A stretch of 64,000 nucleotides of DNA from an uncultured Chloroflexia bacterium (GCA_963810095.1 CAWEMM010000006.1:992001-1056000), one strand, 5' to 3'; shown: positions 1 through 64,000, counted from the first letter of the stretch. Notes: generated by a model not told the origin, from the letters alone. Numbers and translations: made by a program.

Positions 1-946
1 ACCTGATCCCCGAGGCCGACGTCAGCCTGCCGCCCGCCGATTCGGCTCGTTGGACACCGGGTTCCGCCCGGTCGCACTGGGCCTGGTCCCGCTCGATGCC
101 AGCCGTATCCTCGACGGCTACGTGACCTCAGGGCCGGGCGACCCGGTGCAGCTCGCCCACCAGCCATTCTGCGAAACGCTGCGCGTCTTCGGCCGGTTCG
201 GAGATAACGACCAGGTTTTGTTCTACCGGGTGCTCCTGGCTGCGGCGAAGCAAGATGCGGCCGGAAATTGGGTCGCGGACGGGCCGCCGGAGGACGTGGT
301 CGACCCGCTCAACAACCAGAAATGGAACGAGGCCGAGCGCGTTTGGAAGTGGCAGGTCCTCGGTCCCGACCCGGCGACACACGCCTATCGCAACGTCGAC
401 CGGGAGCCGGAAGCGGATTGGTTCGAGCACGAACTGAAGGTGACGTGGAACAGCGCCAACAAGACGGACGGCTACTACCTGCTCAAGATCGTGCCGTGCG
501 ACGAGCAGGGAACCCCGACGGGCCTGGGCTACGAGCTGCCGGTGCTCAGGACAGACAACACGCTGCCCCAAGCCGAGCTGACCGTACAGAACCCGCTGCC
601 CGACGCCAAGTGCGGCTCACTTACGCTGCGGGCCGATCGCGAGCTGACGTTCGCCGTGACCGCCTACAGCCCCGCGGGCCACATCCTCGAATACCAATTG
701 CTCGGAAACCGTGGGCTGACGGCCAGGGCCGCGGGAGACGCGGTGACGGGGGCCCGGCCGGCCGGAGCAAAGTGGAACGGCGTGTACCAGGCGCCCACCG
801 TCTTTACCGTGAACGCCGACGCGTCAGGCTGCTCGGCTGTGGCCTACAACTTCGAGTTGATGGTCCAGGGTGCGGCCACCAACGGCTACAGCTCGTGGCT
901 GTACTCCAGGCGCGTCTGGAAACAGACCAACCTCGTCGTGTATTAG
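1..946 (+). CDS. Hypothetical beta-rich protein, C-terminal part (5' end lies outside the window)
   Basis: The ORF 50..946 has strong GC3 codon bias and ends in TAG at 944-946. There is no convincing start, so the gene probably continues upstream. Confidence 0.7.
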   Translation, partial: PDPRGRRQPAARRFGSLDTGFRPVALGLVPLDASRILDGYVTSGPGDPVQLAHQPFCETLRVFGRFGDNDQVLFYRVLLAAAKQDAAGNWVADGPPEDVVDPLNNQKWNEAERVWKWQVLGPDPATHAYRNVDREPEADWFEHELKVTWNSANKTDGYYLLKIVPCDEQGTPTGLGYELPVLRTDNTLPQAELTVQNPLPDAKCGSLTLRADRELTFAVTAYSPAGHILEYQLLGNRGLTARAAGDAVTGARPAGAKWNGVYQAPTVFTVNADASGCSAVAYNFELMVQGAATNGYSSWLYSRRVWKQTNLVVY

Positions 947-1006
947 CCGTGTTTGGGGCGAGCGAAAGAGCCCGGCTGGCACTGCCGTGAAAGCGAGAGC
1001 AGTCCG

Positions 1007-2364
1007 ATGAAACCGTCGCAGTACAACTGCTTCTATGCGATCGACGACGCCGTGATCCTGGGCTTCAACACCCTCTCGACCGCGCTGCTGGCGCTGACGC
1101 CGGCCGAATTCGCCGGGCTCCGCTGCTTCTGCGCAGAGCCCGGCGCCGGGGCATTCGATCGCCTGGCGCTGCCGCAACTGGGGCGGCGGCTGGCCGAGGC
1201 CGGCATGGTTGTGGACGCAGAGACGGACGAACTGGCGCAGGTACGCGCCGCGGCAAGAGGCGCTGCGCGGCGCGGGTCGCTGCCTGAGCCTGACCATTAC
1301 ACCCACGTTGGATTGCAATTTCCGGTGTGCATACTGCTTCAGCTATTTGCAGCGGGGCCGGATGACGAGCGAGACCCAGGATGCGGTGGTGCGGTTTGCC
1401 GAGGCCCGGTTCGACAAGGTGGAAAAGCTGGCGCTCAAGTGGTATGGCGGCGAGCCCACGCTTTGCCTTGACGTGATCGAGAGGCTGGCGGGCCGGCTGC
1501 GAGAGGCCGCCGCACAGCACGGTGTCACCGTCGAAGGCGACGGCATCGTAACGAACGGGTACGTTTTGAACCGGCGGACGGGGGAGCGGTTACGGGGTGC
1601 GGGGATCACGCGGGCGCAGGTCACACTCGACGGCGCCCGCGCGACCCACGACGCCCGCCGTCCGCTGCTGGGCGGCGGTTCGAGCTTCGATCGCATCGTC
1701 GATAACCTAACCCAAGTTCACGACCTTATCGACATCGTCGTGCGCATCAACGTCGACCGGGGCAACTCCGGCGATGCCATACGAGTGCTCGACGCGCTGG
1801 CAGACGCAGGGCTCCGCGGCAAAGTCTGGCCCTACCTGGGGCATGTGCGGCCCTACTCCGACGCCTGCGGCGACATCGCCGGCGACTGCCTTTCGGATCG
1901 CGAGTTCAGCAAGCTGGCGCTGGCGCTGGCCAAAGAGGCGTTGCTGCGGGGCTTCGCCCTGGTCGACCTGCCGGAATCGCAGCTTGGCGGGGTGTGCGGC
2001 GCATGCCAGCCGCACAGCTACGTGGTTTCGCCCGACGGACTGCTGTTCAAGTGCTGGGCCGAGGTGTCCTGCGGCCCGGCAGCGTCGATCGGCTCGGTGT
2101 TTCGTGACGAACGCACGGCCGAGGAAGAGGCAAACCTGCGGCTGTACCTGGATTGGGATGTCACCCGTGACCACGAGTGCCGCGGCGTGCCGTATGCTCC
2201 CCATCTGCATGGGCGGCTGCCCCCACCAACGTCTGCGTCAGCACCGGCCCGCCTGCGCCTCATGGCGCTACACACTGGGCGAAACGCTGGGCTTGCAGCA
2301 CCAACTCAATGGGTTGACCGCGCGGTTGGCCGCCGAATCCACTGCGGCCGCCGCGCACGGATAA
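1007..2364 (+). CDS. Radical SAM/SPASM-domain protein, peptide-maturase type; two apparent +1 frameshifts (~1250, ~2185)
   Basis: N-terminus MKPSQYNCF..FNTLSTALL; CxxxCxxC motif CNFRCAYC; GGEP; VTNG; QVTLDG; SPASM Cys motifs CGAC..KCW..ECR/ACRMLPICMGGCP..C, spread over three reading frames. Confidence 0.85.
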
Positions 2365-2397
2365 GGGCGGATCACAGATCTTTAGAAGGAGCGTCCA

Positions 2398-2703
2398 ATG
2401 GAAGAGAGGAAACTGGTCCACACCTGCAAGGTCCTGGACAAGGGCCAGCTTGTGGTCAAGATCCACGTAGAGTGCGCCAAGACGCTCGAGCGTTTGGAGC
2501 ACGAGGAGTACGTCTGCGCACACTGGGATGAGCCTGGCTGCAAGTTCGACCTTGGTATCGACAAGCGGAACTGGGAGGAACTGGTCACGCAGGTGGTGAC
2601 CCAGCCGGTGCAGATGGCGCTGGCGGCCAAGGCTCTCCAGTACCAGGTGAAGGAGCTCACAACGGAAATCGCCACGCTGAAGAAGCAGGGCGTCCACAAC
2701 TGA
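2398..2703 (+). CDS. 101-aa hypothetical protein with 4 Cys and a C-terminal coiled coil; candidate substrate of the radical SAM enzyme
   Basis: AGAAGGAG RBS before the ATG, typical codon usage, 33 bp downstream of the radical SAM gene. Confidence 0.75.
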   Translation: MEERKLVHTCKVLDKGQLVVKIHVECAKTLERLEHEEYVCAHWDEPGCKFDLGIDKRNWEELVTQVVTQPVQMALAAKALQYQVKELTTEIATLKKQGVHN

Positions 2704-2708
2704 TCGAC

Positions 2709-2780
2709 GGGGGAACAAACAATCCCTGCGCGTCCCGGCTCGCGGCCGCCCTCCTTCCGGGCTGCGCAGGGATTCTCCCC
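2709..2780 (+). terminator. Long hairpin between convergent operons
   Basis: Inverted repeat AATCCCTGCGC...CCCGG / CCGGG...GCGCAGGGATT. Confidence 0.5.
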
Positions 2781-2837
2781 TTAAATGATCCGGGCAGAGA
2801 ACCTCGTTGTCCCCTGCCCGCAAGATGGCGTGCGCAT

Positions 2838-2872
2838 GAGAAACCAGGTTTCTTCGAGAAGCCTGGCTTTTC
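2838..2872. repeat. REP-like palindrome (AAACCAGGTTTC type)
   Basis: GAGAAACCAGGTTTCT-TCG-AGAAGCCTGGCTTTTC; a related copy lies at 42269..42300. Confidence 0.5.
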
Positions 2873-2877
2873 GGTTC

Positions 2878-3555
2878 TTACACCGGCGGGGCGGCGCGGC
2901 CCAGCAAGGCGGCCAGCGCATCACGCTGGTCGGTGTTGATAACTGCCAATACCTCATCGCCCGCATGCAACTGGGTATCGCCGCGGACCGCGTACACGTC
3001 TTCCTTGCGGATCACCGCTGCCAGAGTGCAGTCTTCGGGCAGCTTCAGATCACGGACGAATGCACCGTCGGCCGGCGCGCCCGGCACGATCTTCTCCTCG
3101 ACCAGCGCGACCGCGCCCTTGCGCAGCTTGAGGAGGGTCATCATGTCGCCCAGCGACATCTCCTCCGCGATCAGCTTCGCCATCAAATCGGCCTGGTTCA
3201 GGGCCACGTCTACGTGGAACTTCTCGTCAAAGAACCAGGCGCTGCGCGGGTTATTGATGCGCGCAATCGTGCGGCCCACGCCATACCGCTCGCGCGCCAT
3301 GTAACACAGCACCAGGTTGTCCGCATCGTTCGTCGTGCACGCCGCCAGGACCTGCGCATCCCGAATCCCCGCGCTCTCCAGCACGACCGGGTTCGTCGGA
3401 TCGCCTTGGAAGATCACCTCGGTCGGCAGTTCATGATGAATGCGATCGAGCACATCCGTGCGCTGCTCGACCAGGTGCACCCGGTGGTTCCCGTTCACAA
3501 GCACCGATGCGAGTTGGGCGCCCGTGCGGCCGCCGCCAGCAATCACGACAAACAT
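2878..3555 (-). CDS. trkA: TrkA-family K+ uptake NAD-binding (RCK) protein
   Basis: MFVVIAGGGRTG Rossmann motif, GDPT, ARINNP and a C-terminal TrkA-C domain. Confidence 0.9.
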   Translation of the reverse strand: MFVVIAGGGRTGAQLASVLVNGNHRVHLVEQRTDVLDRIHHELPTEVIFQGDPTNPVVLESAGIRDAQVLAACTTNDADNLVLCYMARERYGVGRTIARINNPRSAWFFDEKFHVDVALNQADLMAKLIAEEMSLGDMMTLLKLRKGAVALVEEKIVPGAPADGAFVRDLKLPEDCTLAAVIRKEDVYAVRGDTQLHAGDEVLAVINTDQRDALAALLGRAAPPV

Positions 3556-3556
3556 C

Positions 3557-4216
3557 TCAGACCTCCTCGACCTCGCTCAGTCGCTTGCGCAAACCTTCGA
3601 TGCCGTCCTGCGTCGCGCTGACGTGGATGACGTCGCCGCCTCGCAGGGGCAGGCTCGGCGACGGCAGCATGGCCCGGCCAGCACGCGATACCGCGACCGG
3701 CTGGCAGTTGCCGTTGTAGAGCACCTCCGTCAGGTGCTTGCCGTTCCACGCCTTCGGCACCGTGAACTCGTAGACCTCGACCTCGCCGTTGCCGGCCGAG
3801 AAGACCGTTCGCAGCGAGCCGCCACCTAACATCTCTTCGATGCGCTGAGCGCCCCAGACACTCGGGCTGACGAGTTGGTAGCCAAATGCTTCGTGCAGGC
3901 CGCGCTTGGAGGGCTCGTAATCGCGGACGACAATGTTCTTCACGCCCCACACGGTCCGCGCCGCGTGCGCGACGACCGCGTTGACCGAATCCACCGGCGT
4001 TACGGCGGCCAGCGCGTCTGCGGTTTCAATGCCGGCCCGCAGCAAAAGCTCTCTGCTCAGCACCTCGCCAGCGAGGGTGCGGCCACGGAAGTCGGCCGGC
4101 AGGTTTTTGAAGGCGTCCGGGTCGCGGTCGAGCACGACGACCTTCTGTCCTCGTTTGTAGAGGTTGTAGGCCAATTCCGAGCCGACCCGGCCGCAGCCGA
4201 CGACAATCACGTTCAT
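3557..4216 (-). CDS. trkA: TrkA-family K+ uptake RCK protein (second paralogue)
   Basis: MNVIVVGCGRVG motif plus a TrkA-C domain; tandem with the first copy, as in the CeoB/CeoC arrangement. Confidence 0.9.
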   Translation of the reverse strand: MNVIVVGCGRVGSELAYNLYKRGQKVVVLDRDPDAFKNLPADFRGRTLAGEVLSRELLLRAGIETADALAAVTPVDSVNAVVAHAARTVWGVKNIVVRDYEPSKRGLHEAFGYQLVSPSVWGAQRIEEMLGGGSLRTVFSAGNGEVEVYEFTVPKAWNGKHLTEVLYNGNCQPVAVSRAGRAMLPSPSLPLRGGDVIHVSATQDGIEGLRKRLSEVEEV

Positions 4217-4245
4217 GTAATTCCTCTATCTGATTGACTGCTTGA

Positions 4246-6186
4246 CTATTGCACCTGGTAGGGCACATCTGTGATGACGATGCCCGGCCGGCCACGTAAC
4301 GCCAACGACAGCCAGGTCGCAGCCTGGGTGTGCAGGAGGTTGGCGGCCGCCTGCTTCGGCACGAACTGCGGCACCACGACTGTAATCATGTCATTCGGCT
4401 GCCGCTCGCGATCGATCGTGTCGATGTACTCGAGCATCGGCTCCATCAGCAGCCGGTACGGCGATTCGAGCACCACGAGCCGCACGCCTTCACCCCACGT
4501 CTCCCACTTGTTGCGCACGCGCTCCGTGTCCTCCGGATCGATCGACACGTGCACCGCCGTGACGTCCTTCGACAGCCCCTGCGCGTAGCGCAGTGCAGCA
4601 AGCGTTCCGCGGTGCACCCCGCTAACCGGCAAAATCACCCGGTGGCGCGAGATTGGCGGCGGTTCGCCGAAATCCTCCAGCGAGAGCGACCGCGCCAGCC
4701 CACGGTAGTGCCGGTGGATTGCGTTCAAGCCAAAGACGACGATCGGGATCAATATCAGGATGATATACGCACCGTCCCTGAACTTCGCCACCGCAAACAC
4801 GATTGCAACGACCGCGGTCAACACGGCACCAAAGCCGTTGACAAACATCTTCCCGCGCCAACCCGGCTCGAAGCGCAGCGTCGAGCCCCGCTCCTTGATC
4901 TCCTCGTCACCGCGCAACTGGCCGATCTTGCGCCAGCGGATCGCCATCCCGGTCTGCGAGAGGGTGAACGAGAGAAAAACGCCGATCGCATAGAGCGGGA
5001 TCAACGCGGTCACCGACGCCTTGAAGATGACGATCAGGATCGAGGCCATCAGCGCCAACACGATGATGCCGCGAGAGAACACGAGACGGCTGCCCCGGTA
5101 CGCGAGTTGGCGCGGCAGAAATCCGTCCTGGCCCAGCAGCGCCGCGAGCCGTGGAAAGTCCGCGAACGCGGTGTTGGCCGCCATGATCAGGATCAGCGCC
5201 GTGGCTGCCATCAACAGCCCATACCCCAAGTTCCGCCCGTCAAATACGGTGCGGCCGATCTGCGAGATAACCGTTTCGAGCTCCGACGGCACTGCGCCGA
5301 TCTTGACGGCCAGGAACGTGATGCCGAGCAGCAGCACCCCCAGGATCGACGACATCCAGATCAAGGTGATGCCAGCGTTGCGGCTGCGCGGCTCTTTGAA
5401 CGCGGGAATGCCGTTCGAGATGGCCTCCACCCCGGTCAGCGCGCTGGTCCCGTTGGCGAACGCCCGCAGAATGAGGAAGAGCGAAACGGCTTGTGCCCCG
5501 TGAATCATCTCGAGCTCGGGCGGGTCGACCACCGTGCCCAGGCTGCCGGTGAGGTAGCGGAACAGGCCCAAGAGCACGGTCGCAAACATCATGACGATGA
5601 AGAAGTACGTCGGGATGGCGAAGATCGTCCCTGATTCCTTTACCCCCCGCAGGTTAATCACCATGACCAGCACGACCAGCGCCACCGCGATCTCGACGCG
5701 CCACGGGAACAGGGCCGGCACGGCCGACGTGATCTGCGCCACACCAGAGGAGATAGACACGGCGACCGTCAGGATGTAGTCCATCAACAGCGCCGCGCCG
5801 GCCACCTGCGCGGGCAACTCGCCCAGGTTGTCGCGCGAGACAATGTACGCGCCGCCGCCCGACGGGTACGCATGGATCGTCTGCTCGTATGAGATGGTTA
5901 CAATGGCGAGCAAGCCGACAATCGCGATCGATAGGGGAATGGCATAGTGAAACGCCGCCGTGCCCGCAAGCGCCAGGATGACCAGCATTTCCTGCGTGGC
6001 ATACGCGGACGACGACATTGCGTCGGAAGAAAAGACCGCCAGCCCCACGATCTTGCGAATCGCCTGGTGCGGTGCGTCGGCGGTCGTGAGCGGTCGGCCA
6101 AACAGCCAAGTGCGCCAGGACCGGCCGGGAACGTACCCGGCCGTGCGGTGTTGGACCCCAACGGGGTCTTCATCAGGACGTAGCAT
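4246..6186 (-). CDS. APC-superfamily KimA/YdaO-like K+ transporter
   Basis: GLAVFSSDAMSSSAYATQE, AYPSGGGAYIV, DYILTVAVS, GVEAISNG, LIPLYAIGVF; cytosolic C-terminal domain with ESPYR. Confidence 0.88.
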   Translation of the reverse strand: MLRPDEDPVGVQHRTAGYVPGRSWRTWLFGRPLTTADAPHQAIRKIVGLAVFSSDAMSSSAYATQEMLVILALAGTAAFHYAIPLSIAIVGLLAIVTISYEQTIHAYPSGGGAYIVSRDNLGELPAQVAGAALLMDYILTVAVSISSGVAQITSAVPALFPWRVEIAVALVVLVMVINLRGVKESGTIFAIPTYFFIVMMFATVLLGLFRYLTGSLGTVVDPPELEMIHGAQAVSLFLILRAFANGTSALTGVEAISNGIPAFKEPRSRNAGITLIWMSSILGVLLLGITFLAVKIGAVPSELETVISQIGRTVFDGRNLGYGLLMAATALILIMAANTAFADFPRLAALLGQDGFLPRQLAYRGSRLVFSRGIIVLALMASILIVIFKASVTALIPLYAIGVFLSFTLSQTGMAIRWRKIGQLRGDEEIKERGSTLRFEPGWRGKMFVNGFGAVLTAVVAIVFAVAKFRDGAYIILILIPIVVFGLNAIHRHYRGLARSLSLEDFGEPPPISRHRVILPVSGVHRGTLAALRYAQGLSKDVTAVHVSIDPEDTERVRNKWETWGEGVRLVVLESPYRLLMEPMLEYIDTIDRERQPNDMITVVVPQFVPKQAAANLLHTQAATWLSLALRGRPGIVITDVPYQVQ

Positions 6187-6293
6187 ACATGCTAGGAAAG
6201 CGCTGAGAGGCGCGTCCCAACTTCCTCACTTCCACAACTCGGAGAAAAACATACAGAGCGATATGGGCCGCTCCAGGAAGCGCTCACGTAAAC

Positions 6294-6323
6294 AAAAAAA
6301 CCCACCCGTAGAACGGGCAGGCC
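6294..6323 (-). terminator. Intrinsic terminator in the 5' leader of the KimA-like operon
   Basis: On the minus strand: CCTGCCCGT-TCT-ACGGGTGGG followed by T7. Confidence 0.7.
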
Positions 6324-6348
6324 TTGCCGGATACGTTGCTTCTCAACC

Positions 6349-6376
6349 ATTATACTCTGCCCCACTGGACTGTCAA
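6349..6376 (-). promoter_or_regulatory. Consensus sigma70/sigmaA promoter for the KimA-like operon
   Basis: TTGACA-16 bp-TATAAT on the minus strand. Confidence 0.75.
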
Positions 6377-6464
6377 ACGTCGCAGAGACTGTTCCAAGTT
6401 CCACCATTCAGGTCACGCCCCCAGAAGTGCGAAGGCGACTTTATAAACTATATGATTAACTTAC

Positions 6465-6493
6465 TTGACAAAGGCCGGTCCAGGGACTACACT
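6465..6493 (+). promoter_or_regulatory. sigma70-type promoter of sodA
   Basis: TTGACA-17 bp-TACACT, preceded by an AT-rich stretch. Confidence 0.65.
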
Positions 6494-6608
6494 GACACAC
6501 CGTTGCACCGATCGTATGGTTTTGGTCGGGTTGGCTGTGGGCCGCGGCTCGCTGTCGATAACCTGCCAGGACCCCCGATCGAATCCATGGATTGAGGGGG
6601 GTTTTCGC

Positions 6609-7208
6609 ATGGCACACCAGTTGGCTCCGCTTCCGTATGCGTTCGACGCGCTGGAACCGTACATTGACGCCAAGACGATGGAGATTCACCACGACAAGCA
6701 TCACGCAGCCTATCTGAACAACCTGAACAAGGCGCTCGAAGGCAGCGAGTGGGAGAATATGCCGGTCGAGCAGTTGCTCGCGAACCTGGACCGGGTCCAC
6801 GAGAACATTCGCACCACGGTGCGCAACAACGGCGGCGGCTACGTTAACCACAACCTCTTCTGGCAGATCATGGGCCCCAACGCGGGCGGGTCGCCGACCG
6901 GCGAGCTGGCTGCCGCGATCGAGCGCACCTTCGGCAGCTTTGCTGCATTTCAGGAGAAGTTCGCCACAGCGGCCGCGACCCGCTTCGGCAGTGGCTGGGC
7001 GTGGCTCGTTCAGAAGCACGACGGGAGCCTCGACGTCTACAGCACTCCCAACCAGGACAGCCCGCTCATGACCGGCGACAAGCCGCTGCTGGGCCTGGAT
7101 GTCTGGGAGCATGCGTACTACCTTAAGTACCAGAACCGCCGTCCCGAGTACATCGCCAACTTCTGGAACGTCGTCAACTGGCCGGCTGTGACCAAGAACT
7201 TCCGCTAA
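6609..7208 (+). CDS. sodA: Superoxide dismutase, Mn-type
   Basis: [42 protein letters not shown]. Confidence 0.95.
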
Positions 7209-7215
7209 GGTTTCT

Positions 7216-7253
7216 TTTTAGGGGATGAGGGCCCGGGCCCTCATCCCCTAAAA
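7216..7253. terminator. Perfect 38-bp palindrome; probable terminator after sodA
   Basis: TTTTAGGGGATGAGGGCCC|GGGCCCTCATCCCCTAAAA. Confidence 0.7.
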
Positions 7254-7364
7254 TAAATTCTTGAACTTCGGTCATTTTTCCCGTAACATTTGCCCTCTCC
7301 CACACGTCTCCTTATCTCAGAAATGCAGAAAACCAGTCGCCTGCGGGCCCCTGGAGGGATAAAG

Positions 7365-7976
7365 ATGACCGAACCACTGCGCAGCGGCCGGCGCGAACAG
7401 GCCAAGCTCGAACGCCGGGAGCGGATCTACGAAGCCGCTCTGAACCTGTTCCGGGAACAAGGTTACGAAAGCACCACCGTCGATCAGATCACGCGCTACG
7501 CGGGGCTGGCGAAAGGCACGTTCTTCAATTACTTTCCGACCAAGGACGCGGTGCTTCGTTATCTGGGCACTCGTGAAATCGGCCGGCTCGGCTCCTCTTT
7601 GTCGACCAACGGGAACGGCCGCGGCACAGCCATTGGCAAGTTGAAGCGGCTGATGGCGGCCCTCGCGGCGAACCTCGAGGAAGACCGGCCGCTGGTCTCC
7701 CTGATCTTCCGCAAAGGCGTCACTGCGCCCGACCTGTTGGCGGGCGATGCCGGGGGCTTCAGCCTGCAGCCGGTCGCGTCGCTGCTCATCCGCCAGGCCC
7801 AGTACAACGGGGAGGTTAATCGGGACTTGGACCCCGACGGGCTCGCCGCCGCTTTGGACGCGCTGTACTTGCAGCAGCTCGTGCGCTGGTGCGAGAGCAC
7901 CCGACCCTATCCGTTGGCCGAACGGCTGACGGGGATTGTCGACCTGCTGCTCCTGGGCATCGGCTCGGCAGACTAA
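7365..7976 (+). CDS. TetR/AcrR-family transcriptional regulator
   Basis: RERIYEAALNLF..GYESTTVDQI..AGLAKGTFFNYFPTKD helix-turn-helix; GGAGG RBS. Confidence 0.92.
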   Translation: MTEPLRSGRREQAKLERRERIYEAALNLFREQGYESTTVDQITRYAGLAKGTFFNYFPTKDAVLRYLGTREIGRLGSSLSTNGNGRGTAIGKLKRLMAALAANLEEDRPLVSLIFRKGVTAPDLLAGDAGGFSLQPVASLLIRQAQYNGEVNRDLDPDGLAAALDALYLQQLVRWCESTRPYPLAERLTGIVDLLLLGIGSAD

Positions 7977-7995
7977 GAACTTGGAAGGTTTTGGG

Positions 7996-9417
7996 TTGAG
8001 CACAACCGAGGCAAGCAACATCGCAGACGCGGGCCAGGCCGGCTGGACGAGGGGCTTGGCCCGCGATTTATTCCCCGGTCCGGCCACGCCTTTTGCCTGG
8101 ACGCTGCTGGCTCCTGCGGCTGAAAAGGCTCTGCCCAACGTCTACAGCGAAGTGGGCGGGCAAACGAGCGCGAGTGCAGCCTTCTGGCGGCTGGAGCGCG
8201 GCTATGCATACCTGAACGCCGCAGCTCTTGCCGAGGCGGATCAAACGCTGTGTGGCGCGGCCTGGCTGGGGCCTGTGCAGCCGCCCGTGCCAGGGGGATT
8301 GCGTGGTCGCTTGCAGGCCGGCGGGGTCACTAAACGCTGCCAGGCCCGGCTCGCTTCTGCGGTGGGCGAGGCCTCGGGCCTGCAGACACGCCTCTCGCGC
8401 TGGCTGGCATGGGTTCAGGGCGTTAAGTGGTCGCAGGCCGACCTGTTGCAGGTGATGGAGGAGCTCGAGCCGCACGCCTTTTCTGCGTTGCAGGTCCATT
8501 TCTATGCACGCATGGGGCTAAATGTCGCCCGGGCCGCGCTCGAAGCACAGCTGCCCGAATGGCTGCCGGCCGCGCCTGACGTGGCGGCGGCACTCTCCAT
8601 CGGCGTCCCCGGCCTGCCTTCCGTCGCCATCGCCGAAGCGGTGCTCGATGCGGCCCGGCGTGAGCCGGCAGATCCGGAACGCTTGGCCACGCTGGCGCGC
8701 TCCGGCCACCGCGGGCCGGGGGAGATCCGGCCCGATGCCGCACGCTGGGCCGACGCCGCGGAGCTATTGGGCCGCTTGGCCGAGCATGGCACGCCCGTGT
8801 GGACGCAGGCAGCGGCCGGCGGTAGGCGCGAGGCCGCGCTGACGGAGCTAAAGCGCCGGCTGAATGGGGGCCAGTTCCGCCAGGCGGAAGAACTGCTCGC
8901 CGGCCTTGCAGGCGCCATGCGAGCGGCTGACGTTGCATGGGACTGCCTGGCCCTGGTCATGGCGGCGGCTCAGCGCTGGGCGGGTGCGGCGGCCCGTGAG
9001 GCGCTGGCGGCGGGCCTGATCGTACGGCCCGCCGATGTCCTGTACCTCGAGTTGGAAGAGTTGAAGCAGGTGGCCACCGGCGAATGGCACGCGGGCGACC
9101 GCGAAGAAGTCGGCGCCGCGGTTTCCCGGCGCATGGCAGAGGCGGTCGTCGCGCCCGCGCCGCCGGGCACATTGGCGGCCACGCTCGTCACTCCCGGCCC
9201 CTGCGCCGGACCACTCTACCGCGCATCTCCGTCCGACGTGCTGCCGCCTGCGGGCGCAAGGTGGTCGGCTGAGACAGCGGACGCCGGCTGTGCGCCGTTC
9301 TGGAACTTTGCGGCCTGCGTGGAAACGACGGGGGACGATGCGTGGTCGCCGGGAATGGTCGTCGCACGCGGGCTGGGCGTACCCGCGAGAGTCGGGGTTA
9401 CGCCTGCAGACGCGTGA
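7996..9417 (+). CDS. PEP-utilising enzyme / rifampicin-phosphotransferase-like protein lacking the ATP-grasp domain, with a degenerate phospho-His domain
   Basis: DLFPGPATPF, GHRGPGE, DVLYLELEEL; the C-terminal 'SPGMVVARGLGVPARVG' resembles SHAAIVARELGIPAVVG. Confidence 0.65.
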   Translation: MSTTEASNIADAGQAGWTRGLARDLFPGPATPFAWTLLAPAAEKALPNVYSEVGGQTSASAAFWRLERGYAYLNAAALAEADQTLCGAAWLGPVQPPVPGGLRGRLQAGGVTKRCQARLASAVGEASGLQTRLSRWLAWVQGVKWSQADLLQVMEELEPHAFSALQVHFYARMGLNVARAALEAQLPEWLPAAPDVAAALSIGVPGLPSVAIAEAVLDAARREPADPERLATLARSGHRGPGEIRPDAARWADAAELLGRLAEHGTPVWTQAAAGGRREAALTELKRRLNGGQFRQAEELLAGLAGAMRAADVAWDCLALVMAAAQRWAGAAAREALAAGLIVRPADVLYLELEELKQVATGEWHAGDREEVGAAVSRRMAEAVVAPAPPGTLAATLVTPGPCAGPLYRASPSDVLPPAGARWSAETADAGCAPFWNFAACVETTGDDAWSPGMVVARGLGVPARVGVTPADA

Positions 9418-9510
9418 CCCGCCGCCGGTCCCACCATCTCGTTCTGGAATCGCCCTTCTCTTGTACTCGCCCTGTAGGAATATCCCGCTCTGTGGTAATA
9501 TCCCGCACTA

Positions 9511-10284
9511 ATGGAACGTCTCGTCACAGGCGCGGCGCAGATGGGGGTGAGCCTGACCCCGGCGCACATCGCTGCCTTCCAGGTTTACAGCGACGAGCTG
9601 CTCGAGTGGAACCAGCAGTTCAACCTGACTGCGGTCACCGCGCCTGAGCAGGTACAGACGCGCCACTTCCTCGATTCCCTGGCGCTCATCCCCGCGCTCG
9701 CTGCCCATGAAGGCATCCCCATCGCCACGTTGTTGTCGCGCAACCTGCGCGTGGTCGACGTGGGCGCGGGCGCGGGCTTCCCGGGGCTCGCCTTGCGGAT
9801 CGTCTGGCCGCGCGCGCGTCTCTCGCTGATCGAGGCGACGGGAAAGAAGGTGCGCTTCCTGGAGCACGTCAGCCAGAAGCTGGGCTTCACCGACGTCCGC
9901 TTGATCCAGGGCCGGGCCGAAGAGCTGGGGTTGAAGGAGCCGTACCGGGCCGGTTACGACCTGGTGCTGGCACGGGCGGTCGCAACGCTGCCGACGCTGG
10001 TGGAGTACCTCTTGCCGCTGTCACGACGCGGGGGCCAGGTGGTAGCCTACAAGGGGTCAGCCGCGCACGAGGAAGCCATGTGCGCGGAGCAGGCGATCCG
10101 CACCCTGGGCGGCCGGCTGACCAAGCTCATCCCGGTGGACATCCCCGGCCTCGTCGAGACGCGGGTCCTGGTGCTCATCGACAAAATCGCGCAGACGCCG
10201 GACGCCTATCCCCGGGGCCGCGGCCTGCCCCGCAAGCAGCCATTAGGCTGCAAGCCGGTCGAAGAAACTGCGGAGGAGGAATAG
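9511..10284 (+). CDS. rsmG: 16S rRNA m7G527 methyltransferase
   Basis: WNQQFNLTA, HFLDSL, DVGAGAGFPG, KKVRFL, RAEE, ARAVA. Confidence 0.95.
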   Translation: MERLVTGAAQMGVSLTPAHIAAFQVYSDELLEWNQQFNLTAVTAPEQVQTRHFLDSLALIPALAAHEGIPIATLLSRNLRVVDVGAGAGFPGLALRIVWPRARLSLIEATGKKVRFLEHVSQKLGFTDVRLIQGRAEELGLKEPYRAGYDLVLARAVATLPTLVEYLLPLSRRGGQVVAYKGSAAHEEAMCAEQAIRTLGGRLTKLIPVDIPGLVETRVLVLIDKIAQTPDAYPRGRGLPRKQPLGCKPVEETAEEE

Positions 10285-10305
10285 AAAGCTGACGCGGGCA
10301 GCGGT

Positions 10306-11508
10306 CTATTCAGTCTCCATCACCCGCCCCGTCTCCACCCGGTAACGCCGCGCCTGCGCCAACAGCCCCTCGCTGAAATCGCCCCAATCCGTTGCGGTCA
10401 CAAGGGCCTGGTCGACCCCGCCGAGCGCGTCCAGCAGCGCGTGGCGGCGGATTTCGTCCAGCTCGGACATCACATCGTCAAGCAGCAGGAGCGGGCTTTC
10501 GCCCGTGACCCGGCGCATCATCTCCACCTCCGCCAGCTTCAGGCTGAGCGCGGCGGTGCGCTGCTGTCCGCGCGAGCCGTACGTGCGCAGGTCGCGGCCC
10601 TCGGCGAGGAATGCGACGTCGTCGCGATGTGGCCCGAACAGCGACGTGCCCGCTGCGATTTCCCGACTGCGCGAGGTCTTCAGGCGCGCCGCCAGGAGTT
10701 CTGACATGGCGGCTGAGGTCAGGCTCTCGTATCCAGGACCCTCGAGCGGCTGGTTGGCGGCTGGCCTGGCCTCCGGGTACGCAGGGCTGGGCAGGTAGGT
10801 TAGGGTGAGCCACTCGCGCGCACCGGAAAGCTCGCGATGGCGAAGCCGGGCGATCTCGTCGAGCATCTGGACTGCGCCGGCCCGTCGTCCGAGCACCCGT
10901 CCACCATGCTCGGCCATCTGCTGATCCCAGAAGGCCAGTTGGTGGGCGTCGCCCCCCTCGTCACGCAGCCGCTTGAGCAGCGCGTTTCGCTGCGCAAGCG
11001 CCTTGTTGTAGTCTGTCAGCGCCCGGCAGTAGGCAGGATCGACCTGGCAGAGCGCGATGTCGAGATAGCGCCGGCGCTCGCCGGGCGCGCCCGAGACGAG
11101 GCTGACGTCCTCGGGGAGGAACAACACCACCCGCAGGCGGCCGATCAGATCGAGCCCGCGCTTGGCGACGCCGTTGATCCGCACCTGTTTGCGCACCACC
11201 GGGCCGACTGCGCCGCCGCCGTTGCCCAGCTCGAGCACGAGTTCCAGCCGCTCGCTCGTCGTGCCATCGCCGATTTCAGCCGTCAGGCGTGCGTAGGGCA
11301 AGGGACTTTCGAGCGCCAGCCAGCTAATCAGCTCGCGCTCGGCCACCGCCCGGGGTGACCGGGCAGTGGCGAGAAGATGGATCGATTCGAGAAGGTTGGT
11401 CTTGCCCTGCGCGTTCGCCCCCTGGAACACGCTCAGGCCGCCGGGGACGCTCAGTTCAAGGCGCGCGTAATTGCGGAAGTTGGTGAGCGAAAGGTGGTTG
11501 AGCCGCAC
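10306..11508 (-). CDS. recF: DNA replication/repair protein RecF
   Basis: NFRNY, GANAQGKTN, GPHRDD, GSRGQQR, LLLDDVMSELD. Confidence 0.96.
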   Translation of the reverse strand: MRLNHLSLTNFRNYARLELSVPGGLSVFQGANAQGKTNLLESIHLLATARSPRAVAERELISWLALESPLPYARLTAEIGDGTTSERLELVLELGNGGGAVGPVVRKQVRINGVAKRGLDLIGRLRVVLFLPEDVSLVSGAPGERRRYLDIALCQVDPAYCRALTDYNKALAQRNALLKRLRDEGGDAHQLAFWDQQMAEHGGRVLGRRAGAVQMLDEIARLRHRELSGAREWLTLTYLPSPAYPEARPAANQPLEGPGYESLTSAAMSELLAARLKTSRSREIAAGTSLFGPHRDDVAFLAEGRDLRTYGSRGQQRTAALSLKLAEVEMMRRVTGESPLLLLDDVMSELDEIRRHALLDALGGVDQALVTATDWGDFSEGLLAQARRYRVETGRVMETE

Positions 11509-11518
11509 ACTCGACTAC

Positions 11519-12706
11519 TTACTTCTGCAGCTGCATGGGCATGATCACGTGGGTGAATTCCTCGGGCCCTGCACCAACCGGTCGGATCACGCCGGGACGA
11601 TCCGAACGGGTCGTCTCGAGCACGACCTGGGGCGTGTCCAGCACGTTCATGACTTCCATGAGATAGCGCACGTTGAAAGCAATCTCGACGGGCGAGCCTT
11701 CCACCAGCGCATCCAGGTCGCTCACGTTATCGCCCGCTTCCTGCGAAGTCGCCCGAATCGTCAGTTGACCGGGTTCCGCGTCGGTGCCAGGCGTGACCGT
11801 GAAGACGACGCGGTCCGACGCGTCACGGGCGAACAGCGAAGCGACCTTCAGGCTCCGCAGGAAGGCCTGCGTATCCAGCACGGTGCGCGTGACGCAGTTC
11901 TTGGGGATGATGGCGTTGTAATCGGGGAACTTGGCGTCAATGAGCTGCGAGACAAGATCGACCTGGTGGAACGCGCCGCCCTTCTCCACGTCGCCCCGAC
12001 CATAGAGGCGGAACAAGATCTGGTTGCGCGCGCCGGCCACCACGAAGTCCACCGGGCGGTCGGGATCGGCTTCCCCACCGATGCGGCTGACTTCCTGCAG
12101 CGAACGTGCAGGAATGATGACCGTCGCGTCGGCTGGCGCGGCCGCGGGCAGGATCGTGCGGCGCACCGACAGCCGGTAGCCGTCCGTGGCCGCGAGCGTC
12201 AGGCGGTCGCCCTCAAACTTCGCCAGTACGCCGGTCAGCGCGGGGCGGCTGGTGTCCTTCGCGTCGGCGGCCGCAAAAACGACCTGGTCGATGATCTGGC
12301 GGAGGGTCGCGGGCGGCAGGCCAAGCGGCTGCTCGCCATCGGCGGTTGGGATCAGCGGAAATTCGCCCGCGTCGATGCCCTTGATATTGGACTCGGAGCG
12401 ACCGCTTCGCAGGTGCACGCTCATCGTGCGGACGCTCAGCTCCATATCGATGCGGCCGGGTTGCATGGAATTGACCCAGTCGGTGAGCAGGCGGGCGGGC
12501 AGCGTAACCGCGCCGTCATCCTCGACCTGGCTGCCCAGCCAGCACGTGACCCCGACCTCCAGGTTCGTCGCCGCCAGTTTCAGCCGGTCTTCATCCGTGC
12601 TCAGCAGGATATTGCTCAAGACGGGCAGCGTGCTGCGCGAAGAAACGGCGCGGCCGACAATGGACAGACCCTTGGCGAGGTTCTCTTGCATGACGGACAG
12701 GCGCAC
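11519..12706 (-). CDS. dnaN: DNA polymerase III beta sliding clamp
   Basis: STLPVLSNIL, ATNLE, ATDGYRL, FPDY, IAFNVRYL, IMPM. Confidence 0.96.
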   Translation of the reverse strand: MRLSVMQENLAKGLSIVGRAVSSRSTLPVLSNILLSTDEDRLKLAATNLEVGVTCWLGSQVEDDGAVTLPARLLTDWVNSMQPGRIDMELSVRTMSVHLRSGRSESNIKGIDAGEFPLIPTADGEQPLGLPPATLRQIIDQVVFAAADAKDTSRPALTGVLAKFEGDRLTLAATDGYRLSVRRTILPAAAPADATVIIPARSLQEVSRIGGEADPDRPVDFVVAGARNQILFRLYGRGDVEKGGAFHQVDLVSQLIDAKFPDYNAIIPKNCVTRTVLDTQAFLRSLKVASLFARDASDRVVFTVTPGTDAEPGQLTIRATSQEAGDNVSDLDALVEGSPVEIAFNVRYLMEVMNVLDTPQVVLETTRSDRPGVIRPVGAGPEEFTHVIMPMQLQK

Positions 12707-12831
12707 GGCGACACCTCCAGCGGTTCAGCATGGGCCGTCCCGGCTCCCAAAACCGCGACGGCCGGTCTGGTCGACAATGGGATGGCGTAGTATAGCACTA
12801 AGTAAAGATGGGCGTCAATCAGCCCGAAAGC

Positions 12832-13773
12832 TCAATCGCCGTCGATGACGTTTCTGGGGGGCTGGCCGGGTTCGGGGAGCTGCGAGACGCCTTCGGGGTG
12901 ATAGTGAACGTGAACCCGGCGCAGCAGATCGATCCGTTCGTAGAGCCGCTCCTCGACCGCACAGGCAATCGAGTCGCCCGCGGCGACGGAAAGCGAGCCG
13001 TCAATGCCCACTGTGACGTTGATGACCAGGTAGGGGCCGAAGCGGTGAGCGTAAACCTCTTCCACGCACAGCACGCCCGGCACGCCCGCCAGCACCGCTT
13101 GCACTTGTGTAGCCAGCTCGTCGCCGGGCACGGTGTCCATCAGCTCGGCCGACGCGTCCGACAGGATCGCGATCCCCGTGCGCAGGACCAGCAAGGCCAC
13201 GACCGCGCCCGCCAGCGGGTCGCCCCAGGGCAGCCCGTTCATGCTCAGGAAGATGCCCAGGGCCGCGCCAGACGCGGCAAAGATGTCGTTGCGGTGGTCC
13301 TTCGCCAGTGCGGCCACCGCAATGTTGCCGGTTGCCTTGCCGATCCGGCGCGTGTAGAGCATCAGGCCGATCTTGACGACAATGGTGAAGAGTGCGACGG
13401 CCAGCGCGATGGGGGCCGCGCCTTCCGACGTGGTTTGCCCCGACCAAAGTGAGTAAACCTTGTTGATCGCGTCCCAGAAGATCGCCACCGCGGTCGTGAT
13501 GACGAACGCGCCGACGATCAGTGCCGCGATGCTCTCGAGCTGGGTGTGACCGTAGGGATGCTCACGGTCGGCCGGCTTGCCGGCAAGCCGCATGAAGATG
13601 CGCACGACGACGTAGTAGGCAACGTCGGAGGTGGAGTTAATCCCGTCGGCCAGCAGCGCCGCGCTGTTCCCGACGATGCCAACGCTCACCTTCAGCAGCG
13701 CAAGCACGACGTTCGCCGCGAGGCCCAGGTTGACCGCACGGATGCTCAGCGCTTGCCGGTTTTGTCCTTCCAT
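12832..13773 (-). CDS. Cation diffusion facilitator (FieF-like) transporter
   Basis: SAALLADGINSTSD, PADREHPYGH, DHRND, C-terminal dimerisation domain. Confidence 0.9.
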   Translation of the reverse strand: MEGQNRQALSIRAVNLGLAANVVLALLKVSVGIVGNSAALLADGINSTSDVAYYVVVRIFMRLAGKPADREHPYGHTQLESIAALIVGAFVITTAVAIFWDAINKVYSLWSGQTTSEGAAPIALAVALFTIVVKIGLMLYTRRIGKATGNIAVAALAKDHRNDIFAASGAALGIFLSMNGLPWGDPLAGAVVALLVLRTGIAILSDASAELMDTVPGDELATQVQAVLAGVPGVLCVEEVYAHRFGPYLVINVTVGIDGSLSVAAGDSIACAVEERLYERIDLLRRVHVHYHPEGVSQLPEPGQPPRNVIDGD

Positions 13774-13865
13774 TCGGTTGCCTTCGGCGTCTATCCTTGC
13801 CTCCGAGGTCGCCCCAGCCTTCGCACTGAATTGAGACCCCGCCGGTTCCTTAACTGATCTGAAAC

Positions 13866-13955
13866 GGGACGCTGATGCAACTGATTGAACTGATTTGCAC
13901 TGTCCTTCGGGTAAAGATCATGATAATCAGTCCGATCCGTTCAATCACTGTCCTA
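13866..13955. repeat. Intergenic inverted repeat built of 9-nt units (AACTGATTG family), copy 1
   Basis: GGGACGCTGATGCAACTGATTGAACTGATT ... AATCAGTCCGATCCGTTCAATCA; homologous to 16914..16995. Confidence 0.7.
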
Positions 13956-14013
13956 TTGCATCCCTCGTTGTCCAGCACTCTGTGCGCAGCGTGCCCTTTC
14001 CAGTTTGCCAAGT

Positions 14014-14988
14014 TTACTCGCACTCATGATCCTGCAACCAGCCGTTTTGCAAACCGGCCTTCTCGAACGCTTCGAGCGCAGCCTCATATTCTTCTTCGGT
14101 GATCTTGCGCCCCAGCACCGGATCGTCAAGGGTGCGATACGTCGGGAAGTACTGATCCATTACGGATACGAATACGTCGGGCGAAAGTTCCCGGCTGATC
14201 CACTGCATCACCCCCGGCGTGTCGGCCAGGCCGTCGGGCAGCACCAGGTGGCGGACGATCATGCCGCGGCGGGCGATGCCGGCCCCGTCCAGAACGAGCC
14301 GGGGGCCCACCTGGCGCAGCATCTCCTTCACCGCAAGACGGTCGTTCTCCACGTAGCGCGGGAAACCTGACAGCCGCTTTGCAACGGCGTCGTCCGTGTA
14401 CTTAATGTCGGGCAGGTAGATGTCGATCACGCCATCCAGCAGGCGCAGCGTTTCGACCCGTTCGTAACCGCTGGTGTTATAGACGAGCGGGATGCGCAGC
14501 CCCCACCCGGCCGCGACATCGACGGCCGCAAGGATATGGGCCACAAAATGCGTCGGCGTAACGAAGTTGATGTTGTGGACCCCGCGGCGTTGAAGCTCGA
14601 GCATCATGCCGGCAAAACGCTCGATCGTAACCTGGTTCCCATAGCCCATCTGGCTGATCGAGTAATTCTGGCAGAAGCGGCAGCGCCCCGTACAGCCCGA
14701 AAAGAAGATCGTGCCAGAGCCGCGCGAGCCGGAGATCGGGGGTTCTTCCCAGGGGTGGACGTTCCACGATGCAATCACCGCGTCGCCGCCGATCCGGCAG
14801 ACCCCGTGCTTACCGGCCAAACGGTCGACCTTGCACGCGTGCGGGCACAGCTCGCAGCTTGCCAGGGACGCCATTGCCCCACGGGCGCGGCGGCGCAGCT
14901 CCCCGCTGCGATGCAGCGCCAGATAGGACGGCTCCCAACCGGAGACTGTAGCTTCTGAGTTTGGATCGGTCAGGATGTTGACCGCCAT
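14014..14988 (-). CDS. PflX-like radical SAM protein
   Basis: CELCPHACKVDR, EEPPISG, IFFSGCTGRCRFCQNY, NINFVTPTH, IYLPDIKY; AGGAG RBS before the ATG at 14988. Confidence 0.88.
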   Translation of the reverse strand: MAVNILTDPNSEATVSGWEPSYLALHRSGELRRRARGAMASLASCELCPHACKVDRLAGKHGVCRIGGDAVIASWNVHPWEEPPISGSRGSGTIFFSGCTGRCRFCQNYSISQMGYGNQVTIERFAGMMLELQRRGVHNINFVTPTHFVAHILAAVDVAAGWGLRIPLVYNTSGYERVETLRLLDGVIDIYLPDIKYTDDAVAKRLSGFPRYVENDRLAVKEMLRQVGPRLVLDGAGIARRGMIVRHLVLPDGLADTPGVMQWISRELSPDVFVSVMDQYFPTYRTLDDPVLGRKITEEEYEAALEAFEKAGLQNGWLQDHECE

Positions 14989-15114
14989 GATTGCTCCTGA
15001 GCAAGTGATGCGCGCAGTGATGGGCTTGCTCAACTGCGCGCGAGCACATTGTATACATAAAAGAGTGGAGTTACAAAGCAGGCGGCTTTCGGCTGCCAGC
15101 CGGTCCCTGAAAGA

Positions 15115-16902
15115 CTAGCTCAGCTGCACGAGCGCCATCTTCAGGTACGGCTCGCTCGAGGTGGGGAAGTCGAGCGCGGGTTCGTGGTAGACGCCGGCGA
15201 CTTCGCCGGTCCGGCCGGCCGCACTGATGCCGGCCAGCACCCGCTCACGGAACGCGCGCCAGGGAAGCTCGGCCAGGTTGCTGCACGCGAGCAGCCGGCC
15301 GCCCGGGGAAACCACCGCGGCGGCCAACTCGGCCAGTTGAGCGTAGTCCTTCGCCGCGGAGAAACGGCCGGTTTTCGTCTTGGAGAAGCTGGGCGGGTCA
15401 AGAATCACGAGGTCGAAAGTGTCGCCGCGCCGGGCAAAGCGCGCCAGCCAGTCGAACACGTCGCCGAAGACAAAGTCGTGCGCGTCAGGCACAAAGCCAT
15501 TAAGGCCGTAGTTGTCCTGTCCCCACGCGAGGACGTTGCGCGACAGATCCAGGTTGAGCACCCGCGCCGCGCCGCCGGCCGTCGCCGCCACGCCAAAGCC
15601 GCACGTATAGGCGAAGGTATTCAGCACCGTCTGCCCCGCCGCCCACGCCCCCACACGGGCGCGCGTCTCGCGCATGTCCGCGAATAGGCCGCTGCTCAGG
15701 CCCGTGTCGGAGCGAATCCGATACGTCAACCCTTCTTCGCGGGCGAGGAAGCCTGAGACCTCTGAGGTTGCGTCACCTTCGGTGACGGTCGAAGCCTCGA
15801 AGGTCTGGGTGGGTTGGCGCAGGTCCGGCCCGAAGACGGGCAGGGGCGGGGCAAGCGCAGCCATCTCCTCTTCGGGCACCCGGCTGGCCTGCCTCGGGCG
15901 GTACTTGACGTACACAGTCCCGATGTTTGCCGCCTGGGCCAGCATGGCCGCGAGCCCGTCGGGAAGTGGCGCGGGTGGCAGGGCTTCATCGTCGTCGTAG
16001 ATGCTGGCAACCAACGCATCCCCATAACGGTCGACGGTCAGGCCGGGGAGGCCGTCGCCCGCCGCGTTCACCAGGCGATAGATCGTCGTCTCGGGGTCGG
16101 CGGCCAGGGGCACGCGGCGCGCCACGGCCAGGCGCACAAGCGCCCGCACGAGGTCGGGCGACTGTAACCAGGCCGGGCGGATGTGCTGCGGCGGCCGGGC
16201 CAGCAGGCTCAGGCTGGGCTCGGGCACGCCGGTCACCAGCCTGTCGAGCGGCGCGGGCAGCGGAGCGTTGAATGTGATCCGTTTGCCTGTGCCCGGGAGG
16301 GGGATGGTCAGTTCGGCCGCATGCAGGCACAGGCGCGGATAGGCGGCCGCCCTCTCGCCATAGAGCGCATCGCCGATGACCGGCAGGCCCACATGTGCCA
16401 GGTGAAGGCGAATCTGGTGGGTGCGCCCCGTCTCGGGGATCGCCTCGATGACGGCAAACGGCAGGCCCTGGCCCTTCTTGCCGATCCAGCCCCGCTCGAC
16501 GACCTGGCAGCGGGTGCGGGCCGGTTGACCCGCGGGGTCCTTGCGGGCTGCGATCCTGTACCGACCCCCGCGATCGCGGGCAATGGGCGCGTCGATGATC
16601 GACTCGTCGACCTCTGGCGCACCGAGCACTGCGGCGAAGTAGACCTTGCGCGCGGCCCGGCCCTCGAACGCTGCGGCGAGGCTCCGGTTGGCCTCGGTGC
16701 GCAGCGAGAAGAGGAGCACGCCCGACGTGTCCGCGTCGAGGCGCTGGTGCATGCCCAGGTAGGAAAGCCCCTCCTGCTTCTGGAGCGCGGCCAGCGCGTC
16801 GCCGGGATAAGGGTCGGCGGGCTCCGGCGCATGGGTCGGAATGCCGGCCGGCTTATCCACGACGATGATATCGTCGTCGCGATAGAGGATTTTGATCTTC
16901 AT
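15115..16902 (-). CDS. Fusion of an RluA-family pseudouridine synthase and an RlmI/RlmK-like SAM methyltransferase
   Basis: N-terminal VDKPAG, HQRLDADTSG, TGRTHQIR, GDALYG; C-terminal DGLPGLTVDRY, GLFADMRE, LNTFAYTCGF, DPPSF. Confidence 0.85.
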   Translation of the reverse strand: MKIKILYRDDDIIVVDKPAGIPTHAPEPADPYPGDALAALQKQEGLSYLGMHQRLDADTSGVLLFSLRTEANRSLAAAFEGRAARKVYFAAVLGAPEVDESIIDAPIARDRGGRYRIAARKDPAGQPARTRCQVVERGWIGKKGQGLPFAVIEAIPETGRTHQIRLHLAHVGLPVIGDALYGERAAAYPRLCLHAAELTIPLPGTGKRITFNAPLPAPLDRLVTGVPEPSLSLLARPPQHIRPAWLQSPDLVRALVRLAVARRVPLAADPETTIYRLVNAAGDGLPGLTVDRYGDALVASIYDDDEALPPAPLPDGLAAMLAQAANIGTVYVKYRPRQASRVPEEEMAALAPPLPVFGPDLRQPTQTFEASTVTEGDATSEVSGFLAREEGLTYRIRSDTGLSSGLFADMRETRARVGAWAAGQTVLNTFAYTCGFGVAATAGGAARVLNLDLSRNVLAWGQDNYGLNGFVPDAHDFVFGDVFDWLARFARRGDTFDLVILDPPSFSKTKTGRFSAAKDYAQLAELAAAVVSPGGRLLACSNLAELPWRAFRERVLAGISAAGRTGEVAGVYHEPALDFPTSSEPYLKMALVQLS

Positions 16903-16913
16903 GTGATCGGAAT

Positions 16914-16995
16914 GGGACGCTGACCTAACTGATTGAGCTGATCTTCCTGATGCTCATAAAGCGGGATCAGGTGAATCAGTCCAATCAGTCCGATC
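16914..16995. repeat. Intergenic inverted repeat built of 9-nt units (AACTGATTG family), copy 2
   Basis: GGGACGCTGACCTAACTGATTGAGCTGAT ... AATCAGTCCAATCAGTCCGATC. Confidence 0.7.
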
Positions 16996-17004
16996 TGCAG
17001 GCTA

Positions 17005-18309
17005 TCAGGGCGCCAGCCGCGTCAAGTCCCGCGGGAACAGGGTCGCCAGGCGGATGTTGTCCAGGCCAAGCAACTGCATGATAAAGCGCTCCGAGCCAAT
17101 GGCGAAGCCGCCGTGGGGCGGCATGCCATATTTGAACGCTTCAAAATAGGTTTCGAACGGGCTGAGGTCAGTGTAGCCGCGCGCGGCCGCGCTGTCCAGG
17201 TAGTCCTGGTACAAGTGCAAGCGCTGGCCGCCGGTGACCAGCTCGGTGCCGCGGAAGAGCAGGTCGAACGAGTTCGAGAAGCGCGGGTCGGCCGGGTTTG
17301 GGTGCGTATAGAACGGCCGCTTGCCCATCGGGTAGCCCGTGACGAACAGGAAATCGGAGCCGTACTCTTGCCGCGCCCACTCGCCCAGCCAGCGTTCGTG
17401 CTGGGGCGCCAGGTCGGGCTCCCCGCGGCAGTCCTCGCCCCACTTCTGCAGGATCAGTTCCTGGGCCTCTGGGAAGTAGATCGCCGGGAAGGTCTCGGGC
17501 GCGACGGGCAGCTTAACGTTCAGCAGCGCCAGCTCGGGCGCATAGTGCTCCTCGAGATAGCCGGTTATGCCGCGCACCACCCTGGTCAGGACGGCCATCA
17601 CGTCCCGGTGGTCGCGGATGAAGCCCAGTTCCACGTCCAGGCTGACGTACTCGTTGATGTGGCGCACGGTGTCGTGCGGCTCGGCGCGAAACACCGGCCC
17701 GACCTCAAACACCCGCTCAAACACGCCCACCATGATCTGCTTGTAGAACTGCGGGCTTTGGGCCAGATACGCCTGCCGGTCGAAATACTTGACCCCAAAC
17801 ACGTTCGCGCCGCCCTCGGTGGCCGAGGCGACCAGCTTGGGCGTCTGGATCTCGGTAAAGCCCAAGCCGGTGAGCGTGGCGCGGAAGCCGGCCATCACGC
17901 CCGCATGCAGCCGGAAGAGCGCGCGCTTCTGTGGGTGGCGCAGGCCAACTACGGCGTGGTCGAGGAAGGTGGGCAGCGTGGCCTTGATCTCGGGCTTGTT
18001 GATCGGGAAGGGCAGCGCCTCACGCACGGGCGAGAGGATTTCGAACTGCGGCCGGTGGATTTCGATGCCGCCCGGCGCTTGTGGCTCGGCGCAGACGTCA
18101 CCCTCGAGCGCGAGGACCGTTTCGGGCAGCAGCCCTTCGAGTGCCGCCAGCGCCTCGGGCGTCTCGACGACCACCTGGACGGTGCCGCGCACGTCGCGCA
18201 GCACGAGGAAGTTGATGCCGCCCATCCGGCGCAGCGCATGTAGCCAGCCCGCCAGCCGGACGCGTTCTCCGACGTGAGAACCGACCTCCGATGTGTAGAC
18301 ACGTTCCAT
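17005..18309 (-). CDS. aspS: Aspartate--tRNA(Asp/Asn) ligase, short archaeal-type (probably non-discriminating)
   Basis: 434 aa; [38 protein letters not shown]; the upstream T-box has an Asp specifier. Confidence 0.92.
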
Positions 18310-18334
18310 CAGGCACCCCCGAGTTAAATGAAAT

Positions 18335-18712
18335 ACGCGCTCCCCCTGCGAAGTCCTTGCCTTGGGCAGGAATCTTCTCCAGGGGCGAGGCGCGTGCTCG
18401 CGGTGCCACCCTGTTTCGCCGGAACCTCACGATCCCGGCCTCACCGGTCAACCATGACCCTGCCAGGTAACGGCTGGCGCCGGCGGTGACCTACGACCCT
18501 TTTGCACCGAATTACACGAATTAGTCGGATTCTACGAATTGCCAATGCTAGCGATTTCGTGCAATTCGTGTCAGTTCGTGTAATTCGGGGCAACCTCGTC
18601 TTTCGGCCCCACAGCTCCGGAGTGTCTTTCCGGGGAAGCGCAGGCGGCGTTCACACCCTCGGCCGCTCTCTGGACTGCGTGCGAGCCCCGTACTCTCTCC
18701 ATCGTCGCTTTT
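18335..18712 (-). ncRNA. T-box riboswitch (Asp, GAC specifier)
   Basis: T-box AACAGGGTGGCACCGCG at 18399-18415; stem I with AGAGA and GTGAA motifs and GAC at 18624-18626; stem IIA/B GCCAGCCGTTACCTGGC; downstream terminator hairpin. Confidence 0.9.
18507..18588. repeat. Inverted repeat of 9-nt units (CACGAATTA family) inserted in T-box stem II
   Basis: CCGAATTACACGAA ... TTCGTGTAATTCGG with internal ACGAATT/TTCGTG units. Confidence 0.75.
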
Positions 18713-18757
18713 CCTGTTCTGTATGGCTGAAGCCTACGGTTTCAGCCAAGTTGCGAG

Positions 18758-18786
18758 AGGATAGCACACGTTGGCCCCACTGTCAA
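18758..18786 (-). promoter_or_regulatory. Promoter of the aspS T-box leader
   Basis: TTGACA-17 bp-TATCCT with an extended -10 TG. Confidence 0.7.
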
Positions 18787-18808
18787 TTGCGCATTTTGCG
18801 TTTGAATA

Positions 18809-18838
18809 GAACAGACGTACAATAGCGAACACTTGTAC
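18809..18838 (+). promoter_or_regulatory. Tandem LexA (Cheo-type) boxes overlapping the imuA promoter
   Basis: GAACagacGTAC (18809-18820) and GAACacttGTAC (18827-18838) flank TACAAT (18818-18823); TTGCGT -35 element at 18796. Confidence 0.75.
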
Positions 18839-18846
18839 GAGGGAAT

Positions 18847-19581
18847 ATGCCGTCGCAGCGCCGTCGCAAGCTGGATGCCTTGGTCACCCAGCTCCAGTTC
18901 GAGCATGGACCGCGGGCCATCCGCCGGGCAGAACCGGGGGAGCGCGCGCCTACAATTGCGCGCATCCCGACCACCTTTACGGAGCTGGACGGGCTGCTCG
19001 ACGGCGGGTTGCCCCGGGGCCGGATCAGCGAAGTGACCGGGCCGGCCACTTCGGGCAAGCTGACCCTGGCGGCGAAAGCCATCGCCTCCGCGCACCATGA
19101 GCGGGATGCGGTGGCCGCCTGGATCGACACGTGGCGCACCTGCGATGCGGACTACCTGCACCGGTGCGGGGTGGACCTCAGCCGGCTGCTGGTGGCCCGG
19201 CCGGCCTCCCTGTCCGATGCGCTGGCGATGGCGCTGCACCTGGTCGAAAGCCGCTCGCTGGCCGTGCTGGTGATGGACACGCTGCCTGCGGAGCCCGGCG
19301 GCGCAGGGACGCTGGCCGGCGCGCTGTCTCGGCTGGCGGCCCTGCTGACCGAAACACAGACCGCCGCCGTGTTCCTGACCGATCCCGAGCAGTTCTCACA
19401 GGCGCTGGCCCATGCCGCAGCCGTGCGCCTGAACATCCGTCGTGAACGCTGGCTAAAGCGCGGCGGCGACGTGCGCGGTTACGAGGGCCAGGTCGAGCTG
19501 GTGAAGAACCGCCTGGGCCGCACCGGAACCGCGCGCATCCGGATCACATTTAACGGCACGGTGCGGGGGGATGGCTTATAG
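18847..19581 (+). CDS. imuA: ImuA-like RecA-family protein
   Basis: ELDGLLDGGLPRGRISEVTGPATSGK, AWID, GVDLSRLLV; short protein upstream of imuB/dnaE2. Confidence 0.82.
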   Translation: MPSQRRRKLDALVTQLQFEHGPRAIRRAEPGERAPTIARIPTTFTELDGLLDGGLPRGRISEVTGPATSGKLTLAAKAIASAHHERDAVAAWIDTWRTCDADYLHRCGVDLSRLLVARPASLSDALAMALHLVESRSLAVLVMDTLPAEPGGAGTLAGALSRLAALLTETQTAAVFLTDPEQFSQALAHAAAVRLNIRRERWLKRGGDVRGYEGQVELVKNRLGRTGTARIRITFNGTVRGDGL

Positions 19582-20842
19582 CATGTACGGCGAGAAGCAG
19601 TCTGCCCGCAGGCAGGCTGCTTCTCGCCCCCTATCCGAAACGCAGTTCAAGCAAATTGCGTACGTCCTCGCGCCGCAATTCGGCGTCACCATCGCCCGGC
19701 GGGCCGATCCCGGGCTGGGCGAGGGGGCGGTGGGCCGGCGGCCGTTGGTGCTGCTCGACGACGCGGGCAACGTGCTCGCCGCGGATGCCCGGGCGGCCGC
19801 GGCCGGGGTCGCGCCGGGCCAGTCGGAGCGGCAGGCCGTGGCGCGCTGCCCGCTGGCGCTGCTGCAGCCGGCCGTCCACTACCCGATTGCCGAGGCGCAG
19901 GCCGAGCTGTCCGAGCGAGTGGCGCGCTACGGCGCGCGTTGGCAGCCGGCCGGATTGGGGGCCGTCTACCTCGACACGACCGGGCTGCCCGGCAACATGC
20001 TCGAATGGTGCCAGGACCTGGCGAACGAAGTGCGCCACTTGGGCGTGTCGCTGTCGATCGGCCTGACCAACGGCAAGTTCAGCGCCAGCGCGGCCGGCCA
20101 GGCCGCGCCCCCGGCCCATGCGCTGATCCTCGACAACATCACGCAGCCGGCCTTCCTCTCCCGCCAGGCCGCGGCCCTGCTGCCCCTCGAGCCGGACGCG
20201 CTGCTCCAGCTGCAGCACCTGGGCATTCGTACGCTCGGGCAGTACGCCCGGCTGCCGCCCGCGGCCGTGCTGACGCGCTGGGGGCAGGCCGGCCGCACCG
20301 CGCAGCGGTGGGCGCAGGGCTACGACGACCGGCCCGTCATCCCGCCGGCGGAACGGGCGGAAGTCGGGGGACACATCGAGTTCGATGGGGTCCTGTTGGA
20401 TCGCGACATCCTGCTGGCCGCGCTCGTCCGCAAGGCGGAGAAGCTGCTAGGCCCCCTGCGTGATCAGCTGCAAGCCATCGGCTGGCTCCAGGTGGCCATC
20501 ACCCGCGGCGACCGGCGCACGGTCGAGGTCAAGCACACCTTCCCCATGCCCACGGCCGCACCGAGCAGCGTCAAGCTGGCGCTGGACCGGGTGCTGGGGC
20601 GGGTGGAGTGGAACAAAGAAGGCGCCACGGATACCACGCTGACCCTGGGCGACATCACCGACGCGCCCAGCCAGCAGTTGAGCCTGTTCGATGCACCGAC
20701 CCCGCGCGAGACGCTGACCGCAACGCTGGAGCAGCTGGTCGCCCGCTACGGCCGCGACTCGTTTTGCATGGCGGTGCTGGCCGAGCCGGACCACCCGCTG
20801 CCCGAGCGGCGGGTGAGCTGGCAGGGATTTGGGACAATGTGA
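19571..20842 (+). CDS. imuB: ImuB-like inactive Y-family polymerase
   Basis: AAAAGVAPGQS..QA.ARCP, VYLD, LGIRTLGQ, clamp-binding motif QLSLF; no catalytic acidic motifs. Confidence 0.82.
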   Translation: MAYSMYGEKQSARRQAASRPLSETQFKQIAYVLAPQFGVTIARRADPGLGEGAVGRRPLVLLDDAGNVLAADARAAAAGVAPGQSERQAVARCPLALLQPAVHYPIAEAQAELSERVARYGARWQPAGLGAVYLDTTGLPGNMLEWCQDLANEVRHLGVSLSIGLTNGKFSASAAGQAAPPAHALILDNITQPAFLSRQAAALLPLEPDALLQLQHLGIRTLGQYARLPPAAVLTRWGQAGRTAQRWAQGYDDRPVIPPAERAEVGGHIEFDGVLLDRDILLAALVRKAEKLLGPLRDQLQAIGWLQVAITRGDRRTVEVKHTFPMPTAAPSSVKLALDRVLGRVEWNKEGATDTTLTLGDITDAPSQQLSLFDAPTPRETLTATLEQLVARYGRDSFCMAVLAEPDHPLPERRVSWQGFGTM

Positions 20843-21099
20843 CACGCCTTTGGCCGACCGGGGACCCGGTCCAGGTGACTATGACGGCTGACGGCGCGCC
20901 GGGCCAGTTCTTCTGGCACGGCCGCTGGCACGCGGTCGACGCGGTCGCCAACCGCTGGCGGGTGCGCTCGAGCTGGTGGCTGCCCGCGGCCGATGCGCAC
21001 CGTGAGTATTTCAAGCTGACGACGACGGACGGCCTGTTGTGCACGCTGTACCGGGACCTGCGCGACGATGCGTGGTACTGTATGCGGGTTTATGACTGA
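20839..21099 (+). CDS. Small DUF6504/ImuB-C-like protein of the mutagenesis cassette
   Basis: GTG start overlapping the imuB stop; PGQFFWHGRWH.V..WRV...WW...REYFKL...LYRD...W...VYD. Confidence 0.75.
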   Translation: MTRLWPTGDPVQVTMTADGAPGQFFWHGRWHAVDAVANRWRVRSSWWLPAADAHREYFKLTTTDGLLCTLYRDLRDDAWYCMRVYD

Positions 21100-24000
21100 G
21101 CCTTATGTCGAGCTGCACTGTCATTCGCACTATTCGCTCCTCGACGCGCCCTCTTCGCCCGAGGCGCTGCTCGATCGGGCGGCTGCCCTGGGCCTTTCCA
21201 GCCTCGCGCTGACCGACCACGACGGCTTGTACGGCGCGGTCGAGTTCTGGCGCGCGGCCCGCAAGCGCGGCATCCACCCTCTCATCGGCGCGGAGCTGAC
21301 CCTGGCGCACGGCTCGCACCTCACCCTTCTGGCCGAAAACCAGCGCGGCTACGGTAACCTCAGCCGGCTCATCAGCATCGGCCAACTGGCCGGCAGCAAG
21401 GGCAGCCCGCATCTCACCATCGAAGACGTGGCGCGGCACGCGGAGGGGCTCTTGTGCCTGACCGGCTGCAGCCGGGGTGCAGTCGCGGCTGCGGTGCTGG
21501 CAGACGATAAGAACGCCGGCGCACGTGCAGTCCGGGCGGCCGGCAAGCTGGCCGACATCTTCGGCCGAGGGCGGGTGTGGGTCGAGCTGCAGCGGCACTG
21601 GCTGCCCGACGACGGCCGGCTCAACGCGGGGCTGCTCGAGGTGGCGCAGGCCGCGGGCCTGCCCCTGGTCGCAACCAACGACGTCCACTATGCGGTGGTC
21701 GAGGAGCACCGCCTGCGCGACATCCTCCTGGCGACGCAGGACCTGTGCACACTGACCGAACTGGCCGCCCGGCCCGGCACGCACAACTCGACCGAGTTCT
21801 GCCTGAAGAGCGCGGGGGAGATGGGCGTCCTGTTTGCCGACCTGCCCGGGGCGCTCGCCGCCACGCAGGCCATCGCCGAGCGCTGCCAGGTGTCGCTCGA
21901 CTTCTCCGGCCGCCGCACGCCCGCCTTCCCCCGCCAGGCGCCCGATTTCCCGGCCGGGATTCCCCCCAGCGAAACGGCTTTCAGCTACCTGTACGGGCTA
22001 TCCCACCAGGGGCTGCGCGACCACTTCCGGCCCGTCACCCCCCAAGCGGTGCGCCAGCTGGCCCACGAACTGAACGTGATCGAGGCGGTGGGGCTGGCCG
22101 ACTATTTCCTGATTGTCTGGGACATCGTGCGGCACGCCCGGGAAGAAGGCATCCGCTGCCAGGGCCGGGGCTCGGCTGCGAATTCGCTGGTCGCCTACGT
22201 GCTGGGCATCACGCCGGTCGACCCCCTGCGCCACAACCTCCTGTTCGAGCGCTTCCTCAGCGACCGCACCGACACCATGCCCGACATCGATATCGACTTC
22301 GGGTCGGACCGCCGGGACGAGGTGATCCGCTACGTCTACGAGCGCTATGGGACCGAGCATGCGGCGATGGTGTGCAACGTGGTCACGTACCAATGGCGGC
22401 TGGCGGTGCGCGACGTGGCGCGGGCGCTGGGTTTTTCGCCCGAGGACGTGAACCGGGTGGCCGCGGCGCTGCACGAGCGGTCGGATGTGCCGCTGTACGA
22501 TACGTCCGTCGCACTTACTCCCGAGCGGGCGAATGCATTGATGCATGACGACACCAAGTGGCACGCTAACCCCCTGATCGTTGGAAGCATCCTGAGCGGA
22601 ACACCTTGCCGCAGGAAGGTGTAAAGTCGAAGGATGCTCCTCGAGACCATCTCGACGAGCAGGCCGTGGCGGTGGTGGCCGAACTGGCCGGGCGGCTCAT
22701 CGACACCCCCCGCCATCTGTCGGTTCACTCTGGCGGCCTCCTGATCACCGCGCAGCCCCTGGTCGAGGTGGTGCCGCTGGAGCGGGCGACCAAAGCGGGC
22801 ATCGTCGTCACGCAGTGGAACAAGGACTCGGTCGAGGACGCGGGGCTGATCAAGATCGACCTGCTGTGCCTGCGCACGCTGGACCTGGTGAGCGAGGCGG
22901 AAGAGCTGATCACCCGTCGCACCGGGCAGAAGCCGCCGCTCGACGCGCTGACGCTGGACGACCCGGCGGTCTATCGCGCGCTCTCCGAAGGCGACACCAT
23001 CGGCGCGTTCCAGGTGGAAAGCCGGGCGCAGGCGCAGATGCTGCCCCGGCTCAAGCCCCGGCGCTTCGAAGACATCGTGATCCAGGTAGCCATCATCCGG
23101 CCCGGCCCCATCCAGGGCGGCATGATCCACCCCTACCTGCGCCGGCGCCGGGGCGAGGAACGGCCCACCTACCTGCACCCCAAGCTCGAACCCATTTTGA
23201 GTGAGACGCTCGGCGTGATCCTGTTCCAGGAGCAGGTGATCCGGGTGGCGATGGCGTTGGCGGGGTTCACGCCCGGCGAGGCGGACCTGCTGCGCCGGGC
23301 CATGAGCCGGGCGCGCTCGGCCCGGGCCATGGCCGAGCTGCGGGACCGGTTCATTGCGGGCGCGGAGGCGAACGGTGTGGCACGCACGGTGGCCGAGGAA
23401 GCGTTCAAGCAGCTTCAAGGCTTCGCCACGTACGGCTTCTGTAAGTCGCATGCGGCTGCGTTCGCGCTGGTGGCATACCAGACGCTGTGGCTGAAGCTCT
23501 ATTACCCGGCCGAGTTCTACTGCGCGCTGCTGAATCACCAGCCGATGGGATTCTACTCGCCCGAGGTGGTGGTGGGCGATGCGGAGCGCCACGGGGTGCG
23601 GGTGCTGCGGCCGGATGTAAACTTGAGCCTGGACGAATGCACTGTGCCTCCGCAGGCCAAAGAAATCCGTCTCGGCCTGCGCTACCTGCACGGCTTGGGC
23701 GAGGCGGGCAGCGAGCGGCTGCTGGCGGCACGGGATGACGGCTCCAAGTCCTTTGCCGGCCTGGTCGATTTCTGCCGCCGGACCCGGCTCCCGCGCACCC
23801 TCATTGCCGACCTGGTGCGTGCGGGTGCGCTCGACACCCTTTCGACCGACCGGCGGGGCCTGCTGTGGACACTGGGCGGGCTGCAGTACGAGGAAGAGGC
23901 CCTGATGGAAGCCCCCGACGAGGCGGCCGAGCTGCCCGCGCTGGGGGAACGCGAGGCGCTGGCGTGGGATTACGAGCTGCTGGGGCTGTCGCCGGGCGAC

Positions 24001-24327
24001 CACCCGATGCGGATGCTGCGCGCAAAGCTCAAGGCGAAGGGCGTGCTTTCCGCGGCCGACCTGGCGCGCCAACCCGCGGGGCGCATCGTGGCCATCGCGG
24101 GCCTGGTCGTCGTGCGCCAGGCGCCACCCACGGCAAAGGGACACCTGTTTATCACGCTGGAGGACGAGACGGGGCTGGCAAACCTGATCATCCGGCCCGA
24201 CCTGTATGAGAAGCGCCGCGAGCTGCTCCATGCTGCGACGTTCCTGGCCGTCAAGGGGCTGATGCAGCGGGATGGGACGTCGACGAGCGTGCTGGTGCGA
24301 GAGGTCCGGGAAATGGAGCGGGATTAA
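21092..24327 (+). CDS. dnaE2: Error-prone DNA polymerase III alpha subunit (one frameshift at ~22610)
   Basis: YVELHCHSHYSLLD, LALTDHDG, GRGSAANS, PDIDIDF, PRHLSVHSGG, KIDLL, FQVESRAQ, YGFCKSHA, PMGFYSP, FITLEDETG. Confidence 0.9.
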
Positions 24328-24438
24328 AAACACCGCAAGCCTTAGTTGGCAGACCAAGGCTTGCGGCAGAAGCAGGGTGTTGCTGGATTCGTCTTTATTG
24401 ATGCTGCCCCGCCCGGCGGAGCAGCATCATTGGGCTGT

Positions 24439-26694
24439 TTATTGGGCCGGGCGAGCGCCGAGCGTGACGGGCACGTCCTGGCGCTGGCCGCCGCGCAGCA
24501 CCGTCAAGGTCAGGGTATCGCCCACCTTCTTGGCCTGCACCGTGCTGACCAGTTCTTCCATCGTCGTGATGTTCTTGCCATCCGCTGCGACGATGATATC
24601 CGCATTCACCAACTGGTTCAGGTTCTGGCCGCCCTGGCCGAGATTAAGCCCGGCGCCCTTGATGCCGGCCTTCTCGGCCGGGCTGCCCGGCACGACGTTC
24701 ATCACGAGCACGCCGGTCTGGTTGCCGAGGCCCGCCATCTGGGCCATCTGCGCCGACACCGTCAGGCCGCTCACGCCGAGCCACGGGCCACCCACTGCCG
24801 GGGTGGTCGCGCCGCTGGACGAGCCGGCGTTGGGCGTGGTCTGGGTCTCAGGAGTCGCCTGAGTTTCCGGCGTGGCCTGAGTCTCCGGCGTCGCCGGCGT
24901 CGTCGAGCCGCCCTGGCCGCCCGCAGCACCGCCGCGGGTCGCCAGCGTCGCGTTCACGCTCTGTTCCTGCCCGTTGCGCAGGATCGTCAGGGCGAGCACG
25001 TCGCCGGCCTTTTTCGCCTGCACCGCTGCCACCAACTCCTCCACGGTGGTGATGGCCTTGCCATCGACCGCGGTGATGACGTCGCCGCCGATCATCAGTT
25101 GCTGACCGTTGACGTCGGTCGACTGGGTGCTGCCCTTGAGGCCCGCATTTTCAGCCGGGCTGCCAGGCACCACGTTGACAACCAACGCGCCTTGCTTGTT
25201 GCCCAGGTTCATCGCCTGCGCGATTTCCGGGGTCACGGTCATGCCCGTCACGCCGAGGTACACGCCGCCCGCACGCGGTGCGGTCTGGCCCTGGCCCTGT
25301 TGACCCTGGCCCTGTTGGCCTTGACCCTGCTGGCCCTGGCCCTGTTGGTTCTGAGCGGTCTCAGGGGCTTGCGCCGGCCGGGCCGCCAGGGTGACGGTGA
25401 CGCTCTGGACCTGGCCGTTGCGCAGGACCGTCAGGTTGACCTGGTCGCCGACCTTGGCCGTGCGGGCCAGGAACGTCGTGAGGTCTTCGAAATCGCGAAT
25501 CTGCTGGCCGTTGACGGCCGTGATCACGTCGCCGCCGATCTGGGCATCCAGGCCGTCGATCTGCGTGGTTTTGGTGCTGCCCTTCAGGCCGGCCTTCTCG
25601 GCCGGGCTGCCTGCGGTCACATCGACCACCAGGGCGCCGCGGGTCGTGGCGGGCAGGCCCATCGCCTCGGCCACCTGCGAGGTGAGCGTGCCGCCGCGGA
25701 TACCGACGTAAGGATGCTCGAACTTGCCCGACGCGATCAGCGCGGGAACGACCTTCTGGACGATCACGGAAGGAACCGCGAAGCCAATGCCTGCCGAAGC
25801 GCCCGACTGCGACTCAATAGCCGTCGGGATGCCGACGAGCCGGCCGTTCATATCGACGAGCACGCCGCCCGAGTTGCCGGGGTTGACCGGGGCATCGGTC
25901 TGGATGATGTCAGGGATCGTATAGGAACCGGTCTGCGAGAAGGTGTTGCCCACGGGCAGCGAGCGGCCCAGCGCGCTCACGATGCCGAAGGTCATGGTGC
26001 CTTCCAGGCCGTACGGGTTGCCGATGGCCACGACGAACTGGCCGGGCTTCACCTGCGTGGAGTCGGCCACGGTCACAGGGCGCAGATTCTCGACCTTGCT
26101 CGGGTCGATCTTGATGACGGCAACTTCGCTCTCAGGATCGCGGCCGACCAGCGTCGCGGGCAGCGTCAGACCGTCGGAGAAGGTCACCGAGATGCGGTTC
26201 GCGCCGTCGACGACATGGTTGTTGGTGATGATGTTGCCCTTGGTGTCCCAGACGAAACCGGAACCAAGCGCAGCCGCCTCAAACGCACCGCCGTTGCCGT
26301 TACCGTTACCCTGATCGCCAAAAGGCGAGCCCGGCAGGTTGGGCATCTGGCCCAGGTCGGGCAAGGCGTTCTGGCCGCCGGTGGCGCTCATCGTGACGTT
26401 GATGTTCACGACCGAGGGCGAAACCGCCGAGTACAGGTTTGACAGAACGTTCTGCAAATCGGTAATGCTCGCCGGGAGGTTGCCCGGGAGGGGCGCAGCT
26501 TGCTGCGTATTGGTCGTAGCAGGCTGCTGGTCCGACCCCTGGGTTGTCGGAGCGACGGGCGTGGCCTGCGCTTGCGCGACAGGAGCCGCGCCCCGGCTGA
26601 GACTGGCAAGGCCTGAGACGGCCGCAGGCACCGCCGCGCAGCCGCTGAGGCTCAGCACGACGAGGACCGAGATCACCAAGAAGAGTTTGCGCAT
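24439..26694 (-). CDS. HtrA/DegP-like lipoprotein serine protease with three PDZ domains
   Basis: Lipobox LSGC; GSGFV, TNNHVV, AIGNPYG, IQTDAPVNPGNSGG; three repeats of xLG..GSPAEKAG..D.I.A.DG..VTL. Confidence 0.9.
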   Translation of the reverse strand: MRKLFLVISVLVVLSLSGCAAVPAAVSGLASLSRGAAPVAQAQATPVAPTTQGSDQQPATTNTQQAAPLPGNLPASITDLQNVLSNLYSAVSPSVVNINVTMSATGGQNALPDLGQMPNLPGSPFGDQGNGNGNGGAFEAAALGSGFVWDTKGNIITNNHVVDGANRISVTFSDGLTLPATLVGRDPESEVAVIKIDPSKVENLRPVTVADSTQVKPGQFVVAIGNPYGLEGTMTFGIVSALGRSLPVGNTFSQTGSYTIPDIIQTDAPVNPGNSGGVLVDMNGRLVGIPTAIESQSGASAGIGFAVPSVIVQKVVPALIASGKFEHPYVGIRGGTLTSQVAEAMGLPATTRGALVVDVTAGSPAEKAGLKGSTKTTQIDGLDAQIGGDVITAVNGQQIRDFEDLTTFLARTAKVGDQVNLTVLRNGQVQSVTVTLAARPAQAPETAQNQQGQGQQGQGQQGQGQQGQGQTAPRAGGVYLGVTGMTVTPEIAQAMNLGNKQGALVVNVVPGSPAENAGLKGSTQSTDVNGQQLMIGGDVITAVDGKAITTVEELVAAVQAKKAGDVLALTILRNGQEQSVNATLATRGGAAGGQGGSTTPATPETQATPETQATPETQTTPNAGSSSGATTPAVGGPWLGVSGLTVSAQMAQMAGLGNQTGVLVMNVVPGSPAEKAGIKGAGLNLGQGGQNLNQLVNADIIVAADGKNITTMEELVSTVQAKKVGDTLTLTVLRGGQRQDVPVTLGARPAQ
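24833..24900 (-). repeat. Coding tandem repeat (TPETQA) x3 in a PDZ linker
   Basis: 18-nt period, visible in the translation. Confidence 0.7.
25285..25347 (-). repeat. Coding tandem repeat (QQGQG) x4 in a PDZ linker
   Basis: 15-nt period, visible in the translation. Confidence 0.7.
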
Positions 26695-27004
26695 GTTTCC
26701 TCCATTGATTCGCTACACACGATTAAGTCATCTCTCTGGCGGCGCCGGTTGTAGGGGTCACCCACCATCGCCACCGCTATAGAAACGCGATCCGCCATTC
26801 AAATGGCAGATAAAGACCCTAGACGGACCTGGCCATCCATTTGTGCCAAGTATAGGCCGGCGGCAGCCCAAGTGCTTTAACAGGTGGTAAGACGGGGGTA
26901 AGGGTTTGATTAATGATGCGCAAACTGGTGCGAGGGGGTGCAAGTGCTAGAATAGCGGCGGAGGTTGGGGGATCGTCGAGCTCCTGATGAAATGGCCCCT
27001 TAAC

Positions 27005-27085
27005 GCGCGAGCACCAGGGCTGCCCTTACCCTGGTGCTCATCAAAAGGAGGAGAAGGAGAGAAATCTGTTTGCATCTCTCGATAC
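27005..27085 (-). ncRNA. Candidate small RNA: hairpin, anti-SD-like C/U tract, hairpin
   Basis: Minus strand GAGAGA..TCTCTC, CTTCTCCTCCTTTT, then an 11-bp stem GAGCACCAGGG/CCCTGGTGCTC, inside a 500-bp intergenic region. Confidence 0.35.
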
Positions 27086-27198
27086 GTATACTACTACAGG
27101 CCACCCGGAACTACTGGACGTTTTCCCCATGTAAAGGATACTTCTTTTTGACGCTATTACTACGCTAACTATACGCAAACCCTACGGAGAGGAACTCG

Positions 27199-27651
27199 AT
27201 GAGCGCAAGTGACGCACAAATTCCTGAAGTGTCTGAGCTGAACCCAGGAGATTATGACGAGGTGCTGGCCCTATGGGCACGGGCGGGGCTGCGAGCGCGA
27301 CCGGAAGGCCGCGATGCCCCCGCTGCTTTCCAACGCCAGGTCGAAGGCGGCCTGCAGCGCGCCATCGGCATCCGCGAGAATGGGGTGTTGGTGGCGGTGG
27401 CCGTGCTCACGCACGACGGCCGCAAGGGGTGGATCAACCGGCTGGCGGTCGATCCGGAATACCGGCGCCGGGGTTACGCCTCGGCCATCGTCGAGGAGGC
27501 CGAGCGTTGGTTCCGCGACGAGGTCGGCGTGGAGGTGTACTCGGCCCTGATCCATTCCCACAACGACCCCTCCCGCTCGCTGTTTGCCGAACTCGGCTAC
27601 GAGACGGTCGACGTGGTCTACGTGCGCAAGTTGGTGCGGCCGGACGCGTAA
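27199..27651 (+). CDS. GNAT-family N-acetyltransferase
   Basis: HDGRKGWINRLAVDPEYRRRGYA, N..S..LF..LGY; AGGA RBS. Confidence 0.9.
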   Translation: MSASDAQIPEVSELNPGDYDEVLALWARAGLRARPEGRDAPAAFQRQVEGGLQRAIGIRENGVLVAVAVLTHDGRKGWINRLAVDPEYRRRGYASAIVEEAERWFRDEVGVEVYSALIHSHNDPSRSLFAELGYETVDVVYVRKLVRPDA

Positions 27652-27771
27652 GGGCACGCTTGAAGGTGGGCCCCGCGTCCCATCGCATTCATCCGCAACT
27701 CTAGGGACCAGGCTGCGTAGAGTATGGTGAACCGGGCGAGCAAGCTGGCCCGTGAAGTAGAGGAGACAATC

Positions 27772-27969
27772 ATGGAAACCAAGAAACTTTATCGCAGCAA
27801 CACGGACAAGATGGTTGCGGGTGTGTGTGGGGGCCTGGGCCAGTATTTCGGCGTCGATCCCACCCTGATTCGCCTGATCTTTGCGCTGCTGGTCGTCTTC
27901 GGCGTCGGCTCCGGGATTTTGCTGTACATCATCCTGGCGATCGTGATGCCGTTGGAACCGCTTTCGTAG
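27772..27969 (+). CDS. pspC: PspC-domain protein
   Basis: KKLYRSNTDKMVAGVCGGLGQYFGVDPTLIRL...YIILAIVMP; GAGGAG RBS. Confidence 0.92.
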   Translation: METKKLYRSNTDKMVAGVCGGLGQYFGVDPTLIRLIFALLVVFGVGSGILLYIILAIVMPLEPLS

Positions 27970-28054
27970 AGGCGACCGCGTTCGTACTTCGCCGATACGG
28001 GGTGGTGCGGGCGATCTGGAGATCGCCCGCACCGATAATTAGGGGGAGGGACCT

Positions 28055-28585
28055 ATGACTTCTTCTCAACGTTCTGCACTTACGGGCGGCCTCGTCTTGA
28101 TCTTGCTGGGTGTCCTGTTTCTCGCCGGCCAACTGCTGCCTAATGTCTGGTCGTGGGTGACCGGCGCCAGCTGGCCTCTGGTCGTTGTCGGCGTCGGCGT
28201 CGCGCTGTTGATTATTGGCGTGCTGGCAAATGCGCCCGGTATGGCCGTGCCCGCGTGCATCGTCGGCGGGATCGGGCTGCTCCTCTACTGGCAGAACAGC
28301 ACCGGCAACTGGGAGAGCTGGGCGTACGCCTGGGCGCTGATCCCCGGTTTCGTCGGCGTCGGCACCGTCACCATGGGCCTGTGGGAGGGCAAATGGGCCA
28401 CGGTGCGCGGCGGGCTGTGGCTGATGCTCATCAGCGCGATCATGTTCGTCGTGTTCGGCTCGCTGCTCGGCGGCCTGTTCGGGGGCAACCTGGCGATCGT
28501 CGGACAGTGGTGGCCGGTCGGGCTGATCCTGCTGGGGGTGCTCAGCCTCGTCGATTACGCAACTCGGCGCCGCACCGCGGCGTGA
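28055..28585 (+). CDS. LiaF/LiaI-like (DUF5668-type) membrane protein
   Basis: Repeated GLVLILLGVLFL..WP...G hydrophobic hairpins. Confidence 0.75.
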   Translation: MTSSQRSALTGGLVLILLGVLFLAGQLLPNVWSWVTGASWPLVVVGVGVALLIIGVLANAPGMAVPACIVGGIGLLLYWQNSTGNWESWAYAWALIPGFVGVGTVTMGLWEGKWATVRGGLWLMLISAIMFVVFGSLLGGLFGGNLAIVGQWWPVGLILLGVLSLVDYATRRRTAA

Positions 28586-28597
28586 GCGGAGGTCCTC

Positions 28598-29398
28598 ATG
28601 CGCAATACGTCGGTTTTCTGGGCGGTTGTCCTGATCCTGGTGGGCCTGCTGTTCCTGCTGAATAACTTCGGCCTGCTGCCCAACTTTGGCTTCAGCATCT
28701 GGAACCTGGTCTGGCCGATCTTCCTCATTGCGCTCGGCGTCTGGTTCGTGTCGCGCACCTTCGTGCGGCCTGCGCCTGCCGAGATGGAACCGGGGAGCAT
28801 TCCGCTCGAGGGCGCAAGCCAGGCCGAAATCGAGCTGGCGCACGGGGCAGGCGAGCTGCGGGTGTCAGGAGGCGCCGGGGCCGGCGTGCTGGCCGAGGGC
28901 GTGTTCGGCGGCGGGCTGCGCTACGAGGCGAAGCACAAGGGCGATCTCCTGGACGTCGAAATGAAAATGCGCGTCGAGCCGGTGACGTTCCTCAACTGGG
29001 CGCCGGGCGGCTATGACTGGGATGTGCGGCTCAATCCGGACGTGCCCATCGAGTTGAAATGCGCGACGGGCGCGAGCCACAGCGTGCTGGACCTGCGCGA
29101 CCTGAGGGTGACCGGCTTGAAGCTGGAAACGGGCGCCAGCGCGACCGAAGTGACCTTGCCCGCGAACGCCGGACTGACCCGTGTGAAGGTGCAGGCCGGC
29201 GCCGCACGGGTGGACCTGCGCGTTCCCGGTGGGGTGGCGGCCCGCATCAAGACAAGCGGCGCGCTGGCGTCGATGGCCGTGGATGAGACGCGGTTTCCGG
29301 GGTTCGATAATCGTTACCAGTCGCCCGATTTCGACAGCGCGGCGAACCGGGTCGAGATCGAAGTGGAGACGGGCGTGGGGGCGGTGACGGTGAGTTGA
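28598..29398 (+). CDS. LiaF-TM plus toast-rack (LiaG/DUF4097-like) protein
   Basis: N-terminal FWAVVLILVGLLFLL..WP; beta-repeat units GAGELRV, TGAS..LDL, GVGAVTV. Confidence 0.75.
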   Translation: MRNTSVFWAVVLILVGLLFLLNNFGLLPNFGFSIWNLVWPIFLIALGVWFVSRTFVRPAPAEMEPGSIPLEGASQAEIELAHGAGELRVSGGAGAGVLAEGVFGGGLRYEAKHKGDLLDVEMKMRVEPVTFLNWAPGGYDWDVRLNPDVPIELKCATGASHSVLDLRDLRVTGLKLETGASATEVTLPANAGLTRVKVQAGAARVDLRVPGGVAARIKTSGALASMAVDETRFPGFDNRYQSPDFDSAANRVEIEVETGVGAVTVS

Positions 29399-29428
29399 GC
29401 CGGTCGCGTTATCAACTAATAAACGCGT

Positions 29429-29488
29429 AAGAACCGAAGGTCCACGAAGAAGCTTTGTGGACCTTCGGTTCTTTGTTTCCTCGTGGTT
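29429..29488. repeat. Inverted repeat between convergent genes (9-nt-period type)
   Basis: 17-bp perfect arms AAGAACCGAAGGTCCAC / GTGGACCTTCGGTTCTT. Confidence 0.6.
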
Positions 29489-29497
29489 GGAGGGTTC

Positions 29498-30095
29498 TCA
29501 CCTGTACAGGCGCTTTTCTGCGATGTACGCCGACGACGGGGTCAGGAACCATGTATCTGATACTGCGCCCGGTGCGAACCCGCTCGCGCAAGTCGCGGGA
29601 GGCAATCTCCAGTTCGGGCATATCCAGCAGCCTGACCCGCTCGCGGACGCCCGGCAGCTGTGCCTCCAGCGCGTCCCACTCGATGGGCACGTCGGGCCGG
29701 GTTAGCGCGACGAGTTGTGCGGTACGAATAAGCTGCGCCGGCTCCCGCCACTTCGGTAGGTCGGCCAGGCTGTCAAAGCCCATCAGGAAGAAAAGCTCGC
29801 TGCCCGGCGGAAGCTGCGCGGCGACGATCTTCACCAGGTCGATGGTGTAGTGGGGACCGGGCCGATCGACGTCGCCCCGGGAAAGCTCGAAATGAGGATT
29901 GCCGCAGATCGCCAGCTCGGTCATCTGCACGCGGTCGGCTGTATTCGTCACGTCCTGGCCCGCCTTCAGCGGCTGCTGCCCGGCCGGGGCAAAAAGCACC
30001 TTGTCGAGCTGCAGCTGGTCGCGGGCTTCTTCGGCGAGGATCAAGTGTCCGATGTGAGGCGGGTCGAAGCTGCCCCCTAACAGGCCAACGCGCAC
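29498..30095 (-). CDS. nadD: Nicotinate-nucleotide adenylyltransferase (frameshift at ~29532)
   Basis: GGSFDPPHIGH, YTIDL, FLMGFDS, W, IASRDLRER; removing one G restores the C-terminus VPDPVVAYIAEKRLYR*. Confidence 0.9.
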
Positions 30096-30103
30096 GGCGG
30101 CCC

Positions 30104-31372
30104 CTAGTCCGCCCATTCCAGTTCCTTGTCGCCGATGCGGACGGTGTCGCCCACCTCGATGCCGCGTTGAAGCAGCGCGTCCGTGATGCCCAACGCCTTC
30201 AGGATGCGCTGGAACCGCATCACCGCGTCGTAGTATTCCCACCGCGTCATCTTCACGATGCGCTCGATGCGCCTGCCGTGCACCCGGTATGCACCGTCCG
30301 GGTCGCGCTCGATGGAAAAACTCATATCCTCTTCGCGCGTCGGCGGGATCAGCGGCTGCACGTCCTCGAAGCGCGGCGCGGGCGGCAGTTCGGCAAGCAG
30401 ATCGGCCACCCGGCGCAGCAGCGTTTGCACGCCTTCCCCCGAGACCGCCGAGATCGCTAATGGCTCGGGCACGCCGCGCTTCCTGAGCCCCGCCGCGAGC
30501 TCGGGCCAGCGGTCGTGCACCTCGGTGAGGTCCATCTTGTTGACGACGACCACCTGCGGCTTTTCTGCCAGCATCGGGTTGAACTGCTCCAGTTCCTGGT
30601 TAATCACGGCATAGTCGCCCAACGGATCGGGGCTCATGCCGTCGAGCAGGTGAACCACCAGGCGGGTGCGCTCGATGTGACGCAGGAATTTGATGCCCAG
30701 GCCGGCCCCCTCGTGCGCGCCCTCGATCAGGCCCGGGATGTCGGCCCAAACCATGTCCCGGTTATCGATCAAGACCACGCCCAGGTTCGGTTCGAGGGTG
30801 GTGAAAGGGTAGTCGGCAATCTTCGGCCGCGCCGCGCTGGTCCGGCTGAGCAGGGTAGACTTGCCGGCGTTCGGAATACCCACGATGCCAACATCGGCCA
30901 GCAGCTTGAGCTCCAGGCGCAAGGCGCGCTCTTCACCGGGTTCGCCGTTCTCGGCAATACGCGGGGCTTGAATGGTGGGCGAGCGGAAGCGCCAGTTGCC
31001 GCGCCCGCCGCGCCCGCCCTGGGCCACCAGGGCTCGCTGGCCCGGCTCGGTCAGGTCTGCGATCAGCAAGCCGCTTTCGACCTCGTATGCGACCGTGCCG
31101 ATCGGGACCTTGATGACCAGGTCCGTTCCACTTACGCCCGTCTGGTTCTTGCTGCTGCCATGTCCGCCGTTATCTGCGGCGAAGTGCATCTTGTAGGTGA
31201 ACTCGATCAACGTATTGGCCTGGGAGTCCGCTTCCAGGTAGACGTCACCCCCACGCCCTCCGTTGCCGCCGCTCGGGCCGCCCCGCGGCACGTGCGCCTC
31301 GCGCCTGAATGCGACCGCGCCATTGCCGCCGTCGCCCGCTCTCACATTGATTCGCGCTTCATCTATAAACAT
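30104..31372 (-). CDS. obgE: GTPase ObgE
   Basis: MFIDEA, GGPSGGNGGRGG, GIPNAGKST, YPFTT, DIPGLIEGA, NKMD, C-terminal DUF1967 domain. Confidence 0.96.
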   Translation of the reverse strand: MFIDEARINVRAGDGGNGAVAFRREAHVPRGGPSGGNGGRGGDVYLEADSQANTLIEFTYKMHFAADNGGHGSSKNQTGVSGTDLVIKVPIGTVAYEVESGLLIADLTEPGQRALVAQGGRGGRGNWRFRSPTIQAPRIAENGEPGEERALRLELKLLADVGIVGIPNAGKSTLLSRTSAARPKIADYPFTTLEPNLGVVLIDNRDMVWADIPGLIEGAHEGAGLGIKFLRHIERTRLVVHLLDGMSPDPLGDYAVINQELEQFNPMLAEKPQVVVVNKMDLTEVHDRWPELAAGLRKRGVPEPLAISAVSGEGVQTLLRRVADLLAELPPAPRFEDVQPLIPPTREEDMSFSIERDPDGAYRVHGRRIERIVKMTRWEYYDAVMRFQRILKALGITDALLQRGIEVGDTVRIGDKELEWAD

Positions 31373-31566
31373 GGTGAGAGAATACACGTAAAGCAGACGG
31401 GCGTCAACAGATGGCCCGCTCCTCACTGCATACACTTTTCTAACGTTGATCCAACGCGCTTCTAACAGCTGTTTTTTATAGTACGATCAGAATCAAGTCC
31501 ACGGGCGAGGGCGCCGCCCTGGCCGTGGCACAGGCTGTACTGATACGCAGACAGGAGGTGGCTGGT

Positions 31567-32022
31567 ATGGCAAACATGGTGCGTTGGGATCCGGCTCGCG
31601 AAACGGTGAGCCTGCGGGAGGCGATGGACCGGCTGTTTGAGGAAAGCTTCCTCCGGCCCGGTTTTCTCGGCGGCAACGATTCGGCCGCAGGCTTGATGCC
31701 GCTCGACATGTACGAGACCGAGAATGACGTGGTCGTCAAGGCCGCAATCCCCGGCGTGAAGCCCGAGGACATCGAAGTGACGGTGACGGGCGACCTGCTG
31801 ACCATCAAGGGCGAGTTCAAGTCGGAGCGCGAGGAACGCGACGAGAAGCGCAACTATCACCGGCAGGAGCGCCGGTTCGGCAACTTCTCGCGCCAGGTGG
31901 CGCTGCCCACGAGCGTGAGCGCCGACGCCTGCCAGGCCGAATTCGAGAACGGCGTTCTGACTCTGAAACTGCCCAAGGCTGAAGAAGCCAAAGTCAAGAA
32001 GGTTCAGATCACGCGCAAGTAA
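31567..32022 (+). CDS. Hsp20/alpha-crystallin small heat-shock protein
   Basis: WDP.RE.VSLREAMDRLFE, PGVKPEDIEV, FENGVLTL.LPK, V.I motif; AGGAGG RBS. Confidence 0.93.
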   Translation: MANMVRWDPARETVSLREAMDRLFEESFLRPGFLGGNDSAAGLMPLDMYETENDVVVKAAIPGVKPEDIEVTVTGDLLTIKGEFKSEREERDEKRNYHRQERRFGNFSRQVALPTSVSADACQAEFENGVLTLKLPKAEEAKVKKVQITRK

Positions 32023-32052
32023 CTGGCAGATCAGTAACGGAGGAATCAAACC

Positions 32053-32517
32053 ATGGCACAGCAGATGACTCAATGGGATCCATTCCGCGAAGCGGTGTCG
32101 CTGCGCGAGGCGATGGACCGGCTTTTCGAAGACAGCTTCACGCCGGCCCGCCGCCAGAATAACGGCAGCGAGCGAGTGTTCCGCCTGCCGCTGGATGCGT
32201 ACGTGACGGCAGACGAGATCATCGTCCTGGCTAACATGCCGGGGGTGAAGCCAGAAGAGGTTGAGATCACCATCGAAGGCGATACGCTGACGATCCGTGG
32301 CGAGCGGCCCCGCCCGCTCGAGAACGTCGACTACGTGATGCAGGAGCGGCCGTTCGGCAAGTTCCAACGGACGCTGAACATCAACATCCCGGTCGACGCG
32401 AACCGGGCCGAGGCCCGTTACGATAACGGGCTGCTGACGCTGGTCATTCCCAAGGCAGAGGCTGCCAAGCCGCGGGTCATTCAGGTGGCCACCAAGCAGT
32501 CGCAGCCCCAGGGCTAG
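32053..32517 (+). CDS. Hsp20/alpha-crystallin small heat-shock protein (tandem paralogue)
   Basis: Same N-terminal motif, YDNGLLTL.IPK, IQV. Confidence 0.93.
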   Translation: MAQQMTQWDPFREAVSLREAMDRLFEDSFTPARRQNNGSERVFRLPLDAYVTADEIIVLANMPGVKPEEVEITIEGDTLTIRGERPRPLENVDYVMQERPFGKFQRTLNINIPVDANRAEARYDNGLLTLVIPKAEAAKPRVIQVATKQSQPQG

Positions 32518-32559
32518 GCGCGAATCAAGGTTGAGGGATTGCAGGATTGGCGGATTGCA

Positions 32560-32594
32560 GGGCGGGAGCATCTTCGAGGTGCTCCCGCCCTTTT
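32560..32594 (+). terminator. Intrinsic terminator after the hsp20 pair
   Basis: GGGCGGGAGCA-loop-TGCTCCCGCCC-TTTT. Confidence 0.75.
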
Positions 32595-32613
32595 CGCGTG
32601 TGTATCAGGCGAG

Positions 32614-33063
32614 CTAAACCGGCGCCCCCTGCAGCGCTGCGATCTTCGCGGCGATCTCTGCCGGCACCGGCTGGCTGGTCGCGGTGCCGTAGTCGTACCA
32701 CACCTGCGTGCTGCAGCCCTCGGCCAGGAGCCGCCTGGTCCGCTCGTCCTTCATCCGGTACTGGAACACGAAGCTCTTGCGCCCCACCTGCGACACCCAC
32801 ACCTCGATCACCGGCCGGTCTTCCAGCGTCACGGGCGAGCGGTACTGGCACTGCACCTCTGCCAGGATGAACTGGAAGTCCACCGGCAGCAGCGTTTGCG
32901 AGTCGATCGCCGCATCCGGCCCCATCAACTCGCGGATATACGCCAGGCGGGCATACTCGAAGAAGGTGATGAATACGGCATTGTTCACGTGCCCCAGCGC
33001 GTCGAGATCGCGCCAGCGGATCTGGATGGGGACACGCACAGGAGTTGGAACGGGATCAGGCAT
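32614..33063 (-). CDS. 4HBT-family acyl-CoA thioesterase
   Basis: IRWRDLDALGHVNNAVF..FEYAR hotdog-fold motif. Confidence 0.9.
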   Translation of the reverse strand: MPDPVPTPVRVPIQIRWRDLDALGHVNNAVFITFFEYARLAYIRELMGPDAAIDSQTLLPVDFQFILAEVQCQYRSPVTLEDRPVIEVWVSQVGRKSFVFQYRMKDERTRRLLAEGCSTQVWYDYGTATSQPVPAEIAAKIAALQGAPV

Positions 33064-33280
33064 GCGAACGTCTCCGCATATAGGTGAAAGGAGAACTTTC
33101 CGCTAATCACGGCGTTCTTAGCACATCTCGTGCCACAGAGCACAAGCCAGCACACTATCGCACGTTCCCCAGCCACTGTCAAAAGAGCCATCCGCGGGTG
33201 CCCGTACACGGGCCCCTGTCTGCGCCGACCTTTTGGCAGTTCATCCCCGGGCGTGGTAAAATGAGGCAGAAGGAGTCTTC

Positions 33281-34021
33281 ATGGATTTACGCGCGTACCT
33301 CAGCATCCTTAAGCGCCGCGGTTGGATCATCCTCGTCACAGCCCTGCTTGCCATGGTTCTCGCCGGCGCCTTGAGCATCGTCCAGACGAAGACCTATCGA
33401 GCGAGTGCGCGCATCAGCGCGGTGCCCGCGCGGCCAGACTGGGGCTTGGGTTCCAGTGCGAAAGACCTCCTCCGCAGCTTCGTCCTGAACATTAATACGC
33501 ACGACATGGCGAATCAGGTCATCTCGGCCGCCAACCTCGACATGAGCTCCTACGACCTGCTGGCCAAGCTGACCGTCAGCGCCGAGCCGGAAAACTTCGC
33601 GATCCGCATCGACGCGGTGGACGAGGACCCCCAGGTGGCGGCCAAAATCGTGCTGACGATGGCCGAGTTGTATGTCAACCAACGCACGTCCTACTACAAT
33701 ACCCTCGACAAGGATAACCGCATCGAGGTTAAGCTGGTCGACACGGTGATCGACGCGCCGCTCTACCGGCCGAACATCAAGATGAACCTGGTTGCCGGCG
33801 CGGCCCTCGGCGCCCTCATCGGCGCCCTGATCGTGCTCCTGCTCGAGTGGATGGCGGCAGACGTGCTCGCGACCCCCGAACACGTGCAGCGGGTCACCGG
33901 CCTGCCCATCCTCGGTGCGATCCCGATCCAGCGCAAGCATTCAGCGGGAGCAGACGCCCGCACCTCGGCCGCGCCCGCCGCGCGTACCAAAGACGTCGCG
34001 CGTACGAAGGAAAGTGTATGA
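33281..34021 (+). CDS. Wzz/CpsC-like polysaccharide chain-length determinant
   Basis: MDLRAYLSILKRRGW, two TM helices, C-terminal GLPILGAIP. Confidence 0.85.
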   Translation: MDLRAYLSILKRRGWIILVTALLAMVLAGALSIVQTKTYRASARISAVPARPDWGLGSSAKDLLRSFVLNINTHDMANQVISAANLDMSSYDLLAKLTVSAEPENFAIRIDAVDEDPQVAAKIVLTMAELYVNQRTSYYNTLDKDNRIEVKLVDTVIDAPLYRPNIKMNLVAGAALGALIGALIVLLLEWMAADVLATPEHVQRVTGLPILGAIPIQRKHSAGADARTSAAPAARTKDVARTKESV

Positions 34022-34677
34022 CGACCCTCAACCTGGCAACCCTGGCCGAACCGAACGCTCCGGTTGCGGAGGCATACCGCCGTCTGCGTGTCAACCTGGT
34101 ATCCGCCGGAAAAGAGCAGGCGCTCCGAACCGTGCTGGTCGCTGCCGCGGGTCCTTCGAAGGACAAGCCCCAGGTGGTGGCCAACCTGGCCGTCGCCTTT
34201 GCCAAAGTGGGCCAGCGTGTCATCATTGTGGATTGCGACCTGCGCCATCCCGGCCAGCATCTCATTTTTGGCATGAATGCCAATACGGGTGTGACGACGG
34301 CAGTGAAAGACGAAAAAGCTCCTCTGCCGTTGCAGGCCACCGAGGTGCCCGGCCTGCAGCTGCTCCCGGCCGGCCCGCGGATCGACGTGCCGTCTGACCT
34401 GTTGGCATCGCCGGCCATGGGGCGCCTGGTGCAGAGACTTGCAAGCGAGGCCGACATTGTGCTTTTCGATGTGCCGCCGGTGACCGTCGCGACGGACGCC
34501 GCGGAGTTAGCCACCCAGGTCGACGGCGTGCTTCTCACCGTAGCAGCCGGCGTGACCAAGCGGGACGAGGCGCAGCGGGCCAAGGAGCTGTTGACGCAGG
34601 TGGGCGCCCGGGTCGTTGGCGTCGCGCTGGTGAACGTGGCGGCGGAAGCGGCAGTGCGCGATTACCTGGCGGGGTAA
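34018..34677 (+). CDS. CpsD/CapB-like BY-kinase domain protein with a degenerate Walker A
   Basis: AEAYRRLRVNL, ANLAVAFA, IVDCDLRHP, FDVPP; the P-loop reads GPSKDKP. Confidence 0.8.
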   Translation: MTTLNLATLAEPNAPVAEAYRRLRVNLVSAGKEQALRTVLVAAAGPSKDKPQVVANLAVAFAKVGQRVIIVDCDLRHPGQHLIFGMNANTGVTTAVKDEKAPLPLQATEVPGLQLLPAGPRIDVPSDLLASPAMGRLVQRLASEADIVLFDVPPVTVATDAAELATQVDGVLLTVAAGVTKRDEAQRAKELLTQVGARVVGVALVNVAAEAAVRDYLAG

Positions 34678-34680
34678 CTG

Positions 34681-34750
34681 CCTCGCCCCTTGCGCGCCCC
34701 CTCTCCCGGTCGGTGGAGAGGAGCAGAGCCAGGGGGAGAGGTCCGAGGGC
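34681..34750. repeat. CCCTCTCCC/GGAGAGG-type palindromic intergenic element
   Basis: CCCCTCTCCCG..GGAGAGGAG..GGGGAGAGG. Confidence 0.4.
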
Positions 34751-34794
34751 GGGTTGATATCAACTCGCCCTTTGCTTTGGGAGAGGTGACGTCG

Positions 34795-35838
34795 ATGAAA
34801 AACATCATGGTGACCGGAGGCGCCGGGTTTATCGGTTCCAATTTTGTCCGCTACATGCTCGGGCAGCATGCGGATTACCGCGTCCTGGTCTATGACAAGA
34901 TGACCTACGCGGGCAACCCCGACAACCTGCTCGACGTGACCGCCCTCAATGGCACCGGCGACCCGCGTTACAGCTTTGTCAAAGGCGACATCTGCGATGC
35001 CGCCGCGGTCACAGATGCGATTGGCGCCTACAACATCGATACCATCGTCAACTTCGCGGCCGAGACTCATGTCGACCGCTCGATCATGGACCCCGACGCC
35101 TTCATCCAGACGGACGTTTACGGGACCTACGTGCTGCTCGAAGCCGCGCGCAAACTCAAGCTGGAGCGTTACCACCAGATTTCGACCGACGAAGTCTACG
35201 GGCATATCCACGGCGACCACCGGTCACTGGAGACCGACGCGGTCGCCCCGCGCAGCCCGTATGCCGCCAGCAAGACCAGCGGCGATCTGCTGGTGATTGC
35301 CTATTACGTCACCTACGGTTTGCCCGTCACGCTGACCCGGGGCGCGAACAATATCGGGCCCTACCAGTACCCCGAGAAGGTCATCCCCCTGTTTGTAACG
35401 AACGCCATTGACAACCTGCCGCTCCCTGTATACGGTGACGGGAAGCAGCGCCGCGATTACCAGTATGTGATGGACCACTGCGAAGGCATCGACGTGGTGC
35501 TCCACAAGGGACAATTGGGCGAAATCTACAACGTGGGCACGGGCGGCGAGATGGAAAACCTCCGCATGGTGGAGATCCTGCTCGATGAGCTGGGCAAACC
35601 GGCGTCGCTCATTCAGCATGTCGAGGATCGCCCCGGTCACGACCGGCGTTACTGCCTCAACGTGGACAAGCTCAAGACGTTGGGCTGGGAGCCCCGTCAC
35701 ACCCACGAAGAAGCCATCCGCAAAACCGTGCGCTGGTACGTGGACAACGAGTGGTGGTGGCGCAAGATCAAGTCCGGAGAGTTCAAGGAGTACTACCGGC
35801 GGCTGTACGGCGACCGGAAGGTCATTAATCCGGCGTAG
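34795..35838 (+). CDS. rfbB: dTDP-glucose 4,6-dehydratase
   Basis: VTGGAGFIGSNF, AAETHVDRSI, STDEVYG, YAASK, DRPGHDRRY. Confidence 0.95.
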   Translation: MKNIMVTGGAGFIGSNFVRYMLGQHADYRVLVYDKMTYAGNPDNLLDVTALNGTGDPRYSFVKGDICDAAAVTDAIGAYNIDTIVNFAAETHVDRSIMDPDAFIQTDVYGTYVLLEAARKLKLERYHQISTDEVYGHIHGDHRSLETDAVAPRSPYAASKTSGDLLVIAYYVTYGLPVTLTRGANNIGPYQYPEKVIPLFVTNAIDNLPLPVYGDGKQRRDYQYVMDHCEGIDVVLHKGQLGEIYNVGTGGEMENLRMVEILLDELGKPASLIQHVEDRPGHDRRYCLNVDKLKTLGWEPRHTHEEAIRKTVRWYVDNEWWWRKIKSGEFKEYYRRLYGDRKVINPA

Positions 35839-35863
35839 GCCAGGGCGGGTCAGGAGGGCGAGC

Positions 35864-36844
35864 ATGTCATTCAAGATGTACGGCGACCTGATGGTGTTCA
35901 GTGGCACGGCCAACCTGAACCTGGCGCGCGAAATCGGTGCGCGGCTGGGCGTCACGCTGGGCGGACGCGAGATAAAGCAGTTTCCGAACAGCAACACGTT
36001 CGTTAAGCTGGAACAAAGCGTGCGGGCCAAAGACGTTTTCGTGATTCAACCCACGTCCGCGCCGGTCAACGACAACCTGATGGAACTGCTCATCTTCATC
36101 GACACCCTGCGCCGCGATTCCGCCGGCCGCATTACCGCGGTCATTCCCTATTACGGCTACGGCAGGACCGACAAGAAGGACCAGCCGCGGGTGCCCATCA
36201 GCGCACGCCTGGTGGCCGATCTGATCGCCACCGCCGGTGCGGACCGCGTGGTCTCGGTCGACCTGCACGCCAAGCAGCTCCAGGGTTTTTTCTCGATCCC
36301 GATCGACGAACTGCCCGCGCTGGGTCTGTTCATCGACCATTTCAAGAAGCATCCCGTGCCCAATGCGGTGGTCGTCTCGCCCGACATCGGCGCGTTGGCC
36401 CGGGCGCGGAACTTCGCCGAGAAAACGGATCTACCGCTCGCCGTCATCGAGAAACGCCGTATCCTCAGCGGGGAGTACACGGAGATCTGGAACCTCATCG
36501 GCGACGTGGACAATAAGAACGTGATCATCGTCGACGATGAGATCGACACGGCAGGCACCCTCGTCAGGGCGGTCAATTTCATCAAGGATCAGGGCGCACT
36601 GGATGTGTGGGCATGCGCGACACACGCCGTTTTCTCCGGCCCGGCCGTCGAGAACATCCGCAACAGCGGGCTGTGCAAAGTGGTCGTCACCGACACAGTC
36701 GCGCTTTCGCCAGATAAGTGCCGGCGCTTGGCTGGGCAGGTCGAAGTGATCCCCGTCGCGCCGTTGATCGCTGATGTCATCTCGCGCATCCACGACGGGC
36801 GCTCGGTCGGCGAGTTGTTCGAAAGCGTAGAAAGACGGACTTAG
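35864..36844 (+). CDS. prs: Ribose-phosphate pyrophosphokinase
   Basis: [42 protein letters not shown]. Confidence 0.95.
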
Positions 36845-36845
36845 T

Positions 36846-39849
<3,004 letters not shown>

Positions 39850-39864
39850 CAAGAGTTTGGGTTA

Positions 39865-39940
39865 CACCACAAAGACACGAAGACTCAACGGTTGGCAGAG
39901 GACGCTTTTGTGATCTTTGTGTCTTCGTGTCTTTGTGGTG
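39865..39940. repeat. Inverted repeat of 9-nt units (CACAAAGAC family), copy 1
   Basis: 20-bp perfect arms CACCACAAAGACACGAAGAC / GTCTTCGTGTCTTTGTGGTG. Confidence 0.75.
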
Positions 39941-39978
39941 ACGACCGCAATCACGTCATTCACACAGGGTAGGGAGCC

Positions 39979-41355
39979 ATGCCGCCAAAACCGCGCGAAT
40001 GGATTTATCTGCCACGCCAGGCCGACCTGAGGCGTATCTTCGACGCGGCCTGCGGTATGGACTGTCTCTCGGTGGTCGGTGTCAGCAATTTGGGCAAGTC
40101 GGCAACGCTGCGGGCGCTTTGCGATCCGGGCGTGCAGGCGGAATACCTCGATGGAGACGCGCGTGACTACCTGTTCGTCTACATCGACTTCAACCAGATG
40201 CTGGAGATGAGCGACCAGGCCTTTTACGAGCTGGTGCTGCGCGCGTCGATCGAGTCGATCCGGGCGCAGAACATCAACGGCGAGGTGCTCCAGCAAGTCG
40301 AACGGGCCTACTACGGGCTGGTCGCGCCGACCAGCCCGTTCGAGGTACCGCTCAAGTTCAGCCAGGGCATGGCGGCCATCGGCGACCAGTTGGTGCAGAA
40401 AGTAGTGTTCCTGTTTGACGAGGTCGACGGCCCGGTTGCGGGCATCGACGGCCGGGTGTTCCTCAACCTGCGCGCCTTGCACGACCGCCACCCCACCGGG
40501 CTGACCTACGTCACCGCTACCAACCGCCGGCTCGAGCAGATCCGCCAGGACCCTGATGTTGCCGAGTTCGCAGAGCTATTCGAACAAGACACGCTATACC
40601 TCTCCATGCTGAACGAGGTCGAAATCAGGCAGCTCGCGACACGGTATGCGCAGGAAGAAGGCGTGACCTTCAGCGAAGAGGACCTTAAGTTTATCCGGGT
40701 GTGGACCGGGGGACACCCGGCGCTCCTCGAAATGACGTGCCGCATCCTCGGCCTGCTGACCGGCAGGCCGGTGCGCGAACCTTCGCAGGATTCGATCATT
40801 CACCGCCGCGCAACCGAGATGCTCGCCCAGGACCTGAACGTGTTGGGCGAGTGCCGCAAGATCTGGAACGATCTTTCCGAAGGCGAACAAGAAGCCCTGC
40901 TGGCAGTTGCCGCGAGCAGCGAAGGTGTGCGGGGAACCGGCTTCGACAGCGTGCTAGCCAAGCACCTGGTGGTGATGAACGGCGTCGACGCCACGATCTT
41001 CTCGCGCTGTTTCGCCGAGTTCGTCGGCCGGCAGAACGTGTCTCGCCGCACCACCAGCCAGGCCTTGCGGGTCGATCCAGACAGCGGCGAGGTATGGGTG
41101 AGCGGCGTCAAGCTGCCGACGCTCACCAACCTGGAGTACCGCCTGCTGCTGCTGCTATACGGCAAGATCGGCAAGATCGTGGACAAGTACCAGGTGGTCG
41201 AAGCCGTGTGGGGTGAGGACTACATCGACGACGTCGACGACGCCCGCATCGAGAAACTCATCAGCCGGCTCCGGCAAAAGATCGAGAAGGACCCGGCCAA
41301 CCCGAAGTATCTTTTCACCGTGCGCGGGCGGGGGTATAAGCTCGCCGAAGGCTAG
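39979..41355 (+). CDS. STAND-type NTPase with a C-terminal OmpR-like winged-helix DNA-binding domain
   Basis: Walker A GVSNLGKS, Walker B VVFLFDE, TGGHP (GxP); C-terminal LTNLEYRLL..AVWG..ISRLRQKIE.DP.NP....TVRGRGY. Confidence 0.85.
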   Translation: MPPKPREWIYLPRQADLRRIFDAACGMDCLSVVGVSNLGKSATLRALCDPGVQAEYLDGDARDYLFVYIDFNQMLEMSDQAFYELVLRASIESIRAQNINGEVLQQVERAYYGLVAPTSPFEVPLKFSQGMAAIGDQLVQKVVFLFDEVDGPVAGIDGRVFLNLRALHDRHPTGLTYVTATNRRLEQIRQDPDVAEFAELFEQDTLYLSMLNEVEIRQLATRYAQEEGVTFSEEDLKFIRVWTGGHPALLEMTCRILGLLTGRPVREPSQDSIIHRRATEMLAQDLNVLGECRKIWNDLSEGEQEALLAVAASSEGVRGTGFDSVLAKHLVVMNGVDATIFSRCFAEFVGRQNVSRRTTSQALRVDPDSGEVWVSGVKLPTLTNLEYRLLLLLYGKIGKIVDKYQVVEAVWGEDYIDDVDDARIEKLISRLRQKIEKDPANPKYLFTVRGRGYKLAEG

Positions 41356-41393
41356 TTGCCTTGCCACAAAGCAGGGCTTAAGATGGTACAATG

Positions 41394-41440
41394 CGCCGGC
41401 AGGCCGCGAAAGGGTCGCGAAACCTGCCGGCGTTTGTTTT
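41394..41440 (+). terminator. Hairpin with U-tract between the regulator and pspA
   Basis: CGCCGGCAGG...CCTGCCGGCG-TTTGTTTT, immediately after TGnTACAAT at 41384-41392. Confidence 0.55.
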
Positions 41441-41566
41441 CGTACTAGACGCTGATAGATCGCTTGTCAGTTTTCTGTCCGCCGCCGGTCAAGCGCGGGC
41501 AGGCGAACCGGCTTATCATCCCAACCATAGGCTCTAGAGTCCATTTCGATCCCAGGAGGCGTACGC

Positions 41567-42256
41567 ATGGCAACCCTTCTCGACAAGGTACAAACTCTGA
41601 TTTCGGCCAACCTGCATTACCTGGTTGACCAGTCACTTAAGCAAAACTCGATCGCGGTCATCAATCAATATATCCGCGAAGTCGAGAACAACCTGGACGA
41701 CCTGACCGAGGCCACGGCAACCGTGGGCGGCAACGTCAAGACCGTGCGTCGCAAGTACGAGGAACTCCAGGCTAAGTCGGCCGAGCTCGACCGCAATATC
41801 GACCTGTTCCTCCGCGAAGGCCGCGAGGACCTGGCGCGGGCCGCGCAGAGCAAGTACAACTCGACGCAGCGCCTGACTGAGACCTACGCGCAGCAGCTCG
41901 AACAGATGCAGCGCGAGTACCAGAATCTCATCGACGCCCGCCTCAAGCTCGAAGCCAAGCTGACCACCATCAAGCAGGAGCGCGAGGAGCTCGAAGCCCT
42001 GCTCGAGCTGGCGAAGTCGAAGGAAATCACCGCCAAGACGATCAAGTCGCTCGACGACCTGTCGGGCGTGGGCGACGCCGACGTGGCCCGCATTGCAGAC
42101 TCCATCCGCCAGCGCCTGGACCGGGCCTCGGCCGAGAGCGAGATGCGCGCGGCCAGCCTGGATAAGCAGATGGACGACGTGCTCGACAAGGGCGAACTCG
42201 ACGGCCAGTTGGCATCCCGCAAGGCGCGCCTCGGGCTCCAACAGAAGGCCGGCTAA
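41567..42256 (+). CDS. pspA: PspA/IM30 (ESCRT-III superfamily) protein 1
   Basis: N-terminal amphipathic helix LLDKVQTLISANL..LVD, QYIRE.E, GREDLARAA, long coiled coil, C-terminal L..RKARLG. Confidence 0.88.
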   Translation: MATLLDKVQTLISANLHYLVDQSLKQNSIAVINQYIREVENNLDDLTEATATVGGNVKTVRRKYEELQAKSAELDRNIDLFLREGREDLARAAQSKYNSTQRLTETYAQQLEQMQREYQNLIDARLKLEAKLTTIKQEREELEALLELAKSKEITAKTIKSLDDLSGVGDADVARIADSIRQRLDRASAESEMRAASLDKQMDDVLDKGELDGQLASRKARLGLQQKAG

Positions 42257-42268
42257 GGAGCGCGCAGA

Positions 42269-42300
42269 CAAACCAGTTTTCTCCGATGAAACCTGGTTTG
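42269..42300. repeat. REP-like palindrome (AAACCTGGTTT type)
   Basis: CAAACCAG..CTGGTTTG; related to 2838..2872. Confidence 0.45.
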
Positions 42301-42313
42301 TGAAGGAGCAGCT

Positions 42314-42997
42314 ATGGCATCTCTCTTAGAAAAAGTCCGGGTGTTGGTCTCTGCGGACATGAATCGTCTCGTCGACCGCGGGCTCGGTGGGACAAGCCAG
42401 GAGGCTTTGTACCAGCACCATGTTCGCGAGCTGCAAACGCTGCAGGAACAGCTTGCCGGCCAGCTCGTATCGCTGCGGGCCGAGCTTAACCAGATGCAGA
42501 AACGCAGCGCGGAGCAGCAGGCCCTGGTGGCGAAGCAAGACGCGGAGGTCGATCAACTCCTGCAGGCCGGGCTTCAGGATGATGCGCTTGCCGCGCAGGA
42601 CCGGCTGAACCAGAGCCGCACGGCCGCGGCCGATGCCGCGGGCCGGGTGGAGCGGTTGGAAGCCGAGTACAAGGAAATGGCCGACACGAAGGCCCAGCTC
42701 GACCTGCGGATCGACACCCTTGTCCGGAACGAGCCCGAAGTCAGGAGCATGCTCGGGCTCGCCCGCGCCAAGCAGCTCACGGCCGCCGCACGGCAGTCGC
42801 TCGACGACCTGTCGGGCACGGGGGACCCGGACGCGGAACGGGTAGTGGGCGCCATCCGGACCCGCTTGGCCGAGGCCGAGGCCCAGCTGCAGGAACTTGA
42901 GCAGCGCGGGCTGGCCCACGGCGAAACCCCCGACGTGCTGAAACGTAAAGAACTAGAGGCGCAGCTGGAAGCGCGGAAGACGCGGCTGGGCCTGTAA
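42314..42997 (+). CDS. PspA/IM30 protein 2 (diverged paralogue)
   Basis: MASLLEKVRVLVSADM..LVD; SLDDLSG.GD.D shared with copy 1; ends in RKTRLGL. Confidence 0.82.
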   Translation: MASLLEKVRVLVSADMNRLVDRGLGGTSQEALYQHHVRELQTLQEQLAGQLVSLRAELNQMQKRSAEQQALVAKQDAEVDQLLQAGLQDDALAAQDRLNQSRTAAADAAGRVERLEAEYKEMADTKAQLDLRIDTLVRNEPEVRSMLGLARAKQLTAAARQSLDDLSGTGDPDAERVVGAIRTRLAEAEAQLQELEQRGLAHGETPDVLKRKELEAQLEARKTRLGL

Positions 42998-43069
42998 CTC
43001 GAGCTTTACCCGGGCCGGCCGCCGCGGCGGCCGGCCCGGGGGTATCGTGGAGGTTGTGAAGGAGACCCT

Positions 43070-44416
43070 ATGTCCCTTGCACCCATTATTGTCGCACTCG
43101 TCCTCGGCGTGGTCGCGCTTGTGGCAGCCATCTATTTCTTTGCCGCAGGCAGCGGCAAGCGCACGCAAGCCGTGTTTTTCCTCGTCGTTGGGCTCGTCCT
43201 GCTGGTCGTCGGCGGCGCGCTCGGCTGGCAGAGCTACAGCCAACAGAATCCGGGCGGCACGGCCGCGCCGTTGATCGCAGCCCCCAAGGGGCCGGTCCAG
43301 GTGCGCGTGCTCTCGGCGCTGCCCGTGGAGCCGTGGGTGCGCGAGGCGGCCAAAGCATTCAACGCGACGAAGCCAACCCAGGATGGTCAGCCGATCGAGG
43401 TCGTGGTGACCGCCCAGGATGGGCTGAGCGCGCTGGGCAAGTTCGACCGCGACGACTTCGGCTCGCTGGGCGACAAGACGCGCGACCAACTGACGCCCGA
43501 CGAGCTCAAGCGCCTGGAGACCACGTTCCCCACCGTCTGGATTCCGGATAGCCGCTACCTGGTGGAGCTGGCAAACGCCTCCTATAAGGAACGCATCGGC
43601 CGCGACGTCTTCCTGACGGATGGCGAGTACCGCGCCCGCCCGACTGCCGTCTCGCTGTTCGTCTGGGGCATCTACCAGAGCCGGGCCAACGTGCTCGAGC
43701 AGAAGTTTGGCGAGATCAACTGGAAGGCGATCCACGACGCGGCCATCGCGAAGGGTGGCTGGCCCGAGCTGGGCGGCGACAAGGGCTGGGGCTTCTTCAA
43801 GCTGGTGGTGCCCAACCCGCGGCGCAATGTGGGCGGTCTCGCCGCCATGATTGCCGCGGCCGGCGAATACTACGGCCGGACAAACATCTCGGTCGACGAT
43901 GTGACCAACCCTGACTTCCAGAAGTGGCTCGGCGAGTTGATGGGCTCGCTGACCGACGTCAGCGGCGCGAGCGCGTACACCGCAGAGGATTTCGCCCTGT
44001 TCGGCTATTCGGCAGGCGACGGCGGGCAGTTGTTGGAGAGCGACCTGCTCAAGAACATGGAGGGCATCCGCACCCGCTGGTCTGACCCGCTGGTGGTGCG
44101 CTACCCCGAATACGTAACGTGGTTCGACTTCCCGTACACGATTTGGGTCGGCCCAGAGACGACCGCGGCCGAGAAGAACGCGGCGCTCCAGTTCCAGCAG
44201 TTCCTGCTGACACCCGAGATGCAGAAGCTGGCGGTGCAGTCGGGTCTGCGGCCGGTGACCAACGACGTAAACGTGACCGAGGGCGACAACCTGTTCACCA
44301 AATGGCAGAGCCAGGGCGTTGCGTCCGTGGTGCCCCGCACCACACGTATGGCCTCGCCGAGCCGTGACGTGCTGCTCGCGCTGCTGCGCTGGTTTGACTT
44401 GAACGTGGGGAAGTGA
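43070..44416 (+). CDS. Membrane-anchored extracellular solute-binding-like protein
   Basis: Two N-terminal TM helices; PTVWIPDS, YES-like motif LLESDL, YP...WFDFPY, FLLTPEMQK.AV.SGLRP. Confidence 0.75.
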   Translation: MSLAPIIVALVLGVVALVAAIYFFAAGSGKRTQAVFFLVVGLVLLVVGGALGWQSYSQQNPGGTAAPLIAAPKGPVQVRVLSALPVEPWVREAAKAFNATKPTQDGQPIEVVVTAQDGLSALGKFDRDDFGSLGDKTRDQLTPDELKRLETTFPTVWIPDSRYLVELANASYKERIGRDVFLTDGEYRARPTAVSLFVWGIYQSRANVLEQKFGEINWKAIHDAAIAKGGWPELGGDKGWGFFKLVVPNPRRNVGGLAAMIAAAGEYYGRTNISVDDVTNPDFQKWLGELMGSLTDVSGASAYTAEDFALFGYSAGDGGQLLESDLLKNMEGIRTRWSDPLVVRYPEYVTWFDFPYTIWVGPETTAAEKNAALQFQQFLLTPEMQKLAVQSGLRPVTNDVNVTEGDNLFTKWQSQGVASVVPRTTRMASPSRDVLLALLRWFDLNVGK

Positions 44417-44417
44417 C

Positions 44418-46176
44418 ATGAGCGCGGACAATAACCGCTCGCGATCCAACCGGCGCAGCGGCCAGCCCACCCCGCAGCGCGGCATCGCCGTCGCGGCCGC
44501 GTTGGCCGGCGTCGTGCTCTTGTGCATCTGCGTGTCGATCGTCCTGATACTCTTCCCGACCAAGCGCACGAGCACACCCGGGGCCGAAGCACCCCAGCCG
44601 GATGCCAAGAATCCGACCTTGGTCATCGCACACTCGCCCGAGAAGGCGGCGCTGATCAAGACACTCAGCGACGGGTTCAACGCGCAGCGCCAACGCACGC
44701 CCGATGGCCAGACGATGGCGATCCGCCTGCTCGAAATGACGCCGGAGGAGATGGTCAACCGCACGCTGGCCGGCGAAAGCGGCTTCCAGGCCATCACGCC
44801 CGACTCGTCGCTCTGGCTCGACCAACTAAATCGCCGGTGGGCGCAGAACCAGCCCGCGCCGGCTTCGGGCGGCGCCATTGCTCAAAGCCTGACCGGCGAG
44901 CCCGTGCGCTACGCGATCAGCCCGATCGTGATTGCGGCCTGGGAAGATGTGGCGCGCGGGCTCGGCTGGCCGGACCAACCGGTGAGCTGGAGCACGCTTG
45001 CAGAGCCGGGCGCAGAGCGACCCGAATTTCCGCTGGAGCCACCCGAGCACCGCGTACGCCAGCGGCCTCCTGGCGACCCTCGCCGAGTTCTATGCCGGCG
45101 CAGGGGTCCAGCGGGGCTTGACCGCCGACATGGCACAGGATCAGAAGACCGTCGACTACGTCAGCGCGATCGAGAAGACGGTCAAGTACTATGGCGAGGC
45201 CGAGCTGGCGGTGATGCAGCGGATCAGCCAGGACCGCAAGGCGCTCGACGCGTTCGTCGTCTCCGAGCAGCTCGTAACCGCCTTCAATACGGGCAAGTTC
45301 GGCAACCAGGCCGACAAATTGGTCGCACTCTACCCGGCCGAAGGCACCTTCTGGGCCGACCACCCGCTCGCGCTGCTCGAGACGCCCGCGCTCACCGATA
45401 ACCAGCGGCGGACGTTCCAGGCCTTCCGCGAGTACCTGGCCAGCCCGGAAAGCCAGAAGCAGGTGCTCCAGGCCGGCTACCGGCCGGCAGACCTGGGCCT
45501 CTCGCTTACCGGCGAAGGGTCGCCGCTGACGGCGGCAAACGGCGTCGACCCGAAACAGCCGCAAACGACGCTGCAACTGCCGGCCGCAGACGTCGTCCAG
45601 GTCGTCCAGAATGTGTGGGCCCTGACCAAGCGGAAGACCAACGTATTCCTGGTGGTCGACACGTCCGGATCGATGCAGGGCAGCAAGCTCGACGGCGCAA
45701 AGTCGGCCCTGCGCACCTTCCTGCAGCAGATCCCCAGCGACCAGGAGAAGGTCGGCCTCGTCGAATTCAACACGGGGATTGCCAACATTATCGAGCTGGA
45801 CACACTGGCCAACAACCGCGCGACGCTGAACGGGACGGTGGACGGCCTGCGGGCGAACGGCAACACCGCACTGCTCGATGCGGTCCGCACTGCCTATAAC
45901 CGGCTGCAGCAAACGGGCGATCCGGAGCGTATCAACGCCATCGTCGCCATGACGGACGGCCGCGAGAATGCCTCGATGGTGAGCCTGCGCCAACTCGTCG
46001 ACGAAATCCGCCAGGGCAACCAGAACGTGCCCGTGGTGATCTTCTGCATCGCATACGGCAAGGACGCCGATTACGAGGTGTTGCAGGCGATTGCGAATGC
46101 AAGCGGCGGCCAGGTGCGCGAAGGGAACGAAGAGACCATTCGTGAGCTGTACAAGATCCTTTCGAGCTACTTCTGA
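44418..46176 (+). CDS. TM-anchored solute-binding domain plus vWA fusion protein (apparent +1 frameshift at ~44998)
   Basis: AHSPEK, ITPDSSLW, SPIVIA, HP..YASGL, YPAEGTFWADHP; MIDAS motif VDTSGSM..NTAL..MTDGREN. Confidence 0.82.
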
Positions 46177-47069
46177 TGACTGAATCAGTTCGCGATCGCC
46201 TCGAAAAGGACGTCGGCAAGGCGCTTTTGCGCAACGCGGTCTTCGGCTGGGAGAGCGCAGTGATGGTCGGCGGTACGGTGGCTGCGGCCGCCCTTCTGCC
46301 GAACGTGATTCCGATTATTCCCTGGTTCCTGTGGGTGCTGGTCGGCATCGTCGGCGAGACCGCGGTAATCATCACCCGGCTAACAGACAAGGCCGAGCAG
46401 CAGAAGGCGCTCGAGGGCCTGTTCCGGGAGAAGTACAGCATCTCCGGCATCCGTGACCGCAATCTGCAGGAGAAGCTCAAGGAAGCGGAGCAGTACCGCC
46501 AGCGGATTCAAGCCGTGGTCGACCAGCACAGAGAAGGCGTGCTCCGTGACCGGCTCAAGCGCACCACCGACCAGGTCTACGACTGGATCGCCAACATGGT
46601 CACCCTGGCCCGGCGCCTCGACGTGTACCGCTCGGACCCGATCCTGAGGCGCGACCTGGAGCATGTGCCGCGGGAGGTGGAGCGGCTTAAGGCCCGGCTG
46701 TCAGTGGAGCGTGACCCGCGGGTCCGCGAGCAGCTGAACACGACGCTCGACTCGAACCAGCAGCAGATTCAGTCGCTTAGCGAGCTGCGGGGCCGCATGG
46801 ACCGGGCCGATCTGCAGCTCGATCATTCGCTGGCGGCGCTAGGGACCGTCTACTCGCAGCTGCTCCTGATCGGCACCAACGAGGTCGACTCGGACCGCGC
46901 AGACCAGCTACGGGACGACATTCGTGGCGAAGTCCTCGCCTTGAAGGACATCGTCGACTCGCTGAACGAAGTCTACGACGCGACGTCGGCCGCGTCGCAG
47001 ACGGCGCTGTCGCCGGAACAGACCGAGGCCGCCCGGCGCCTGCAAAAAACGGATCGCGCAGACAGGTAA
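46176..47069 (+). CDS. Membrane-anchored coiled-coil protein
   Basis: Overlapping TGATG junction with the vWA gene; two TM helices followed by ~200 aa of heptad-rich helix. Confidence 0.75.
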   Translation: MTESVRDRLEKDVGKALLRNAVFGWESAVMVGGTVAAAALLPNVIPIIPWFLWVLVGIVGETAVIITRLTDKAEQQKALEGLFREKYSISGIRDRNLQEKLKEAEQYRQRIQAVVDQHREGVLRDRLKRTTDQVYDWIANMVTLARRLDVYRSDPILRRDLEHVPREVERLKARLSVERDPRVREQLNTTLDSNQQQIQSLSELRGRMDRADLQLDHSLAALGTVYSQLLLIGTNEVDSDRADQLRDDIRGEVLALKDIVDSLNEVYDATSAASQTALSPEQTEAARRLQKTDRADR

Positions 47070-47078
47070 GGACTGAAT

Positions 47079-47134
47079 AACACAAAGCCACAAAGACACG
47101 CAGACAAAGCAGGGTGTCGTTGTGTCTTTGTGTT
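47079..47134. repeat. Inverted repeat of 9-nt units (CACAAAGAC family), copy 2
   Basis: AACACAAAGCCACAAAGACAC ... TTGTGTCTTTGTGTT. Confidence 0.65.
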
Positions 47135-47146
47135 GAAGGAGCATCC

Positions 47147-48295
47147 ATGAGGCACACGATTCTCGCTGTTGCTCTGGTAATCATTGCCGTGATCGTCGCG
47201 GCCTGCGGCGGCGGAGGAGCGGCCGCGCCGACAAAGGGCGACGCGACCGTTTACGTCGCCGGCCCGCTGTCGGGATTCCAGGCCAATACCGGCCAGACGG
47301 TCGCCGGCGGCGTCCGCCTGATGGCCGAGCAGTTGAACCGGTCGGGCGGATTGTTGGGTTACAAGGTCAAGGTGGTTGCACTCGACGACGAGGCGGACTC
47401 GGATGTGGCGCTGACCGTTGCGGGCAAAATCAAGGACGCGGTGGACAGCGGCGAAAAGGTCGTCGGGATCATCGGGCATCCGAATTCCGGCCAGACCGAG
47501 GCCGCGATGGGGGTGTACAAGGACCTGAATGTGGTCGTCATCACGCCCACGGCGTCTGAAGTCTCGCTGACGAAGCAAGGGTACCGCAACTTCTTCCGGG
47601 TCAACGCGGCGAACGATCTGCAGGCCAAGACCGGCGCGGAATACCTGGTCAACAAGCTGGGTGCAAAGAAGATCGCAGTGCTCTTCAACGACGACACATA
47701 CGGCAAGGACCTGGGTCAGCGGGTGGCCGACGATCTCAAGGGGCTCGGCGCGGACGTGCCTGTGTCGCTGCAGGTCAAGGTCGAGCAGAACCGCTTTCCC
47801 GACGAGGTCGCCAAGGTCAAGCAGGCGGGCGTCGACGCCATCTATTACGCGGGTTACGAGGTCGAGTGCCCGTACCTGCGCGCCGACCTGCGCGATGCGG
47901 GCCTCAGCAACCTGACGTTTATGGCCTCCGACGGCTGCTTCCTGGCGGCCACCATCGACAACTCGGATGGCGCCGCCGAAGGCATGTACGTGACGGGCTT
48001 CGCGCCCAGCCCGAAGACCTCCGTCGACCAGCAGTGGGTGTCGGCATACCAGGCCGTCGAGTTCCGCAATCCTGACACGTATTCCGTCAATGGCTACAGC
48101 GCCATGCAAGTGCTGGCCGAGGGCATCAAGAAGGCCGGCTCGCTGGACGGCCGCAAGATCGAGGACGCCATTCGCCAACTTGATATCAAGACCCCACTGG
48201 GCGAAGTGCAGTACCAGGACAACGGCGACTTGAAGGCCGCCCAGATTTACATCTTCCAGGTGAAGGACGGGCAGTTCACTCAGGTGGCGCCGTAG
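47147..48295 (+). CDS. LivJ/K-type branched-chain amino-acid-binding lipoprotein (orphan)
   Basis: Lipobox VAAC; GPLSG, LDD, IGHPNSG, FFRV, DTYG, YSA, TPLG. Confidence 0.88.
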   Translation: MRHTILAVALVIIAVIVAACGGGGAAAPTKGDATVYVAGPLSGFQANTGQTVAGGVRLMAEQLNRSGGLLGYKVKVVALDDEADSDVALTVAGKIKDAVDSGEKVVGIIGHPNSGQTEAAMGVYKDLNVVVITPTASEVSLTKQGYRNFFRVNAANDLQAKTGAEYLVNKLGAKKIAVLFNDDTYGKDLGQRVADDLKGLGADVPVSLQVKVEQNRFPDEVAKVKQAGVDAIYYAGYEVECPYLRADLRDAGLSNLTFMASDGCFLAATIDNSDGAAEGMYVTGFAPSPKTSVDQQWVSAYQAVEFRNPDTYSVNGYSAMQVLAEGIKKAGSLDGRKIEDAIRQLDIKTPLGEVQYQDNGDLKAAQIYIFQVKDGQFTQVAP

Positions 48296-48390
48296 TCAAC
48301 CGCGCTCGAAGCGTGTAAAAAGGCAAGCCCACGCAGTGCGTCGGCTTGCCTTTTTACACTTAGAAAATACTACCTGCTATACTGTCTCGC

Positions 48391-49669
48391 ATGACCGACA
48401 ACAACTACACTCTACTGGCTGTGTTTGCCCACCCCGACGACGAAATCGGCGCGGGATCGACGTTCGCCCACTACAGCGACGCGGGCGTGCGGATTGTGCT
48501 GGCGTGCGCGACGCGCGGGGAAGCGGCGACCATCTTCTGCGAGGACTGCGCCACCCCCGAGACGCTCGCGGACGTCCGCACGATTGAGCTGCAGTGCGCC
48601 TGCGACCACCTGGGCATCCAGGAGCTGCGCTGGCTCGACTGGCCGGACGGCGGGATCAAAGACCTGCCGCGAGCCGAGGCGGTGCGCCAGGTCGTCGAGC
48701 TGATTCGCGACGTGCATCCTACTATCGTCGTGACCCACCCCGCGAACGGCCTCTACCCGCATCCCGATCACCTCGCCGTCTGGGAGATCGTGCGAACGGC
48801 GTTCGACGCAGCGGGCGACGAGCAGCAGTATGGAGATGCGGGCCCCGCCTGGAAGCCGCTGCGGCTTTTCACGCGGGCCATGCCCCAGAGCCTCTTCGAG
48901 CGCGCGCCAGGGCTGCAAGAGTTCAGGGTCGAGTTGAACGGCGAGCTGCTGCCATTCATGGGCACGCCCGACGACGAGATCGACGTCACCATGCACGTGG
49001 GCCCCACGGTCGCCCGGCGCATGGCTGCGTGGGCTTGCCACCGCTCACAGCATAACCCGAAGGGCTTTTCGACGGTCATGCCCGACGGTCTGCGTGAGGA
49101 GATGGCGGCGAACGAGCAGTTCTTGCTGGCGACCGGCGCACCGCTGCCTGCGGGCACCAGCGACGATCTCTTCGCCGGTCTCGAAGAAGGCGACACCTAC
49201 TTGGTCGGCAGCGCCGGCGCAGCCCCCGACGCCGCGCCTGCCGAGCAAACGGAAGAGGCGTCTCCAGTCTCGCCGGCCTACCTCAGGCTGGTCCTCGCGG
49301 AGCTCACGCGGCATATCACGTTGTCCGAGGCGCTCAAGCTCTACCAGCACAACCCCCAGGAAGCCAAGCAGAGCAGCCTGTACCACCAACTGGCCGGCAC
49401 GGAGCAGGAAATCCTCTATCGCCTGGCGCGCACGCTGCGGCGGCTGGACGCGGGCGCGGGCAAGATCGAGCCGGATCCGGCCATCATGCGCGAGGCGCGG
49501 CGGCGCAACCGGCCCGAGCCGCGGCGCGAGTTCCTGCTAAACCGCATGGAGGTGGCGTACGGGCGCCTGCAAGACAACGGACGCAGCGCGACGGTCGCCG
49601 AAGAGCGCGAGGCGTGGGATGAGCTGGCCGCGCTGGCGCGGCGGATCGGTCGAGCTGCTGAAAGAGTAA
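48391..49669 (+). CDS. PIG-L/MshB-family N-acetyl deacetylase with an extra C-terminal helical domain
   Basis: VFAHPDDE, ATRGE, HPDH, ACHRSQ; removing one G near 49648 gives the ending ..RIVELLKE* at 49669. Confidence 0.8.
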
Positions 49670-49800
49670 GACCGCGTAAAACAAACCCGGCCCTGCATCA
49701 AGGCTTGCCTTGCCTGCAGAACCGGGTTGTCCCGCCTGGGTAAATGACCGGGCTCGCGTCGCCGGGGGAACTGCGGCGCGAGGCCCGGCCCGTGATATCG

Positions 49801-51627
49801 CTAGATGATCTCCAGTTCCTTCAGCTTGCTCTCGGGCACCACGCCGTCGACCCAGCCGCGCTCCGTGTAGTACTCGGCCTTCATCTCGTCCAGCTCACAC
49901 ACCTGGCCCTTCGAACCGCCGAAGGTCGACGGCTCGGTCAGGAAGCGCGCCGGCAGGCTGTCATCCTTCCCGGTGAAGCCGTTCAGGTTATTGTAGTACC
50001 GCTCGAGGTTATACACCCGCTCGCCCACCTGGAAGAGGTAGTCGGCCGTGCAGGGCGCGCCGGTGATGGCCGCAAACTGCGCCGCGAAGCCGTCCATCGA
50101 CTCGGAGAAGGTGGCGAACTTGCAGATGTCCAGGCAGTCGGTAACGGCGTGGACATTCTGGAAGATCATGATCAGCTTGCCCTTGCCCTTGTAGGCCAGC
50201 GGATCGACGACGTCGGTGGGACCGAGCACGTTGCCGGCCACTTCGGCCGCCGGCGTGTAACCGCGCAGGTGACACGCGCCGCGATTCGAGGTGGCATAGC
50301 CGATGCCCATGCCCTTGATGCCGCGCGGGTCATAGGCGGGGATGCCCTGGTCTTTCACCGCCATGGCGAGCTCCGGATGGCCGAGCTTCTTCGCGGCCTT
50401 GCCTGTGCCCTCTGCCAGGATGTCGCCGATCCCTTCGCGGAACGCCACCTTGCGCCCCATCTCGACCATGGCATGTGTGTCGCCCCAGGCGAGCGGCTCC
50501 GCTGCATAGCCGCACTCGGAGTACTCCATGTACATTGCCAGCACGGTGCCGATTTCGATCGCGTCGTAGCCGTAGTCATTCGCCCGGTCGATCATGTACG
50601 CCACCGACGCAATGTCGTCGTTCCCGCAGAACGCGCCCACAGACCAGGCCGGCTCGTACTCCACGCTCTCCATCCGCACCTTGAACGGGCCTTCCGTGAC
50701 CTCGACCTCTTTCTTGCAGGCCACAGGGCAGGCGTGACACGTGGGGTCTTCCACCAGGATCGTCGCCTTCACGTGCTCGCCCGACAGCAGTTCCGCACGG
50801 TCGCCAAACGAAGTGATCTGGCCGTTGCGCGTGGGCAGTCCGCCCATGCTGCTCGTGATGTTCATCAGCACGTTCGTGCCATAAACCGACAGCCCGCCCT
50901 TGCGCGGCGAGGTCAACACTCGCTCGTCAGAGAGCTGCGCCAGGGCCACTTTCTGTGCTTCCCGGAATGCTTCCCGATCTACGGGCCGCGGCCGGTCGGC
51001 ATGCTTGCCCTTGATGACGATGGCCTTCAGGTTCTTGCTGCCGGCCACTGCGCCGGTGCCGCCGCGACCCGACGAGCGGTCGTTCTCGTTCATCCAGCAG
51101 GCGAACTTCACTAGGTTCTCGCCCGCCGGCCCGATGCAGATGATGCTCACGTCCTTCTCGCCGTGCCGCGCCTGCAGCGTCTTGATGGTCTGGTGCACGC
51201 CCATGCCCCACAGGTCTGTCGCGGGCTGGAACGTGATCTCGTTGTTTTCCACGATCGCGTACACCGGTTCGGGCGCCTTGCCCTTGAACACGATGCCATC
51301 CAGCCCGGCCCACTTCAGCCGTGCGCCCGACCACCCGCCGTGATGCGAGTCGGTCACCGTGCCGGTCAGCGGCGACTTGGTCACAAACGCAATGCGGCCG
51401 CTCAGGTTGACATCGGTGCCGCTGAGCGGTCCCGTCATCAGGGCCAGGATGTTCTCCGGAGAGAGCGGATCGACCAGCGGGCCGTTGTCAAACACGTACT
51501 TCACGCCCAAGCCGCGCGCACCCACGTACAGCCGCGCGTCTTCGTCCGCAATGGGCTTGTATTCGACCGCACCGTCGGTCAGGTCGACCCAAGCCACCCG
51601 ATTCTTATAACCACCCAAGTTCATCAT
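49801..51627 (-). CDS. aor: Aldehyde:ferredoxin oxidoreductase (W/Mo-bispterin)
   Basis: KSPLTG, GRGGTGAV.GSKNLKAI, CHACPVAC, EYE, YDPRG, RGACH, DCL.ICKF; GGAGG RBS. Confidence 0.93.
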   Translation of the reverse strand: MMNLGGYKNRVAWVDLTDGAVEYKPIADEDARLYVGARGLGVKYVFDNGPLVDPLSPENILALMTGPLSGTDVNLSGRIAFVTKSPLTGTVTDSHHGGWSGARLKWAGLDGIVFKGKAPEPVYAIVENNEITFQPATDLWGMGVHQTIKTLQARHGEKDVSIICIGPAGENLVKFACWMNENDRSSGRGGTGAVAGSKNLKAIVIKGKHADRPRPVDREAFREAQKVALAQLSDERVLTSPRKGGLSVYGTNVLMNITSSMGGLPTRNGQITSFGDRAELLSGEHVKATILVEDPTCHACPVACKKEVEVTEGPFKVRMESVEYEPAWSVGAFCGNDDIASVAYMIDRANDYGYDAIEIGTVLAMYMEYSECGYAAEPLAWGDTHAMVEMGRKVAFREGIGDILAEGTGKAAKKLGHPELAMAVKDQGIPAYDPRGIKGMGIGYATSNRGACHLRGYTPAAEVAGNVLGPTDVVDPLAYKGKGKLIMIFQNVHAVTDCLDICKFATFSESMDGFAAQFAAITGAPCTADYLFQVGERVYNLERYYNNLNGFTGKDDSLPARFLTEPSTFGGSKGQVCELDEMKAEYYTERGWVDGVVPESKLKELEII

Positions 51628-51657
51628 TCACCTCCATGTGATAGGGTAATAGGCAAC

Positions 51658-51703
51658 AAAAAGCCGGGGACCGCTATGCGAGATTCACATAGCGGTCCCC
51701 GGC
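51658..51703 (-). terminator. Strong intrinsic terminator inside the aor 5' leader
   Basis: 16-bp perfect stem GCCGGGGACCGCTATG/CATAGCGGTCCCCGGC followed by TTTTTGTT on the minus strand. Confidence 0.8.
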
Positions 51704-51866
51704 GTGCTCAACGACCTGAGGAGTCTTGCCAACGCGACGGCTGGCGATTCCCCGGCCCGGCGGCTGTTGGCGCGGGAACGGGAGCGGATGTCTCATTCAG
51801 AAATGTTCGGGCGACACCAAAAGACGTAAGGTACCGTGAATAACGTAAAGGGGCTTACAATCTGCA

Positions 51867-51895
51867 ATTATAACGGCCGCATTCTGGTCGCGCAA
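51867..51895 (-). promoter_or_regulatory. Probable aor promoter with an overlapping imperfect palindrome
   Basis: TTGCGC-17 bp-TATAAT on the minus strand; TTACAAT-N5-ATTATAA at 51855-51873. Confidence 0.55.
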
Positions 51896-51940
51896 ATCCG
51901 GAAAGGGGGGCTGCACCTCGGCGATTGGACGGCTAAGAAC

Positions 51941-52300
51941 TCACACCGGCGGAAAGTGGCGGTCGAACTCGCTCTGCAGGGCATCGTCGAGCGCGGCGGC
52001 GAAGGCGTTAAAGCGGGCGATCAAGTCGCGGCCGAAAGCCGTGACGCTGGCCCCGCCGCCATGCGTGCCACCCACGTGACGCTCCACCAGGCGCGCACCG
52101 AGCCCTTCTTCCATTTCGTCCAGCCTCTCCCAGGCGAGACGGTACTGGACGCCGAGGCGCTCCGCGGCCGCGCTGATCGATCCGGTCGCCTCGATGGCTT
52201 CCAAGAGCTGGACCCGCCAGCGGCTCAAGACTACGCGCTGGTTGCGCTCGATCCACAAGTTGGCGTGGGGCGCCAGCGCGGTAACTGGCTCGTCAATCAT
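51941..52300 (-). CDS. ModE-family winged-helix regulator (DNA-binding domain only)
   Basis: LLEAIEATGSISAAAERLGV.YR.AW..L..ME..LG..LV....GG..GGGA.VT. Confidence 0.88.
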   Translation of the reverse strand: MIDEPVTALAPHANLWIERNQRVVLSRWRVQLLEAIEATGSISAAAERLGVQYRLAWERLDEMEEGLGARLVERHVGGTHGGGASVTAFGRDLIARFNAFAAALDDALQSEFDRHFPPV

Positions 52301-52542
52301 GCTGCACCTTCATTCTTGCTACAGCTTCATTCATACTGCACTTTCATTTATCCTGCACGTTGACCCACTTTTACCGGCATGCTAGAATTCGCGCAAGTCG
52401 GTGGGGGGTCGCGGAGAGACACGGTAACGCGACCCGTTTCCATAGAGTGTAACCCCGCTGCGAGAACTGAATCTAAACGCAGGCCGGCCGCGCGCGGTGC
52501 GTCGATGCTGCGTGGGCCGTTTCAGAGAGGAGGGTCTCGGAT

Positions 52543-53184
52543 ATGGCATTATTGAACGCGCAGATCCGAAAAGACGTGCAGTCTGCGCTGTCAGACGTGG
52601 AGCAGCCCGTCGTGTTCAAAGTCTTCACGCAGGAACTCGAGTGCCAGTATTGCAAGGAAACGCGCGAGCTGGTCGAGGAAGTCGCCTCGCTGTCCGATAA
52701 GCTGTCGGTCGAGGTCTACGACCTGGTGAAGGATGCGGCCATTGCGGAGAGCCTGGGTGTGGACAAGGCGCCCGCCGTTGCCGTCGTGGGCAAAAAAGAC
52801 TACGGCATCCGCATGTTCGGCATCCCGTCGGGCTACGAGTTCGGCAGCCTGATCGAAAGCATCAAGCTCGTCTCCGAAGGCGAGTCTGGGCTTTCGGCGG
52901 AGACGAAGAAGCAAGTCGCCAAGCTGACCAAGCCGGTCAAAATCCAGGTATTCATCACCCCCACCTGACCGTACTGCCCGCGAGCCGTGCTGCTCGCGTA
53001 CCAGCTGGCGCTGGAAAGCGACCTGATCCAGGCGCACATGGTAGAAGTGATCGAGTTCCCCCACCTGGGCACCCAGTATAATGTGATGGGCGTACCGCGC
53101 ACCGTCATTGACGAGACGATCCACATCGAGGGCGCGGTGCCCGAGCCGATGCTGATGCGCGAGTTCCAGAAGTTGCTACAGTAG
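52543..53184 (+). CDS. Protein-disulfide oxidoreductase (two thioredoxin folds); selenoprotein with UPYC
   Basis: First site CQYC, G.PSGYEF, then FITPT-TGA-PYC..; the frame continues to [14 protein letters not shown]; SECIS-like hairpin after the TGA. Confidence 0.85.
52969..53002 (+). promoter_or_regulatory. Candidate bacterial SECIS element
   Basis: CGCGAGC-CGTGCT-GCTCGCG hairpin starting 10 nt after the TGA, with G in the loop and a GTA/TAC lower stem. Confidence 0.65.
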
Positions 53185-53194
53185 CACACGGCTC

Positions 53195-53240
53195 CCTCCG
53201 AGGTCTGGACCCGTGGGTAAAGCTCGGGCCACCTCGGAGG
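53195..53240. repeat. CCTCCGAGGT/ACCTCGGAGG inverted repeat (REP-like or terminator)
   Basis: 10-bp perfect arms; the same 10-mer occurs at ~13801. Confidence 0.45.
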
Positions 53241-53385
53241 TGCCGGCTGCGAGTAGGTGTATTGTAAGCGAGCTTTTTGACGCGCCGGGTCACCTGTCCT
53301 ATAGTTGTACAATCAATTCGTCTCCCAACAGCGCAAAGTGAAACCTCGAGGCTTTCAGAAGCCCTAATACCAGCAGGAGGGTGCA

Positions 53386-54555
53386 GTGACAACACCAGCA
53401 GAGGCGACGAAGCCGGCAGCCAGCAAGGGCGGCGGCCTGGCGGGCATGGTAGTTGCCGATAGCCGTATCAGCTTTGTGGACGGCACGAACGGCATCTTAG
53501 AGTATCGTGGCTATGACATCCGCGTGCTGGCTGACCACAGCACGTTCGAGGAAGTCGCTTTCCTGCTGTGGAACGATCGCTTGCCCACGGCCCAGGAACT
53601 GGACGAGATGAAGCGACAGTCGCGCGCTTGTCGTTTCATGCCGCCCGAGATCATCGCGGCCCTGCGCAACATGCCGCGTAACGCCGATCCGATGGCCGTC
53701 ATGCGGACGATGGCGTCGATGCTGGCGCACTACGACCCGGAGTCGGAAGACAACACCCCGATGGCGCACCAGCACAAGGCGTGCCGCCTGATGGGCCAGC
53801 TCGCTGGGGTCGTGGCCGCGTACGAGCGCATTCGCCGGGGCGAGGAGCCGGTCAAACCACGCATGGACCTCGACCATGCGGCCAATTTCCTCTGGATGCT
53901 GACGGGCGAAGAGCCCGACCCACAGGCCGCGAAGGCGCTGGACCAGTACCTGCTCCTGCTGGCCGAGCACGAGCTGAACGCCTCTACGTTTACCGCACGC
54001 GTGATTGCCTCGACCGGCTCGGACCTGCACTCGGCGATCACAGGCGCCATGGGCGCACTTAAGGGGCCGGCCCACGGCGCGGCCGTGCAGGAGGCCATGG
54101 AGCAGTTCCTGGAGATCGGGACGCTGGACAACGTGGAATCGTGGTTCCACGGCCTGGAGGGCAGCGGCCGCCGGGTGATGGGCATCGGGCACCGCGTCTA
54201 TAAGGTGCGCGACCCCCGCGCCGAGCCGTTGATGAAGAATGTGATGGCGATGGTGGAGGCGACCGGCGAACGGCAGTGGTTTGATATCGCCCAGAAGCTC
54301 GAAGCGGTCGCGATGCAGGACGAGTATTTCCGCTCGCGCAACCTGAGCGCGAACGTGGACTTCTATTCCGCGCCGCTGCTCTACTCGCTGGGCATTCCGG
54401 TCGACGCCTTTACCTGCATGTTCGCAATGAGCCGCATCGTGGGCTGGACCGCGCACGTCTACGAGCAGCAGGCGAACAACCGCCTCATCCGCCCGCTCTC
54501 TAACTGGATGGGCGAGCACCAGCTCCCGTGGGTCCCGATGGAGCAACGCGGGTAA
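53386..54555 (+). CDS. Citrate synthase (short type; a 2-methylcitrate synthase is not excluded)
   Basis: GILEYRGY, EHELNAST, GPAHG, MGIGHRVYK..DPRA, ANVDFY, LIRP; AGGAGG RBS before a GTG start. Confidence 0.92.
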   Translation: MTTPAEATKPAASKGGGLAGMVVADSRISFVDGTNGILEYRGYDIRVLADHSTFEEVAFLLWNDRLPTAQELDEMKRQSRACRFMPPEIIAALRNMPRNADPMAVMRTMASMLAHYDPESEDNTPMAHQHKACRLMGQLAGVVAAYERIRRGEEPVKPRMDLDHAANFLWMLTGEEPDPQAAKALDQYLLLLAEHELNASTFTARVIASTGSDLHSAITGAMGALKGPAHGAAVQEAMEQFLEIGTLDNVESWFHGLEGSGRRVMGIGHRVYKVRDPRAEPLMKNVMAMVEATGERQWFDIAQKLEAVAMQDEYFRSRNLSANVDFYSAPLLYSLGIPVDAFTCMFAMSRIVGWTAHVYEQQANNRLIRPLSNWMGEHQLPWVPMEQRG

Positions 54556-54563
54556 CGCCGGCA

Positions 54564-54634
54564 GCTTTAAACACAGAGGCACAAAGACACAAGAGCCATT
54601 CTTCTTCGTGACTTTGTGTCTTTGTGTTTAAAGC
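54564..54634. repeat. Inverted repeat of 9-nt units (CACAAAGAC family), copy 3
   Basis: GCTTTAAACACAGAGGCACAAAGACAC ... GTGACTTTGTGTCTTTGTGTTTAAAGC. Confidence 0.7.
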
Positions 54635-54639
54635 CGTCT

Positions 54640-55935
54640 CTACATCCAGTGCTGCTGCTTGGCGAAGTAGAGCAATTCCTCTCGGAACTGCGGCGCCGCG
54701 ATGTTGGCGAGCGCCTGGACGCGTTCGTGTACGCTGCGGGCAAAGAGGTCGGCCGCGCCGTACTCCGTGACCACGAAACGCACATGATTGCGCGTCGTCA
54801 CCACGCCCGCGCCCTGCTTGAGCATCGGCACGATCCGGCTGATCGTCCCGTCCTTCGCCGTCGCCGGCAGTGCGATGATCGGGACGCCGCCCGGCGAACG
54901 GAGCGCGCCGTACATGAAGTCGAGCTGCCCGCCCGTGCCGCTGAAGAAGGTGGGGCCGATCGAATCGGCGCACACCTGGCCCGTCAGGTCCACCTCCAGC
55001 GCCGAGTTAATGGCGACCTGTTTGCTGTTCTGCGCAATCACGAACGGGTCGTTGACATAGTCTTGCGGGTGGAACTCGAACATGGGGTTGTTGTCCATGT
55101 AGTCGTACAGCCGCTGCGAGCCCAGCGCAAAGCCCGCCACGCACTTCCCCCGGTGGATCGTCTTGGCCGCGTTCGTCAGCACGCCGGCCTCGATCAGCTC
55201 GATGACCCCGTCCGAGAAAAGCTCCGTGTGGACGCCCAGGTCTTTTTTGCCCTTCAGATAAAGGAGGACGGCGTCGGGAATCTCCCCGATGCCCATCTGC
55301 ATGGTCGCGCCGTCGGGGATCAGGTCCGCGATGTTCGACGCGATCTGCTTCTGCAGCTCGCCGGGCGAGCCCATCGGCACCTCGACGATCGGGTAGCTCA
55401 CCGGCACGATGTGCGTGAGCCGGGTGACATGGATGAAACTATCGCCCAGCGCCCGGGGCATCTGATCGTTGACCTCGGCGATGACGATCTCGGCCGACTC
55501 GGCCGCCGGCTTCGTCAGGCCCACCTCGACCCCGAACGTACAATAACCATGTTCGTCGGGCGGCGAGCAGTGGATCATCGCCACCCGGGGCTTGAGCAGG
55601 GCCGGGTCGCGCAGTGCGCGCGGGATCTGGCTGAGGTGGATCGGCGTGAAATCGGCCCGCCCCTCGTTGACTGCCTTGCGCACGTTGTGGCTGATGAAGA
55701 GCGAATTGACCCGCAGATGCCCCTCCATGTCCGGCGCCACGTATTCCGCCGGACCGATGGTCAGCACCTGGACGATCTCCACGTCTTCGAGGTCGGGCGC
55801 CCGGCGCACCAGGGCGGCCAACAACTCGCGCGGCACGGAGCAGTTGCCCGTCATAAAGATGCGGTCGTGTGACTGGATCGCTTCGACGGCCATATCGGCC
55901 GAGCACAGCCGGTTATGATACGAGGCCCCCTTCAT
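54640..55935 (-). CDS. Acetyl-CoA hydrolase / 4-hydroxybutyrate CoA-transferase family protein
   Basis: SPPDEHG, QMGIGEIP, LGVHTE, DLTGQV, SGTGGQLDF, VVTEYG. Confidence 0.92.
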   Translation of the reverse strand: MKGASYHNRLCSADMAVEAIQSHDRIFMTGNCSVPRELLAALVRRAPDLEDVEIVQVLTIGPAEYVAPDMEGHLRVNSLFISHNVRKAVNEGRADFTPIHLSQIPRALRDPALLKPRVAMIHCSPPDEHGYCTFGVEVGLTKPAAESAEIVIAEVNDQMPRALGDSFIHVTRLTHIVPVSYPIVEVPMGSPGELQKQIASNIADLIPDGATMQMGIGEIPDAVLLYLKGKKDLGVHTELFSDGVIELIEAGVLTNAAKTIHRGKCVAGFALGSQRLYDYMDNNPMFEFHPQDYVNDPFVIAQNSKQVAINSALEVDLTGQVCADSIGPTFFSGTGGQLDFMYGALRSPGGVPIIALPATAKDGTISRIVPMLKQGAGVVTTRNHVRFVVTEYGAADLFARSVHERVQALANIAAPQFREELLYFAKQQHWM

Positions 55936-57065
55936 AGGCCACCTCCGATTCCGTTGGTCGAGGCGTAGCTGGGGGGAGGATTGCCCTCGAGCGAACGCGC
56001 GAGGCCTTGGTGAACCACCTTGCCGTCGTACGTGTTCAGGCCATGGCGCAGCGCGCGGTTCGTCGCGAGCGCCGGGGCCAGGCCCTTCTCCGCGATCTCC
56101 ATGATGTAAGGCCAGGCCGCGTTGTTGAACGTGTGCGTCGTCGTGCGCGCGACCACCCCGGTCATGTTGGGCACGCAGTAGTGGGTCACACCCTCTTCGA
56201 TGTAGGTGGGATTCTGGTAGGTCGTCGGGCGACTCGTCTCGACGCAGCCGCCCTGGTCGATGGCGATGTCCATGATGACCGAACGCGGTTTCATGGTGCA
56301 GACCATCTCACGCGTCACCAGGTGCGGCGTGCGTGCGCCGGGCGCAAGGACCGCCCCCACCAGGACGTCGGCCCGCTTGACGGCGCGCGCGATATTGAAG
56401 TCATAAGCGACGATGGTGTCCGCCTTGCACCCGCTGTCCTCCAGCTGCTGAAGGCGTGACACTTCGGAGTCGAGGATCGTGACGTGCGCGCCCATGGCCT
56501 GAAAGATGCGGGCCGCGTTGCTGCCGACCGTGCCCGCGCCCAGGATGACTACGCGCGCAGGCGGGACCCCAGGCACGCCTCCCAACAGGATGCCGTGCCC
56601 GCCCTCGTTGTTCTGCAGCAACTGCGCGGCGATGTGGGGGATCATACGCCCGGCGACCTGGCTGGCCGCGGCGAGCACGGGCAGGTGCCCATGCCCGTCC
56701 TGGATGGTCTCATAGCCGATCGCCGTAATCTTGCGTTCGAGCAGCAGTTCGATCTTACGCGGATGTGCGACGGCCAGGTGCAGGAACCCGCACAGGATCT
56801 GCCCTTCCTGGAGGAGGTCGAAGTCCGTTAGCTGGGGTCGGGAGACCGTGAGCAGCATTTCGGACCGGCCGAACACCTCTTCGGTCGAGTAACAGATCTG
56901 CGCGCCCGCCTCGCGGTAGCGTTCGTCTTCGAAGCCGCTGCCGGTGCCCGCGTCGCGTTCCACGTAGACCCGGTGGCCCATGCGCGTCAGGATTTCGACG
57001 CCCATTGGCGTGAGGCCCGCTCGATAGTCAAACGGTCGTTTTTGCTTGGGGATTCCGATATCCAT
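55932..57065 (-). CDS. ald: Alanine dehydrogenase
   Basis: IGIPK, FLHLA, YETI, GILLGGVPGV, GAGTVG, DQGGCVETS, HYCVPNM. Confidence 0.92.
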   Translation of the reverse strand: MDIGIPKQKRPFDYRAGLTPMGVEILTRMGHRVYVERDAGTGSGFEDERYREAGAQICYSTEEVFGRSEMLLTVSRPQLTDFDLLQEGQILCGFLHLAVAHPRKIELLLERKITAIGYETIQDGHGHLPVLAAASQVAGRMIPHIAAQLLQNNEGGHGILLGGVPGVPPARVVILGAGTVGSNAARIFQAMGAHVTILDSEVSRLQQLEDSGCKADTIVAYDFNIARAVKRADVLVGAVLAPGARTPHLVTREMVCTMKPRSVIMDIAIDQGGCVETSRPTTYQNPTYIEEGVTHYCVPNMTGVVARTTTHTFNNAAWPYIMEIAEKGLAPALATNRALRHGLNTYDGKVVHQGLARSLEGNPPPSYASTNGIGGGL

Positions 57066-57122
57066 AATGACCCTCCTCCTCGAGGTGCTGGGGACTGAGT
57101 CGTAGGGCGGTGCTGCTCGGGC

Positions 57123-58457
57123 TCAGCCGTCCAGCCGGCGCTGAATCTCCTGTTTGACGGCCCCTGCGTCGGCCGGCAATTCCACCGGCGGGTTGCGATG
57201 CCGGGCGACGATGTCGGGCAGCGTGCCTTCGTGATAATTGACCTTGAACTCGCTGAACTTCAACCCGTGTGCGGTGGAGATAACCACCACCCGCTCTCCC
57301 GGTTGGATCGTGCCCTGGGTCGCCAGCTTCCGCGCCACCGCCAGGGCCACCCCCGTATGGGGATCGGTGTACAGACCGCGGCGATCGGCCAGCGCACAAG
57401 CCTCTGCCAGTTCGTCCTCGCTTGCCTGCTCGACCACCCCGTCGAAGTCACGGAGCGCAAACACGGCCTTTTCGTAGCTCACTGGGTTGCCGATGCGAAT
57501 GGCCGAGGCGGCGGTGCTGCCCGCGGTGACGGGCTCGAGGCGGTCGAAGCCCCGCCGGTACGCGAGATAGAGCGGATTGGCCCGCTGCGCCTGCGCCGCG
57601 GCCAGCCGCGGCAGCCGGTCGATCAGGCCCAGCCGCTTGGCGAGCGCCAGGCCCTTCGCCAGGGCCGAAATGTTGCCCAGGTTGCCCGACGGCAGGATGA
57701 TCCAGTCGGGCGCGCGCCAGCCGAGCTGCTGGACGATCTCGATGCCGACGGTCTTTTGGCCTTCGACCCGCAGCGAGTTCATCGAATTGGCCAGGTAGAT
57801 CGAATCGTCGCGCGTCACATCCTGGACGATCCGCATGCAGCCGTCAAAGTCGGTATCGAGCGCCAGCACCAGCGCGCCGTGGCTGATCGGTTGGATAAGC
57901 TGTGCCGTCGTGATCTTGCCGCGGGGCAAGAACACGATCGTTGGGATGCCGGCCGCCGCGCCGTACGCCGCCAGGGCGGCGGAGGTATCGCCCGTCGAAG
58001 CGCACGCAACCGCCCGGACTGGACTGTTTCCAGCCACCATCATCTGCCTGACCGCGCTGACCAGCACCGTCATGCCCAGGTCCTTGAACGAGCCGGTGTG
58101 GCTGATGCCGCACTGCTTGACCCACAGATCGTCCAGCCCCAGGTCGCATGCGAGGCCGGGCACGGGCAGCAGCGGCGTCCAGCCCTCGCCCAGGGTGACG
58201 ACATTCTCCGGCGCCAGCTGGGGCAACACCCAGTCGCGCTTGTCCCACACGCCCGACGACGTTCGCTGACCGTCGAACGCGGCCCGCCAGCCCGCGCCAT
58301 CCGCGGCCGCGGCCAGCTGCGTCTCGTCGTGGGCCACCTCGAGTAAACCGTCGCAGTGGGGACAGCGATAGATCACGCTGAAGACATCGTAACGGCCGGG
58401 ACATCCGCGCACGCAGCGATAGGCAGCGGCAAAGGCCGGGGAAGCTCGCTCTAGCAT
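57123..58457 (-). CDS. thrC: Threonine synthase
   Basis: [49 protein letters not shown]. Confidence 0.93.
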
Positions 58458-58602
58458 GGGGCCAGTTTAGCATCGACTGGCGCTTTGGGCAAAGACGTGT
58501 TTCGCTTTCAGGTGAACAAAGCCTAGTTGTCCCGCCCCCCGAGTTGGGGTAAACTACCCCCTGTCAATCCTTCCGTCACCTCTTTATGACATGGATGTGC
58601 GT

Positions 58603-60270
58603 ATGCCAAAGAAGTCATTGCTACTCGTCGTGCTTGGCGTCGTCGCGCTGCTGCTCGTTGCCGGCGTCGCCTATTTTTGGGCCACCGGCGCCATCGATTC
58701 GCTGTATGCATTTCGTTCGCCCCTGGCAAGTGATCCGCCTGCGGCCGGCCCCGCGCTTGGCAATCCCCTGACCCGGCGTGTCGTGTTCGTGCTCGTCGAC
58801 GGCCTGCGTAAGGATACGGCGGACGACGCTTCCGTGATGCCCTTCCTGGCCGAACTGCGGGCCAAGGGCGCATCGGCAACCGTCCACAGTGGAGTTCCCT
58901 CCTTCTCTGCACCCTCGTACACGGTCCTGTTCAGCGGAGCGGCGCCCGACGTGAGCGACGGTCCCGCGGTGAATCTTGCCTACGACGAGTACTGGCCGTG
59001 GACGCAGGATAACCTGTTCTCGGCGGTCAAGCGGGCGGGCGGCAGGACGGCCGTCTCGGGTTACAACTGGTTTGAGAAGCTCATCCCACAGGATACGGTC
59101 GCGGACAGCTTTTACACGCCGGGCGAGGACAAGACGGCGGATCGGGCGGTGGTCGATGCGGCCCTGCCGTGGCTGAAGGACGCCCAGGATAACCTGGTGC
59201 TGATCCATCTCGACCAGGTCGACTATGCGGGACACCATGAGGGCGGCGCCCGGAGCCCGAACTGGACTGCCGCGGCTCGGCGGTCCGACGACCTGTTGCG
59301 TGAGATCGCAGCGACCCTTGACCTCTCCCAGGATACGATCGTCGTCACCAGCGACCACGGGCACCTCGACCAGGGCGGCCACGGCGGGCCCGAGCCGATT
59401 CTGCTGCTCGAACCCCTCGTGATGGCCGGCGCGGGCGTCAAGCCCGGCACGTACGGCGACACAAACCAGGTCGACACTGCGCCGACGTTGGCCGCGCTGC
59501 TGGGCACGAACATACCCGCCTCCGCGCAGGGCCGGGTGCGCACCGAGATGCTGGCCCTCCCGGCCGCGGGTCTGGAGGCAGTGACGGCGGCGGAGACCGC
59601 TCAAAAACGAACGCTGGCCGAGGCCTACGGGGCGGCGATTGGCCGGCCGATCGACGCACAGCTTTCCTCCGCCGAGCAAGCAGCGCAGGCGATGCCGTCG
59701 GCCAAGCTCAACCGGCTCAACACGGAGCGCCTGCCCCGGTTGATCGTTGCGGTCCTCGTCCTCGCAGTGCTTGCGGTCGTCCTGATTCGAGTCCGCGGTC
59801 GCGCGCTCGCCTGGGGCGTGCTCGGTTCGGTGGTCTATCTCGCCCTCTTCAACTTTCGCTACCTCGTGCTCAGCCACCGCACCTACTCGCTCACCACGGT
59901 CACGGGCGCAAATGAGTTGATCATGTACGTACTCGTCACCGTGTTGCTGGCCTTTGTCATTGGCTGGCTGGTCTTCGCTCTGGGGACGCGGTTGTTCGCG
60001 CACGCCCCCATCGAGGCGGCGCGCCTGACGCTCGGGTGGGCTTTGTTGACTTTCGCCATCACCGGCCTGCCCGCGCTGGTCAGCTTCGCCTGGAACGGTC
60101 CGCTCATTGGCTGGACCCTGCCCGAGATGTGGACCTTCTTCGCGGGCTTCCTGGCCACGCTGCAAATCCTGTTCATCGCCGTCTTCGGCATCCTGTTTGC
60201 GGGGGTCGCAGCCCTGGTTGCCCGCCTGCGCCGTCCGGCTGCGAGGTCACTTGAACAGCGCCCCGCTTGA
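58603..60270 (+). CDS. Membrane-bound alkaline-phosphatase-superfamily (NPP / phosphoethanolamine-transferase-like) protein
   Basis: N-terminal TM; VLVDGLR.D, PSFS.P, HLDQVDYAGH, TSDHG....GHGG; about 5-6 C-terminal TM helices. Confidence 0.82.
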   Translation: MPKKSLLLVVLGVVALLLVAGVAYFWATGAIDSLYAFRSPLASDPPAAGPALGNPLTRRVVFVLVDGLRKDTADDASVMPFLAELRAKGASATVHSGVPSFSAPSYTVLFSGAAPDVSDGPAVNLAYDEYWPWTQDNLFSAVKRAGGRTAVSGYNWFEKLIPQDTVADSFYTPGEDKTADRAVVDAALPWLKDAQDNLVLIHLDQVDYAGHHEGGARSPNWTAAARRSDDLLREIAATLDLSQDTIVVTSDHGHLDQGGHGGPEPILLLEPLVMAGAGVKPGTYGDTNQVDTAPTLAALLGTNIPASAQGRVRTEMLALPAAGLEAVTAAETAQKRTLAEAYGAAIGRPIDAQLSSAEQAAQAMPSAKLNRLNTERLPRLIVAVLVLAVLAVVLIRVRGRALAWGVLGSVVYLALFNFRYLVLSHRTYSLTTVTGANELIMYVLVTVLLAFVIGWLVFALGTRLFAHAPIEAARLTLGWALLTFAITGLPALVSFAWNGPLIGWTLPEMWTFFAGFLATLQILFIAVFGILFAGVAALVARLRRPAARSLEQRPA

Positions 60271-61477
60271 TGGGACCGCGGCGCGTCTGCCGCGCAGGCG
60301 CCTGATCGTCCTGACTTGCGCCACGATGGCGCAGCACGGCATCGTCCTTCTGCTTGCCGGCGCCTTGCTCCCTGCGATGATGAGGACCTTTGACATCCGG
60401 GAGGCCTCGGCCGGCCTGCTGCTGGGCGCGGGCGCGCTCGGGTTTGTCATCGGCCCGTTCCTCGCCGGCCTGCTCTCCGACCGCGCCGGCGCGCGGACGG
60501 TCTTTCTCGTCGGCCTCGGCGGCGAGGCGGTCATGCTGGCAGCCGTGAGCCTGTCGCCAACCTTTGCCGCGGCGACCGTGACCTTTTTCCTCCTGAACCT
60601 GGCAGCGGGCTTCATCGAGACCCCGGTCAACATCGTGCCGACAGTGGTCGGCAACGGCAAGAGCGGCTCGTTGATGAACATCGTGCACATGTTCTTCAGC
60701 ATCGGCGCGTTCATCTGCCCATTCCTCGCCGGCCTTCTGCTGAGCATGACGGGAAGCTGGCGGCCGGTGTGGCTGCTGGCCATCGTGCCCACAGTCATCC
60801 TGTTCGTCGCGTTCCTGCTCACGCCCTTCTCGACCCGGCTGGCCACGGCCAAGAGCAGCGCGCCCCGGCCGAAGATGCTCCAGGTGCTCAAAGAGCGCGC
60901 GATCCTCTTCGGCGCCATCGCGATGTTCCTATACGTCGCCGCAGAATTTGGCGCGTCGAGCTGGACGACCCTGTACCTCGAAAAGAGCCTTGGCTTCGCA
61001 ACGCTCGCCGCCACCTCCGGCCTATCCGTTCTGTGGTTGGGCCTGCTCATCGGCCGCTTTGCAAACAGCCGGCTTGCACTGGTGCGGGCGAGCGGCGAGT
61101 TGGTGTTGTGGAGCGGCCTGGCGGGGCTGGCGGCCGGCTTGCTGCTGCTGACCGCGCAAACGGTGGTCATGGCCTACCTGTGGCTCTTCGCCCTCGGCCT
61201 GTGCATGTCGGGCATTTATCCGAACATCATGGCCGAGCTGAACGGCCGCAACCCCGCCCGGATGGGGCTCATCACCGGCTTCCTGGCGCAGGCCGCCGCC
61301 TTCGGCACCCTCGCGGCCCAGCCCACCCTCGGGATCGTCGCGCAGACGGTGAGCCTGCCCGTTGCCCTGGCAATCCCCGCTATCCTGATGGGCCTGGTGG
61401 CGCTGACTACGTTCCTGGGGGCAGGCAGCATGGCGGCGCTGCGGGAACAGCCGGCAGACGCCGAGGCAGGGGCATGA
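60251..61477 (+). CDS. MFS transporter (FucP/TsgA-like)
   Basis: About 12 TM helices, GLLSDRAGAR, FLYVAAE..W; probable TTG start after GAGG. Confidence 0.85.
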   Translation: MNSAPLDGTAARLPRRRLIVLTCATMAQHGIVLLLAGALLPAMMRTFDIREASAGLLLGAGALGFVIGPFLAGLLSDRAGARTVFLVGLGGEAVMLAAVSLSPTFAAATVTFFLLNLAAGFIETPVNIVPTVVGNGKSGSLMNIVHMFFSIGAFICPFLAGLLLSMTGSWRPVWLLAIVPTVILFVAFLLTPFSTRLATAKSSAPRPKMLQVLKERAILFGAIAMFLYVAAEFGASSWTTLYLEKSLGFATLAATSGLSVLWLGLLIGRFANSRLALVRASGELVLWSGLAGLAAGLLLLTAQTVVMAYLWLFALGLCMSGIYPNIMAELNGRNPARMGLITGFLAQAAAFGTLAAQPTLGIVAQTVSLPVALAIPAILMGLVALTTFLGAGSMAALREQPADAEAGA

Positions 61478-61950
61478 AACCGCCATTCGGGCCCGGCGAT
61501 CTGGGGCAGTTCATCCTCGAGCAGGGCATTGACGCAGCCATCGTGCCCATGACTATGGAGACGCCCACCGTGCCCGCAGCGGCCGAGGCGCTCGGCGTGA
61601 CGCCTGCCCAAATCATCAAGACGCTTGTCTTCCTGGTCAGGGAGACGCCGCTCATTGTCATTGCGAGCGGGGATATCCTCGTCGACCGGCGGCCCCTGGC
61701 CGGCCGCTTCGGGGTGGGCAAGAAACAGGTGCGGCTCGCCGATCCTGCGACCGCACTCGCCGTCACCGGCTACGAGGTGGGCGGGGTTCCGCCTTTCGGG
61801 CACGTGACGGCCGTTGCCGTGCTCCTGGACGAACGGATTCGGGCGTGGGAAGTCATTTATGGCGGCGGCGGCGATGACCGCACGTTGCTTCGGGTAACGC
61901 CGGACGAACTGGCACGCGTCACCCGGGGCCAGTGGGTGATGCTGTCCTAG
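61474..61950 (+). CDS. YbaK/EbsC-family tRNA-editing domain protein
   Basis: TPTV..AA.ALG..QIIKTLVF, TGY.VGGVPPFG, GGG. Confidence 0.9.
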   Translation: MKPPFGPGDLGQFILEQGIDAAIVPMTMETPTVPAAAEALGVTPAQIIKTLVFLVRETPLIVIASGDILVDRRPLAGRFGVGKKQVRLADPATALAVTGYEVGGVPPFGHVTAVAVLLDERIRAWEVIYGGGGDDRTLLRVTPDELARVTRGQWVMLS

Positions 61951-63126
61951 AACTGCCCCTGCATCGAGCCAGCGTAACCGGTCAGCTCGACGTACCCGTT
62001 CCCGCTCACCGGTTGGCCGCCTGCGTTCCCGGCAACCCGTACGGCCCCCTCCCAGTAGACATAGGACACCTGCATCTCCTGGTCGGCGACGTAAGGCGTG
62101 ACGTCGAGGCTCAAGTCCAACTTCGGAATCGTCAAGCGCCACCCGGCCGGATATTCGCCGCCGCTGCGTGGGCTGCGCCAGCGCCCCGTTGGCTCGAGCT
62201 TGAAGTCCTCCGGGCCAAGACGAGTGGTTGAGCCATCCGCGGCGACGAACGTTCCGCTCGAGAAGGCGTCCACGCTGCCGTCGGCCCTGCGCAGTTGAAA
62301 GACCATCAACTCGGTGTCGTTGTCAAGCTGGATGCTGAACCAGTCCCAACCCTTTTGCTCCGGGCCTAGCGCACTCGTGCTGTACTCGTGGTCCATCCAG
62401 CTCAGCCCAGACACGGCATACTGCTTGCCGTCCACCGTCACAGTCCCGGACGTCGGCATCCGGGTCAAGCTGTAGTAGTACGAGGCATTCCCCGCTTCCG
62501 GCCCCTTCTGCGAGTACCCGCGGTCGCCTTGCAGGACCGGGCCCTTCGCGTCTTCCAGCCGCATGTCGAGCGCGACCCCGCCCGCCTCCGCCTTAAGGGT
62601 CGAAGGCGGCTGCCGGTACACGGTGCCATCGGGCGCGCGCTCCGTAGCCGTCACCGACCAGTCTTCGAGCCACACCCGAAAGGGGTCGGCCTGCGCGCCG
62701 GCCACGCCGCCGGCCCCCCGGCTCAGCTTCTCGAATGACTGGTGACGGTTGCCGGCCACGTCCGTCAGCGCAAAGTGCGCCATGTACACCTGGTCGGCCG
62801 CCCAGTCGGATACGCGGGCGGTGCGCTGATCGGGCGAGGTGAGCGCCCGGCGGAAGAAGGTCAATTGATACCCGAAGTGCTCGCCGGTTTCGCTCTGCAG
62901 GTTGCCCGTGTAGTACCACCACTCGGTCTGATAGTCGTCATGCGGGCCTTCGTCACGCGGGAAGACCAGCGGCTGCCCGGGCGCGGCGCGGGCAAAGCCT
63001 GCGGGGTCCGCCGGCGCTGCCTGGGCCACCAGGCTGGCCCCCACTTGGCCCTTGCCGCGCGGCCACACGCGCCCATGCGGCTGCTGCCACGACCAGTATC
63101 ACTGCCAAGATCAAAAGTCGCTTCAT
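61947..63126 (-). CDS. AttH/CrtC-like secreted lipocalin-domain hydrolase (frameshift near 63070)
   Basis: FPRDEGPH...EWWYYTGNL, GYQLTFFR, SYYYS, WMDHE, GWDWF, YWEG, GYVELTGY; signal peptide MKRLLILAV from 63126. Confidence 0.85.
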
Positions 63127-64000
63127 TCGCTCCTCAACGCCTCCGCCGCGGCCATGCGGCCCAAGCGGATCGCGGGGTACACGCCCGCCAGCAGCGCCGC
63201 GACGACCGCCAAGGCCAACGCCTGAAGAAACACCAGCGGGTCGGGGAACAACTGCATTGTCCAGCCGAACGAGCGCCGGTTGATGATGAAGATCAGCACG
63301 ATGGCGAGCGCGAGCCCGGTGGGCATTGCGAGGATGCCGGCCACGCCGCCCATCAGCCCGGTTTCCAGGAAAACCAGCCCTCGCAACTGCTGCACCGTGA
63401 GCCCGACCGCTCGCATCAGGCCCATCTCCCGCGCCCGTTCAAGCTGCAGCGAGAGCAGCGCGGACAGGACACCGATAAACGCCACGATGGCGGCGAGCAA
63501 CTGGAGGGCGCCGGTGATGGCAAACGCCCGGTCGAAGACGGCCATGGCATCGCTCCGCAGCACGGCGTTGGGGCGAACGATGACGCCCTGGATCCCTGCC
63601 AATGCGCTCCGCAGGTCGCGCACGGTCTGGTCGACGCTGCCCCCCGGCTTAAGCACCAGCAGCCCGGCCGTCACGGTCTGGTCATTCCAGTTCTGCCGGT
63701 ACAGGTCCAGTCCCATCATGACCGTGCCGCCGCTGTTCGAATAGTCCCGGTAAATGCCCGCTACCGGAAAAGTCTTGACCCCGTGGTCGGTGAACAGCGT
63801 GACCGTTGCGCCCTTCGCGGGCAAGTTCAGCCGGTTTGCGAGGGGCTCGCTCGCCAACACGGCCCCCTTCGCGACCGCCACGCGAACCTGCTCGCGACTC
63901 CCATCGGTGGAGACGAAGATGCGCGGCGCGGTGAAATCTTCGTCCGACACCGCCGTGACCGCGATCGGGCCGGTGGGCGACTGAACATCCGTCGAGCGAA
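63123..64000 (-). CDS. FtsX/MacB-like ABC permease (AttFG type); 5' end lies outside the window
   Basis: FDRAFAIT, ER.RE.G..RAVG.T, INRRSFGW, YPA, ALRSE. Confidence 0.88.
   Translation of the reverse strand, partial: RSTDVQSPTGPIAVTAVSDEDFTAPRIFVSTDGSREQVRVAVAKGAVLASEPLANRLNLPAKGATVTLFTDHGVKTFPVAGIYRDYSNSGGTVMMGLDLYRQNWNDQTVTAGLLVLKPGGSVDQTVRDLRSALAGIQGVIVRPNAVLRSDAMAVFDRAFAITGALQLLAAIVAFIGVLSALLSLQLERAREMGLMRAVGLTVQQLRGLVFLETGLMGGVAGILAMPTGLALAIVLIFIINRRSFGWTMQLFPDPLVFLQALALAVVAALLAGVYPAIRLGRMAAAEALRSE

Follow-up and report, generated by a model that had tools for sequence, protein, structure and literature searches.

A PspA-centred gene cluster of an uncultured Chloroflexia bacterium: a candidate envelope-stress operon with its own wHTH ATPase, a two-helix membrane protein and extracytoplasmic binding proteins

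INTRODUCTION

What could bring genes for PspA-like proteins, three binding proteins and an ATPase-type regulator together at a single locus? The question is raised by seven genes in the DNA of an uncultured Chloroflexia bacterium, for which an earlier note had proposed a non-canonical Psp system; throughout, the window denotes the whole stretch that was analysed (64,000 nucleotides). Our answer is that the locus is probably a Psp-type envelope-stress operon, in which an AAA+/STAND-like wHTH activator and one or more PspA effectors are combined with a new membrane adaptor and an extracytoplasmic input module of SBP, vWA and amino-acid-binding proteins.

RESULTS AND DISCUSSION

Organization of the locus

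All seven genes were confirmed on the + strand at the positions listed below, together with the signals that lie between them.

39979..41355, +, regulator, P-loop NTPase with an OmpR/PhoB-type wHTH (Trans_reg_C, E 6.4e-19; AF2; Foldseek)
41388..41445, +, terminator-like hairpin with U-run, 3' of the regulator gene (fold -33.3 kcal/mol, z -4.56)
41465..41493, +, candidate operator, three GTC-core direct repeats (invariant block in 11/11 family loci)
41514-41519, +, TATCAT, -10-like box (~20 nt downstream of the GTC repeats)
41567..42256, +, PspA1, PspA/IM30 (ESCRT-III-like) putative effector (PF04012, E 1.9e-21)
42268..42300, +, stem-loop without U-run between pspA1 and pspA2 (fold -21.6 kcal/mol, z -3.27)
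42314..42997, +, PspA2, divergent PspA paralogue (35% identity to PspA1)
43009..43040, +, GC-rich stem-loop without U-run between pspA2 and SBP1 (-46.2 kcal/mol, z -4.27)
43070..44416, +, SBP1, membrane-anchored type-2 solute-binding-like domain (weak SBP_bac_8/11, ~7e-4)
44418..46176, +, SBP-vWA fusion, frame-broken in the window (VWA 2.4e-18; SBP_bac_11 6e-6)
46176..47069, +, TMcc, 2-TM hairpin and cytoplasmic helical domain of ~230 aa (predicted topology; AF2 model)
47147..48295, +, LivJ/LivK-type amino-acid-binding lipoprotein, orphan (Peripla_BP_6, E 1.1e-54)
48313..48359, +, strong terminator-like hairpin 3' of the LivJ-like gene (fold -36 kcal/mol, z -5.31)

The earlier description of the genes as co-oriented and closely spaced holds, down to the single nucleotide (TGAcATG) that parts SBP1 from SBP-vWA and the TGATG at which SBP-vWA and TMcc overlap; we read both as signs of translational coupling. 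Terminator-like hairpins stand on both sides of the interval from pspA1 to the LivJ-like gene, and for neither did any of 200 shuffles fold as well. The upstream hairpin (41388..41445) is predicted to set the regulator gene apart from the pspA unit, and the one at 48313..48359 is the likely 3' end of the operon; the stem-loop at 43009..43040 is possibly an attenuator or processing site. A search for RNA runs that contain this region returned none. A profile search of the window revealed neither an ABC permease nor an ATPase gene within the cluster, in keeping with the claim that its three binding-protein genes lack an adjoining transporter. Among the profiles that had been named as informative, PspA_IM30, VWA and Trans_reg_C gave matches above their cut-offs, and SBP_bac_11 did so just, in SBP-vWA only.

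The regulator and its candidate operator

The regulator begins with a P-loop NTPase, which bears Walker A (GxSNxGKS) and Walker B (DE) motifs whose residues are invariant in 37 homologues, and continues into a helical/winged-helix arm. Its STAND label stands only at the level of the fold: in Foldseek searches with the AF2 model (pLDDT 86.4), the NTPase matched ORC2 (1w5t), archaeal AAA+ proteins (2fna and 2qen) and the NLR Roq1 (7jlv), all at TM 0.35-0.5, so that ORC/Cdc6-like, archaeal AAA+ and NLR-like proteins are all represented. At the level of Pfam it does not, as nSTAND2 falls below its cut-off (20.6 bits versus 24, E 3.1e-4); some homologues carry precomputed AAA_16, nSTAND1 or nSTAND2 assignments. 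The wHTH is a member of the OmpR/PhoB type (Trans_reg_C, 68.3 bits versus a cut-off of 26.2, E 6.4e-19), and its Foldseek matches are the effector domains of VicR/YycF (TM ~0.83-0.85). Neither a receiver domain nor sensor repeats were found in the regulator.

Upstream of pspA1 lies a triple repeat, TGTCAG-N6-GTCSG-N6-GTCAWG, with an 11-bp phase, that is invariant in all 11 family loci and, as an exact site, unique in the 6.1-Mb genome. Phased direct repeats that overlap the -35 region are the usual architecture of OmpR/PhoB sites, and we propose the three repeats as the candidate operator of the wHTH regulator. It is found at 30 of the 44 loci that have the regulator gene and at 2 of the 17 that lack it, against a background expectation of 0.005 per 263 nt; the 14 regulator-bearing loci from which it is missing include every minimal locus (see below) that has the regulator. 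This co-occurrence makes a dedicated regulator, as had been suggested, plausible, but the gene is present in only 44 of 59 survey loci and, being missing from the other 15, is not obligatory.

The PspA proteins

PspA1 is a member of the PspA/IM30 family (PF04012, 77.1 bits versus a cut-off of 33.9, profile positions 2-218 of 220). PspA2 scores below the cut-off (21.5 bits, E 1.9e-4) and is related to PspA1 over its full length (35% identity over 228 aa, E 2e-37); these two genes account for all PspA_IM30 matches in the 6.1-Mb genome. The twin PspA arrangement reflects a duplication that only part of the lineage has, PspA2 being present in 20 of 61 evaluable survey loci.

The extracytoplasmic proteins

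SBP1 has two predicted hydrophobic segments (TM 6-24 and 34-52) and matches SBP_bac_8/11 below the cut-offs (19.7-19.8 bits versus 25-27, ~7e-4); no sequence relative was found in the PDB. It shares distant similarity with SBP-vWA (E 6e-9 over 99 aa), which is predicted to be an N-in protein with a single TM helix. In SBP-vWA, the C-terminal part matches SBP_bac_11 just above the cut-off (26.6 bits versus 25, E 6e-6) and holds a vWA domain (PF00092, 67.4 bits versus 23.8, E 2.4e-18) with a MIDAS, as judged by both the HMM and the DxSxS...T...D residues: the site is complete, its D-T-S-G-S motif (D-x-S-G-S), T and D all varying hardly at all among 17 orthologues.

In the window copy of SBP-vWA, a 1-nt insertion divides the gene between two reading frames, with the TM helix and N-lobe encoded at 44418-~44996 and the SBP_bac_11 and VWA domains at 44998-46176 in the next frame. 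Its treatment as a single gene is nevertheless correct for the relatives, where it is one ORF of about 560-630 aa; since DNA alignment with five intact relatives places an extra T at ~44998/44999, we regard the fusion as real and the window copy as broken. The break is probably an assembly error, because the only secA of the genome is likewise frame-broken; were it genuine, the surface module would be defective in this strain.

The LivJ-like protein belongs, by sequence, to the LivJ/LivK-type periplasmic binding proteins (Peripla_BP_6, 186.8 bits versus 31.7, E 1.1e-54), with PDB relatives 3ipc (2.9e-39), 1usg (2.2e-37), 3ip5 and 1z15 (E 1e-35 to 3e-39), and carries a lipobox-like VAAC. The ORF tool placed its first start at GTG 47114, with 47147 as the alternative used here.

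The membrane protein TMcc

TMcc is predicted to contain two TM segments (30-48 and 47-65), and its AF2 model (pLDDT 84.9) is all-helical. No Pfam family exceeded its cut-off and Foldseek returned no match at E ≤ 1e-3, while the VIA Z of ~11 lies within helical-bundle noise; homologues are nonetheless numerous (934 representatives at E ≤ 1e-3). Two candidate identities were rejected. For PspM (Rv2743c, PF25587), there was no HMM match at E ≤ 10, either at the TMcc locus in its own genome or in 10 orthologues, and the Rv2743c family, the nearest named cluster in a protein-language-model search (score 0.92), serves as a lead only. For XpaC/Halogen_Hydrol (PF10112), the score stays below the cut-off (21.6 bits versus 29.8, profile positions 4-103 of 191; 19.3 bits in the genome search). 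Sub-threshold PF10112 matches to the N-terminal 100 residues do, however, recur in 3 of 10 orthologues and in 10 of the 120 homologues listed (precomputed), which suggests that the N-terminal part of TMcc is distantly related to XpaC.

In the predicted topology, both SBPs and the lipoprotein lie outside and the helical domain of TMcc inside. Two observations back the inside placement: a fusion in which a cytoplasmic BTAD regulator precedes the TMcc domain, with two TM helices between them, and forms in which, on inspection by eye, a basic linker comes after what look like four TM helices. Fusions also join the cytoplasmic domain to SARP-type regulators or to Ser/Thr kinases, and one of the kinase fusions carries a TCAD9 'ternary complex associated domain' as well.

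Conservation of the cluster

In GTDB species representatives, 80 TMcc loci were surveyed, all from Chloroflexota MAGs except for one 3-kb contig labelled Gammaproteobacteria; pspA lies upstream of TMcc in every evaluable case (62/62), which ties the 2-TM coiled-coil protein genetically to pspA. Linkage of pspA to the SBP and vWA genes in related genomes was likewise found: SBP-vWA is present in 66 of 74 loci and an SBP1 orthologue in 61 of 66, while at 66 of 70 a LivJ-like SBP gene follows TMcc. The 18 orthologous loci that were fetched, from the same family and six others, all keep the gene order, and the order with pspA is conserved across orders; this co-linearity, together with that of the 80-locus survey, is far beyond chance and bears out the claim of a conserved PspA-centred unit. 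The cluster is single-copy, syntenic beside secA and housekeeping genes, and vertically conserved.

In most lineages, genes of the accessory surface module are inserted precisely between the pspA and TMcc genes; seven loci have a minimal form, regulator-PspA-TMcc, with a pspA to TMcc gap of 11-58 nt, which ties TMcc to PspA without SBPs. In another class, the gene after the SBP/SBP-vWA dyad encodes a 2-TM coiled-coil homologue of TMcc (hhalign 97.9%, E 6e-13), and in two such genomes (G262 and G270, in one or three contigs) the PspA matches were found >1 Mb from such triads, so that TMcc is also tied to SBPs without PspA. Being linked to each in the absence of the other, TMcc appears to be a shared hub.

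Possible function

Gene content and order, conservation, domain identities, predicted topology and the co-occurrence of the operator-like motif with the regulator gene are directly established; from here, we infer every physical interaction, the earlier proposed PspA1/PspA2 heteropolymer and recruitment of PspA by the membrane protein among them, as well as sensing by the SBPs, signalling direction, ligands and activation by the regulator. In the Psp-type stress operon that we favour, the regulator, in a transcription unit of its own, would be a dedicated activator (rather than a repressor) whose binding site is the three GTC repeats, spaced by one turn of the helix, at the -35 region of the promoter of pspA. 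The effectors would be the PspA/IM30 (ESCRT-III-like) proteins, one or two in number, and TMcc would act as a membrane adaptor that docks or releases PspA, by analogy with PspB/C, LiaI or mycobacterial PspM. In most lineages, an accessory module of two anchored solute-binding-like proteins, one with a MIDAS-competent vWA domain, and an orphan LivJ-type lipoprotein would serve as a surface receptor or tether, reporting an envelope cue to TMcc via the membrane helices. As SBP/SBP-vWA/TMcc-like triads occur in other genomes without linked PspA, the surface module may serve a separate purpose that has nothing to do with membrane repair.

An alternative that we think unlikely is that SBP1, SBP-vWA and the LivJ-like protein form not a sensor but a structural or adhesive element, in which the vWA/MIDAS tethers membrane to wall, or the cells of a filament to each other, with TMcc as the cytoplasmic anchor and PspA co-expressed only because both serve envelope integrity. 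Protein ligands are typical of MIDAS vWA domains, the motif is complete and conserved here, strong stem-loops lie between the pspA genes and those that follow, and the triads of other genomes lie far from PspA matches. Such a role sits poorly with an order with pspA that is kept across orders, with the insertion of the trio exactly between pspA and TMcc rather than alongside, and with the presence of an amino-acid-binding-type SBP, which would be odd as a structural part.

It is a good deal less probable that the binding proteins work with ABC importers whose genes lie elsewhere, the adjacency to pspA being inherited synteny without functional coupling. Spare permease partners are conceivable, because the genome has 54 BPD_transp_2 matches (split-gene fragments counted). 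The LivJ-like protein is clearly related to transport SBPs, and at one distant locus (L038) an ABC_tran/ABC-3 pair lies downstream. Yet the window cluster showed neither permease nor ATPase, and the LivJ-like protein is the sole strong Peripla_BP_6 match in the genome without a BPD_transp_2 match nearby, the others adjoining permease matches. Moreover, the linkage persists at 61-66 of 66-74 loci from several orders, with translational coupling, and it is unusual for transport SBPs to be TM-anchored, as SBP1 and SBP-vWA are, with one of them fused to vWA. An NTP-dependent anti-phage conflict system, with a STAND-like switch, vWA/SBP surface sensors and PspA protecting or remodelling the membrane on infection, would fit the STAND/NLR-like fold and the kinase and TCAD9 fusions, but is highly improbable given that PADLOC returned coiled-coil noise and no real match, that an effector enzyme is absent, and that the cluster is single-copy, vertical and syntenic by secA and housekeeping genes whereas defence islands are patchy.

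Returning to the Psp-type operon, the locus would give the bacterial envelope-stress response a new version that can be tested. A bolder form of it, which we advance only tentatively and consider rather unlikely, makes TMcc the founder of a widespread undescribed family of transmembrane adaptors, with a cytoplasmic helical domain that controls ESCRT-III-like PspA polymers: its 2-TM hairpin would take input from the SBP, SBP-vWA and amino-acid receptor, as an outside-in trigger of membrane repair, and be coupled to an AAA+/STAND-wHTH activator held by PspA much as E. coli PspA holds its activator PspF in check. If so, the TMcc domain, attached as it also is to Ser/Thr kinases and to regulators of the SARP type, would be a module of general use in signalling the state of the membrane.

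Comparison with known Psp-type systems

The locus is neither a classical Psp (PspF-PspABC) nor a Lia operon, as a domain search found no PspB/PspC or LiaI/LiaF genes between 39979 and 48295. In this respect, the non-canonical label is apt; it needs tempering in that the window also has genes for PspC, LiaI/LiaF-TM and LiaF/Toastrack, 12 kb further upstream (27724-29398). Their distance to pspA in relatives is variable or runs across contigs, and is not conserved; the PspC and LiaF-like proteins could be the true partners of PspA.

Two papers (PMC11237479, PMC7619361) describe the mycobacterial ClgR-PspA-PspM-PspN system (Rv2745c-Rv2742c), in which a dedicated local transcription factor, a PspA homologue and a 2-TM integral membrane partner are encoded together, and one gives PspM as restricted to mycobacteria and corynebacteria. 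The present locus also groups a local regulator, PspA and a 2-TM protein, but the Rv2743c HMM gave no match to TMcc, an AAA+/STAND-like NTPase with a wHTH stands in place of a Cro-like HTH protein as regulator, PspN/DUF3046 is absent, and SBP1, SBP-vWA and the LivJ-like gene have no mycobacterial counterpart. In the E. coli PspF-PspABC operon, the layout of which is given in PMC11237479, an ATPase-containing transcription activator adjoins pspA, with small membrane partners, much as the putative activator does here. PspF, however, belongs to the sigma-54 enhancer-binding AAA+ proteins and has a Fis-type HTH, whereas here an ORC/STAND-like NTPase is joined to an OmpR-type wHTH, the promoter has phased repeats and a TATnAT box, and PspB and PspC lie outside the operon, the PspC gene being 12 kb away.

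In the LiaIH-LiaGFSR system of B. subtilis, the PspA homologue LiaH is co-transcribed with the small membrane anchor LiaI, and stem-loops grade expression; the Chloroflexia locus similarly groups PspA with a membrane protein and has stem-loops between genes. It differs in that Lia regulation is by a two-component system, without SBP or vWA proteins, and in that TMcc lacks a LiaI-LiaF-TM domain, the LiaI/LiaF-like genes being separate (28055-29398). We propose that TMcc is an undescribed two-helix membrane adaptor, and that the SBP/vWA partners and the dedicated ATPase-type regulator are new beside PspA. TMcc also resembles XpaC (PF10112), which is encoded with TelA in Firmicutes, in its layout, with two TM helices at the N-terminus and a helical part in the cytoplasm after them, although there is no TelA partner here and the XpaC model leaves the conserved C-terminal domain of TMcc uncovered. 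In Enterococcus faecium, according to PMC6811118, xpaC-telA is upregulated and linked to daptomycin resistance.

The cluster and its predicted transcription units

The earlier note had described seven closely spaced, co-oriented genes as a candidate envelope-remodelling system, and seven genes are indeed found on the + strand between 39979 and 48295. The gap of 1 nt between the SBP1 and SBP-vWA genes (TGAcATG) and the overlap between the SBP-vWA and TMcc genes (TGATG) are both present in the sequence; in one respect the description needs amendment, as the SBP-vWA fusion gene is frame-broken in the window.

Genes of the cluster in order, with Pfam matches
Regulator, +: 458 aa; C-terminal OmpR/PhoB-type winged helix (Trans_reg_C, 6.4e-19); N-terminal P-loop region with a sole, sub-threshold match to nSTAND2 (3.1e-4)
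PspA1, +: PspA_IM30, 1.9e-21
PspA2, +: PspA_IM30 at 1.9e-4 only; 35% identity to PspA1 end to end (E 2e-37)
SBP1, +: membrane-anchored solute-binding-like protein; weak SBP_bac_8/11 matches (~7e-4)
SBP-vWA, +: N-part 44418 to ~44996; C-part 44998-46176, in the next frame, with SBP_bac_11 (6e-6) followed by VWA (2.4e-18)
TMcc, 46176-47069, +: 297 aa; no family above cut-off, Halogen_Hydrol/XpaC at 2.4e-4 only
LivJ-like, +: orphan binding lipoprotein; Peripla_BP_6, 1.1e-54

NCBIfam gave no specific family for SBP1, TMcc or the N-part of SBP-vWA, and PADLOC returned only coiled-coil noise (JetC/LmuB) on PspA1 and PspA2.

The two pieces of SBP-vWA abut seamlessly on an alignment of orthologues, in which the window carries an extra T at ~44998/44999 relative to five relatives with intact genes; close to this position, a sixth relative, the same-genus genome G001, carries its own, different indel. 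In the relatives, the SBP-vWA match mostly sits in an open frame of ~560-630 aa; shorter frames belong to the window's own genome and G001 (396 aa), together with cut or broken copies. Just upstream of the cluster, secA (36846-39849, +), of which the assembly has no second copy, is broken into two frames near 37800-37900, which points to indel errors in the assembly; several further genes of the same genome have split matches, and G001 has many breaks within the cluster locus. Given these observations and the intact genes of the relatives, we read the break in SBP-vWA as a likely assembly indel. Contigs from four runs aligned to 36800-48300 were short and of low depth; among those listed, none spans 44998, and no indel was reported at that position. 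Separately, in 19 of 45 evaluable loci, some of them regulator-less, secA directly precedes the regulator gene or pspA in the same orientation; this adjacency may mean that secretion stress and PspA are connected, or it may be no more than synteny.

Folding calculations place a hairpin with a U-run 3' of the regulator gene (-33.3 kcal/mol, z -4.6), because of which the regulator probably forms a separate transcription unit, and a very strong hairpin 3' of the LivJ-like gene (-36 kcal/mol, z -5.3). We read the predicted transcription unit as running from pspA1 through the LivJ-like gene. Stem-loops devoid of a U-run occupy the pspA1/pspA2 spacer (-21.6 kcal/mol) and the pspA2/SBP1 spacer (-46.2 kcal/mol), and attenuation downstream of the PspA effectors would be possible at these positions. 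A simple promoter/terminator scan found no sigma-70 consensus and also missed the hairpins later shown by folding. A search for RNA runs that contain the locus gave none.

Genes downstream of the cluster terminator
48391-49743, +: PIG-L-family deacetylase with a long C-terminal extension, a gene that trails the cluster in many loci of the window's family
49744-51114, 51163-51843 and 51836-52363, +: open reading frames with no Pfam or NCBIfam matches

Conservation of the locus

The window derives from a metagenome-assembled genome of 6.1 Mb in 16 contigs (88.5% complete), and its relatives appear in public records as Anaerolineae or Chloroflexi bacterium. Eighteen orthologous loci, drawn from the window's own family and from six further families of its class, retain the order PspA1 - SBP1 - SBP-vWA - TMcc throughout (18/18), with the LivJ-like gene next in 16; within this set, PspA2 is restricted to the window's own family. 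A TMcc profile scan of one genome per GTDB species then gave 123 confirmed stretches, the best 80 of which were kept. All 80 are from uncultured Chloroflexota (Anaerolineae/-ales, Caldilineales and Thermoflexales), except for a 3-kb contig labelled Gammaproteobacteria. A locus was considered evaluable for a given gene when that gene was present or when the flank was long enough.

Genes accompanying TMcc in the best 80 of 123 loci (found/evaluable)
pspA, upstream, same strand: 62/62
SBP-vWA: 66/74
LivJ-like, downstream: 66/70
SBP1: 61/66
Regulator: 44/59
PspA2: 20/61

Seven loci have the minimal layout regulator-PspA-TMcc, free of binding-protein genes, with 11-58 nt between pspA and TMcc. Apart from the frame break in the fusion gene, the observation of the earlier note is confirmed. 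Its interpretation as a non-canonical Psp system stands in part: the cluster forms a Psp-type unit that is conserved and that combines a proposed new adaptor, a new type of regulator with a candidate operator and a transporter-less surface module, whereas every interaction and signal within it is one that we infer.

TMcc as a candidate hub

TMcc has two adjacent hydrophobic segments with basic flanks (residues 30-48 and 47-65 in a hydropathy scan), and its AF2 model is all-helical (pLDDT 84.9, pTM 0.74). No relative was found among PDB sequences, and a Foldseek search of the PDB with the model gave nothing at E<=1e-3. The similarities to F-BAR, BAR and designed bundles (Z ~11, VIA) are at the stated noise level for helical proteins. 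In a language-model search, the nearest named cluster was Rv2743c (PspM; 0.92). The PspM HMM gives no match to TMcc; the main text of a broad Psp comparison describes PspM as confined to mycobacteria and corynebacteria, with no homologue outside Actinobacteria (PMC11237479). Matches to XpaC (PF10112) stay below cut-off, in three of ten orthologues, 10 of the 120 homologues listed and, at 19.3 bits, in the genome search. We file TMcc under none of the known families.

An HMM search retrieves 934 representative clusters at E<=1e-3 (272 at E<=1e-30). Among ten longer homologues scanned, the C-terminal domain lies behind a Ser/Thr kinase in four, with long hydrophobic stretches in between in the two that were read and an additional TCAD9 domain in one; behind a BTAD (SARP-type) regulator and two TM segments in one; and behind pentapeptide repeats and a 2TM domain in another (fusion proteins P0340, P0373, P0387, P0304, P0264 and P0367). 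From the BTAD fusion, and from forms with four apparent TM segments (by eye) and a basic linker, we place the helical domain in the cytoplasm. It looks like a reusable, membrane-proximal signalling domain that lacks a Pfam model. A complex prediction for residues 70-297 with PspA1 scored 0.00, which is uninformative either way. The window's genome encodes a second protein with this cytoplasmic domain (34% identity; C6:1824063-1824611, ORF 787-2133 of locus L062); two hydrophobic stretches are visible by eye, a long low-complexity linker is present, and the protein is not among the PspA matches of the genome.

For SBP-vWA, 49 genomes in a sample of 401 from the phylum have a match at E<=1e-60, and 14 of these loci were examined. 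Four are distant versions of the Psp-linked cluster: PspA is recognizable in two (L035, by tblastn; L036, by Pfam, 7.7e-18) and a TMcc match is present in three (L036-L038, not L035). The remaining 10 have SBP-vWA genes only, most with an adjoining SBP1-like gene, and gave no tblastn match to PspA, TMcc or LivJ. Three of the 10 (L040, L046 and L048) have, as the next gene downstream, one for a protein of ~245 aa whose N-terminus shows two hydrophobic stretches (by eye) and whose long remaining part is polar; these proteins share ~40% mutual identity, and profile-profile comparison identifies them as homologues of TMcc (97.9%, E 6.2e-13 over 181 columns). In G262 and G270, the two of these genomes that are assembled into one or three contigs, >1 megabase separates the triad from the PspA matches found (E<=0.001); G413 has its match on a different contig. 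Pfam scans of ten ORFs downstream of PspA-free dyads revealed unrelated or no families (MM_CoA_mutase, HisKA/HATPase and SnoaL), several of the listed ORFs being wrong-frame artefacts.

Taken with the minimal loci, the PspA-free triads indicate that TMcc is linked to each side separately: TMcc-type proteins are linked to pspA without SBPs, and to SBP/SBP-vWA without pspA, the window presenting the merged form. These separate linkages provide the strongest argument that TMcc may connect PspA with SBP/SBP-vWA.

Neighbours of SBP-vWA paralogue loci include V4R, TPR and hybrid kinase proteins. Three more paralogues (~30% identity to the window gene) lie in tandem on the same contig as the cluster (C6:1885135-1893197), and their neighbours gave no Pfam matches.

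The surface module

A basic N-terminus and a single TM segment are seen in SBP-vWA, two hydrophobic segments and a basic loop in SBP1, and a lipoprotein-type signal ending VAAC in the LivJ-like protein; on the basis of these features, the three binding domains are all expected to be outside the membrane. Across 17 SBP-vWA orthologues, the MIDAS residues of the vWA domain hardly vary. Homologues of SBP-vWA number 1979 proteins at E<=1e-10, and their public names are only 'VWA domain-containing protein' or 'Ca-activated chloride channel homolog'. SBP1 resembles the SBP portion of SBP-vWA only distantly (E 6e-9 over 99 aa) and found no relative among PDB sequences. The LivJ-like protein is clearly related to amino-acid-binding proteins of solved structure (3ipc, 2.9e-39; 1usg, 2.2e-37). 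Other strong Peripla_BP_6 matches in the genome have BPD_transp_2 permease matches within a few kb; for the LivJ-like gene, the nearest on the contig is ~187 kb away.

The regulator and a candidate operator

The AF2 model of the regulator (pLDDT 86.4) resembles ORC/Cdc6 proteins, the archaeal AAA+ ATPases 2fna and 2qen and the NLR Roq1, and its last 100 residues resemble VicR/YycF-type effector domains; in a search of PDB sequences, the winged helix alone was matched. In 37 homologues, neither Walker A (G-x-S-N-x-G-K-S) nor Walker B (D-E) varies; some homologues have precomputed AAA_16, nSTAND1 or nSTAND2 assignments.

Alignment of 11 loci of the family reveals one invariant block in the 211-bp spacer before pspA1 (window positions 41465-41493), TGTCAG-N6-GTCSG-N6-GTCAWGC, comprising three GTC cores 11 bp apart, with a TATnAT box ~20 nt downstream. 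The 6.1-Mb genome contains a single copy of the exact pattern; if two mismatches are allowed, there are three more sites, versus one for the reversed control. Of the 18 orthologous loci, 14 have a looser pattern ahead of pspA, and alignment shows variants in two more. In the wider set, 61 of the 80 TMcc loci had a PspA match preceded by 160 nt or more and were used, the other 19 being dropped, and the phased triple is present in 30 of 44 loci with a regulator gene upstream versus 2 of 17 without, against a background of 0.005 per 263 nt. OmpR/PhoB-type domains usually bind phased direct repeats over the -35 region; the regulator would, presumably, bind this candidate operator and activate. In one relative (G018; L031, 3094-3411), the regulator/pspA1 spacer contains a short (GGTGACAY)n tandem array on the upstream side and a short (CCCAATA)n array directly ahead of the start codon, and the two flank the conserved block.

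Comparison with known Psp systems

The only PspA_IM30 matches in the genome are the two pspA genes of the cluster, which is therefore the organism's Psp effector locus. The closest layout is that of mycobacterial clgR-pspA-pspM-pspN, which likewise combines PspA with a local regulator and a 2-TM partner; in logic, the cluster is similar to E. coli PspF-PspABC and to B. subtilis LiaIH. In its type of regulator, its membrane partner and its surface trio, the cluster is unlike all three.

Literature searches for PspA with substrate-binding or VWA proteins gave nothing relevant, those for PspA, vWA or solute-binding proteins in Chloroflexi gave only the Psp survey PMC11237479, and none of the papers listed for PspA/ESCRT-III gene neighbourhoods mentions Anaerolineae. 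The main text of that survey, the supplements of which may list such neighbourhoods, does not contain von Willebrand, Halogen or vWA, and its solute-binding passages concern other contexts; the text of a 2025 review, supplements aside, does not contain vWA, solute or Chloroflex (PMC7619361).

The recruitment and control of PspA/ESCRT-III-like proteins outside proteobacteria, Firmicutes and mycobacteria is a largely open field, to which the locus contributes a partner, TMcc, that accompanies pspA in all 62 evaluable loci, a Psp regulator of a new type for which a candidate operator is defined, and the first hint that we have found of extracytoplasmic binding-protein/vWA input to a Psp system. 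Moreover, the parts can be cloned, so these hypotheses are testable in a heterologous host despite the organisms being uncultured.

The window also contains a second envelope-stress set, of the classical type, 12 kb upstream of pspA.

Envelope-stress genes upstream of the cluster
24439-26694, -: HtrA-type protease with PDZ domains
27724-27969, +: PspC-domain protein (PF04024, 2.3e-27)
28055-28585, +: LiaI/LiaF-TM protein
28598-29398, +: LiaF-like protein (LiaF-TM and Toast_rack_N/LiaF_C)

The distance from this set to pspA is similar in the same-genus genome G002 (~17 kb) but 49 kb in G024, and in G012 the two are on separate contigs.
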